64,000 bases of DNA from Nageia nagi (GCA_050084985.1 JBITNC010000001.1:26412001-26476000), one strand, 5' to 3'; counted from the first letter of the stretch, positions 1 through 64,000 are shown. Notes: generated from the letters alone by a model not told the origin. Numbers and translations: made by a program.

Positions 1-689
1 AGAGTTAATCTCTTCCGGATTGGTTAAGGACTTTTCATCCAATTCAGCCAACCTTGCAAGCAAACAACTTCACGTTCAAAATGCTTCAAAGAGGAGCGGA
101 GAGGAACGCCAATTGTTGGTTCTCTACGAATAGGACCGATTCAATTGAATGGAAATGAAATGTCTCAAAGTGAATGGATCATGGTTTTCGATGAAGGACT
201 TAAAAAGATGTCATAAAAGTAGAAATTGACATAGAATACCCAATCAACTTGAATGCTAAGGACCAAGCAACAAACATAGGTAGGCTTCAAGCACTTTTTA
301 ATGTTTTTTAGAGATAACTTCCCTAAAGCCCAAGAGCGTTCAAAGGAATAAAATGAAAGCACAAAAACCCACTATGAGTGCCCTCAAAGAATCAATCCAT
401 AGTATCAATATGAAAAGTCTCAAACTCAAGTCTTTGCATTACTTACTTTGTATTTTCTTTGTAAAAGAGTTACATAAAAGTTTTCACAATTTTTCTCCTT
501 TTACAAAAAATTTGAACTTGTTCTCAAAATTTTCATTCCTTGAAAAAGTTCCAAACTTTCAATCTCCATAAAAGTGACCCCATGGGGTCTATTTATAGAA
601 TTTCTAGGGTTTCCAAGTGTTGCCCTAATTCTATAAAAAAAATATTACATAGTTGCTTGCTACGACTAAGTCAGCTGACTTTTGGTGCT

Positions 690-3600
690 CTACTTACCAG
701 GTTGACTGATCATGAGAGTAGGGTTAGTCGAGTTTTGGTGCTCAACTTTCCCGGCTGATTGATTTACAAAATTTTCAAAATTTTCGAAAGTGACGAAAAT
801 TATGGTGGTTGATTTACGGTTTGCACGTGATGCGATGGTGGCCTCAAAGTCCGTGCTCATGAAGATTTCTCTGTTCTTGACTCCGATGTTGAGGATCTCC
901 ATTGTCCCTTCATTTGCCAACAGATATGCGGTGATGGTCTTTGAAGTCTTCTTCATTTCGCTGCACCATATTGCCATATTGCTGCCATATTTGAGTTGTT
1001 TGCCAGATTTGAGGACATTAATATCTTCAGTTTCGAGGTAAGTGTTGATCATCAGCTGGACCTCATTTATTACTGTGGAATAGTCCCTGCTGCGTCCATC
1101 TTCCTCGATCAACCTTAGATCAAATTGGTATTCAGCTAGCTGTTTTTTCATGTTTTCTTTGAAATTTTTCCTAACTTGGATGAAATCCTGACACTTTGAA
1201 ACAACGTAGAACAACCAATCATACTGGTAAAAGAATTGATGACAATACTCCAGTATTATTGGCATGCTAACAACTTTCCTTCTTAGCTCATCAATTACTT
1301 GATAACTATTGCCCCACTTGGCAATCAGTTCACAGATCCTGTTTTGAGCGATGAACAATCCATTGTCTTCAATAAAGAAATTAGTTATTCCTTGTAATAA
1401 CTCTTGAATAACCTCTTTGGTCTCGTTAAACCACTCTTGTTTGACCGCTTGAATCCCGGTATTCAATGAGATCCGTTTCCTGATGTCTTCAACTGTTAGG
1501 TTAGCAGCTTGGATATCAATGATCAACTTTCTCTTTTCAGCCAATTCTCTTTTCAGCTCCTTGAGCTCCAGCTTTTGTGATGTGTTCTCCTCTGTCAGTG
1601 TTGCAACATTAGAAAGTATTGCATGTTGCGTTCCTAAAGTTCCGATTGCTTTGCATGGCTCTTCACGTGTTTCCACCACTAATACAAATTCTCCATCGGC
1701 ATTCCTTTTCCTTCCTGCTGCAACAGTATCTGTGATGATGGAATTATCCTTCATCGAGGTGTAAGTGGCTACATGCTCAAATTCATTCTCTGATTCCTGA
1801 TCGGTTTCAAGGTCGGCACTGGCCTCGGATGGATGATATGCTCTTATGTTTTTTAAGAGCTCCGCCATGTCGAAATTGTAACTCGGCCTAGGATTGGCAA
1901 CTATAGTCACTTATCTCTCTGGATTCCCTTGATGTTCTTCCTCTCTCCTTTTCTTCCTCTGATCTTCATCTTCATCTTCATCCTCTTCATTTCCTTTGTC
2001 CCCTCCTGATGAGGAAGCTATTCTTTTGGACGTCGGGGTCCTTCTTGAAGGAAGTGGTGGAGGTTTTCTCTGAGGTGGAGGTGTCTTCTTTGGTTGTCGA
2101 GGTGTGGAAGCCTGTGTAGACATAGGTCTTGTTGCTTGAACGGGTTCTTCCATGGTAGGAGGACTTATGGCCGGTATCTCTTCGACTGATGAATTTGATT
2201 CATTGCCTGAGATGTAAGGTATTTTTGATATCTGGCTATCTTCTAAGGGTTCTCTCAGGAGGTCTACTTCGTTAATCTCATATTCATCCTCGCTGTTTCT
2301 AGAAGGAGGAGAAGCAGGAGAACTAGGGCCAGAATAATATAATTGTCCATCTCGGGATGGACCTCCGGTAGGGACTTCCACCAACGTTTTCAAGCATTTG
2401 TATGGGTGCGAAGTGCTTCCCGTCTCTTTGGTGCTTCTTATCTCTTGCAATAATCCTTGTATGGTCTGATCAATAGTTTGCCCTGGTTGAACAATGAGTA
2501 TGGCATATTGACCAGACTGCCCCTATGTCAATCTCATTGAAGGTGAAATTGGTGGCGGTTCACACGGAATCGGGGGATTCTTTTTAAGGATTATCGAAGG
2601 ATGTATCCTAGCTATTGCATTCTCCTCTTGCCTACCTCTTTTCTTCTTCTTCTTGGTCACGGTCTGCTTGAGCTTCTCTTTTACTGCCAAGTCCCTGTTT
2701 ATCTTTCTGATTTGCTTGATGTCATGTATATTTTTGTACCTTTTGAGCTTTCCTAAGTACTTGTGAGGGTAATTGGTTTGCTAGGTTTTCTTGTAGAATG
2801 CATCGATTACACCTTTAGGATCATAGTACTCTACCGCATGTTCTACTATGATGCCGTAATATGCTAGCTCCATCTTCATTGTCTTGACGTGACGTCATGA
2901 TGTGCATTCGTACTCCCCTATGCGGATAGGTAATTTGCATGTAATGGCACCTTTCTTGCACTAGACTTTCTCGTGTAAGTACGACAAGTGTCTGCAAAAT
3001 TCCATTAGGATGAACCGATCACTTGTGTAACGAAGAAGTCTGTAAGGTGGCTCAATTGACTTGTAAACCCTGATATATGTGGCATTTGTTTCTTTGAGAT
3101 AAAAATCTGCATGTCCTCGAAGAACTTGGATTGCCACTTGTGATATCTTGGTCATATTGACGGTCCCCTTTACCTCTGCATATATACGACACTCGAATCC
3201 TTCATTCATCATTTTGAATTCGTCCCACCGGTTTTCCAATATGAATCTAGGGTACCTCCGCCATACTGGCATTTATGGGTCAAAGAGGTACTTGTTATCT
3301 GTTATGGCGGATTTTCTATTCTTGCCATGTAGAAGTAGGAATACCAAGTAAGAGCTCATGTAGAATCTCTTTGTTTCTACGATTCTGGACAACTGTTGAG
3401 CTAAGCAGTCGCTGATCACCTTACTCCATCTGATCCCTTTACCTCTGCTGATCTGATGTATGAAGCCCACGAACTCCTTTCTGAATCTTTGATCATTTTC
3501 TTGTCCCGTGATCTTGTACAATATACTGATAATGGTTGAGACTGTAGGATAGAAGTCTATCCGTCTGGGTTTATTTAAGGCCTTTGCCTTGTAATCTTTG

Positions 3601-4091
3601 CACTCGTCAAGTAGCCGGTCTCTTATCAAATTCCTTGGCTTGGTCAGGCTGTTATATAATCTGACAGACTCTTTCATGGAGAATATGATGCTTTCATTAC
3701 TCTATGCAAATGCGTTCTCTATTCCTTCCATTGTGAAATCTAGTATCTTTGTGCCTTCATTATTGAAGAGGACTCTCTCCTTTGTGTCGCAATATCTTGC
3801 TACTTCGAGGCACAGTTCTGGGAATGGAGTAGTAAAAGGGATCAAAGAAGCTTCTACGATCCTGCATTGAGCAAGTGTAATGTTGAATAGTCATTCGTGT
3901 GGGATCTTGGCCATCTTCTCTAATGACTTGACGGGGTCAGTGTTTGCTGAATCTGTGTCCCTGATTTGTCCAAGGCCATCTACTAGCATAGCTGTAGGGA
4001 AGAGAGCCTTCCCTCGTTTTTCCAGGGTGATCAGGCTAGTCTTCACGAGCTTCTCCATTAGGAGCTCTTTGTTTTTATTAGCAATGCTCAT
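690..4091 (-). pseudogene. Family A accessory ORF, ancestrally about 1,133 aa, unknown function
   Basis: Track ORFs 3891-4091, 3273-3677, 2961-3272, 1911-2450 and 690-1910 share one frame. My translation finds about 8 in-frame stops and no frameshift; a TAG near 3702 is TGG in copy A2. Globular N-half, acidic/Pro/Ser-rich linker, predicted coiled coil and helical C-terminus. Confidence 0.85.
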
Positions 4092-4949
4092 GGTTCAAAC
4101 CTGTGGAGTACAACAAGGTGTTAGGAGTGTTAATGGGTATCTTTGGAGTGATTTTGGAGCAAAAAAGAGAGTCAAATTTTTGGTTTTTTTAGAAGCGAAG
4201 TGTGGATTTTCGAGAATTTTGAAGTTCGTCGAAAGTGGGAAACAAGTACATGGGGTGTTGGCAAATAAATCTAGGAGGTTTGTGGCCAAGTCTCGGAGAA
4301 AAATTTCGAGTTTTTGGAGTTCGAAGTAACTCGCTGTTTTTTGAGCCCATGTATTCATTTTTTGACAGGTTTTTGCAGCTTCGAAGCTTGGAAAGATAGG
4401 GATGTAAAATGGGTTTTCAAGCTTCGTTTTTGGGAAGTGAATGATAGAGGTTGCTCTCCTATATGGGATCTATCACTTTGGTATTCACTTCGAAGTTTGG
4501 ATCAGTCAAAAATTTGGAGTTTTTTGGCCTTGAAAAAGTGTTTTTTTTGTGTTTTTTCACTTTTTTTCAAACAGCTTGAAAATGTCCAAAAGATAAGGGG
4601 TGTTTGAAATTTTGAAAATTTTTAAAAAGTGGATTTGACCTAATAGGTGGATAGAAGATGGAATTTTAAGATCCTTGAAATTTTTTGACAAGGTTTTGGC
4701 TTATTTTGGATCTTGTAAGCAATTTTGAAGTTTTTGAGCAATTTTGTGAGGTTTTGTGAGGATTTTGCTCAAAAATGGTTGCATGGAGGCTCAAGGAGAA
4801 TGTTTGTGGAGCAAATGAGAGGCTTATGGGGTATTTATAGGTTTTTTGTGCCTTTTGCGTGCTCCTTAGTGGGTTTTTGACCTAAAAAGTGCTCTAGTGG
4901 TGCATTTTGCATAGTTTTTAAGTTTTTAGAGCCTTTAAATACTCCATAG

Positions 4950-6600
4950 GATTGCAAACCTGCGCCTAGCTTTTTGAGGCACTTCCTTGGGTCAAAATGG
5001 AAAAATTCAAAGTTTAATGTGATTCAAATCACTTCCTTCACCCATCTATGTGCCCAAAATCGAATTTTGATGAGTTTTGGGGCTTTTCTTGCATCTAGGT
5101 GCCAATTTTCACTTTTTTGGGTTCTCCAATGGCTTGGAAACCTGGGCATGACTTTTTGGGGCATTTCTAGTGCTCAATTTCGAAAATTTGTAAGTTTAAA
5201 CATGCTTGGAATGCCCTTTTCCATACAACCATGTAAAAAAATTTGAATTTTTTGCAAAACTTTCACTCCTCCTCATGCTAGGCGCTGATTTTCACTTCAT
5301 TGGTTTTAGAAAAAATCAGCAAACCTGTGCCTACGATTTTGGGCCACTTCCCTTTCTCAAATTTGGAAATTTGCAAGTTTAAATGTGCTAGAAATCATGT
5401 TTTCCTTGCGATTGACCCTTGAAACTTGGATTTTGAGGCAATTTTTCAAAAACTCTTGTTCCTAAGCACTAGATTTCACTTAAACTGCGCCTGCCTTTTA
5501 AGTGCCTCAAAATTGCTTAAAATTTGGATTTTGCAAGTTTAAATGTGTTTATAATGATGTTTTTGACCCAATGGACCCTTCACACTTGTGTTTTGAGCAA
5601 AATTTGCAAAATATTTCCATCTTAGGTGCTAGATTTCACTCCATTGGAGTTCCAATGGCATGAAAACCTGCGCTTAGCCTTTAGGTGCCTTTCCATTGCT
5701 CAAAATTCGAATTTTGTAGTTCTAAATGTGCTCAAAATGGGGTTTTCTGTGCAATTGACACCTTGGGATCAAATTTTAGTGCATTTTTCACTTATCCCTC
5801 CAAGTTAGGCACCATTTTTCATCCCTATGGAATTAGAAACATTTGCAAACCTGCTCCTAGTCTTTGGAGGGTCAAAACTTGCTGATTTTCCAATTTTTCA
5901 AGACTTAAATGTGCTAGAAATCACATTTTACACCTTGTAGACCCCTCAAACTTGAATTTTGACCAAAATTTATCAAATTCTTTGATCCTAGGCGCCATTT
6001 TTCACCTCATTGGATTTCCATAGCTCTCAAAACTTGCGCCTAGTCTTTAGGGTGGTCAAATGTTCTCAAAATTGAAAATTTTGAGACCTAAATGTGTTTG
6101 TAATCATGTTTTCCTTTGTCCCAAGCACTTAAACTTGATTTTTGGTCAAATATGATTCTATCTTGTCAACCTAGGCGCCATTTTTCACTTCAATGGTTTT
6201 GGAAACATCTAGAAACTTGCACCTAGCATTTTGGGGGTCTTTACTTGCTCAAAACCAAAAATTTTGAGACCTTATGTGGCTTAGAACCATCTTTTCCACT
6301 CATTCATGCATTTAGATTTTATTTTTGATGTATTTCCACTTTTTATTTACTATCTAGGCACCAAAATGCATCTCTATGTTTTTCCCATAGGCTTGAAAAA
6401 CTACGCCTAGCCTCAGAGTTCCTTGGACTTGGTCAAAATCAAAAATTTCGAGTGTTAACTGTGATAGAATTCACCTTATCTCTCCTAATATGCTCTTAGA
6501 CTCGAATTCCGATACCATTTGTATTTATCTATAAGAAACATGCAACATTTTTCCCTCACTTGGATCTTCAACACCTTGGGAAAATGTGCCTAGGGCTAAG
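4950..6600. repeat. Degenerate tandem array of about 182 bp units in family A
   Basis: AAACCTGCGCCTAG-like motif near 4957, 5139, 5321, 5482, 5665, 5848, 6030, 6213 and 6398; the same array occurs at about 8845-10120 and 42200-43700. Confidence 0.75.
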
Positions 6601-7529
6601 GCTACTCAAACTTGCATTTTGGAACATTTTGGATTCAATCTCTGCATTTCCGGCCACTCTTGGCATTTCCGAGGTCAAACTCGACCAAAACACCCTTTCT
6701 GGTACCTCCAAGCTCAAACTCTGTATTTTTGATGATTTCCGAGTGCAAATGGTGCAAAAATGACCATTTCCGCCTTTCTAGGCTCAAAGTTGTCATTTTT
6801 TGTCATTTCCGGCATTTCCAGGCCCTTAGTGTGAGAAAATGACATTTTCTAGCATTTTTGGCATTTTTGAGCATTTCTGGCAGTTTTGGCTACTTTCGGT
6901 CATTTCCGAGCTTTCTGGATTCAAATCATGCAAAACACTGTTTTTTTACGATATTGACCATTTCTAGGCCCAAAAGTGACCAAAACGTGCTTTTCTACCT
7001 TGTCCTTTTCCAACTTTTCAGGGTCAACTTTGACAAAAACGTCCATTTTTGTCATCCTTGTCATCTTCAAGGCATCTGTACTCAAAAGTGATAAAAAACG
7101 CTCATTTTTGCTACTTAGGTACCTGTGCGCTCAAATTTTGCAAAAAACGTGCATTTCTGTGAGGCTAGGCACCTATGAGCTCAATTCTTTAAAAATGCTC
7201 TTTTTTTGTCAACTCTGCCAATCTTGTGCTCAAATGCTGTGAAAATGTGCCTTTTATGCTCTGTTGGTCGCTTGGTGAAAAACTCCCTGATCGCTGCCGT
7301 GATCCAAAACTGCATCCTGCTTAATGTTGCTTGAAACCGGACCATGAGGACACACTGAACTGACTTGGTGCCTTTGCGAGTATTTGTGTGTACTGCTTCA
7401 TCACTTGGCTGCTTTGACTCTTTTCTCTAACTGTCGTATAGTCACCTCTAGGCTATGTCGTCCATTGCCTTCAAAAAAAGTAGGGTCCCCAAAATGCTGC
7501 TTCTTGGGGTGTGTTGTGCATGCACAACA

Positions 7530-10500
7530 TTATCAAGTTCCCTGGCTTGGTCAAGTTGTTATAGAATCTGACGGACTCTTTCATGGCGAATATGATGCCC
7601 TCGTTACTCCATGCAAATGCGCTCTCTATTCTGTCCAAAGTAAAATCTGGTATTTTTGTGCCTTCAATGTCGAGGACTCTCTCCTTTGTCTCGCAGCATC
7701 TGGCTACCTCGAGGCACAATTCTGGGAATGGAGCAGTAAAAGGGATCAAAGAAGCTTCAACGATCTTGGATTGAGCAAGTGTATCGTTGAGCAGTCATTC
7801 GTGTGGGATCTTGGCTATCTTCTTTAATGATTTGATGGGGTCAGTATGCGCCCAATCAGTGTCTCTAATTTGCACAAGGCCATCTACTAGCACAACTGTA
7901 GGGAAGGCAGCCTTCCCTCTTTTTTCCAAGGTGATGACGCTAGTCTTTATGAGCTTCTCCATCTGGAGCTTTTTGTTTTTCATATCAATGCTCATGATTC
8001 AAACTTGTGGAGTAAGACAAGGTGTTAGGAGTGATACTTGGTATCTTTGGAGCAACTTTGGATCAAAAAAGAGGTAATCAAATTTTTGGCTTATTTTGGG
8101 TTTTTTTTTAGAAGCTAAGTGTGGAACTTTGAGAATTTTGAAGTTCGTCGGAACTGGGAAATGGATTTATGGGATGTTGGCAAATAAATCTAGGAGGCTT
8201 GTAACTATGTCTCAAAGAAAAATTTCGAGTTTTTGAGGTCCGAATTAACTTGCTGTTTTTTAGCCCATGTATTCATTTTTTGACAGGTTTTTGCAGCTTT
8301 GAAGCTTGGAAAGATAAGGATGCAAAGTGGGTTTTCAAGCTTCGTTTGGGGGAAGGGAATGATGGAGGTTGCTCTCCTATATGGGGTCTTATCACTTTGG
8401 AGTTTTTTGGCCTTGAAAATGTGTTTTTTGTGTTTTTTCACTTTTTTTCAAAAAGCTTGAAAATGGTGAAAATGGCCAAAAGATAGGGGGGTCCAAAATT
8501 TCGAAAATTTTTAAAAAGTGGATTTAACCTAATGGGTGGATAGAGGAAAGAATTCTAAGATTCTTGAAAATTTTTGACAAGGTTTTGGCTTATTTTGGAT
8601 CTTGTGAGCGAATTTGAAGTTTTTGAGCAATTTTGTGAGGTTTTGTGAGAATTTTGCTCAAAAATGGGTACATGGAGGCTCAAGGAGAGTGTTTGTGAAG
8701 CAAATGAGAGGCTTAAGGGGGTATTTATAGGTTTTTTGTGCCTTTTGCATGCTCCTTAGTGGGTTTTTGACCTAAAAAGTGCTCTAGGGGTGCATTTTGC
8801 ATAGTTTTTAAGTCCTTGGAGCCTTTAAACACTCCATAGGATTACAAACCTGCGCCTGACTTTTTGGGGCATTTCTAATGGCCAAATTCGAAAATTTGCT
8901 GACCTAAACATGCATAGAATGCCTTTTTCCATGCAACCATGTGAAAAAGTTTTATTTTTTTTGCAAAATTTTCACTCCTCTCATGCTAGGCGCTGATTTT
9001 CATTTCATTGGTTTTGGAAAAATTAGCAAACCTACGCCTAGGATTTTGGGCCACTTACCTTGCTCAAAATTCGAATGTTGCAAGTTTAAATGTGTCTAGA
9101 ATGGTTTTTTTGACCCAAGGGACCCTTCACACTTGAGTTTTGAGCAAAATTTGCAAAATATTTCCATCCTAGGAGCTAGATTTCACTTCATTGAATTTTC
9201 AATGGCATGAAAACCTGCGCCTAACCTTTGGGTGCCTTTCCATTGCTCCAAATTGGAATTTTGTAGTTCTAAATGTGCTCAAAATGGGGATTTCCACCTA
9301 ATGGACACTTTAGGATGAATTTTTGATGCATTTTTCACTTCTCTCTCCAAGTTTGGCACCATTTTTCATCCCTGTGGAATTAGAAACATTTGCAAACCTG
9401 CGCCTTTGGAGGGTTAAAACTTGCTCAAAATCGAATTTTTCAAGACCTAAATGTGTTAGAAACCACATTTTACACCCTATGGACCCCTCAAACTTGAGTT
9501 TTGACCAACTATTTTAGGTGCCATTTTTAATCCCATTGGATTTCCATAGCTCTCAAAACCTGCACCTAGACTTTAGGGTGCCCAAATGTGCTCAAAATCG
9601 AAAAATGAGACCTAAATGTGCTTACAATCATGTTTTCCTTGGTACCAAGCACTTAAACCTGATTTTTGGTCAAAGAACTTTCCATCTTGTCATTCTAGGT
9701 GCCATTTTTCATCCCATTGGAATTAGAAAAACTTGGAAACTTGCGCCTAGCATTCTGGGGGTCTGTACTTGCTCAAAATCAAAAATTTCAAGACCTGATG
9801 TGGCTTAGAACCATCTTTTCCACTCATTCATGCATTTAGATTTGATTTTGATGCATTTTCATTTTTTTCTCCACTTCCTAGGCACCAAAATGCACTTCTA
9901 TGGATTTCCCATATGCTTGAAAAACTACGCCTAGCCTTAGAGTTCCTTAGACTTGGTCAAAATCGAAAATTTCGAGTCTTGAACATGATAGAATTCACCT
10001 TATCTCTTCGAAGATGTTCTTAAACTCGAATTCCGATGCTATTTGTATTTATCTTTGAGAAACAAGCACCTTTTTCCCCTTACTTAGATCTTCAATTCCT
10101 TGGGAAAATGTGCCTGAGGCTAAGGCTTCTCAAACTTGCATTTTCAAACCATTATGGACTCAATCTTTGCATTTCCGGCCACTCCCGATGTTTTAGAGCA
10201 CAAACTCGATCAAAATGCCCTTTTCGGCACCTTCGAGCTCAAAATCTGCATTTTTGATGATTTTCGAGCTCAAAGGGTGCAAAAACGACCATTTCCGCCT
10301 TTTCGAGCTCAATGTTGTCATTTTTCGTCATTTCCGGCACTTCTGGGCTCAAAGTATTCAATCCTGCCCATTTTCGGCATTTTTGGGCCCTTATTGTGAA
10401 AAAAGACCTTTTCTGACATTTCTGATATTGTCAAGCATTTCTGGCCATTTTGGGGCTCAACCCATCACTTTCGGTCATTTTCAAGCTTTCCGGACTCAAA

Positions 10501-11097
10501 CCGTGCAAAATGCACCTTTTTTTACCATACTGACCATTTCCGGGACCAAAAGTGACCAAAATGCGCTTTTCTACCTCACTTGCCCTTTTCTAGCCTTCCG
10601 TGGTCAACTTTGACCAAAATGTCCATTTTTGTCAACTTTGTCATTTTCAAGGCACCCGGACTTTAAGCTGACAAAAAACGCTAATTTCTGTCACCTGGGT
10701 ACCTTAGCACTCAAATTCTGCAAAAACGCGTTTTTCTGTTGCGCTAGGCACCTATGAGCTCAATCTCTGTAAAAACGCCCCTTTTTTTGTTAGCTTGACA
10801 CTCTTGCACTGAAATGTTGTAAAACTCCCTTTTTCCTATCTATTGGCCGTTTTGTGGAAAACTCCCTTCTTGGTCGCTGCTTTGATCCAAAACTGTGGCT
10901 TGCTTGATTTCGTTTGAAACCGGGCCTTGAATGGCCTCTGGACACGTTGAACTGCCTTGGTGCCTCTGGGGTACCTGTGTGCATTGCTACATCACACAAT
11001 CGTCATCTAGTCATCTGTAGGCAATGTAGTCCATTGCCTTCAAAAAAGTAGGGTCCCCAAATTGCTGCATCTTGGGGTGTGTTGTGCGGGCACAACA
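7530..11097 (-). mobile_element. Family A copy A2 (5' part, ORF start at 7995, cut by A1)
   Basis: Collinear with 3623-7529; ORF pieces 7795-7995 and 7530-7749 match the A1 protein; ends in TGTTGTGCGGGCACAACA (11080-11097). Confidence 0.85.
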
Positions 11098-11780
11098 GAG
11101 TGTGTATCCACGTATATTATTGAAATAATGGAATGGATTACTGTAAATCTGGGACACTACATGTCTTATGTTTTCCGTTGATGAGCTAAAGTTAGAACAT
11201 CATTTGTAGTGCAGCCATTGTCAGACATGGGTTACTGAACAATCTATTGTAATGAATGCTAAAAGAGAAAGCTATCGTGAAAATGTATTTGGATGTATGA
11301 AAGAAGGCGGAGTAAGGGGTTAATCAGCATTATAATTAACCAATTCCAATCATTTTCTCAGTATCTTCCACAGTAAATTTATGCTAGTAATTATCTGAAG
11401 TCACTCAACTACGTACGGTATATATGCCAATTGCATTAACTTCCATGTCACATTCTTCAAAAATATGTTTTCATTTAGAGAATATTGAATGTGTTTGCTT
11501 GTAAGACCTTTTTAATATCTAATACCACTGCATTAGTTCTTTCTTGAAATGTGCCTGTATACCATTAGGATATTGCTTATATCATCAACTACATGCTGAA
11601 TCAATTTGCTGCATGGCATATGATCAATTATTCTGGCTAATATTTGCAGAAAATATTTACAGGATTATGTGAGTGTTTGATATCCATATCTCAATTTCTG
11701 AGTTTCACAAATGGAATATTATTTTTCTGGTCTTTTTAACCACAGTTATAGTTATTTACAACTCTGAATAATGTGTGCAG

Positions 11781-11888
11781 GTATGGGCTGTCATGGGAGG
11801 TGGTGGAGATATTGCTGGCCGTTTTTCAGAACTCGTGCCTGATATGGCTCTTGATTTTCCTTTTGAGTTGGATAAATTTCAGAAAGAG
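11781..11888 (+). CDS. SKI2: SKI2 exon (VWAVMGGGG...[10 protein letters not shown])
   Basis: tgcag|GTATGG acceptor and GAG|gtattg donor; 108 nt, phase 0/0; Q-motif region. Confidence 0.9.
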
Positions 11889-14800
11889 GTATTGTGTTAT
11901 TTTGCAGGCAACATATCTAATCTCATTCCTTTGAAAACTTTTAATGTGATCTGGTACAACATAGTCATCTGTTATGTAAAAGAGAATTTAAAGTTCTGTT
12001 TTCACTCTTTCCTGTGGTTTCTTAAGATTGAGTTGTTATGATAACTTGATCACAAGCTACATATATGAAAATCATTTCATGCTGTCAATGCTTGGCCAGA
12101 TATGCTTAAATTGTTGGGATTAAATGTTTACTTCATTCGGTCTTCAATGGACTAAGTGAAATACTAATGAGAAAAATAAAATGTTCTTGCAGCGCATTTG
12201 TTGAGAATTTATGCTTCATATGTCTATTGACAGTCCTATTTCTTTGTATAGGAATTTGCAAGGATTCAAAACAACCAATTATTCATCTATCACATCCATA
12301 AAGCGCTATAAGAAAATAGAGAACCCTATAACTATCGTTTAACACTTATAATTAAGAAGAAGAAAATGTTTGTCTCTCCATGATTGGAATTCAAGAAATG
12401 GTAAACTATTGATGCCTTCTGAGACTTTAGGATACTCTGTAAAACATAAAACAATAAACTATCCACCTTAAACATGAAATGAAACATAAAACATATACAA
12501 GTTCCACCTAAACAATACTACTATATTATAACACACCTTTAATATAATGTACCTAAACTTATATAAGGTATACCTTTGATATTGGCAAGGGCCAATTGAT
12601 GATGCCATAGTGTAATGTACCCTTCTAGGGCTTATGTTAAACAAGCATAATTTACTTAATTCAATTCCACATTCATTGCAAAACTGTAAATGCTTACATT
12701 CATATAACCATACGTCCAAAACTGAAATACTGTAACTGTGACCAGTTCTTATATGTAACAGAAATAAAATTCTTTATACCATACAACTCATCCAAATTAG
12801 GGCACAATCATAGTTCTAATATATAACAGAAATATGCATTCATTCATCCACAAACATATGCCATGTAATACCAAGAAGTGTAGCGAACTAATACTAATAG
12901 CAACACATCCAAATGATGCCCTAGGAGGGTGAACGAACCTCCTTAGGGTTTTTACCAAAGATTACAACAAATGCAAAGAGATTACAACAAATGCAAAGAC
13001 ATGTATTCAAGACAAGACCTCAATGCATGCTCACATGATGCCCTAGGTGGATCACTCCACTAGGGTGACCAAGGAATGCCTTCACAAGCCTACGACCTCC
13101 TCCTAAGATGCTCAAGAATGAACATCTCTAAGAGACTACGAACTAGCCAAGATGCCAAACAAGCTCCTTCAAGGTAGTGCCACGAACCTCAAGGAGTAAG
13201 CAAGAGTCTCAAGTGATGAGAGCTAGCCACTTGTAGGGCACAACCCTTAAAGAAAGAGAAAATGGACAACCCCTATCTCCTCAAGAGAGCGAATGATTAA
13301 TTCCACAATGATGATGCCTTTGAGTGATGCTCTAATCGTCTTTATATAGGTTATTCTACCTTGAAAAATAATCATGATCATGGCCAGCCTTGAAATAAAA
13401 CATCTTTCTTCTAGCCGACATTCCTTGGCCGATTCCAGTGCCACAATGTTTGGAGATTGGATCGGTAGGCAAACTTCAATATGCAATATCTCCCTTGTTT
13501 CTTGACGAAACCATTTTGTGTAACCTGTCAACACAATTGGCAGAAGATTCTTCATCCATTCTAAAAGACAAATCGGCGATCTAGGACTCGTGATGAAAGT
13601 TCTGCCTTCTACAAGGTTTTTCCAAATTGGAGACATTACAAGTCCTCTCCTCTCAAATTGCTTGCCCTCAAGCAGTTCTAGGAATCCCCACATGTAATGC
13701 TTGTCTTCTTTGGCCAAGTGCTTAGTTCCTTGCTTCCCAAAGCATCCCACTGATGGTATTGGAGTAGTGCAATCAAAAAGTGGACCAGTGTCTTCTTTAA
13801 TCATCATCTCCAAGGGTAGTGCCAAATTGACTAATTTCTTCCCAAAGTAGTCCGCTGCTGATACAAGAAAGAGCATTCATTGAACCTGCTATCCCATGAA
13901 ATGAAGACAAGAAATATGGCTGATGATGTGTGTCCTTCATGCTCGATCTTGTTGTAGACTTCTTCAAACTGCCCCAACTATCTATGATGCCAAAAAGGGA
14001 AAAGAGGGTACCCATTGTCCTTGCTAAGGTAGTTGTAACATGCCCTTTTTCTAAAAAATAAATAAATTTGGAATCCTAGGGATTTTCTTTTGTAAATATT
14101 TTATTTATTCATGCATTTGTTGTTAGTTACTTGGGATAGAAATATAATGGTCTGTTGGACTCATGCTGTGAGCCCCATGAGGGACATTTTCCTCCCAAGA
14201 TAGGATATGTTATTTAATTTGTCATTAATGCACTTGGAGATCCTAAGATGATTGTGGGAATTCCAAGCCTCATGTAACATCAGAAATAGCATAATCGACA
14301 TCTAGAACCCAACGATGGGCTCGAGCACTTGCGCCAGCCTTGGGGAGGCTTCTAGACCTCCACGTTGACCCATGATGACACCCTAGCACCCATGCATGGC
14401 TCCTAGACCCATGTGGCACCTGGGACTCCCAGGTTGGCATGCATAGCACCTTGGAATCCCACATTGGCATGCGTGGCACCTTGGACTTCCACGTTGGCAT
14501 TTATAGCCTCTAGGTAACCATGTTGGACATGCTTGACCCCTAGGCATCCACGTTGGAGAACTTGGGCCTACAAGAGGCTAACGTTGAGATTGGGAGAGGT
14601 TGGGGATGACTCCTAGTTGAGATCCAGATCCAAAGACATGCTATAAAAGGCAAAGGAGCCTCATTCTAGAGATAGACTTTATTTGATATTGAAACCCCCT
14701 TCTATTATTCAAGACTTGTGTCATCAAGCATCCTTGGGCATGTAGCACAAGGAGAGACCAGGAGGCTTGGAACACCTTCTGACCAGCGATTGAGGTGAAT

Positions 14801-17800
14801 GTTTGTGCTGTGAGGTTGCCCTACCCTGAGGCTTCCACAGATCTGGTAGTGTCACTATTCTACAACAGTTTCGACAACAAAATCTATCTCTGCATAGTTG
14901 TATGCCCTAGGTGGTTCCTTGGAGGCCAACATTGAGCCCTCTTGGGCTTGTTTTGTAATGTACTCATCATTCTATCATCAATTGAGCCGTGGCATACTTG
15001 GATCTCATTTATTGTCTCATTATTTGATATGTTTGATGATATCTTGCTCCTCTTGGTGTAACATCATATTTTTGGAATTGTTTATGGTGTATTTTGCATG
15101 ATTAATAGCTACCCTAGTGCTACATTGGGCCTTTGAGGCATTTCCTGGCTCAAGGAATGCATTGTTGGGCTTTCTGGCTTATTGTTGTTCATGTTTGTGC
15201 CGTAGAACAGTTCGTGGCATGCCTAGGAGTGCAAATTGACATTGTTTGATATTTATTTGGCTAATTTCCATGTTGAGTATAATTTGGGATTTTACAATAG
15301 TGCAGCCCGTAAGCCTGCTGTCCCATGCAATTGTGCCCAGATATGCTATTGATGGTGCTTGTTTTGCATGTCTTATCCTTCTAGGGGTTTTGTCAAGTTA
15401 CTCCCATGATCCCCAAATGCCAAAATGGAGTGGAAAGGGGGCTGATTTTGCGCAGGCCTGAACTATGTATGCGCATATCAGACCTGATGTGTTTGCTGTA
15501 GTAGGCCAAATTGATGTTTTCAACTTTTTTTCAGTATCCCAACTTGATGTGCAAAATCTCTTGATGAACATAAATGTGGAATGAATCAATAAGTTTTGGG
15601 AGTGTAGTTTGAAATTGCCTTTCTATATTTACAATCATGGTTCATAATGGCAATTCCTTTGGTGGAGTTCTTTCAAGCTGCTGTCTTGTGACGGAATTTA
15701 GTGACAAATTATGATTTTCTTTTCTCATCATGTCAAGTGAAACATGAAGTATATTTCTTCTTGAAATCATCACATTTCGCTGTCTGAAACCTGAGTATAT
15801 GCTGTCCCTATGTATCTTCATGTTGGGTGGCCACCCAAGTCTATGTTTCACCTTTCCATATCTGGTCTTAAATGCGTTCCAAAACAAACTAGTTATCTTT
15901 TATTTATTGTTGCAAGAATCAACGGTGTTGCTACTCCATGTGCTGTGGGTGTTTGGGCTGATGCTTGCCTTCAATGGGTGTCTTAGGTCTTTTCCCATGT
16001 TGAGGATGTCGCTGCCAATATTGATTAAGCATAGCCACAAGGTCTGATTCTTTTCCCCAATTATACTATGAATCTTATTAAACAAAACATAGAATATATA
16101 TCTACAAACAGTCCTGATTCCGCCAAGTCGTATTGGCATACAAACCACCAACTTGTGACTTCCCATTGGTGTTATCAAAACTTGAAGTGCCATCATACCT
16201 CTTTAAGATTATCATGCTTTTCTGCCCATGAACTGAGTGAAATAGCTGGGTCTGACCTTTCTTTTGAAGCATGACATAATCCCCATCAAACGAAGCATGA
16301 AACACACTTTTATATGCAATCATATCAAGTGATATTTTATGCTAACTTCCAATGCTGCTGTTTTCTTTTCATTACTGCAACCCAATGGAAAGGACTGAAC
16401 CATTGAGTACTTCTGTTGAAGAGATGAAATGAACTGCCATACCTTCCAGGAGTAATCATACGTTGCTGTAGTGATGTTTGGTATTGTAGCAAGTTCTGAA
16501 ATCCCTTTCTAAACTTGGCGTTACATCCATTACATAAACAAGAATTGCATCTTCAATACTGGTACAAATTGTGCCTTGTAATGTGCCCAATGAGCTTTCA
16601 GGGCTTTCTTCAATGAAAGCCTTAGAATTTAGCTTCCCAACTTACCTTAATATTTCTTTCATGAACATTCTATCACTGATTAAATGCAAAAATACTAACT
16701 TGAATTCCTTCATGTTGTATCAGTTTCAAGAAAAAAAGGCGAGATTTTGAAGTCCGAATTAACTTACTGTTTTTTAGCCCATACTGTGGATTTTGACAGT
16801 TTTGGAAAAGTTTTTCTAGTTCGAAAGATGGATTGGAAAGTTGGGGAAGAGACCACGGCTATTGGAAAGTTTTTCTAGTTCGAAAGATGCGCTCAATTTT
16901 TGTGTTTGCTTCGATTATCCAAACACCTCGGGTCTTAAGATTTTTGAGCCAGAAAAAGGTGTTTGGGGCTTTTTTTTCAAGTTTTAACAGGTCTGAATAT
17001 GGCAAAAATGGAGGGGCTGATTTTGGAAAAATTTTCAAACCTTCTCTAAATGATCTGTGATGACCTAAAATCACCCTCAGTAAAAACGACTACAACTATG
17101 ATGCTCCAACCCTCACCCAATGGTGCAGTTACATCCACATTGGGACCCTAGGGCACCCAAAGACACTACAATTTAGACGTGATCCTTCTAAGGCTTCCAC
17201 GCAACCCCTACACCTTGACGTCAGCCCTCTAGGCACACACCAACACTTGGCACCTCAACGAACGTCTCACAAATGCATACACAATGCCTGAACACCTACG
17301 AATGCAAAGAAGCTTCCAACACCAGTATATAAGAGACACAACATATGAACACGTAATGAACAACACAATGGAGAGAGGCACAAGATGTATTTTATTATGA
17401 TAGTGGATGGAATACAATGAGGATCTCAATATCCAGATCTAGGGTTCCAAACCCTCTGCAAGACGAACACCACATGAAAGACTCACTCCCTCAGACTCCG
17501 AATCTTCTCCTGCAAAGGAGCCTCCTTGAACCCTGACGACCACTGAAGGTAGAAGCTCGCCCTCGGATTACCATCGGATGGACTAGCTGACCCACCTAAG
17601 TCATAGAATGCCAGGCTTCCAACCTTGTCACCCCTCTAGACGCCATCTAGGAATAATGCTTATCACCGCCAAGACTTGAATGCCCAATCGGGTTCAGTAT
17701 AGAAGAAGTATAATCAATAGCTAACCTCATCATGGATCTCCATCCTCAATATATAGCCTTACGTGTCTATCCATCATGCCTCGATATCATCCCAAGCCAA

Positions 17801-20800
17801 GTCTATTCCAACGTTGGGGTCAACAGGTCAATCATGCCAATGTCGGGGTCATATTGGCCCAGTATGCTAACGCGGGGGTCCCATGGGCCCAGTGTGCGAA
17901 TGTGGGGGTCATAAAGGCCCTCAAGGCTAACGTGGGGTCTAATGAGCCTCCTGGAGCTAACGTGGGGGTCTAAGTGGCCTCATAAGCCAATGTGGGGTAT
18001 GTGGGGCCCTCCCAACGCTAGTATGCTCCTCTATGCACCTCTGGACTATACAAGACTCATGCCTATCTTGGGATTCCCACAATCCGGGATAACCCATTAC
18101 ATGTTAACACAACACTACTCAAGGGGAGACGTCCCATTACTGGGCTCACAGTGGGATCCGTAGACCATAAGCTCCTGCTTGAGTTACACATGTACAACAT
18201 GATCATAAACAAACATTAGATTACAAAGTGACCATGACACATTTTGTCAATGGTCCAAATGGGACGTCACATGATCCAACAAGATCATTGATGGAAGCAC
18301 ATGGGATCTTGGAGTTATTTGTATCAATATTCCATGGAGTTGGATCTTTAAATTTTCACTTTGAAGATTTTCCAATTATTTTATTTTTCATTTTTGACAT
18401 TTTTCATGGCTGAAGAAGCTCATTTTGAATGATTTTTCTTTAGAAAAGCATGCTAAAGATCTTCAAAATGTGCAATTTTGATCTTAAATGTTACCTCCAA
18501 TTCTTGTTTGTGATTTTCAATCAACTTTGATGAAGAATCCTTGTCTAAAATCAGTTTAGGGCTTGAGATTCTTTCAAAGTTGTGTAAACTCCAATCCTTC
18601 AAATTGCATGCCTTAGATTAAAAAGGAAAGTTTTGTGGAGCAAATGAGAGGTTTGAGCTTGTATTAATTGGGTTTGGGTGAAGTTTTGCCACTTGTCATC
18701 ATGCTATTGGTGTAAAATCCCACTTTTTTCCCTTTTGGCTGTCATTTGCTTGCTTTGGAGTGTATTTTGCATGTTGGCTTAGTTTTTTATCCTTTGTTAC
18801 ATAACAAAGCTCCAAAATGTGCTCCCAACTTGAAGAGGAGCAATTTTGATCAAATTGAAAAACTTTCAACTTCAAAGATTTGCACCATTTGGTCATCCAC
18901 AAACCCATTAACTCAAATTTTCATTTGAAAAGTGCAGTTTGCATGTGGGCTTAGTTTTTCATCTTTTGTTACATAACAAAGCTCCAAAATGTGCGCCCAA
19001 CTTGAGGAGGAGCAATTTTGATCAAACTGAAAAGCTTTCAACTTCAAAATGTGCACCATTGATCCTTTATAAACCCAGCAACTCAAATATTCATTTTGAA
19101 AAATGCATTTTGCATGCGGGTTTAGTTTTTCATCCTTTGTTACATAACAAAGCCCCAAAATGTGCGCCCAACTTGAGGAGGAGCAATTTTGATTTTTTTC
19201 AAAAACTTTCAATTCTAAAGGTTCTTAGAATTCCTTGCTCTAGACACCTATAAGGTCAAGTTTTTGATTTTCCAAAGTTGAAAAAGTGGATTTTGCATGT
19301 GGGTACCAATTTCTAGCCTTTGATAACATCAAACCCTCAAGAAGTGACGCCCAATTCTATAGGGAGCAGTTTTGGTTGGTTCCTGAAACCTCCAAGTTTA
19401 AAAGTGCCTGCCTTGACTTCCTTCACAAACCTATCTTGTTGGTTTTTGCAAATTCTGAAGATTAAAAATGATCTCACTTTTCAATAGGCCTTTCCAAGAT
19501 TGAAAAACTTGTTCTGTGATGTGTTCCTCAAACTTTGGCTCCTTACTGCTGCAGAACAACTGACTTAGTACTCTGAACCATTTGGTGAACTCCTTGAATA
19601 ACCTCCATGTATTCTTTAAGGAGTATCATGTCTTTAGACCATTCAAGACCACCTTTTTAGTCATCTTCTAGGCAATATATTTCGTTTCCTAAGCAAAAAG
19701 TAGGGTCCCCAGAATCTTGTATTTTGGGGTTTGTTGCACAGGCACAACAGTGGGTATGTATATCTTGAATGTATTTTCTAGTTTGTAAAAGTAAGGGATT
19801 GTAAGTTTGTTCTGCACTAGCTTAAAGAATTAATCAGACTTCAGTGAAAAAGACCAAGTGTTGAATGTATGCTTTATGACTCTGACTATGGATTAGGGTC
19901 CATAATTGAACAAGAGAAGCCCAACAAAGGCTGTTCAGAAAATGATGGTTGAAAAAAATGGTCAATAGTGAAGCCTACAGTAAGCCATCTTTACATATTT
20001 GGATGCATTGCATGTTATAAAAGAAAATTAGAAGCTAAATGATAAAAGAAATGGAATGCAGCTGGTGAAGTGCAGAAATAGTGCACATGAAAAGAACCAA
20101 CTGGCTTCAAAAGAATCAGTTTTCCAGAATTTTGTTGGACTTGAGTTGGCGAAAACAAACCACCATAAGGTGAATGAAGCAGGGTGCAGTCAATTGTTGT
20201 GATGTTCCTTTTATATATATGTTTTTTTCTAGCAAACCCTCAGCATAAAAATGTTCTGTGAATTTGCTCATTTAGGAAGAATTTTCCAACATACTGTGTA
20301 GATGATGTTTAATGCCCCCCTTAATGTTGAAACTAGAAGCAAACTCGCAAACTCAATTTTACCTCTGAACTTCATGATCATGTTTGGTCCAAGTGGTTTG
20401 ATCATTATATGTCCAATCTGCTCTTATGTTCAATAAAGAGAAATATCTTCATCGTTCACAACCTATCTGATGTTTTGAATGTTGACGTGTGTAGTTTTTA
20501 TGATAAATGGAACTCTTCACTAACGTCAATCCGCTCTTATGTTCATAGAGTAGGCTGGGACTGTTATTGTTGCAAAGTCAATCAGTAGTCTTCTAGGCCG
20601 CAGTAATTGCTGTTGTGCATTCAGGATTTTAGAAGACAAGCAATCACAGGCTGCTGTTTTCTCTGTTAAGATATGGAATAGAGAGAAAGAATAGTCCATT
20701 GCTGGCATCCAAACCTGCTCAATCAGAATCCCTATGGCATTGAACCTCAAATAACACATAGACATCTCCACTGTTGGGTTAATAAATGTAGTTATATCCT

Positions 20801-23800
20801 TTGTTTGTGTAGTTATTGCTATCTAATACATATGCATGGTCTGTATAGCAATTCATTGTGTAAGAAATTGCTGATTTATGTTCATTAGGCTTTTTGTATC
20901 ACTGTGAGATGGTGTACACCTCTTTTTAAATAGTCTGTTTATTTGGCCGTCAATATATTTGCAGGCAATATTATATTGAAAGGGGTGATTCAGTTTTTGT
21001 TGCTGCTCACACATCAGCTGGAAAAACAGTTGTTGCAGAATATGCTTTTGCATTGGCTGCTAAAGTATGTTCCATTCAAGCTCTTCTTTAAATTGCTTAA
21101 TCATTATCTGTTACAATGGTTGTTCTATAAGGCTATTTTTTTCATTGATTTGAATATAAATTAGATTTCTTTCTCCATTTGTGTGATTAATTTTTAGATG
21201 CATATGATGTGTAACTAATCAGCTTTTATATGTATTATGTCAAAATGATTACTAATGTTTAAGAAAAATTGGGATACTATGTCTTGTAAAAAAAATTCTG
21301 AAGGAAGAGATGCCTTCTCTAAAACTAATGGGTTTCTATGATCATGCCTGTCTTTTTGTCGTAAAATGTTGTGTGTCTCGTTTTTTTCTTCAGCACTGTA
21401 CGCGTGCTGTTTATACATCTCCAATTAAAACCATCAGTAATCAGAAATATCGTGACTTTAGTGAGAAGTTTGACGTTGGTCTTCTGACCGGCGATGTGAG
21501 CTTGAGACCAGAAGCCTCTTGCTTGATTATGACAACAGAGATATTAAGGTCCATGCTTTACAAAGGAGCAGATATCATCCGTGACATTGAATGGGTGAGT
21601 GTGATATTTGATTCTAGATTATTTTTTAAAGCCTGGATTGATTGTGTCTAATGTCATCATATACCTTCAAGCTGATAATAGTATTTGCTACAGGTCATTT
21701 TTGATGAAGTGCACTACGTAAATGATGTTGAGCGAGGAGTTGTTTGGGAGGAGGTTATTATAATGCTTCCAAGACATATAAACATTGTTCTCCTGTCTGC
21801 AACGGTAAATATTAATTTTAATTAGTTACTGAATAAGGTTTGTCTTGCAATTTGGGAATGCTGTCTTGCAGTCTAAACAACATACAGTAATTCTGTAATG
21901 ACAGACTATATAGAAATCGATATTTCATTTTCTTTTTAGAATGAATTGTACAACATTCAATATAGGATGGAGCGTAATTCTTCTCCTGCAATATGTTTTA
22001 GTCCTTTTATTGTCGCAATTGCATTATTTATAAATCTGTGATTTCGTAAAGTCCTAGCACAAAAACAGTCACTATGTAGATGTAACATCTCTTCCAAATT
22101 GCTTGGACATGGGTAGGAATATGATATACCGTGAACAACTATGCTATGAATGAAAACTGCACATTTGAAATACAAAGAACATCAATAAATACTCCATTGA
22201 GCACAAACAAACAAAAGTTTGACTTTGTGTTAATGAGGAGAACCCTCATATAATGGAAAAGTACCAACGAAAGCTTGGCCAAGACCATTCTATTGCTTCA
22301 ATCAATTATCGGAAGTACATACGATGGCATGGCATAGAGAAATACACTATTTTGACAACCTCTTTAAAACACTATCAATACTCTTTAAGAGAAGATAGTA
22401 AGAATTAGCTCAAACAAGTGTTTGATTAGCCTTAATGTGTATGCCCTTCATATTTCACCTTATTATAGAGAAAAACATTTTCCTATTAAGCCCCTTTGTG
22501 ATGTTCCCAAATTATTAGTAAATCAAGCAACAATTCAGAAAATGAACAAAAACCATGAAATCATGCCACAAAAATACCCAATGCACAAGCCAAAATGAGA
22601 GAATAATGCCAACGTCTCAATATTAAGCAACAATGGAGCGAGATACAAACAATATGGCCCAAGAGGGCTGACGCCTGGCTCAAAGGACTAGATCTAGGGC
22701 ACAACACACTCCAATTCCAACTGGAAGCTAGGGCCTTCAACTCTCGGATCTTAGATGCAAGACTGGATTGACTAAGGGTTTTTGTCTTTAGCTAATATAT
22801 AATGAGGGCGATGTCCCAATAAACCCTTCCCATGTTGGGTTTCCATCCAACAAGAGGCCCAAGATATGGCGCTACCACTCCGAAGATAGAAGATGTAGAA
22901 TAAGCTCAATGATATCTCTCCACTCCTACACCAACAATATATTCAAGGATTCCCCAAGGTTACTACACACCCAACTAGGAGACTTCATGCTTGGGCGTCC
23001 CACCTCATGCCTCGGGATCACAACAAACCATGCGCTCACCCTTTAATCATGCGTTGGGCCTTGGGATCTCCATAGTTACACTTAAATGCGCACTTGATGA
23101 TTGTTCAGTGGGTAAAAGAATGATTGATTATTCTTTTGAAGTGTTGAATGTAATGCACAGTTGATGATTGCTCATGGTATACAACTAGACTTGTATAATT
23201 ATGAAGTATGTTCCCCTATGACGTTTAACATGAGAGCTTCATCCACCTATTAAGAGTGCCCTCCATGACACAATCAACTCCCTTACTCCCTTAGATGCTT
23301 GTTCCCTTCACTAGACCATTCGTGTTGTTGGCTAGAATGAAAGAAAAGGTGGATGCATGGAACTCAGAACAAACCTGGAGGAACTTGGCATTCAAACATT
23401 GTTCTAGTCGATGGAGCTTGATGTAAAGGGTTGAACTCGTATGCCTCAAGCCATTTCCAAATTTCCCTCCTACACCTTTTTCTTTTATTTTCTTTTTATT
23501 TGCATGACTTTTCGCACCCTTTACTTGCATTACCTGAGAAACAACCCTTTTCTAGACATAGAGACAATCCGAGTCCTTGACAAAAAAATATTATTTGAGT
23601 TGGTGGCAACTTCAAACATCTTAGCTAATCTCTAATCCTTGTTCTTGCACAATCCCAGAAGAGAGACCTTTGAGGTGACTAGTCCTCATAGCGGGTAGGG
23701 GTAATGTCCTTCCACCTAAGGTGTTGGTGTCTTTGCTAAGCTTGCATTTATTTTCCTATCGACAAGGTAGGAAAAAAATGCAGCCAACACTTTGTATATC

Positions 23801-26800
23801 ACGTCTGACATTATCATAGTTGTAAAAATTGGATTGGAATCCAATGAAATCACCAAAAAATCTGAATCGCCAACCCAACTGATTCGAATCAAATTGACTG
23901 TTTTTTTGCAGAAAAAAAAAAAATTTTAGGGATTAAATCTGATTTTTAAGCAATTAAATTGCGAGCCCATTAAAAAATCGCTGATTTGTCCAGGCCGTGG
24001 ACAGAGAGGGTTAAGTCAAGAAAAAACTCATTCATTTCATTTTATTTTGCATTTTAGAGGTCAAAGGAGCTGAGCTAATACTATTTTGTGAGCTTCCAAG
24101 AGATTCAAAGAGATTCCATGTAAGTTTCCAATGCTTTGTGAATTTTGCTGGGTGTTTATTATTTTCTCAACTAGGTCTAAGGCAGCAAAAGAGAGATTAA
24201 GAAGGGAAAAATATAGCACTAGGTGAATGTTCTAAATCTTTGATTCACATTTTGTTATGGCACATTGGAAACTTTTAATGTATTTTGGTCCTTGACATTT
24301 GGACATTCAATATATAATACAAAACTCTACAATTTCTTTAATATGCAATGTTGGATATTTAATGTGTTATTTTATAAGGAATGTTGGCTATTTGATATGC
24401 AATGTTGAGGGATAGCTAAAACTGATTTGTTTCAATGTCAAATAGAATAAATTCCTTTATTTTTCCTCTGCCGATTCTTGCTAATTTTTTATTGATTTTT
24501 TCCGATTTTTCAAAAAATACGAATCTTACAGCCAAAAGATTCAGATCCAATTCTGATTTTTACAACTTTGTACATTATCGCTGTAGTTTGGTCTTTATCC
24601 TCATTAGCAACTGCAGCCACATCTGAGGGCCATATCACCACTAAGCCTTAGCATCAATACTTTCTGATGGCCATAATTCTTAGGAATGCTACAGAGTGAA
24701 AATTTTGACAATGTTTACCTATCATTATTTTCAATTAATTTTTAAGTTGCAGGTTCCTCAGTTCATAATAATAAAAAATTTCAATTGGAGAGAAGATTTG
24801 AAGTCTCTATTCCTAGGTAGTATATTTTTTAAATTGTATAACTATAAATCTTGAAGGATGAAACATCTGTTTGTTTTTACTCATCTTATGGAAAGATTTA
24901 AACAATTGATTGCTCTAACGCTTTGCTGATGAGTTTTAGGTGCCAAACACATTAGAGTTTGCAGATTGGATTGGAAGAACTAAGAAGAAAATAATATATG
25001 TCACCGGGTATGTTTTCAGCTGCAATGGTAATTTGCATGCATAATTTTCTTTGATCTTGTTCCATTTCAGCTGAATTTCTGAGTATAGTGTACGTCATAA
25101 CAGAAATCTTTATTGCAAAATCTTAGACTATACAAGAAAATATTATTTATTATTTCTGTTCAGAGATCTAGGCACTCATTGAAATGCATTACCTCCATAT
25201 TGTTTATTTTTGTGATTGATTTTCCTTCAGTATTCTTATCTAATAATCATTATGCAAGATGAAATTAGGTTTGTTGTTTTCTTGATCTGAGGATTGAAGA
25301 TCAACATCATTGTAGTGTCAATTAATTGGGCCTTGTTGTGACAGCAATCAAGATTTAGTGGGCTTCGGCGTCATCTTGAAAACAATCGCCATTTGTTTGA
25401 TGATGACTGACCAACCCAGCAACAGGCCATTCCCTTGACGGTAAATTCATTTAATGATAACAATTAGCTAATTTGCTTGGTGATGTTGATGGACTTAGAT
25501 GATCTCAACATTTGATGAGGGGCATGGCCGATTCTAGTATCTGTTTGCCTCGACACTTGACGATGTCCACTAGACTTTTTTCAACCTTCACATCCATTTT
25601 ATTGACATTGCAAAGCTCAAGCTAGCAAACGAACAATTAAGAAGCCCAATTGGCATTTGCAGTTACACCAATCTAACTATCTTTGAACACATTGTTTCTT
25701 GTATCTATTTATAATTTATGCTAATGATCACTACAAATTTGGTATATGAGTGTGCATTAGAGGGACACGTAAGATTAGCATATATTAGTGGATTGAGATC
25801 TGTATGATTATTATACCAAATCCTATAGTGCTCTACATAGAGAGATAGTGGAAGACATCATCAATTTCAAGTGATATTCTCCTTGACTACTTTTTGTAGA
25901 GACTTGTTTAGTAACACACATATTTTTACTTAATATATAATTGAACATCTTGGTGCACATTCCTATCTGACTTGAAAGTGATTGTGGTTAGATTACATAT
26001 CGTGTGTTTTAGATGGGTTTAACCTTTAAAGATATCATCCTTACACGGTTGATATGGTGTCATTGGTATTTTGGGACTACAATGTAGATCATTGGTAGCA
26101 AGGCATTAGTTACCCTAGTTGTATGAACTCTTAGGCTAGATGAGGTTATATGGAACTTGGATTGGAGAGTCAAAACACTTCAAAATACCTACCTATTAAC
26201 TCCAAGAAATCACAATTAATAGACACCATGAGAGAAGTTGTCAAAGCATTGATTGACATTGCTCTATTGAGTCCAGAGAGAATTTTTAAAAGAGTTCATT
26301 ATACACCCTACTGTGCTATTTAGTTGATAAACCCTAAAAGGACCAATGCCATTTAAAGTATAAGTGAACCTTGATATTCTTGTTCATGAAGGTAAAATCG
26401 ATATTGATGTCAAAACTAGTATTGGTCATTTGAGTTTGTAATTTTCTATTAACTTTATTGAGAAAAAAGGTCTATTTTACGATGTTGAAATCAAGTATGA
26501 TATTATCTTTTGGTAAGGTGGCATAAGTCATGTATGAGTTTATTATATATCATGGTTGAGTAAGATTTACTCAAAGGTGACGAGTCGAAAGCAGTTTCAT
26601 TTAATGCATGTACGTAGGGTCATTTGATGGTTAATAAGGTAGCTGAATATTTTTTATATAAATATGAATTGAAGCAAGAGAACTTGGGACTAAATTTTTA
26701 CCCAAGTTTATAAGAGGTTTAATGATTTTAATATCTTTGTATAGCTGCTTTTGATTGTAAGAGAGGAAGATTCTCTCCATTAATGAATGAAAAAATTTCC

Positions 26801-29800
26801 TCTAGTTTAAATCTCCCCATAGTATTCATGTACGAAATTGATGGAATTCATAGTTTACATGATTCAAGCAACAAAATGGCAAGAACCAAAAGGATATGAC
26901 ATGGGATGACTTCATCAAAGTTGTGAAGGAGTATTACTAAGTCGATAGATACAACAAAATGCATATGAAATGGGAGCGTGCACGTCAGAATTAGAATCAA
27001 ACATTTGTCAAATAAACCAACACTTTTTAGTTTTCACTTGTTGGTAGCTAAATTGGCATTAAATCTTTAGAAGAGCACAAAATCTTGAAGTCCAAAAGTG
27101 GTGTACAATGCACATTAAAGAAGACATGGACTTAAGGAGCTTGCAAGATTGAGCTAATCTTTGAGAAGTTGAAATTAAATGCAAAGTGCAAGAATAAATG
27201 TGACTAATAGTAAATTACTACTACAAATTTACTAAATATGAAGAGTTCTTGAGGGATCTCAAGGGTCACCCAAGAAGGTGAATAAAGTGTTTTTGCAATG
27301 TATTTAAATTTTAATCTTATTTTGAAGCTTATACAATAGTTTTGATCTTGGAGCTAACGGAGGCTTGTCATTGATATCAAAGCTTGAGCTTGAGTAGAGT
27401 ATGTTTTGGTATTTACCAGTGTTCCACGGGGACGCGTTCCCCCTCCTGGAGGAGCCGTTCCGACGTTCCCACGTTTTGGGAACGCGGGAACGCCTTGGGA
27501 AACGTTTCCCAGCCGTTCCCCTTTTGGGGGACGGCTGGGGGCCGTTCCCGAGACAGCTCCCGGGGAAGGGGGAACGTTCCCCGACCGTCCCCCTGATCGG
27601 GAACGGCTGGCCGTCCTCAGGAACGGCCAAGGAACGGCCGCCGTTCCCCGACCGTTCCCGGGGACGTCCGGCATTCCCCTGGAGGCTGGCACGGCTGGAG
27701 AGCTTAAAGCTAAAAAAAAAACACTTTTCACTTAAAAAAAAAACTTTTTAAACCTCCTAGCATGGGTCCCACCTAACTTTGCAACCCCCTTAACCCTAAA
27801 AAGCTCCTCTAAAAGGCTAAAAGTGATTTTGTTATCATTTGTCTTTGTGTAGAGGAGAAAGACAGCAAAGAGGAAGAGAAAGACAGCAAACAGAAGAAAA
27901 AAAACAGCAGTGAGGAGAAAGAGCAAGGAGGGAGGAAGAGAAACACAGCAGTGAGGAGAAAGAGCAAGGAGGGAGGAAGAGAAACACAGCAGTGTAGTGG
28001 AGAAAAGCCAAGGAGGAGAAGAAAATTACCTAGCACAGTCCAAGGTTTTTAATTTTCTGTTTCTCATTCTCTACTTGTTTAGTTTAAATTTTAAACTTTA
28101 CTTGTAGTTTTAAAAAAAAAAACAGTCCAAGATGAGCGATATTGAGGAAGAAAATCAAAGCTATGAGGTAGAAACATCACAAATGGGAGTTGAAAATGAG
28201 CAAGAAAACACATCAGTCTTTGATTGCCCATCCACAATGTTAAAACATTTTGCTAAAGGCCCATTTAATCGTAAAAAACCACTGTTACAGTTTGTCACAA
28301 ACCTAGATGCTGGGAAAAAGATTGAAGGGGGAGCAAGAACTTATAAATGTCACATTTGTAACTCCACATTTAAAGGGAGTTATACTAGGATTGAATCACA
28401 TTTGACTGATAAACAAGGGGCAGGGGTGAGGGTTTGTAAAGAAATGAATAAATTTATGTTTGTAGAAGCTAGTAGGCTTGCACAAGAGGCTTACCTTAGG
28501 AATCATGGGCCGGCCATTCCTAAATCTACCCAAGCCTCCATTGTTTCCTCCTCATCAGTTAGAGAAAAAGAAATTGGACTCTCTTCTAGCTTGCCAAGTC
28601 CTACATTCCCCTCCAAAAAAAGAGGAAATATAGTTGAAGCATTAAACTTGCAGCAGAAAGAGAGAGCTGATGATGCAGTGGGAAGATTATTTTATGCACA
28701 TGCCTTGCCTTTTCATCTTGCACGCTCACCTTACTTGAGGGCAGCATTCGAGGAAGTAAGGTTGGCTGGACCTTCATATGTACTACCTGGCGAGACTAGA
28801 CTCCGTACTTCTATTTTGGAGAAGCAGTATAGTAGATGCAGTTTGATGATGTCGGAGATGAAGGCTACATGGTGCGTAGTGGATGTTCCATTATTATGGA
28901 TGGATGGACTGACATTCGTCAACGTCCACTCATCAATATAATGGTGTCATGTTCAGAGGGTCCTTATTTTCTTCGAGCTGTTGATTGCTCGGGAAAAAAA
29001 AAGGATGCAGAGTTCCAGTTCCTCCTGTTGAAGGAGGCTATTGAGGAGGTTGGATCCTCCAATGTTGTCCAGGTAATCACTTTACTAAGTTTAAATTTTA
29101 AAACTTTAAACTTTACTTTTAGTTTTCTAATTTATTTTTTGACATTTGTTGTAAAAATGCCAAATGGCAAACTGTAACGTTTTAATTTTTTTTGTACAGA
29201 TAATTACAGATGCAGCCCCTGTTTGCAAGCGTGCAGGAAAATCGATAGAAGGCACTTACAGGCATATTTTTTGGACCCCATGTTGCGTTCATGCATTGAA
29301 TAATGCATTGAAGGACATTGGGAAAATAGATTGGGTGAAGAATGTTGTTGCAGAAGCGAGAGACTTGCAAATGTTTATTTGCAACCATCATACCTCATTG
29401 GCCCTCTTTTGCTCCTTCTCAAAGAAGGAGTTTCTTAAACCTGCAGATACGAGATATGCCACTTATTTCATCCTATTGCAAAGGATGATTGAGGTGCAGG
29501 AGGCACTACAATCCATGGTAGTTTGTGTAGAATGGAAGAGGTGGCCAGAATCTCAAACACAGGAGGGAAAAAGACTTAGAGATAAAGTCTTGGATGAGAA
29601 TTGGTGGACTGAAGCCAGGTAACAAAGTTTGAAAGTTTCACTATTGTAGTTTGAATTTCAAGTTGGATTGGTCATTAGGTAATTGTTCAATTGGATTGGT
29701 CATTAGGTAATATGATCATTCATCATAATAAAAATGAATTGGAAATGATACTCTTAAAAATCTAATAATTTTTACTAGTATTATGTTTGCCGTTCCCTAG

Positions 29801-32800
29801 CCTTCCCTGCTGTTCCCCAAAAGACCCTATTTTTTCCGCCGTTCCCAGATACGCGTTCCCGCGTTCCCCCGTATCCCCGTTCCCCAGGCGTGTGGAACAC
29901 TGGTATTTACTCTCCCCTAACTCCATGAATTTGTTCAAAAGCCCTCTATCATGTTAGCCCAAAATTTTTCTCTTTCAAAATCCGTGAATAGAAACCCATC
30001 TATAGTTGCATTTTTGAATACCCTTTTTCGAGTAGATATTTTTTGATTTTTGAACAAAGTAAATCGGTGCAAAAATAGCGAAGTTATCAATATTTGAAGT
30101 TTTCAGTCTATGAGTAGTGGTTTCTTGTGTCTAATTCGTAATTTTTTGAAGAGATTTTTGAAAATAATTGGTAGTGGTTCATTTTTTTGGAGTTCGTGCA
30201 CCATTTTGGGTGAGCTTGCCTTGTATTGGATAGGAAGAACCGTGCTGTAGAAGGGTTTTGCTAAACCCTGCATGCATTGAAGACCACCGTGCATCTTATT
30301 CATTAGAGTGCTGATTGTCATACATTTTTCTTTGTCCTCATGCTCTTGGGTGACAACTTGACGTTGGTAGACCACGCTAGTCTATGGAGAACCGGTTCCC
30401 CGTGAGCTTGTTGGAGGAGACTCCGAGGTCTAATTTTCCACCCCCCTCGACCTCGATGCTCATGCGTTTATTGCCCCCACCGTCGTTGTGTATTGCTCCC
30501 CGCCTGACTCTAGACCTGACCGTCATTTGTAACTCATCTACCGTCAGGTTCAGACCTACTAGTCAGCTGCCTTAGAAGGTGCTATTTACTTTAATTGTAT
30601 TTCTACATTGCCTTTGCATTTTTGTATTAGATTATGTTTCATTTCTATGCTTTCCTTCATCTTAGGACAACATTTTTTGTAACGAGCCGAATTAAAGCTC
30701 ATCCGAAATTGAATGAATGTAGCTGAAATAAATTATTAAAAATTCTCAAAATTCACCATAAATCCATTCAAGCTCATTCGATGCAATTCAAATTCCCAAA
30801 ATGCCCTAGATCACTCATTAGAAATGCAACAAACCTTGCAAAGTCACAAAATGCTTAAAATATCACCCAAAAATGCAACGTCTAATAGTGCAATGCCAGA
30901 TCGTAATAAAATATTATCCTTATGACACCACAAAATGATCTTGAATTTATAAATGCCAAATGAGATTGTAGAAGATTGCATTCTTGTTTTACCATAAAAT
31001 GAAAGGAAAACTTTCTATTTTAGAAATATGTCCAAAAACTGAGACATGCAATATTTCAGAACTTCTTAAAGACTGATTGCACTTTTGGCAACAGATTTTT
31101 ATTAACCTTATTAGTTGATCAATAAGTACTATTTGCAGTTAGTTTTGGAAAGTGTAACATGCCTCATTGCACTTGATTCGAGAGTGACTTGTTTATGTAT
31201 TTAGGCTCTCGTTATTCATTTTGCTTTGCATGCTGTTAAGAATCTTCCACTTACTTATCAATAGTTTTGGATGTTTCACTACTCATTAGTTATATTGAGT
31301 TCTGTAAAATTATGTTTGATATCAGAACAACACGAAGGCCTGTGCCACTTGAACACTACCTGTACTATTCTGGAGAGCTCCATAAAATTTGTGAAAAGGA
31401 AACATTTTTACCACAGGGAGTGAAAGCAGCAAAAGATGCATTCAACAAGAAAAATAGCAGCAAGATGGGATCTGGTACTGTAAAACCTGCAGGAATAGCC
31501 AGCCGCACTGGAGCTCCTCCAGGCCGGCCTGCTGCTGAGAGAGGGGGGGGAAATCGGACACAAAAGTTTGCAGGAAGTCAATCAGCAGGTAATGCTGCTT
31601 ATGGTGGTGGACAGCAGCGTATGAATGCTGGGGGCTCGAGATCAGAGACTAGCCAATTATATTCTCTAATCAACAATCTATCAAAGAAGGGTTGGCTACC
31701 TGTATGTTGTCTGAATACACTCTAAACAATCTCGTTTATTTTCGTTGTGACCTCACTGTTTGTTACATTAGTCTAATTGAAATTATATGTGAAGCAAATA
31801 TCAGAACTATTTTTGGGTCAAATTCAAACCTTTGTTGGATTCAGGTCTGTTTATACATATATAGTGGGATACTTATGTTTCTACGTTCAATTGTTTTTCT
31901 TGAGAAATGATTTATTTGCTTTATTAACTATGTATGTTCTCTAATTAAAGAGCACTGGCCTATATGTCTAGGCGGTTGTTTTTTGCTTCTCAAAGAACCG
32001 TTGCGATCAGGCAGCAGACAGCTTAACAAATGTAGATCTTGCAAGCAGGTCAGAGAAGAGTGAGATACGTGTTTTCTGTGACAAGGCATTCTCTCGTTTG
32101 AAGGGATCTGATCGACAACTTCCTCAGGTAATTCTTGACTTAGATGCTTGCAGATACGTTTTTCATTTATGAGATTATGCCTATTAGTTTTAGGACTTAA
32201 TAGAGTAATTATTTATGAGTTGCAAAAGTTATTAAAAGATTTCTGGGACGTAATATTGTGCAGGTGTTGAGATTACAAGAATTATTGCACAGAGGAATTG
32301 GTGTACACCATGCAGGTCTCCTTCCCATTGTAAAAGAAGTTGTTGAGATGCTTTTCTGCCGTGGTGTGATTAAGGTTGTTAATACCCTTTGCCCTCGTTC
32401 CATATTTCAGTTCTTGTTGTTGTGCAATAGGTTATAATATTTGTTTCTGCTATGCATTAATGCATTTTTGTGTTAAAATCTGGCTTTCGCTGACAGTTTT
32501 CATTTGCTCTAATTCTTCATTATATTAAAGTAAATATTTTATTCTATTTAACATAGTCAACACTATGGCTCTTCAAAGTTTCAACTTCCAAAAATTACAA
32601 TATTATGATACTGTAAGAAGGTATATGTAGATACTTAAAATTGCATTTTAACTATCTAAAAATGATATGTTTTAAAGTGATTACTTTAGTTATGCAAAAT
32701 GTCAATTTGATGGTTAAGTGAATTTCTTTAAATTAGCATTATTTCTATGCACATTATTCTAAATATTTCCACTTAAATGGACTCAAAATGAAATTTGCCA

Positions 32801-35800
32801 AACCTATATAAAATGCCTGCCATTGGCTGGTTCAGCAGCGATTCCTTCCGTTGCGTCTGTTGATTGTGTAGAAGTCGATCCAACAAAAGGTGATTTCGAT
32901 TTGGTGGATGTGAGGTCATTCGATCCAGTGATAAATCCAATGCCACGAGTAGCACTAGTGGCTAGCTACTACCACGAGACCAACCAACGAACAAGCCACT
33001 CTCAAGTGCTCTTTTCAGATATGATGGTTGATTTCAAGAATTATCATTATCAAATATCATAAAAAAAAAGAAAAACAAATAGTGCAATAACATCTTCTAT
33101 CATCATGACAAGATCATCATAAACATCAAAAGAGTAAAAATTTGGAATGCATGTTGAAATAAGAGTTAGTGCCATAATGCACATCGTTTTGGTATCCTGT
33201 TCTAAAATCCCAACATTTTGGTGTTGCAGCCTTGGAGTGTAAATACTTTGATCTTAAGCCTCTATAGCCCTTGCGGTTCACCTAGGTCATTCCAAAATGT
33301 TTGCATATCTGTCCAAGATCATCTAGAGCATAATCATCTTTAACATCATTATCTCGGAATTATTTTTAGGATTATCATCTTCCATGATAATCCAATTCTG
33401 TTATTAGGTTGTAGTTGGGGTTTGCACTCCAATACACAAGTTGTTTGCTAACAAGCTTCCAATCCTCCATCCTTGTAATGTGCCCAATTTGGGACATCTA
33501 GACATCTCCCCTCATACCTATTCTTTGTGATCTCTAGCACTTAGCCTAGGAGTATTTTATTTGTCATTTTATGTACTTCAATAATTCATATTTGTGCCTA
33601 GATGGCATGCACCCAATTAAAGAGCATATTTGGTGTTTATTTGGTAAAGAAAAGGGACCATTTAATATAATAAATCTCCCCTCACCCAGTCAACCAAGGA
33701 AGGAGACTTAATGGACATTAAATAATTATTTATTCATCCTTGATGAGTCGGCCAACTTTAGAGGGCATATTGACAAGATTAGAATGCTATAAATGCAAGG
33801 CATTCAGTCATTTGAAGACATCATCATATTGCATTGATCTTGGATCATTTGAAGTTTAGGGATGCTGCCCTTCTCTACCTTCTAGGGCTTAGGGCTACTC
33901 CTTAGCCTAGAAGTGGCTCATCTACATTTCTACATCTCTTAGAGAGCTTGCGCCTATCATTCTTTCCACTTGGAAGCTTGCGCCAACCATTGGGAGACAT
34001 CTTGAGACTTGTGCCTAGCTTGGGAGCCTTCTTGGGACATGCGCTAGCCTTAAGGAGTCTAGTTTGCAACCATGGTAGACTTGCTATCTCAACTTGTGAA
34101 GAAGGTGGATTCTATTGCACCAACTCCACAAGCACAAAAGGGATAAAAAATTCCATCTAGGGAAACCACACCGTATCAATGGAGTGAAGAATTTGTTTGC
34201 CCTACTCGACCACATCTACCCAAGCCATCCATGCCCATTTTCTGGCAAGAGGAAGCAAGAAACCCTAATGAAGGCCTTGACACCTACTTAAACCAATATC
34301 AAGGTAAAAATGCCGAATTCAAGCAAACAATTACATTTGAAAGTTTTTTTAATATTATGGGGAAGAAGATAGGCAAAGGGATTGATTACTATGACAAGAA
34401 ACACCTACAAAAGATGCAAGTGCCAATGTTTGATGGTAACACTCTGACACCTAAGGCTTGGATACAAAAGCTTCAAACCTTCTTCACCTTTGCCCTATGA
34501 GAGAGATGAATGCAATCAGATTCGCCTCCCTTAACCTTGATGGTATAGCATACGAGTGGAGGCACAATGGGTTCACTACCTTGGGACATGATAAGTTTGT
34601 CATTTTTGAAGAATTTTGCTAAAGAGTTCTTGACAGATTTGAGAGAAAAGATGAGGAAGAATATTTTAGATAGATGACTACACTTCACCAAGTCACTTCC
34701 GTGGGTAGTTATGTTGAAGTTTCCCTTGTCCAGACTACTTTGACCAAAGAGGTCAAGAAGCTTAGCAGATGTTGATTGTTGGTGTAGAGCCTCCCTCCCC
34801 AACTAGCAACCAAACATCCGGACCTAGACCTGGATGCCTTCCTTAGAGTCCTCAGCATGAGTACGACTCATGATGAGGAGATAGATCAGGACCTGCGATT
34901 TGAGGATGAAGAAGAGGAGCTCTCCGATGGTGAGAAGGTCAGAAGGGTTGATACATTTGTCTCCACCTCCCAGAAAGAGATCTCCATCAATAACTGCTAT
35001 TCAAAAGAGAAACATCCTCAGAGACCAGAGGACTGTGTGATTGAGACCAAACACATAGTGACTTACAATGTTGTAGTCATGGAATAGGAAGGCTATGAGC
35101 CAAAAAGGAGGTGGAAATGCTGAAGAAGGAACTCACAGCCAACAGGAAGATTATCAAGGAGTTCCAAACTATCAGTACCACCCCTGTTTATCTAAAGAAA
35201 CAGGCCTCGTTCCATGATGGGTGGAAGCTGATGGAGGAGCAATAGAAGAAGGAAATGATGGAAACTATTGAGAAGCTGTCTTCTCATATATACAGCCTCC
35301 TTGAGGATGGTGTTGAAATCTGGGAATTCAAGTCCCAAATCACAACACACCCTGAGAAGCTGGATGGCAACCTCCCTAACGTCACCCATTTGCAACAGAT
35401 TTTCACTAACAAGTCCGAGAAACTGGTCTATTGCGACGAATTCATGTATCAGCACGACTGGATGAAGCATTCACTTGAGAAGTGCAATGCAGTTTTGAAG
35501 GTAAGAATCCCCTGAGGAAGGAGGTTGAGGAGTAGATGAGAAGATATATGTACCAACTCAGATTCCAGGGAGAAGATAACAATGTGTGGAAAAAGGAGGC
35601 AGTATTGGCAGAGGCTGAGAATTTGATTCAGGAGCATTTAGACATTGATGATCTCAATTTGTGAAGGCAGGGCATTCCATCGTCCATCAGAGACAACTGG
35701 TCATCTGGAGATACTAGATGCAGGTTATGTGTAGACAGATTGGGGACTATTTTTGGCAGAACGACAACATCGTTGGCATGATTTCCAGGGGTGTGCAGAA

Positions 35801-38800
35801 AACCATAGCATTCTTGGAGGATACCATTGAGTTATATGGTCTCACTAGTGAGGAGTGGAACTCCGTCGGTATCGGATCAAATTTGGCCTAGATCTGATCC
35901 ACTCACAATTCTGTCTGCGATAATCTTTCTTTTGTTAAATGCATATTGGTGATGGTGGTTGTTGTTTGTCAGACTTTATTTAGTCTGATCGGTGCAAGGA
36001 AGAGGTTTTGCTCCCGCCGATTTAAATGTCAGACATTTATTGCATTTTTGATTTGCTTTTGCATAGTTTAGAGGTAGATTAAATGCATTTCGGTAGTGGC
36101 ATTTATATTTTGTCAGTTTTTATGTGCCACTTGCATCGTTTTATGTGAACAACCTGCTTTTGTATCGGTATGTGTGTTGCGTGTGTGCACACCATATCGG
36201 ATTTGATGCCTTTAGGACTACACTTCTAATGGCCTATTTATATCCCATCAAGGCCATTTAGAAGTTGATTTTTGCACATTTGAGATCTGCATATAGTAGA
36301 TTTATGCATATTGAGGATTTTTATAATGTTGATTGCATAAAACTATTGTATCTGGTTGGAATTGGGCATATTTGTATAATTGCATAAGGATTTTCTACGT
36401 AAGGGATCCTTTGCATATCATGGTTGTATATTGTTGTACCTCTGTTTCATGTTGAATATCATATTGAGATCATTGCAATCAAGAAAGGAATGCCTCTGTT
36501 CATGTTATAGAATATCATTGTGAGTTTTTTTTTTGTTGGAATAAGGTTATAAAGTAAATATTGTGGAGATTGTCATTTGTGGGATCATGCATGTTACTTT
36601 GGTTTGAATAGTTTTTCCTCTTGAAATTGCATATTGAATATTTGTTGAAGTGGTTTAAGCTGTTCATTGCATGGCTTGCACGTAAGTGAATGTATTCTGG
36701 GGCGTATAGCTTGTCTCGATGTTATTCAGTTAGGCTTGTGTATTTACGCCTTCACTTCATTTACCCCTCGTTCCATTGAGTCTTCCACCAAGACCCTACA
36801 ACTTCGTGCTCTCGTCGTGTAGCGATTTGAGCGCCTATTGCTATTTGTTGCCCAACTTGATAGTGAATACATTTTCCTTAATTTATCTGGAGATGACCTG
36901 CCGAGACACTGCATCACTGGTGATATCTTCATAAGTCTATCATTCTTTATATTTCCGTGCACTTATCCCTGCATTTGTGATCTTTCTTCGCTTTCTTTCA
37001 CAGTTGTAGTCTTTCCTCATTGTGAAAAATGAACTCCGACGATGTATTTCCCTTGTATATGGTTAACAACATGCATCTTTGACCACTGTGCCCTAGATCA
37101 TATTCCATGTGAGCGCTTGGGGTAACCAATCCTTTTAGGAGGAAACAAGTAACGTTGTTTCCTCCAAGTCTTGTGCATGTTTTGGGCGAGGAAAGAAAAA
37201 CATACCAACACAAACCAGTTGAGTTCATTCCTTGAAACCATATAAAATTGTGCTACTTCAATGGGAACATGAACAAACCTTGGGGTTTCAGTCCTTTCAA
37301 GAGTAGGTAAGTTACGCTATCTTGTGCAAGCGATCATAGACCGGTAGGAAGGGTTTCCAACCCAACATGCCCTAGATCGGTTCATGGCATGTTTGGATGT
37401 GTGTTTTGATTTAAATTGATATTTATTTGGTGCTAACATTCCACGTTGAGTGGTTGTGAATTGTTATTGGATTTTTTTTTTACAACATTCCACTATGCTC
37501 TTCTCCAAGCTGGGTTTCCATTCTACTAGAGGCCCAAGAGATGGCGTTGCCATTTTGAAGATAGAAGATGTCAAATATACTCAATGATACCTACAAAATG
37601 CTGCGCCAACCATATAAATAGGAATCCTACACACCCTTTGTAATGTACCTTTCCAGGGTTTATCAAATTTACATTCAATTCCACACTTACATGAATTAGG
37701 GCATTAATAAAAATGCTCGATAAACAACCAAACATGCATTCAAAGTGGAATATAACAGCAGTAGCTAAATGCTCATAGAATATGCGATTATGACCAAACT
37801 AGGGCACAAATAGATCTGTAACATACAAAAATATAGCTCCAAATGTACTCAATTTGCATACATTCCCATGCACAAAGAAGACAAACACATAGCAGAGATA
37901 TATAGGAACATTCATTCACATTCGAGATGCAATATGAGAGCCAATATCATCAATAATCAACCAAGAATATGTGTAGGACTGTATCAAGTTCTTAGGGGCA
38001 AAGCCCAAGACTCGAAAATGCTCAAACTAGATTTCTCAAGGATGGCACAAGTCCCAAGGCAGCTCCCAAGCTTGATGCAAGTCTCAAGATGGCTCCTAAT
38101 GGCTGGCGCAAGCTTCCAAATGGCAAGATAGATAGGCACAAGCTCTCCAAGAGGTGTAGAAGTGTAGAGAAGGGAAGCATCCCTAAGCTCCAAATGATCC
38201 AATATTGAATGCACAAGATGATGTCTTCATATGACCAAATGCCTTGTATTTATAGCATTCCAAACTTGTCAATATGCCCCTAAAAGGCAGCTGATTGGCA
38301 AAGGAGGAATAAGTAATTATTAAATGGCCCCAAACCTCCCTAACATGGCCAACTTGAGAAATGGGGCATAATTCATCTTATTGGCACCTTTTGTTAGCTT
38401 AAATAAACATATAATTTGCCGTTTTCGAGTGCTTACCTTATTGGGACAAATATAGATATAATAAATACATAAATTTACATCACCACAATGAATAAGCATG
38501 AGGGGAGACATTTATTATATCTTAGTGGTTAGATCACAATGAATAAGCATGAGGGGAGACATTTAGATGTCCAATATTGGGGACATTACACCCTCCAAGG
38601 TGATGTCATGCTTGGGTGCTTGGATTGTACCTCGGGATCACACCAAATCATGCGCCTAACCTCTAAACATGCGTTGTGCCTAGGGATCCACATTATGACA
38701 CTTAAATGCTCTAAGATACACTTAGAAGGGAGATGTCCCACTAGGGGCTCATAATTGGTCCATGGGACCCATATGTCTCCTATCCTAAGTTACATTGATG

Positions 38801-41800
38801 CCTAAGTACATATGCAATAAATAAATAATCACTCCTACTTACAAATGTACTCCTAAAGGGGACATCCCATGAAGAGATGTTACAACCCCCCCTTCAAAGT
38901 GACTAAATTTAAATGTTAATGGATCACACGAATAGGATGCTCAAAATGTAGACATTACAAATCTTTTATTGTGGATTCCTTTAATCTCGATTATGAGGTG
39001 ATGGTGGGCCTTTTGTCAAGTATTGACCACTTAGTGGGTGATGCAAATATTCATTCAAAGTTACAATCCAAACTGCAATCATATAAGAAGCACGAGGGTC
39101 TCCTTCTTAGATCCCCATAGTGCATTAAAGAAAGGGCAACCTTGAGGCTAGCTAACCCTCATAGAATGAGTATTACTATTTGTTTTGTATTTTGATTTTG
39201 TTTGAAAAAAGTAATCTCAATTTAAACTTTTACATGTGAAGTTGAACTTGAAGTATTGATCGTGTTTTTTCTTGTTTCTTTCTCTAGATTTATGATGGGA
39301 GCACTTTGGTGCATACATGTCCAACTTCCAACATTTTGCCATAAGAATTTTATGCCAACCATGTAGCGCTTCAGGTTGTGAGCGCAAATGGAGTGTTTTT
39401 TTAACGCATACATGTTGGTATGTTTTTCTTTCCTAGTCCAAAACATGCACAAGACTTGGAGGAAACAATGTTACTTGTTTCCGCTTGAATGGATTGGTTA
39501 CCCCAAGCACTCACATGGAATATGGTCTTTAAGGCTCAGTAGTCAAAGATGCATGCTGTTAACCGTATACAAGGGAAATTCAATACCGAAATTCCTTTCC
39601 CCAATAAGGAAAGACTACAAATGTGAATGAAAGCGAAGAAAGATCACAAATGCAAGGACAAAACATATGGATAAATGCAAAGGAATACGAGGAGAAGAAA
39701 TGGTTTATGAAGGTATCACCAGTGATGCAATGTCTCGATGGAAAGGGTATAAGTGAGGTGAGGGTGTGAGCAGAGGGACCTAATCGAATGATATAAAGAC
39801 AAGCTATAGGCCTCAAAATACAACCACTTTGCAAACCATGCAAAGAAAAACTTCAAACTACTTTAATGAATATTCAATATGAAACTCCAAAGGGAAGAAA
39901 GTTGTTCAAATATGCATGATCTCACAAATGATATCCTTCATAATATAAACTTTATAATCTCATTCCTCAAAATAAACACATTCATAATGATATTCAACAA
40001 TGAACATGCATAGAACCCCTTATGCAGCGAACCTCTATGCAATGGAATGTAAATACTAAAGGATGCAATAGCTCAAAATTCTTACATACATAAAAAGCTT
40101 ATAGCTAGCATCTCTAAATGGAGGAAACTCAATATGCAATATTCCCATTAAGTGCAGAGTCTCATGTGCAACAATGCGTAAAATCATGCAATAGTCCAAG
40201 TGCAAAATTGTAGACATCCTCCAATGCAAATATCCAAATGCCAAAGATCCAATGCAACAATCCCTAGTGTCAAAGTCCCCTTCTAGATGGCCCGAATGAT
40301 GTATAAATAGGCTACTAGAAGTGCTGCTCTAAAGGCATCAAATCTGATATGGTGTGCACACAGGCAACACACATACCGATACAAAATCAGATTGTTCACA
40401 CAAAACTATGCAAGTAGCACTTAAAAGTTGACAAAATATAAATGCCACCATCAAAATGCATCTAATCTACCTCTAAGCTATGCAACAATGAATCAGATAT
40501 GCAGTAAAAAGTCTGACAAGACTGACATCTAAATCGGCAGGAGCAAAACCTCATCCCTGCACCGATCAGAGCCATAAGTGAGTCTGAAGGATTTGATCTG
40601 GTGGTAGCAAAACCTCATCCCTACACTAGTCAAATCGAATGAAATGAAGTCTAACATAACAACCATCATTAAACATGCATTAAACAAATGAATAGATACC
40701 GCAGACAAAATATACGGATGGATCAGACCTAGGCTAGATCTGATCCAATACTGGTGGAGTTCCACTCCTCGTTGGTGAGATCGTGTTGGGAAGGAAACCT
40801 TTCCTCTTACTTGGTGATCGCCCATACGATCAAGACGGGAAAGCGACCCAACATGTAGGTGAGAACGCATTACTGAACTCCTCTTGTAAGGATTGATACC
40901 CCAAGGTTTCTATCGGAAAGCTCTTATTGTTAATACAAGCTTTAAATTTGTAGGTCTTGTATGGGAATTAGCTGAGTGGTGTAATAGAGGTAATAACTAT
41001 TAACTCATATTTTTTGTAGGGACTGAGTTGTGTTATCTTACAATAGTTTGAAAGTTGCCATAAGTTTAAAAAAAGTGTAAAATAAAGAAAAGAAAAGGTG
41101 AGAATGAGGTCGAAAACTGGCTAGACTTCAAAGAGGTAATCACAATGCAACATTGTCTAAATGTTCTTTCTCTTGAATCGGTTAAGAAACCTTGTTCAAT
41201 TCAATCAAGTCCTTGAAATGAATCACTATTGTCTAATCATTCCAAAGATAAGCGAGAAGCGGAATTGATTGTCGGTACTTTATGAATAGGACCGATGCAA
41301 CCAAGTGGACTAAACGTGAGTGAAGGTGGATAGTTTTGAACAAAAGATCTAGGAAGATGTCTTAAGAGAAAGTCAATTCAGAATACTAAGCATTTAACAA
41401 GCAAGTGATGAATTACAAAAATTGTCCTTAAAAGATCAATCCACCACTCCCATAGATGAAAACACACTTTGAATCAACTTGTACCCATTTGTATTATGTT
41501 TGCAAAAGAGTTTTGCACAAGTACATCAATTTGCTCCTCAATTGCAAAAATTTTCAATTTTGGAAAAAAATTGGAAATTTCTTGGACTACAACATTCTGC
41601 CTCAAAATGTGATCCTCTATGGTCTATTTATAGTCTTTTTAGGTCAAAATTTGAAGGTGTTACCCTAATTTGTAGAAAACCTTTAATATGCTAATTTGAA
41701 TGCTAAATTGAGATTACAATATCATTTTAGGGGGAGAATAGTCATATGCCACTAAAATATGATAAAAATAAAATATTTACAAAAATTGATGCCCTTTGGC

Positions 41801-44800
41801 ATGCATTTGGAGGCGTTTTGCATCAATTTGTCAAAAATTTGAGCTTCAAATTCTTGTTCTAGATCCTTCTGATAGTCTTTTGAGCTCCTTCCTTATTTGA
41901 ATTTGGATTTGCCTGTGATGTGATCATTGTGGCAAATTTTCAAGGGGTGTTGAGAGAATTTTTCGAAAAAGTGGATTTTTTTGTCTATTTTTCGAAAAAG
42001 ATAGTGGGGGTCCGAAAGTTGGAAATTTTTCAAAAAGTGGATTTGAGCTTATGGATGGATGGAGGATGGGATTATAAGGTCTTTGGCAAGTTGTGAGAGG
42101 TTTTGGAGCTTTTAGGAGGATTTGTGAAGGATTTGGGATTTTGACAAATTTTTCCATTTTCATGTCTATGGAATTCATTTGGTAGAAAAAAGTGAAATTT
42201 CCATAGGAATGAAAAATGTATCCAAGATTTTTGAGCCCTTTAACTTGCTCAAATTCAAAAATTTCAAAGTTTAAAGTTGCTTAGAATTCCATTTTCCATG
42301 CAATGAAGGTAAAATTTTTGATTTTTGAGCAAAATTTGATGTTCCTCCTCAAGTTAGGTGCTAGTTTTCACTTGTATGGATTTGGAAAAATTAGAAAAGC
42401 TGCACCTAGCTTTTTGGTGCCTTATATGTGCTCAAAATAAAAAATTTGTAGGTTTAAATGTGCTTGGAATGTCTTTCTCCATGCAAGGAAAGGGTCCAAC
42501 TTGATTTTTTGGGTGAATTTGCCCTTATCTCTCCAATTTAGGTGCTAGTTTTCAGCCCTATGGATCTTCAATGACATGAAAACCTGCACCTAGATATTTG
42601 TGCCCCCAAACTTGCTCAAAAATGAAAATTTGCAAGTTTAAATGTGTAGAATGGGGTCTTTTATCCATTTATGCCTTCAAATCTGGTTTTTGATCAAACA
42701 TCCATCTTCCTCCTTGAATTAGGCGTCAAAAAACACTTCATTGAGATTCCATTAGCATGAATACATGTGTCTATGCTTTTTGGGCATTTCCCTTGTTCAA
42801 AAGTGAAATTTTGTAGACCTAAACCTTCTTGAAATGCCCTTTTCCTTGCTTACAAACCTTCAAACTGGAATTTTGGACAAAATTTATCTTTTTTCCTCAT
42901 GCTAGGTGCCAAAATTCATCCCATTGGATTTCTATAGCTTTGCAAACTTGCGCCTAGCCTTTAGGGTGCTTAAAAGTGCTCAAAATTGATTTTTCCATGA
43001 CCTAAATGTGTTCAAAATGCCAAATTTCACTTAATTCCTCAAACTTGATTTTTGACCAAAATTTGTCAAATTTTTCACTTTAGGCGCCATTTTTCACCCC
43101 ATTGGATTTGGAAAAACTTGAAAACCTGTGCCTGTACTTTAAATGCTCAAAAGTTGATAAATTTGCCTTTTTCAAGACCTAAATGTGCTCGAAATCACTT
43201 TCTTTTTGTCCCCAAGCACTTAAACTTGATTTTTTGCAAAATTTATCTTTTTCTTTCATTCTAGGTGCCAAAAATCACTCCAGTGGATTTCCATACAGTT
43301 GGAAACATGTGCCATGCTTTTTGGGCCTCAAAACTTGATCAAATTTGAAAAATTGAAGATTTGAATGTGCTTGAAATCCCTTTTTCCATCAATTTTTTCT
43401 TTGGGTTTGGTATTTTGGTCAAAATCCATTTTTCTCCTTCAAGTTAGGCACCAAAATGCAAGTCTATGGATTTCCAATCACTTGGAAACTTGCGCCTAGG
43501 ATTTTAGGGTACTTCCATTGGTCAAAATCAAAAATTTGTAGACCTAAAGTGCCTTAGAAAGAGATTTTACATGCAATCAAATCATCTCCCTTGATTTTTG
43601 AGACAATTTCCATTTTTCCCTTGGTAGTTATGTGCCAAAATACATCTCAATGGATTTCCATTGGCTTGAAAAACTGCACCTAGGCTTGGAGGGCTTAAAA
43701 CTTGGTCAAAATTGAAAATTTCAAGTCCTAATTGTGTTAGAAATAACCTTATCTCTTCATTGATGCTTTTAGACTTGATTTTCGACACCATTTGCATTTG
43801 TCTCTTGAAAGTTTTTCATATTTTACCATTCTGGGAGCTATGTGTCAAAACCGGGGCTCTGATATCACTAAAGTCCTCAAACTGTGCTCTTAGGCACACC
43901 TTGTGTGTTCTCGACCCATATCTGCCATTTCGGAGCTTGAGCTTGACCAAATCCACATTTTTCGTCGTTTTCGGGCTCAAATTGGGCATTTTCGATCATT
44001 CTCGGCATTTCCGAGCTCAAACTCTAAAAAGGGTCATTTCTGGCAGTAACGGTCAAAACTGAGCTTAATATCTGAAAAACGTTCATTTTCGGCATTCTCG
44101 GCACTTTAGAGCTCAAACCTTACATTTCCGGCCATTTCAGTCAAAATCGAACATTTATATGCATTCCCAACCAAAATTGCACTTTTTGAACATTTCTGAG
44201 CATTATGGGCTCAACTTTACATTTTTGACCATTTTCAAGCTTTTCGGTTCCAAAATGTGCAAAAACGCACATGCTTGCCTTGTTGACCACTTCCGGGCTC
44301 AAAATTGGCAAAAACACACATTTTGTATCATACTTGCCCTTTTCGGCTTTTTCGGGGTCAAAATTGACAAAAACGCTTATTTTTGTCATCTTAGCCATAT
44401 TTACTGCACCCGGACTCAAACTTGATGTAATGACCCTATTTTTAAGAATATCTTGCATTTGGGATTTTCCACAAATCTTTTCTCTTACAAGTCAGATATG
44501 GTTGTTGCACCTTCAGAATTGGATAGAGCATCTCATGGCATTTGTTTTAAGTGGTCACATGACCCCTTTTGGACAAGAAATGAAGGAGTTATGGCTACTT
44601 GAAGTTCGCCAGTCGGACCAGTCTTCCATATCGCACCTACACACGAAAATCCACTTAGTGGATTTTTACTTAAAAGTGCAATGTTGAATTATAATAAACT
44701 TTTATGTTATTCTAATATTATTTTAAGTACTTTTATTTGTAATAAGGCCAATCAATGGCTTAGATTAGCTTAGAGGGGTCAATGCAAGATTAGGGTTGGA

Positions 44801-47800
44801 GTCTATATAAGTAGATGCAACACTCCATTTTGGGTATGTTATGTGATATGAGAATTGAATATTGAAAACCTAGAGTTTCCATGAGTTGAGATTGCAGGTC
44901 TTGCTCATTCCCATAGTGCATTGGAGGTGCATGGTTGGGGACTTGGCAATATCATTGAAGGTGTTATTGCCCTAAAATATCAAAAATACAAAAGAGGCAT
45001 CTGTGAATGGTTCGTGGCACTTCTTTTGTGGAGGGATTCACTCAATTTGGGAAGTTTGTATCTGCATTTTTAGTTCCGTGAGGATTCCATTTGTCCATTC
45101 CAGCTTTGTATTGGTTTGGAAATATTTAATATATGATACTGGCTGATTTCTCCTCATACTAGTGTTATTTTATGAGCAATTTCTGAGTTATTTTATAGCT
45201 GCAATTTATTTCTGAATTTTTATGTTGAGGGTTTGCTAGAAATAAAGAAATAAAAATAAAAGGAACATCACACTTGACAAAAACACTCGTTTTTGTCATC
45301 TGGGCACCTTTGTGCTTTAATCCTTCAAAAATGCACCTTTTTGTCACCCTTGGCATTTGTGAGCTCAAACCTTGCAAAACAGACCCCATGTGCATTGACT
45401 GCACTCTAGACCCAAAAATCCGTGCTCTGATGTTGTCTCTCAGATCCTGGCTCTGTGGCTCCAAAACTGGTGACTGGATACTCTGATACTCTTCATGGTC
45501 TTCGTTGCAAGATCTCCTTGAATCGCTCCTTGATATCATGTTTGCACTCTTCAAAATGAACTATCCGTCCCCAAAAGCCTATCTCAAGGCAATGCACCTC
45601 ATTGCCTTTGCAAAAATAGGGTTCCCAAATCTTGTATTTTGGGGTGTGTTGTGTGGGCACAACAAACCGTATGACTCAATGGTCTCCTCCAAGAACACCA
45701 CATTCTTCCGCACACCCTTGGAAATCATGCCATTGGTGCTAGTATTCTACCAGAAATAATCTGATATCTTCTTTGACGTAGCCTTCATTTGATGTCTCTA
45801 GATGAGCATTCGCCTCTCATGGACGATGGGATTCCTTAACTTCAGCAAGCTAAGGTCATCGATATCAAGATGTTCTTGCAACAGATTCGGAGCCTCTGCC
45901 AATACCGCCGCTTTCTTTCTTACATTGTTGTCCTCCCCATGGAACTTGAGCTGATAGACATTCGTTCATTTACTCCTTTCTCAAGGTGATTCTGATCTTT
46001 AGGGTTGCATTGCACTTTTCAAGCACGTGGTTCAACTAATCATGATGATAGCTGAACTTAGGGCAGTAGACCAACTTTTCAAGATTGTCAGCATAAATAT
46101 GCTGTAGATGGGAGACGTTGGGTAGATGAGTATTCATAGTGCCAAGGTGTGGTGAAATTTGTGCCTTGAGATCCCTTATTTCTACACCTTCGGCAAGGAG
46201 CTTGTAAATTCGAGAAGACATTCTATCGATAGCTTCCATCATTTCTTTCTTCAGCTGCTCGTTCATTATTTCCCATCCTTCATGGAAGGAAGTCTGCTTC
46301 TACAAGTCTAAGGGGGTAGTGCTGACCTTTTAGAAGTCCTTGATGATTTTCCTGCTAACCGTGAGTTCTCTTTTCAATCTCATCACCTCCTTGGCTTCGT
46401 AGCCATCCTGCTCCATAATTGCAACATTCTGAGTGACTATGTGTTTCCGTACTATCAATCCTAGCTTCACAGGCATCTTGAATGTCTCAATGACGCAGTC
46501 CCGTGCTCTCTGAGGGTGTTTCTCCTTTGAATTGTAATGGCTGATGGAGATCTCTTTCCGAGAAGTGGAAACAAAGGTGTCAACTCATCTAATCTTCTCA
46601 CCATCCGAAAAACTCTTTTTCTTCATCTTCAGAGCATAGGTCTTGGTCTATGTATTCGTCATGAGCCATGCTCATGCTTAGGGACCTAAGGCAGGCATCT
46701 AGGTAAAGATCCATATGCTCAGTTGCTAGTTAAGGAGGAAATCTTTGAACCAACAGCTGTCTTTTGTCGATCTTCTTGACCTCTTTCGTTGGAGTGGTTT
46801 GGACGATTGTGACCTCCTTACCTTGGTGCTCTTCCTGTCTCCTCTTCTTCTTCTGTTCCTCAGTCTCTCCTTTATCTTCCTCATCTCCTCCATCACTGCC
46901 TATAGATATGCCTTTGTTCTGTGGCTAGGGAGATCTTTCATGGCTTGTCCTCTTTGTGGAGGACTTGTGTGAAGTGGAAGGGGACTTCTTCCTATGCTCG
47001 ATAGGAGAGGGTTTGAAGGCACCTACTTTTTTGGCACATTTTACTCCAATGATCTAGATGTCATCATCATACTTTCCAACGTCTAATATCTCATTGTCAT
47101 CTGCGAGAGTCTCAATCTTCGTCTCATCGGGTGCAGAAACACCCATAGCTACGTCCTCTTGTCCAGGAATACGGTAGCACCATCATTATCATCATCTTTT
47201 TCTTCTTCTCGTTCGCCATGGCTCTCCGATTCTTCCTCGGAATCATCCACTGTACGACTAGGCTCTTCATTAGAAGAAGAAGTGGAACGTTCAGAACTAG
47301 AACTAGAACTTGGTTGTAAAGGGGGGACTTTCTCCCTGCATCCAGGAGAATGAGTAAGTTTGGAAGGGACTGCCTTGGTGGATGAATCACTAGCACAAGC
47401 CTCACCCATTGCATCATCTAACACATCCGAATTGAGAGTGTGATAACCAGTGTCCTTTGAGATCAGAAACTAGTACGTTGCGCTTGCTAGGGTCCATGAT
47501 GAGTTCCCTTGGAGCCTCTTGTTGGTTCCCAATGGGGAGCAATAGTTTCTTGCCTGGTAGAGATGTAGTACGAGTGGGAGAAGGAGATGTCTTGATCCGA
47601 AGAAGGACCTCCTTTGATCTGGGCTTTGTAGTTCAGGGTCTCTTAGGTGGCTTCTCTGCTTGGAGCAGAGTCTTTTTCTTGCTCAGAAGAGCATCTATTC
47701 ATGAAATCTCCTCCTCATCTTGCAAGTTCCTATACCTCTCCTCATTCCCCAAAGACTTATGCGGAAATGCAATAGGTTTGTGGAATGCAATGTCATAGAA

Positions 47801-50800
47801 ACAAGCAATTACACCCTTGGGATCATAGTTTCTTGCAACCACCTTCTTGGAAAAGGCATATTGCTGCAGCTCCTTCATGTTGTCTACCTCCACCCATGTC
47901 TGGCATACATACTTCGATATTGAGATAGGCGAATTGATGGTCGCATTCTTCTTCTTCCAGACTTTCTCCTTTAAGAACAAAAGCTGACTAGCAAACTCCA
48001 TGAGGATCGACTTGTCACTAGCGTATCTTTGCAGGAGAAGGGGTCGTTCTTTTGAGCCATAGACTTTGATGTATGTATGGTCAGCGTCTTGCAGAAAAAA
48101 ATCCGCATGTATGCTGATAGCTTGGATAGCCGCATCAGAAATCCCCTTCATCGTTGACTCCCCTTTGATGTCTTTGTAGATGTCATACTCCTAGTGATCA
48201 GTCCTCTCACAGAAATGTTGGAACATGTTCTGATACCACCATTTAGGATAGGCTCACCACACGGAGGTGTTCTTCTGCCCCAGATATCTTTCATCCGCCT
48301 ATTCTTTGGATCTGATCTTGCCATGGAGCAACAAGTACAAAAGATAAGAATTCATATAGAATCTCTTCGATGAGCTGAAATAGGCTAGCTGGTGGAGCAA
48401 GGCATCACTGATTACCCCAGCCCATCGGATAACTCTCCCTGAGCTGATAACTGCAATGAATCCTGTGAACTCCCTCCTGTAGTTCTTGTCGTTCTCGACC
48501 AGTGACCCTTGACAAGAGAGTGATTAACTTGGCCACAACAGGCAGGAACTCCTCTCTACGTGCGCTGATCAATCCCTGACCTTGAAGATTTTTGTAATCT
48601 TCCAGTAACCAGGGTCGAATGTAGTACCTAGGCCGGGCTATGGAATCATGGAATTCTTCAGAATGTGCCAATGAGTAATTGTCCCCATATCTTCTCTAGT
48701 CGAAGGCTGCTTCAATTCTAGTAGGGAAGAAGTCCATGATTATGTTTCCGTTTGTGTCCCGTAGGACCCTTTTATGATAATCACACTTCCTAGCTACCTC
48801 ATGACATAGGTCAAGAAAAGGTACTACAAATGGCATCATTGTGGCGTTGAACAAGCCACATGTATGGATGAGTTTTGATGATAAGTCCTCTTTGCTGATG
48901 GAGGTTGTGGAGGCTAAAGTTTGGACAAGATCTAAGTTCCCCCAATCTGTATCACCAACAAAGATGTATCGCCCCTTAAATTTGGCTTTAGGGAGCTCTG
49001 GTCTCTCTCTCTCCTGAAATTCAATCAAGCTTTCTCTCAAAAGTCGGGTCATCTGGCTTTGGGTCACATGTCTCTCGAATAGCTGGCTTTGAACCTTCCT
49101 GGCCCTTAATGGAGGTGGCTTGATACTAGAAGCCATGCAAGAATGTCTGAAAACCTTCAAGAAAACCCTAAAGACAAATCTGGACGTTGTGAAAGATGCA
49201 GCTAGGCAGAGTTAGATGTGCAGATTTGGGCTGTAGAAAGTCCAACACACCGGATGATGGTTGCTTCCCTTTTTATATGAAATGCATGGAGGGTGAATGC
49301 ATGGCGAGGCACATGCTTTCCACTTGTCTTCTTCTCCTCGCAACTCTTGGCATCTCACAGTTGACCAATTTCACCTTGCAATCTTGGGCGCACAGTTTGA
49401 GTTGGGTGCAAAAGCACAACTTGAAAAGCATGCGACTGGGCCTAGGGTTACTTAGTCAAATTTCGGAGCATAATTCTTCACCTCAATCCTAGGCGCATGG
49501 ATCTGGATGAGTGCTTGAGCACAACTTGAAAAGCATGCAACTAGGCTTAGGGAATGCATTGGAATGCCTTAGCCCAAAAATGGCTAATTGGATGCACGTC
49601 CCCTAAAACACCTTATTTCTCCTTGGCGTATTGTTTTGGATGAGTGCAAAAGCATGCATTAGAAATGGTGCGACTGGGGAAAGGGTGGCAAATCTCAAAT
49701 GAAGTGATTAAAATGACTAAGAGGTGGGGTGATATTTATAACATTCAAAACTACCACGTGTCACCTCTGGATTGATCAAACTGGGGGTCAAATGACGGAC
49801 AAAGAGCAGGGGTGCATGGTTTTAAAGGAGTGAAAAAGCATGTGATGAAAAGCATGAGACTAAGCTTTTAGATACTTAGCCAATTTTGAAGTTGACGTTG
49901 AAGTCCAATTCCTGGTCGCACTGTTTTGAAAGGGTGCTTTAGCATTCATCTTAATCCTTGCGCCAAGGGGTCTGGCACGCTTCCCAAAACTAGAAATTCA
50001 AAAGTAACTTGAAAAATGTAATTTTAATACAGGTCGCATATTTTGGAGGGGCTGCTTTCTCTCCCTTGATCCGACGCAATGCTCCAAACAAGTTTGCAAA
50101 CTGAAATACTAAGGGTGACTTCCCTTTTATAGCCTTCCGGGTAGGACAGGTGTCTCCACATGATAGGTGTGAGAGGGGGTCCAATGTATGAGTCGCCACT
50201 TGTCAACGAACTAGACCCAACACTTAGCCAATTTTACTTTCATGAATCTGGTTGCACAGTTTGAGTTGGGTACAAAAGCACTCACTTGAAAGCATGCGAC
50301 TAGCTTTGGTTGCCCCAAAAATGGCTAAGTCCTTTTCTTCCTGGTCGCATGGATTGAGTAGGGTGAAAAAGGACTTGTCCGAAAACATGCGACAGGCTTT
50401 TGTGACCCAAAAAAATGACTAAGTATGAAACTTCTTCCTTGGTCGCACCATTTTAGGTGAGTGCAAAATTACTTGCCCAAAAACATGTGACAGGTTTCCA
50501 TGGCCCCAAAAGAGACTAAGTATAAGATTTCTTTCTTGGTTGCACCGTTTTAGGTGAGTGCAAAAAGATACACCTGAAAACATGCGATAGGTTTCCCCAC
50601 ACAAAAAAAATGCCACGTATGAGAGGTTCAACCTTGGTCGCACCATTTTGGGTGAGTGCAAAAGCACTCACCTGAAAACATGTGACAGGCTGAAAACACG
50701 ATTTTTCCTTGCATTTTGACCAAAATAACACCAGATATGAAATGCAATGAGGAAGACGAATTTCTGCAGCATGGAGAACCTTCAAAAGTGCAATTCTACG

Positions 50801-52057
50801 ACATGAAATGCAAGTGATAAGGATGAAAACGCAGCAAGGGGCTGGTCGCATAGTTTGAAAGGAGTGAAAAAGCACTTACTGAAAAACATGCGACAGGCTG
50901 AATAATGCACAATTATGACCTGACTTTGTTCTGAAAGAGCAATTTAAACATGTTTCTTGAAGCTAGACCACAATGTATGCATTCCCTTTGACAAATTACT
51001 TCCATGCATTTCCTTTTCTATTTTGAGGGTCCTCAAAATGCAAAATTTTAGGGGGGTGTTGTGCAGGCACAACAATACACTCCAAGAAAAGGAACAAACT
51101 CATTAAGAAAAACTTGAATGATCTTGTGTTTGTTAATTACAACCTTTGCCCCACCATAGACAAATAGCAAGTTTAAATAATGAGGCTGTTGATTTAGATC
51201 ATATTGATCCATCATCGAAATGCTTCACATATCACATGTAAGAGTAGCATCAAGAAGTTCCTTGCTTCCCCATGGAAACATTTGAAAATATAGTAGGGGA
51301 GTTAGCAGCAAATGCACACGAAGATGCCTGGACGTCAGAAAATCACATAAATCCTCATCATAGAGGGAGACAAGAGCATATTCTAGGGCATAGGGCAAAG
51401 GAGTTGCCAAACATTGAGGTATTGTATTTGTCATGAGTTACGAGTCATAACACATTTTATAATTTGTAATTTTAAACTTTTTTTACATTATAACTTATAA
51501 GTAATACAAAAATTTGCGTGTTCCTCTTCATGATATTTTTATGAGTACATTGTTAATTTTACGTCTATAATGGTGAATGTTGAGTAACTGTGTTAAAAGA
51601 AGATACTCCTATGCATGTAAAATCTTTTGTTTTCGATGAAAAATTGCGTTTATTTTTCAATTTTTTTTTTGCTGAATCTTTCCAAATATGTTTTTCAATA
51701 TTTTGCTGAGTATGAGCCAGTTCCTCTTTTCTCAACTTTGTAATTAGTATTTTGCTCTAAACTTTATATCGTTTGTTATATATTCAAATGAGTTGAATGC
51801 AAGAGTCTGTTCTCTGATGCTTATAATCCATTATTCCTATATCTATTCTAGAAGACGCAACAATGGACGAGTTTTTCATTGAATGGTAGTTTGTTAAAAA
51901 TGGCTTCTTGTCTTTTTAGTTACAATGCTTTAAGGAATTTATAAAAAAAGATCTATATTTTACTTTGATCAATTGACAATAATTCATTGGATTCTTATGT
52001 CAGGTATTGTTTTCAACAGAGACATTTGCTATGGGAGTTAATGCTCCTGCAAAAACT
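11781..52057 (+). CDS. SKI2: SKI2-like DExH-box RNA helicase (exosome cofactor), partial multi-exon gene; 9 internal exons in window, gene extends beyond both window edges
   Basis: Spliced exons 11781-11888, 20965-21064, 21394-21594, 21694-21804, 24940-25007, 31326-31701, 31972-32127, 32264-32374 and 52004-52057 are all bounded by AG/GT. They give [18 protein letters not shown] (Walker A)..[81 protein letters not shown], typical of plant SKI2. One frame break in the second exon. Confidence 0.95.
12611..13350 (-). mobile_element. Truncated LTR fragment (family E-like)
   Basis: Starts TGTAATGTACCCTTC, similar to the end of the solo LTR at 37639; right boundary approximate. Confidence 0.5.
14034..15296 (+). 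mobile_element. Solo LTR, family C (1,263 bp)
   Basis: TGTAACA...TTTTACA; TSD GTAGT/ATAGT; TATA-like CTATAAAAGG at 14641; about 30-bp CCACGTTGG repeats at 14350-14590. Confidence 0.8.
17056..18271 (-). mobile_element. Solo LTR, C/D-related (1,216 bp)
   Basis: TGTGATG...CGTCACA; perfect TSD TGATC; 30-bp CCAACGTGGGGTC repeats at 17808-18005. Confidence 0.85.
18760..19215. repeat. Tandem repeat, 3 units of about 171 bp, inside A3
   Basis: TTTGCATG..GTTACATAACAAAGCTCCAAAATGTGC..GAGGAGCAATTTTGAT units start near 18765, 18937 and 19108; a fourth degenerate unit lies near 19290. Confidence 0.85.
19850..20045 (+). pseudogene. Ty1/Copia integrase C-terminal relic
   Basis: Translates with frameshifts to [33 protein letters not shown], the typical Copia post-integrase motif. 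Confidence 0.55.
20965..21064 (+). CDS. SKI2: SKI2 exon with Walker A ([29 protein letters not shown]); 100 nt, frameshifted as assembled
   Basis: ttgcag|GCA acceptor and AAA|gtatgt donor; the conserved peptide is in a different frame from the acceptor. Confidence 0.9.
21394..21594 (+). CDS. SKI2: SKI2 exon ([13 protein letters not shown]...DIIRDIEW)
   Basis: ttcag|CAC and TGG|gtgagt; 201 nt; motifs Ia/Ib. Confidence 0.95.
21694..21804 (+). CDS. SKI2: SKI2 exon ([15 protein letters not shown]...LLSAT)
   Basis: tacag|GTC and ACG|gtaaat; 111 nt; DEVH motif II and SAT motif III. Confidence 0.95.
22497..23090 (-). mobile_element. LTR fragment, family F
   Basis: TGTGATG start; 22835-23090 matches 37510-37630 plus 38595-38710. 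Confidence 0.55.
23090..23789 (+). mobile_element. 3' end fragment of another LTR
   Basis: Ends GGAAAAAAATGCAGCCAACA, similar in style to the A/B distal ends; left boundary approximate. Confidence 0.4.
23815..24570. mobile_element. hAT-type MITE (756 bp)
   Basis: TIR CATAGTTGTAAAAAT / ATTTTTACAACTTTG (14/15); 8-bp TSD GACATTAT/TACATTAT; no coding capacity. Confidence 0.8.
24940..25007 (+). CDS. SKI2: SKI2 exon ([23 protein letters not shown])
   Basis: tttag|GTG and GG|gtatgt; 68 nt, ends in phase 2. Confidence 0.93.
26340..27200 (+). pseudogene. Highly decayed Ty3/Gypsy gag relic (interrupted at about 26420-26870)
   Basis: Fragments [19 protein letters not shown] and [37 protein letters not shown] resemble Gypsy gag. 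Confidence 0.55.
27417..29902 (+). mobile_element. hAT DNA transposon, internally deleted (2,486 bp)
   Basis: 11-bp TIR CAGTGTTCCAC/GTGGAACACTG; perfect 8-bp TSD GTATTTAC; subterminal GTTCCC/GGGAAC arrays at both ends. Confidence 0.97.
28132..29618 (+). pseudogene. hAT transposase (BED finger plus DUF659-type region), frameshifted and C-terminally truncated
   Basis: [16 protein letters not shown] finger, [29 protein letters not shown] and TRYAT motifs; intron 29073-29199; 1-nt frameshift near 28872; downstream exons including the dimerization domain are missing. Confidence 0.92.
31326..31701 (+). CDS. SKI2: SKI2 exon ([13 protein letters not shown]...[10 protein letters not shown])
   Basis: atcag|A ACA and CCT|gtatgt; 376 nt, starts in phase 2, matching the previous exon. 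Confidence 0.93.
31972..32127 (+). CDS. SKI2: SKI2 exon ([12 protein letters not shown]...SDRQLPQ)
   Basis: tctag|GCG and CAG|gtaatt; 156 nt; motif IV. Confidence 0.94.
32264..32374 (+). CDS. SKI2: SKI2 exon ([18 protein letters not shown]...RGVIK)
   Basis: tgcag|GTG and AAG|gttgtt; 111 nt. Confidence 0.94.
33474..34066 (+). mobile_element. 5' part of a family E LTR
   Basis: TGTAATGTGCCCAATTTGGGACATC is the reverse complement of the 38590 end; TATA CTATAAATG near 33787. Confidence 0.7.
34072..34720 (+). pseudogene. Ty3/Gypsy gag fragment
   Basis: [54 protein letters not shown], a Retrotrans_gag-like pattern with stops and a frameshift. Confidence 0.8.
34721..37210 (+). mobile_element. Family B fragment B0 (3' part of ORF plus distal end)
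   Basis: Matches 59875-62250; peptide [24 protein letters not shown]; ends GAAAAACATACCAACA. Confidence 0.85.
37211..37367 (+). mobile_element. Distal end of a family A-related LTR
   Basis: AAACCTTGGGGT..GCGATCA..GGAAGGGTTTCCAACCCAACA resembles the reverse complement of 40784-40910. Confidence 0.55.
37490..38896 (-). mobile_element. Family F 3' LTR remnant with adjacent polypurine tract; carries a nested solo LTR
   Basis: Minus strand reads TTTGAAGGGGGGGT then TGTAACATC (LTR start at 38884); homologous to 22835-23090. Confidence 0.6.
37639..38590 (-). mobile_element. Solo LTR, family E (952 bp)
   Basis: TGTAATG...CATTACA; TSD CCCTT/CCCTC. Confidence 0.8.
40784..45664 (-). mobile_element. 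Family A copy A4, complete but ORF-less (about 4.0 kb after removing nested solo LTR)
   Basis: TGTTGGGAAGG...TGTTGTGTGGGCACAACA; flanks GATCG and AACCG each differ by one transition from GACCG, the empty-site sequence in the uninterrupted B copy near 60841. Confidence 0.88.
44426..45272 (+). mobile_element. Solo LTR (847 bp) nested in A4
   Basis: TGTAATG...CATCACA; perfect TSD CTTGA; TATA CTATATAAG near 44803. Confidence 0.9.
49380..50900. repeat. Array of about 98 bp imperfect inverted-repeat units in family B
   Basis: GGTCGCA...TGCGAC pairs, for example at 50250, 50343, 50441, 50538 and 50636; related arrays at 55700-57260 and 63130-63760. Confidence 0.7.
52004..52057 (+). CDS. SKI2: SKI2 exon ([18 protein letters not shown])
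   Basis: gtcag|GTA and ACT|gtgagt; 54 nt; motif V; follows a 19.6 kb intron. Confidence 0.93.
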
Positions 52058-54213
52058 GTGAGTACTCTAGACTATGTTGCTATAATTGTTAACTCTTGTA
52101 GCAGGATGTTCTGAATGTTTTTTGGGTACAATTTCTCCTAAGTTTTAATGTCTTGCTAACTGGTAGACTTTGCATTTCAACTTGTGTTGAACTAGTTTAG
52201 TCATCCATGCACATTATTGGATTATTTTTGTTATTCCATACTTTTTCATTGGAGTCTCAGTATAACAAGCTTATATATACACAATGTTCAATGTAGTGTA
52301 CTATCATCTCATGCTTGAGCCTTACGAATGTATGAGTTGTAATATGCAATAAAAATATTTTAAAAATATTGTTACTAGTGTAATGTGCCATACTTATTGA
52401 TGCCTTTGACAAGGAGTTTGTGCATTTATCTCTTAATACTTTTTTCATTTTAGAACCAAAATTACACACCACAATAATTAACATAACTATAGTGACAACT
52501 GATAAGTAGTTCAGCTTTATGCACTCTTTCTTGCTTAGGGAGACATTTCTGAGGCTCTTGAAACACTTCCGCATAGCATGTAATTAATCATATAGGTTAT
52601 ACATTTTCTCTAGTTGAAGCTATGATATTAAACAATGATGTGCTTTATACTTTGCACCTGTAAGTCTCCTCCTCAAACATGCACTAAGAAAACGTTTTAA
52701 GGAGATTATGCAAGCGGTTTTCATCCGCTGGATCTAGATACCAGGTTGTTTTGGGGAGCTTGTGACACTTGAAAACGTTTTAAGGAGATCGTGCAAGCGG
52801 TTTTCATTATCTGGATGTTTAATAGAAATACATGAATCCAAATGAGACAAAACGTTGGCTAACCAAGCTTTTATTTATTGCACTGATAGATAGTACCCAA
52901 TAAATGTTTAAAGAACGTGGAGGGATGTATACATAGTGTTGAGACTAAAAGTTTTAACTTTATATTGAGGACATAAATGCATAGTTCTGGTTTGTTTGGC
53001 CTTGCATTCGGGTAAATTGTACCCTTTTTCCTCTTGTCCATATTGGTCTTTGTGGATATTCCCATGTGGAAAGTATTCACTTGTTCAAACTTGTATATGG
53101 GTTTATTTCATGAACTCTATTTCCAGTCAATAAATCTAGATTGGAACCTACTCAGAAAATTTATTTGCAACCTCACTTTAGTGCCAACTTCATTTGTTTT
53201 CAAGGGCAGAATCAATATCTTGTAACAAACTCTGACAGGTAACTAACCTCAGTTTATCCTTGTTTCCAAATATCTAAAATAGAGAACTATTCTTGAACAT
53301 TGCATTTTCAGAAGATAAGAACAGTATGAATATTTACACAAAACAGAGATACTTGTTATTCAACTCCCGAGGAAAAGTTCATTATGGGACTGAGTCATAC
53401 AATTAGCATAGTGAAGACTTTGGGAAGTTTTTCATACAATCTTGGCATTGCTTCTCTTGCTGGACATTTGTTTTGGCATTAGATGTTTTTTGCTAATTGC
53501 GTTCCTGTAACATCCCCTTTGATTAAAAATAAATAAATTTGGAATCCTAGAGGTTCCCTTTTGTAAATATTTTATTTATTTATCTATTTGTTGTTAGTTA
53601 CTTAGGATAGAAATATATGGTCCATTGGACCCACGTTGTGAGCCCCATGTGGGACGTTTTCCTCCGAAGCTTAGGATGAGTTAGTATTATTTAATTATGC
53701 ACTTGGAGATCCTAAATAGTAATTGTGGGAATGCCAAGTCTTGTATAGCACCTAGATAGCACTTGAGCATGGACAATCACTTAATAGCCCCAACGTTGGA
53801 CTTGGGAGCACTTGTATACATGCACCAACCTTGGGGAGACTTCTAGACCCCCACGTTGGCCCATGGTGACACCAAGAAACCCACGCATGAACTTTAGACC
53901 CCCATGTGGCATGTATGACCCCCAAGCACCTTCGTTGAACATGAGGACCCACATTGGGCTTGTAAAGGCTCTAGACACCTACGTTGGGCTTGGAATGACC
54001 CTTAGGCACATGTTGGACTTTGTGGAGCTTCTAGGAAGCCAATGTCTGATTGGGGAGGTTGGCTGATGACTTTGAGGTGAGATCTAGATCTAGTAATATA
54101 AGGCGTTGGAGCCTCATTGCAGAGATATATTGAATTTGATATTGAAACCCATTCTACTCAAAGACTTGGCGGCATCAAGCACCCTTGGTCGTATAGACCA
54201 AGGAGAGTCTAGG

Positions 54214-55501
54214 TGTAATGATCCAAAATGAAATTCAACCACAAACTAGCTAATTCAGACTATCAAACCCTAATGTCAGGTCTAGGGCATCAAAACTCAA
54301 ACATGCAAACCTTCAAATGCCAATGTTAGGGTTAGAATATCCAGTATGAACTTCAAGAATGCAAATATGGCAACATACAAGCTAGGGCATCATTATTACA
54401 CATTCACAACATCAAGATGCCAATGTCTGACTATAGCATGCAATATTCAATCAACAATACATCATAATGCCAACGCATGATAAGTACAAACATAAACAAC
54501 CTCAATGATCCAATGCATGCACAAGATGAGTCAACGCAACACAAGCATGAGATCCAATTGCCCTCGATAATATATAAATGATATGAAGCATTGCAATACA
54601 ATACCAAGCCCTAGGGGGTAGTCGTTGGCCTATCTTGAGCCAACTAGGGCACAACAATGTATATCCTCGATTATTGGAACAACAATGGAACAATGGGACA
54701 GTAATGCTCCCACAGAACCCGAATCCTCTCTATTGAAGGAGCCCTCCTTTGATCTTGGATAACCAATTGAATGGTAGAAATTGTACCTCGGAATGCCATC
54801 GGATGGGTAAGGCATTGCGCGAATACCGTAGATAGACAAGATCCCTCAGCTTGAATGACCTCTAGACATTACGTCTAGGAATGTTGCTTAGCACTGCTAA
54901 GTCTTAAAGTCCTGTGGACGGTATAAGAGAATAATAATCAAGCATGTCTAATAATGAGGCTCTAGTGTCTAATTATACATTAGCTCTGTCATGGTCTCAC
55001 CTAGAAGTCATCACCTAGCTCAGCTTATCCAACATTGGCCTTCTGGGGGCTCGGAATACCCAACATGGGTGTCTAAAGGTCAGACATGCCAACGTTTGGT
55101 CCAAGGGTGCATTAAGTGCCAACGAGTGAGCTAAGTGGTGCCACGCATGCCCACGTGGGTGAAGGGGGCAGATGTGGGGTCAAGAGTCAAGATGGGACGA
55201 AGTGGGGGTATGGGAGCCTTCCCAATCTTGGCGCAAGCATAGAAGTGGCTATCCAGTACCTCAATACACAAATAGACCTTGGGATTGTCACAATCAAGAT
55301 CGGGATCTCTAAGCATGAAAAATACTCCTAATCTAACCTTGGGAGAGAGACGTACCACTTGGGGCTTACAATGGGTCTATTGACCCATTAAGTCTCCTAT
55401 CCTAAGTTACAATCATAAAGAGCAATACATAAAGAAAGTATATTAGATGTAGATCCTTTCAGACCCCACAACTAATTATGTTTGGACAAGGGGGGCATCA
55501 C
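54214..55501 (-). mobile_element. Solo LTR, family D (about 1.29 kb)
   Basis: TGTAATG...GGGCATCAC; TSD CTAGG/CCAGG; similar to 17056-18271. Confidence 0.75.
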
Positions 55502-55518
55502 CCAGGAGACTTGGAACA

Positions 55519-58500
55519 TGTTGTGCCTGCACAACACCCCCCAAAAATTTGCATTTTTGAGGACCGTCATTGTATTGAAATGTTAAGGCATGAAAGCATT
55601 TTTCTAAGTAAATGCATGCATTGTAGACCAAAGGAGGGTAGACATGGCAAATTAGCATCTTCATGTTGAAACAAGTCAAAATTTTACCATTTTGCCCATG
55701 TCGCATGTTTTGAGGGACATGCTTTTGCATGTACCATGAAACTTGCACCCTTCTTCATGTTGCAATGTTTTGGGTCAAGTCTTGCATTTTTGGGTTTAAG
55801 CTACATCATTCATGCCCATTTTTACTTAGTCATTCCATGAAATAGCATCCCCTCCATTGCATCCCATTATCGAGGGTCATTCTGGTCATTTTGAAGTAAA
55901 TCAACATGTTTTGTGCCTGAGCACATGGTTCGAGGGACATGCTTTTTCATGTACCCAGATCGATGCGCCTTGGTGAAGGAGGTACTTTGACACTTAGCAG
56001 ATTTCAGAGGAAAATTGTCAAAACAGCCTGAGCACATGTTTTGAGGGACATGCTTTTGCATGTACCAAAACGGTGCGCCTTGTCGAAAAAAGCATTCTCA
56101 ACACTTAGTCAATTTTTTGAATAATTGGTGAAATTGGCCTAGTGCATGGTTTGAGGGACATGCTTTTGCATGTACCTAAATCGATGTGCTCTCCTTCAGG
56201 TGCGAAATTTTGGCGAAGTGGGATTTTTGACGTTCACTATGAAGAAGACTGGTGTGTTCACATGCATTGGACCTTCACTCATGCCAATCGTTGCATGACA
56301 CCTGTATGCCTGAGCAAGTCTATAAAAGGAAGGTCAGCTTCAGCATTTAGTTTGTTTGGTTGATTTCGTAGCATTGTGTTGTTCTAAGTTCAGAAAAGCA
56401 CATCCCTAAACGGTGCACCCTATTCCGGACAGTGATTTTCAACGTAATTTTCATTAAATATTAATTTGTTGCATAGGAAAGTGTGCCACGGGATTGTGCA
56501 CATGGTTTTTGGGGCATTCTTAGGCATTCATCTAGATCAGTGCGCTGGTTTCCAAATGTTTTGTCCCAAGGGTATTTATTTTTGACTAAGTATATAATCT
56601 TGTGAAGGGCCTAGGCGCCTGTTTTCTGGTACATGCTTTTCCACTCATCTAAAAAGGTGCGCCTAAAATTCTAGAGTATTGTGGAATTAAGTATTTTGAG
56701 GTGCTTGCTCTGGTAGGAGCAATGATTGTAGGACATTGTTTTGCACCCCTCCAAAAGGGTGCGACCAAGTTGCAAGGGTTTTCAAGTGTAATGAAATTTG
56801 ACTAAGACCTTTTAATGCACTAAAGTTGGCTTGCGCATGTATTTCGGGACATGCTTTTGCATGTACTCTAAAACATGTGCCCACCATCCTAGCTTCGTCA
56901 TTTGACCCCATTTTGAACCAAGTAAGAGGTGACACGTGCAAAATTGAAGGTTATATATATGAAGTCACCGCTTTATCATTTTACCACTTCATTTCATTTT
57001 GGGCTAAATTTCCTAGTCGCTCCATTTCCAGAACATGCTTAAGGACTCATCTAAATTGGTGCGCCTAGGAGAAATAAGGAATTGAGAAAGTGTCTGTGCT
57101 GCCAAAAGCCATTTTTAAGAGGTGCTTCAAGGACTTATCCGAAATGGTGCACCCAGGTCTAGATCCAAGAAATTGGCGAAGTATACATGATTATCAGGAG
57201 ACTAGTTGCATGTTTTTCAGGCAGTGAAAAAGCACGTACCCAAATCCGTGCACCCTAGGGACCGTGAGCTGAAATTGTCTAAGTATTGAGAAAAGCCAAG
57301 AGTTGAAAGAATGAGAAGATAGATGGCATACATGCAGTGTGCCATGCGTAAACCCTCCATGCAACTTCTATAAGAGGGCAATCCCAGTTCATTTATGCAG
57401 GACTTTTTTACAGCTTGAACTTGGACGTTTGGCCATTTTTCTGCATTTTTTAGGACACATCCAATTTGGTGTTTGTCCATTCTTGGAGCATTCCCAACTA
57501 GAATTTCAGCTTCTTTTTGTAGTTTTCTGCATATTTTTTTTATTTGAGATGATTTCTAAGGTGAGGCCTCCTCCATCCAAGACCAGAAAGATTCAAGGGC
57601 AACTTTTTGAAAGATATGTCACGGATGACCAGATGGAGATGATTTTGAGGGAAAGTAAGATAGAATTGCAAGAAAGTGAAAAACCAGAACTCCTTGAAGC
57701 CAAATTCAAGGGGAGATTCGTTTTTCATTGGTGATATAGATTGGGAAAATGTTGACCCCATCTAGACTATAACATCCATTGCCTCCATCAGCAAGGAGGA
57801 TCTGTCGGATAAAATCATCCATTCTTGTGGGCTATTCAATGCGACTATGATGCCTTTTGCTGCTTCATATCCTAATTTGTGTTAAGAAGTTTCCAAATTG
57901 TGTAAGCATGACAAAAGAGTTCTCTTGGAGACCAAAGGGAACGTGATCATGGATTTCTCTTTGAAAGGGATCGAAGCTGCCTTTGGTTGGAGAAGATATG
58001 GAGATAATTATACATTGGCCCATTCAGAAGAATTCCATGATTCCACTACTCAATCGGGAGATTATATGAGAAGATGGTTGTGTGAAGATTACCATGGCAT
58101 CCAGGGCCAGAAATTGATTAGTGCTCGTTGTCTAGAGTCATAGGTTAGGAAAATGACTCCAAATACAGGAAAGAGTTCACTGGGTTTATTACCATGATCG
58201 GCTCAGGGAGAGCTATCCGATGGAGCAGGGTAATCAGTGATGCTTTGCGCCACCAACTGGCCTACTTTGGCTCTTCTAGAAGGTTCTATATGAACTCTTA
58301 TCTTGTGCACCTGTTGTTGCATGGTAAGCTCAGGTTAAGGGAGCTTGCAGATGAAAGATATCTAGACAAGAAAGGCATCTCGGTGTAGCAAATCTATCCG
58401 AAGTGGTTGTACCGTAACAAATTCAGGCATTTCTATGAGAGAAACGACCAGTGGGAGTATGCTATTTATAAGGAAATCAAGGGAAAGTCAGTAGTCAAGA

Positions 58501-61500
58501 GGATCTTTGATGTTGCTGTCCAAGCCATCAATGTACATGTAGACTTCTACTTGCAGTAAATTGATCATACATACATCAGGGTCTACGGCTTTGAAGAACA
58601 GCCCTTACCTGCCAAATATGCTAGTGATAGAATGATTCCCATGGAATTTGCCAAACAATTACTATTTTTGAAGGAACGAGTGTGATGAAACGAGGATGCG
58701 ACCATCAACTTGCCCATTTGCATCGCAAGTTATGTTTGCCAAACTTGGGTTGAGGCTAATTATAGGAAGGAGATGCAACATTACGTCTTCTTTAAGGAGG
58801 TAGAAGCTAGAAACTGTGATCCTAGAGGTGTTATCGCCCGTTTCTAAAACACCACATTCCAGAAACCTGTTGTCTACAAGCACAAATCTCTGTGGAATGT
58901 GGAGAAGTACAAAAATGTACGAGATGCGGAGGAGATAACAAAGATAGATGCTCTTTTGAGTAGAAATAAGTCTCCTCTCTAGATAGAGAAGGCACCTCAG
59001 AGACCTAGAATTGTAAAGGCAAGACCTAAAGAGGTCCTGTTAAGGATCAAGACCCCTCCTCCTTCAAGCGTTGCACCTCCACAAGACAAGACATCCTTGC
59101 TTCGTATGGGGAAAAGACAAGGAGCATCAAGAGAGAACGCCTCAATAGGATAGAGTAAATGAAGTGTGGTGGCCAATGTAGCGAAGAAAAGGTAGTAGGT
59201 GATGGCTTATCTTAGAGACGTTGGTTACTATGACATCCCCTTGAGCATGCTCAAGGAAGCCTGTGGCAATGATTCCCTTGTTGAAGAAACTCCATCGAGA
59301 CCCACTCATCCTTCTGGATGTAGAGAGAATGTTCTCCCATTGCAACCAAGTTCCAGTTCTTCCAAACACTCTACTTCTTCTTCTTTTGAAGAAAGTGATG
59401 GAGAACCCGACTATACTGAAGAAGGCTCAAAAGAAGAGATAGAGAGTCAGGAAAATGATGAAGAGAGTCATGGTGAAGAAAAAAGAGAAGATGATGTTGC
59501 TAATGCAGAGTACCCCAATCAAGAGAATGTAGCTATAGGTGCTTCCGCACTTGATGACATGGAGATTGAAACTCTCCTAGATAATGATGATGACCTGTTC
59601 ATAGACATTGGGACTTATGATGAAGAAGTCTATATCGTTGGAGTAAAGTATGGCAAAGAGGTGGGTTCTTCCAAACCCTCTCTTGCTGAACATAGAAAGA
59701 GGTCACCCTTGTCTTCTTAGAAACCCTCTGTGAAGAGGACTAGCCATGAGAGATCCCCTCAGCAACGTAAGAAAGGTCTATCAACAAGTGGTGATGGCGG
59801 AGACGAAGAAGATGAAGGAGAGACTGATGAGCAGAAAAAGCAAAGGGAAGCAAGATGAGCACCATGGTAAGGAGGTTGCCCTTGTTCAAGCCACTCCAAC
59901 TAAGGAAATCAAGAAGATTAGTAAAGGTCGAGTGCTAGTGTAGAGGCTCCCTCCCAAGCCAGCAATCGAACATCCAGATCTTGACTTAGATGCCTTTAAG
60001 CACTAGCATGGCTCACAATGAAGAGATTGATCAGGACTTGAGGTCTGAGGATGAAGAAGAGCAGCTCTCCGATGGTGAGAAAGTTAGAAGCGTAGACACT
60101 TTTGTTTCTACTTCAAGAAGGAGGTGAGAAGACTCAAGAAGGAACTCACGACCAGAAGGACAATCATCAAGGAGTTCCACACTGTTAGCACCACCCTTGT
60201 AGAATTGAAAAAGCAAGCCTCGTTCCATGCAGGATGGGAATTGATGAAGGATCACTTGAAAAAAGAGATGATGGAGACCATTGAGAAGTTATCTTCTCAA
60301 GTGTATAGCCTCCTTGAAGAAGGTGTTGAGATCCGTGAGTTGAAATCCCAAATAACAACCCTCCTTGAGAAGCTCGATGGTCATCTCCCTAACGTCAACC
60401 ATTTGTAGCAAATCTTTACTGACAAACCTAAGAAGTTAGTCTATTGCCATGAATTCATGTATCAACACGACTGGTTGAAGCATGCACTGTAGAAGTGTAA
60501 TGTTGTTTTGAAAGTCAGGATCCCTTTGAGAAAGGAGGTAGAAGAGCAAATATGTATACCAACTCAAATTTCAAGGGGAAGACAACGTGTGTAGGAAAGA
60601 AGCGGTGTTGGCAGAGGCTCAAAATCTGATCCAGGAACATCTCGAGGCCGAGGATCTCAACTTACTAAAGGCATAGCATCCCATTCGTCATGAGAGGTAG
60701 ATGGTCATCTAGAGATTTCAGATGTAGGCTACGTCCAGGCAGATTGGAGACTATTTCAAGCAAAATGGCAGCATCGTTGGCATGGTTTCTAGGGGAGTAT
60801 GAAAGAATGTAGCGTTCTTGGAAGAGACCATTAAGTCGTACGGTCTCACCAACAAGGAATGGAAGTCCGTCGATACTGGATCAGATTTGGCCTAGATTTG
60901 ATCCACTTGCAGATTCTCTCTGCGATTATCCTTTCCATTGTTTAATGCATATTGGTTGTTGTTGTTATGTTCAAAGTTTATTTATTTGATTTGACTGGTG
61001 TAGGGATGAGGTTTTGCTCCTGCCAGATCAAATCTGTTAGACTCATTTATGAATCTGACCGATGCATGGATGAGGCTATGCTCCTGCCGGTTAAGATCTT
61101 AGACATTTATTGCACATCCGACTTTGTTTTTGCATAGATTAGAGGTAGATTAGATGCATTACAGTTGTGGCATTTATATTTTATCAGTCTTCTAAATGCC
61201 ACTTGCATAGTTTTTGTAAAAGATCAGATTTTGCATTGGTATGTGTGTTGCGTCTAAGCATACCATATCAGATTTGATGCCTTTTGGGAAACACTTCTAG
61301 TGGCTTATTTGTACCCCACCTGGGCCATTTAGAAGGGGATTTTTTGCATTTGCAAAAACTAGAGGATTTTTGGCATATGATTGCATGTATGAAGATTTTG
61401 ATATATTGTTGATTGCATAAGGATTTGCTGCATAAGGGATTCTTTGCATATCATGGATGCATATTGTCACATCTCTGTTTCACTTTGAATATCACATGGA

Positions 61501-62253
61501 GAGTATTGCAATCAAGAAAGGAATGCTTTTGTTTGTGCTATTGAATATCATTGTGAGTTTATTTCTTTCTGGAATGGTTCTATAAAGTAAATGCTGTCAA
61601 GTTTATCATTTGTGGTATCATGCATCTTATCCTATAAGATTCTCTTGCTAGTTTTAATAGTTTTTACTGCTTAAGTGCATTCTCTTTGAAAATTGCGAGT
61701 TTTAAGAGAAGATAATTGGATATCTTTTGAAGTATATTAAGCTGTTCATTGTATGATTTGCATGTAAGTAGATGTATTCTGGGGCGTATAGCTTATCTCT
61801 CTATCATTCAGTTAGAATTTATGTATTCACATGTTGTTCATTTCCCTTCATCCCATTGCATTGAGTCTTCCATCATAGACCCTATAGCTTCTTGTTCCTG
61901 TTTGGTAGTAACTTGAGTCTTTTGCTATTTGCTGCCCAGCTTGATAAGTGAATACGTTTTCTTAAAGAATCCAGAGATGACCTACCAAGACACTGCATCA
62001 CTGGTGATATCATCATAAGTTTATTATCCATATTCCTATGCATTTATCCTTGCATTTGTGATCCTTTTTCGCTTTCGTTCACATTTGCAGTCTTTCCTCT
62101 TTGTGGAAACGAATTTCGATGGTGAATTTTCCTTGTATACGGTTAATAACATGCATCTCTATCCATTGTGCCCTAGTGCATATTCCATGTGAGCGCTTGG
62201 GGTAACCATTCCTTTCAGGAGTAAATAAGTAACGTTGTTTCCTCCGAGTCCTG
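55519..62253 (+). mobile_element. Family B element B2 (about 6.7 kb; last ~40 bp deleted)
   Basis: Starts TGTTGTGCCTGCACAACA; collinear with the reverse complement of B1; stops at CCTCCGAGTCCTG just before the normal end. Confidence 0.88.
57549..60895 (+). pseudogene. Family B accessory ORF in B2 (stops, frameshifts, small deletions)
   Basis: MISKVRPPP..AIRWSRVISDALRHQL..FYMNSYLVHLLLHG..acidic linker..[33 protein letters not shown]. Confidence 0.8.
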
Positions 62254-62545
62254 TTGTTCTACACCTTTTGAGTAGCGGTTGAGGTGAGTGTTTGTGTTGT
62301 GAGGTTGCCCTACCCTGAGGCGTCTATAACATCTGCACCTTTGAATCCATCCGGTGGTATTCCGGAACTACATTCGATCTCTTTGTCGGTAGATAGCTTG
62401 TGAGAGAGCCCTTCAGTGTGGCATCCACAGATTTGATAGTGTGGTTGTTCTACAGTGGTTTTAGCAACAATATTCATCCTTTCACAACTGTGTACCCTAG
62501 TTGGCTCCTTGGAGGCCAACGTTGAGCTCTCTTGGGCTTGATATT

Positions 62546-62953
62546 TGTTGGTATGTTTTTCTTTCCTCATCTAAAACATGCACAAGACTTGGAGGAAACA
62601 ACGTTACTTGTTTTCGCTTGAAAGGACTGGTTACTGCAAGCGCTCACATGGAATATGGACCCGAGTACAGTGGATAGAGATGCATGTTGTTAATCGTATA
62701 CAAGAGAAATTCACCGTTGAAATTTTTTTCCACAAAGAGAAAAGATTGCAAGAGTGAATGAAAGCAAAGAAAGATCACAAATGCAAGGATAAATGGATAG
62801 GAATATAGACATAAGCTTATGAGAGTGTCACAGTGATGTAGTGTCGTAGCTGGTCATCTTCAGATTCCTTAAGAAAAATGTATTCACTTATCAAACTTGG
62901 AAGCAAATAACAAAGCTCAAGTTGCTACTAGACAAGCAAGAAGTTGTAGGGTT
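62546..62953 (-). mobile_element. Distal end of family B copy B3 (inverted), interrupted by B4
   Basis: Starts TGTTGGTATGTTTTTCTTTCC as at 39413. Confidence 0.8.
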
Positions 62954-64000
62954 TGTTGTGCCTACACAACACCCCCCAATTTTTTTTTTGCATTTTGAGG
63001 ACTCTAAGGAAAACAAATAGGAAATTGCATGAAAGAAATTTGTCAAAGGGAATGCATATCTTTGGGACTAGTTTCGGGAACATGTTTAAACTGCATTGTC
63101 ATGGTAGTCAAGTCAAAATCATGCATTTTTAGGCCTATCGAATGTCTTTTAATGAGTCCTTTTACACCCCTCTCAAACCATGCGACCAACCTCTTCCTAC
63201 GTTTTTCATCTCTTGCATTTCATGTTTAAAGGCACCCTAAAGGACTCCATGTTGTAGGAATCCATTTGCATTTTATGTGCGTCATTTTTGGTCAAAAATG
63301 CAAAGGGAAAGGAGTCATTTTCAGCCTGTTGCATGTTTTGAGGGTGTGCTTTTGCACCCTCTAGAAAAGGTGCGACCAGGGTGAACATCTTCTCACACTT
63401 AGCATTTTTGTCGTTGCATTAAGTTGTCGCATGTTTTTTCATAAGAGTCCTTTTGCACCCTTTGGAAAAGGTGCGACCAAGGTGGAGATTTCTATACTTA
63501 GCATTTTCAAACTTGTTGCATGTTTTTGGATGAGTCCTTTTGCACTCACCAAAAACGGTGGGACCAGAGGAGATTTCATACTTAGCATTTTTTTTTGGAG
63601 CATTAAGGCTGTTGCATGCTATTAGGAGAGTTCTTTTGCACTCGTCCAAGAGGGTGCAACAAAGTGGAGAATACTTAGTCATTTTCTTGGGCATCAAAGC
63701 TTGTCGCATGCTTTTTGAGGTGTCCTTTTGCGCCCATCAGTGAAGGAAAATTGGCTAAGTGTTGGACTTTGTTTGTTGACAAGTGGAAACTCATGCACTT
63801 GGACCTCCTTCCAAACCTATCACGTGGTGACACTTGTCCCAGCCGGAGGGGCTATAAAAAGGAAGTCAACCCCTTTGTTTCAGTTTGCAAACCTGTCTGG
63901 GGCAGAGCGTGGGAGTAGAGAAGAAAAAGCATTCCTTCCAGGGTGTGCGACCAAGGACCACTTGTATTTTTTTGAAGTATCTTGAGATCTCAGGCGTTGG
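62954..64000 (+). mobile_element. Family B copy B4, proximal end (runs off window)
   Basis: Starts TGTTGTGCCTACACAACACCCCCC; matches the reverse complement of 50000-51074; TATA-like GGCTATAAAAAGG near 63851. Confidence 0.85.

Follow-up and report, generated by a model that had tools for sequence, protein, structure and literature searches.

The locus analysed here raises the question of what kind of mobile unit ends in TG..CA, is enclosed by a 5-bp TSD and carries a single long gene. The initial annotation of the window, the 64,000-nucleotide stretch of DNA under study, had offered two answers for the unit B1. Either it is an LTR of 7-8 kb with an embedded gene, so that every solo LTR leaves a full transcription unit behind, or it belongs to a self-contained class of elements mobilised in trans.

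Boundaries and anatomy of B1 and its relatives

Inspection of the ends bore out the TG..CA termini and the perfect TSD reported for B1: on the plus strand TG stands at 39413 and CA at 51074, and ATACA is found on both sides (Table 1). The element is oriented on the minus strand, from 51074 to 39413. Its size of about 6.8 kb after subtraction of nested DNA was also confirmed, as 6,776 bp are left without 40784-45664. We compared the first 1,500 bp with the last 1,371 bp of B1 and detected no direct or inverted repeat above chance. The best local score was 25, a value equalled or exceeded by 29 of 60 shuffles; the positive control, the B1 end against the B3 end, scored 363. Short terminal direct repeats, which the initial annotation had named as one finding that would speak against its proposal, are thus absent from B1, whose score is at chance level. 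A LARD- or TRIM-type non-autonomous LTR element is out, as B1 is without two terminal direct repeats. The statement that B1 has no internal direct repeats was correct for the termini but not for the interior, where a 98-bp tandem array (50379-50691) and dispersed repeat copies are present.

Table 1. Positions of the features described in the window
Feature	Position	Strand	Remarks
B1, solo-LTR-like unit	39413..51074	minus	6,776 bp net of nested element
TSD of B1, left	39408..39412		ATACA; ends inspected
TSD of B1, right	51075..51079		ATACA; ends inspected
Terminal palindrome at B1 start	51057..51074	minus	18 bp, TGTTGTG..CACAACA hairpin, then C run
U3-like upstream region of B1	49137..51056	minus	1.9 kb, repeat-rich
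B1 ORF, main part	45670..49136	minus	ATG at 49136; decayed
B1 ORF, last 18 codons and stop	40729..40783	minus	cut off by nested element C
B1 downstream region	39413..40728	minus	inferred promoter/R/U5; terminus ends CCAACA, conserved
Element C, nested in B1	40784..45664	minus	4,881 bp, TG..CA unit
B2, second copy	55519..62254	plus	67-82% identical to B1 in aligned blocks
B2 ORF	about 57549-60895	plus
B3, 3' part of B copy	34728..37210	plus	ORF C-terminal region to intact terminus
B4, 3' terminus of B copy	62546..62953	minus	split by B5
B5, start of B copy	62954..64000	plus	continues past window edge
A1, related family	1..7529	minus	3' end left of window; >7.5 kb
A1 ORF, single frame	4091-690	minus	1,133 codons, 8 internal stops
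A2	7530..11097	minus	start and repeat region of A copy plus its first 155 codons; A1 inserted in it
A3, start of A/C-like copy	19658..19749	minus	other end not found
Host intron	approx. 32375..52003	plus	~19.6 kb; contains B3 and B1; helicase motifs: 32306, 52016

None of the 132 stop-to-stop frames of at least 42 aa between 39300 and 51200 matched Pfam at E<=0.001. This agrees with the claim that B1 contains no recognisable gag, RT or integrase, and it is a weak negative because the same scan missed a putative gag remnant at 34147-34674. Net of element C, a single decayed ORF of about 1,170 codons is present in B1. Its product comprises an N-terminal folded domain, a low-complexity linker and a helical C-terminal region. 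The gene of about 1,100 codons that had been announced therefore measures about 1,170 codons in B1 and 1,133 in A1, decayed in both, and a long decayed ORF was found in B2 and in family A (A1) as well, as claimed. The ORF is sense-oriented in B1, with upstream TATA and family-specific repeat arrays preceding it and a second TATA and the terminus following it. Three TATA-like boxes lie upstream, near 50131, 49740 and 49277; another is found after the ORF, near 40309, with 0.9 kb on to the terminus. From this arrangement we infer that B1 and A1 are laid out as LTRs whose U3-like region contains the ORF, and the labels U3, R and U5 are used here in that inferred sense.

The palindrome at the start of B1 occurs seven times in the window, versus 0.31 copies expected, and folds as a 7-bp stem (7512-7529, 11080-11097, 19732-19749, 45647-45664, 51057-51074, 55519-55536 and 62954-62971). 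Every copy of families A, B and C begins at it, giving seven starts in different flanks. The stem is conserved and the loop variable, and both integrase-type end motifs, TGTTG and CAACA, lie within the hairpin. Three of the seven starts mark insertions into a further member of the group (A1 into A2, C into B1 and B5 into B4), which makes a self-insertion preference of these elements possible. About 36 bp of the 3' end of B2 are missing, and B2 has no intact TSD. The upstream region of A1 spans 3.4 kb with repeats of about 182 bp, and a TATA box is located about 94 bp past the stop of its ORF.

Element C interrupts the 3' end of the B1 ORF. Two lines of evidence identify it as an insertion: B2 runs continuous across the corresponding position, and joints in the public DNA run X1 skip 4,886-4,888 bp at 40779-40781/45666-45669. 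Like B1, it starts with the palindrome. It carries A-type repeats of about 182 bp and a TATA box about 850 bp before its end, its 5-bp TSD is degenerate (GATCG/AACCG), and no ORF match was seen in it. The depth of run X1 per bin was about 220-2,100 over C versus 100-270 over the B body. This ORF-less 4.9-kb relative with A-type arrays is a candidate non-autonomous parasite of family A.

B1 and B3 lie in an intron of a host gene, presumably a SKI2-like helicase, with exons across approximately 21400-52060 and repeat-filled introns; the frame at 21256 gave a DEAD match (E 0.0097). A hAT-type transposase remnant (28114-29622, DUF659 E 1.4e-17) is also found in a host intron, accompanied by a GC-rich subterminal region near 27300-27750. 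A repeat of about 600 bp is present in two inverted copies (33474-34720 and 38023-38590), the first followed by a decayed gag-like frame from 34147 to about 34720, recognised by eye and without a Pfam match. We rejected this gag-like remnant as a part of family B because the border between it and B3 is a deletion junction and the repeat preceding it is a different one. A 172-bp tandem array with 2.5 copies at 90% match (18764-19219) lies near the A3 start, and a further repeat family is seen at 14034-14950, 53506-55518 and 62261-62545, with B2 inserted into one copy.

The encoded protein and its putative role

The profile-free search returned 143 relatives of the ORF protein at E<=0.001. Of 20 proteins looked up, three carry a species name, the species being Taxus chinensis (a cluster of 7) and Ginkgo biloba. 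Two relatives without stops, 758 and 838 aa long, show 82% and 81% identity with A1, and the A and B proteins share about 25-47% identity, depending on the region. Differences between B1 and B2 were about twice as frequent at third codon positions (127/284) as at first and second positions (57/283 and 64/282). Between B2 and B3 the excess was three- to fivefold (62/145 versus 22/145 and 12/145), and between A1 and A2 the contrast was weak (29/154 versus 21/154 and 16/154). These are signs that the ORF was under purifying selection in the past, while the family diversified.

No Pfam PMD or DUF1985 match was obtained for the protein family, including among 69 aligned members, and neither the PDB sequence search nor the ESM Atlas yielded a usable match. 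We then turned to the predicted structure. AlphaFold2 modelled an N-terminal domain of 406 residues with a pLDDT of 83 and a pTM of 0.78, the rest of the protein being a disordered linker and long helices. Among 48,161 solved chains, the sole match to the N-terminal model at Z>=5 was VANC21 bound to DNA (9lnk), with a Z of 6.4, a value under 8 that, as the tool warns, can reflect a common arrangement (rmsd 4.5, 233 residues aligned, 9% identity). The match covers most of the domain and stands well apart from the next-best chain (Z 3.4, 72 residues). A longer model gave the same top match (VANC21, Z 6.1), which is not independent because both models share their sequences. Foldseek returned no match at E<=0.001 against PDB and BFVD. 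A resemblance between the DUF1985 domain of VANC proteins and the plant mobile domain has been reported (bioRxiv 2024.09.27.615353, PMC13547354); the latter is borne by Gypsy elements as an extra ORF, and its host versions can act in silencing too (PMC5418596). On the strength of the model, the N-terminal domain is somewhat more probably than not of a PMD/VANC-like fold.

The short motifs to which VANC proteins bind lie in tandem repeats and vary among related families, and the proteins cause methylation loss (PMC5735166). Tandem arrays are common in large LTR elements (PMC6317226), and the upstream regions of the present families contain such arrays. The motif RTGYGAC occurs 13 times upstream of the ORF in B1, 6 times in the part of B5 that is seen and not at all in A1 and A2, whereas GYRCCTA is found 16 times in A1, 9 times in A2, 13 times in C and once in B1. 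B2 is mixed, with 2 B-type and 4 A-type copies. This enrichment shows that arrays exist, not that they are bound, because the motifs were picked from these same sequences. By analogy with VANC proteins, we tentatively propose that the U3 protein may bind the motif arrays of its own LTR and relieve silencing or activate transcription.

Within the same architecture the protein could also have a different role, such as integration targeting, chromatin tethering, RNA handling or coiled-coil particle assembly. The fold match is weak, long helical and low-complexity regions make up part of the protein, and the accessible text on Gypsy-encoded PMDs demonstrates no function for them (bioRxiv 2024.09.27.615353, PMC5418596), all of which would suit such a role. 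Nevertheless, the one structural match that stands out is to an anti-silencing factor with sequence specificity, which targets family-specific tandem arrays, and arrays of this kind lie directly upstream of the ORF. We consider a different role a serious alternative whose chances fall a little short of even.

The idea that every solo LTR leaves a full transcription unit behind is anatomically plausible, given the TATA-like boxes on both sides of the ORF. It is countered by the state of the copies in the window, where all three complete ORFs are broken and the similar unit C has no ORF match. A bolder reading, by analogy with the VANC system, is that a VANC-like, sequence-specific anti-silencing gene and its target arrays moved into a gymnosperm LTR, making each solo LTR a self-contained cassette. 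We find this unlikely. If true, such a cassette would survive the loss of gag-pol, it could act in trans on full-length elements and on ORF-less relatives like C, and protein and motif would diverge family by family.

Termini and the solo-LTR question

Contigs of run X1 were aligned to 100 bp across the B1 terminus, yielding 57 contigs, 26 of which aligned only in part. The depth was about 2,000 at the terminus and 0 over the window's own flank at that end. Among the contigs listed, 6 pass from the terminus into one consensus with a PBS-like motif (agreement 0.73), and 15 leave it into mixed flanks (agreement 0.42). The motif starts with TGG, is 17 nt long and lies about 11 nt past the final CA, in the orientation of the element. 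The motif presumably complements the 3' end of plant tRNA-Asn. Downstream of a 5' LTR one expects just such a complement of a tRNA end, in this position and orientation. Because other copies of the B terminus continue into this PBS-like motif, the first option of the initial annotation, LTRs of 7-8 kb with an embedded gene, gains support, and the second, a class mobilised in trans, is weakened.

The gap of about 11 nt, if real, would imply that more bases than usual are trimmed from the cDNA end; the REXdb criterion places the PBS 0-5 nt from the LTR end (PMC6317226). In the literature, the letters of the motif were met only in miRNA tables, and no paper linking it to a named tRNA was found. 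Its complement is part of a CCA-ended small RNA in a table for curry leaf (PMC8747174), and in a Moringa table the motif itself bears the name miR3711 (PMC4773123). This annotated microRNA, whose name derives from Picea abies, corresponds to the PBS-like motif or its CCA-ended complement, and it may be a tRNA fragment or a PBS-derived RNA rather than a true microRNA.

A solo LTR is the simplest reading of B1 because B1 has only one terminus and all of its 6.8 kb lie within the TSD. We consider it very likely that B1 is an LTR with an embedded gene. The full explanation that we regard as best is likely, though less so: B1 would be a solo LTR, about 6.8 kb long, of a gymnosperm-type retrotransposon, probably of the OTA group, with a U3 gene for a predicted DNA-binding protein of PMD/VANC fold. 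According to this explanation, a full element of 20 kb or more would integrate, and recombination between its two long LTRs would leave one LTR copy within the original TSD. Transcription of an accessory mRNA would be driven by the upstream TATA, and that of the genomic RNA by the downstream one. During reverse transcription the accessory gene would be copied along with the U3 of the 3' LTR, as in retroviral U3 genes. The replication machinery is most likely ordinary.

Alternatively, the true LTR might be the last 1.3-1.5 kb only, in which case the ORF would be one of the usual extra ORFs in the 3' part of the internal region, and B1 would have arisen by deletion or recombination. It is indeed common for an extra ORF to lie between pol and the 3' LTR (PMC6317226, PMC7264820), and a review places extra ORFs in the internal region, mostly at that position (PMC7264820). 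The depth of run X1, about 1,800 at the B1 terminus versus about 100-270 over the ORF and start, indicates that the terminus is common to far more elements than the body is; this contrast is poorly quantitative and also fits a conserved R/U5 with a variable U3. Against a short LTR, the TSD surrounds the entire unit, no PPT or TG junction is found inside it, and the terminus is not repeated at the start. Moreover, B1, B2, B5 and the A copies share the TG-palindrome start in unrelated flanks, which random deletions would not produce. A short LTR is therefore improbable. A mini-LTR of 18 bp, with the plus-strand G run before 51057 as PPT, was rejected because the ORF, the TATA boxes and the PBS define the minus strand and no such repeat is found at the other end.

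Less probable still is a self-contained mobile element with LTR-derived ends, moved in trans without PBS, PPT or paired LTRs of its own, for instance one-LTR DNA integrated by a partner's integrase. Single-locus boundaries are all bare, which would fit: in the window, a PPT precedes 0 of 7 starts and a PBS follows 0 of 4 intact ends, and no PPT precedes the A-type start in the metagenome loci L002 and L003, which represent one insertion seen twice. The conserved 18-bp start hairpin, bearing both TGTTG and CAACA, and the excess of mixed-flank over PBS-type contigs (15 versus 6 among those listed) point the same way, but 15 to 6 is no copy ratio, because unique flanks give one contig each and internal regions collapse. 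The same terminus exists in PBS-adjacent copies, and we know of no replication route for an RNA without primer sites. Families with long LTRs are also often rich in solos, as rice Retrosat2 is, with 429 solo and 162 complete copies (PMC3485330).

Pattern and protein scans of viral contigs, prokaryote genomes and metagenomes gave no useful internal region linked to the family, and neither there nor in the window did two of these LTRs flank gag-pol. In the metagenome scan (3 loci), L001 was a chance match; among the viral contigs, L004 was one too, on a phage contig.

Lineage and comparison with known systems

The lineage of B1 is likely to be the OTA group of Ty3/gypsy (Athila or TatII), an assignment based on the PBS that we assume to match tRNA-Asn and on the Taxus and Ginkgo protein relatives, which point to a gymnosperm host. 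In the REXdb summary table, a tRNA-Asn PBS is listed for 12% of Athila, 15% of TatII and 4% of Retand elements and for no other lineage, and TatII and TatIII are described as gymnosperm clades (PMC6317226).

Hosts are considered to disarm and shrink retrotransposons by solo-LTR formation; when the LTR bears a gene, coding capacity is retained afterwards, and solo LTRs with such genes may be more than inert scars. LTRs of 7-8 kb are beyond the usual length limits of LTR-finding programs. Given these limits and a length above the approximately 5 kb of the REXdb survey, such families may go undetected or be wrongly annotated in the giant genomes of gymnosperms. Their ORFs are then listed as 'hypothetical proteins', examples being those of Taxus and Ginkgo. 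If true, the VANC-like reading would give a testable function to the extra ORFs of retrotransposons, a long-open question, and would extend sequence-specific anti-silencing from dicot DNA transposons to retrotransposons.

Accessory genes in U3 are familiar from retroviruses, with sag of MMTV, nef of HIV and SIV and bel of foamy viruses. As in B1, these ORFs lie in or overlap U3 and are retained in solo LTRs. Retroviral LTRs with such genes measure about 0.6-1.8 kb and their ORFs about 200-350 codons. The likeness to the B1 ORF is one of position.

VANC21 of VANDAL21 is the best structural match and likewise the product of an accessory transposon gene, with short motifs in arrays that differ between families (PMC5735166). 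The likeness rests on the predicted fold, the two proteins having no sequence similarity. VANC genes belong to Mutator-like DNA transposons and are described as dicot-specific (PMC13547354), whereas the gene described here belongs to a gymnosperm-type LTR; the 5-bp TSD, the TG..CA ends, the PBS link and the lack of a transposase match speak against a VANDAL/MuDR DNA transposon as its carrier. PMD-A of Gypsy and the related MAIN/MAIL1 provide a case of a Gypsy-borne accessory domain that is reported to be structurally like the DUF1985 of VANC (PMC5418596, bioRxiv 2024.09.27.615353). They differ in that the protein described here has no Pfam PMD match, and in that the surveys concern angiosperms and, in their accessible text, describe no LTR-internal position.

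The literature on plant retrotransposons, as far as its full text is open and leaving Repbase, the REXdb per-element table and subscription papers outside its scope, yielded no family with a long ORF inside the LTR. The initial annotation had named an earlier description of such a family as the second finding that would speak against it, and none emerged from the accessible parts of these sources. The rice elements Retrosat2, RIRE3 and RIRE8 resemble B1 in having LTRs of more than 3 kb that start TGT..CACCC, many solos and an extra ORF of unknown function; they differ in that this ORF0 lies upstream of gag-pol, in the internal region, and in that the LTRs are half the size (PMC3485330). The closest overall likeness is to the OTA elements (Athila, TatII, TatIII, Ogre and Retand), which share the 5-bp TSD, large size, extra ORFs, tandem arrays and large LTRs, with a tRNA-Asn PBS in Athila, TatII and Retand (PMC6317226). 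In the accessible text of the same source, their extra ORFs are grouped by a position 5' or 3' of the polyprotein, none being placed inside the LTR, and the LTRs of OTA and other non-chromoviruses reach about 5 kb, compared with 6.8 kb in family B and more than 7.5 kb in family A.
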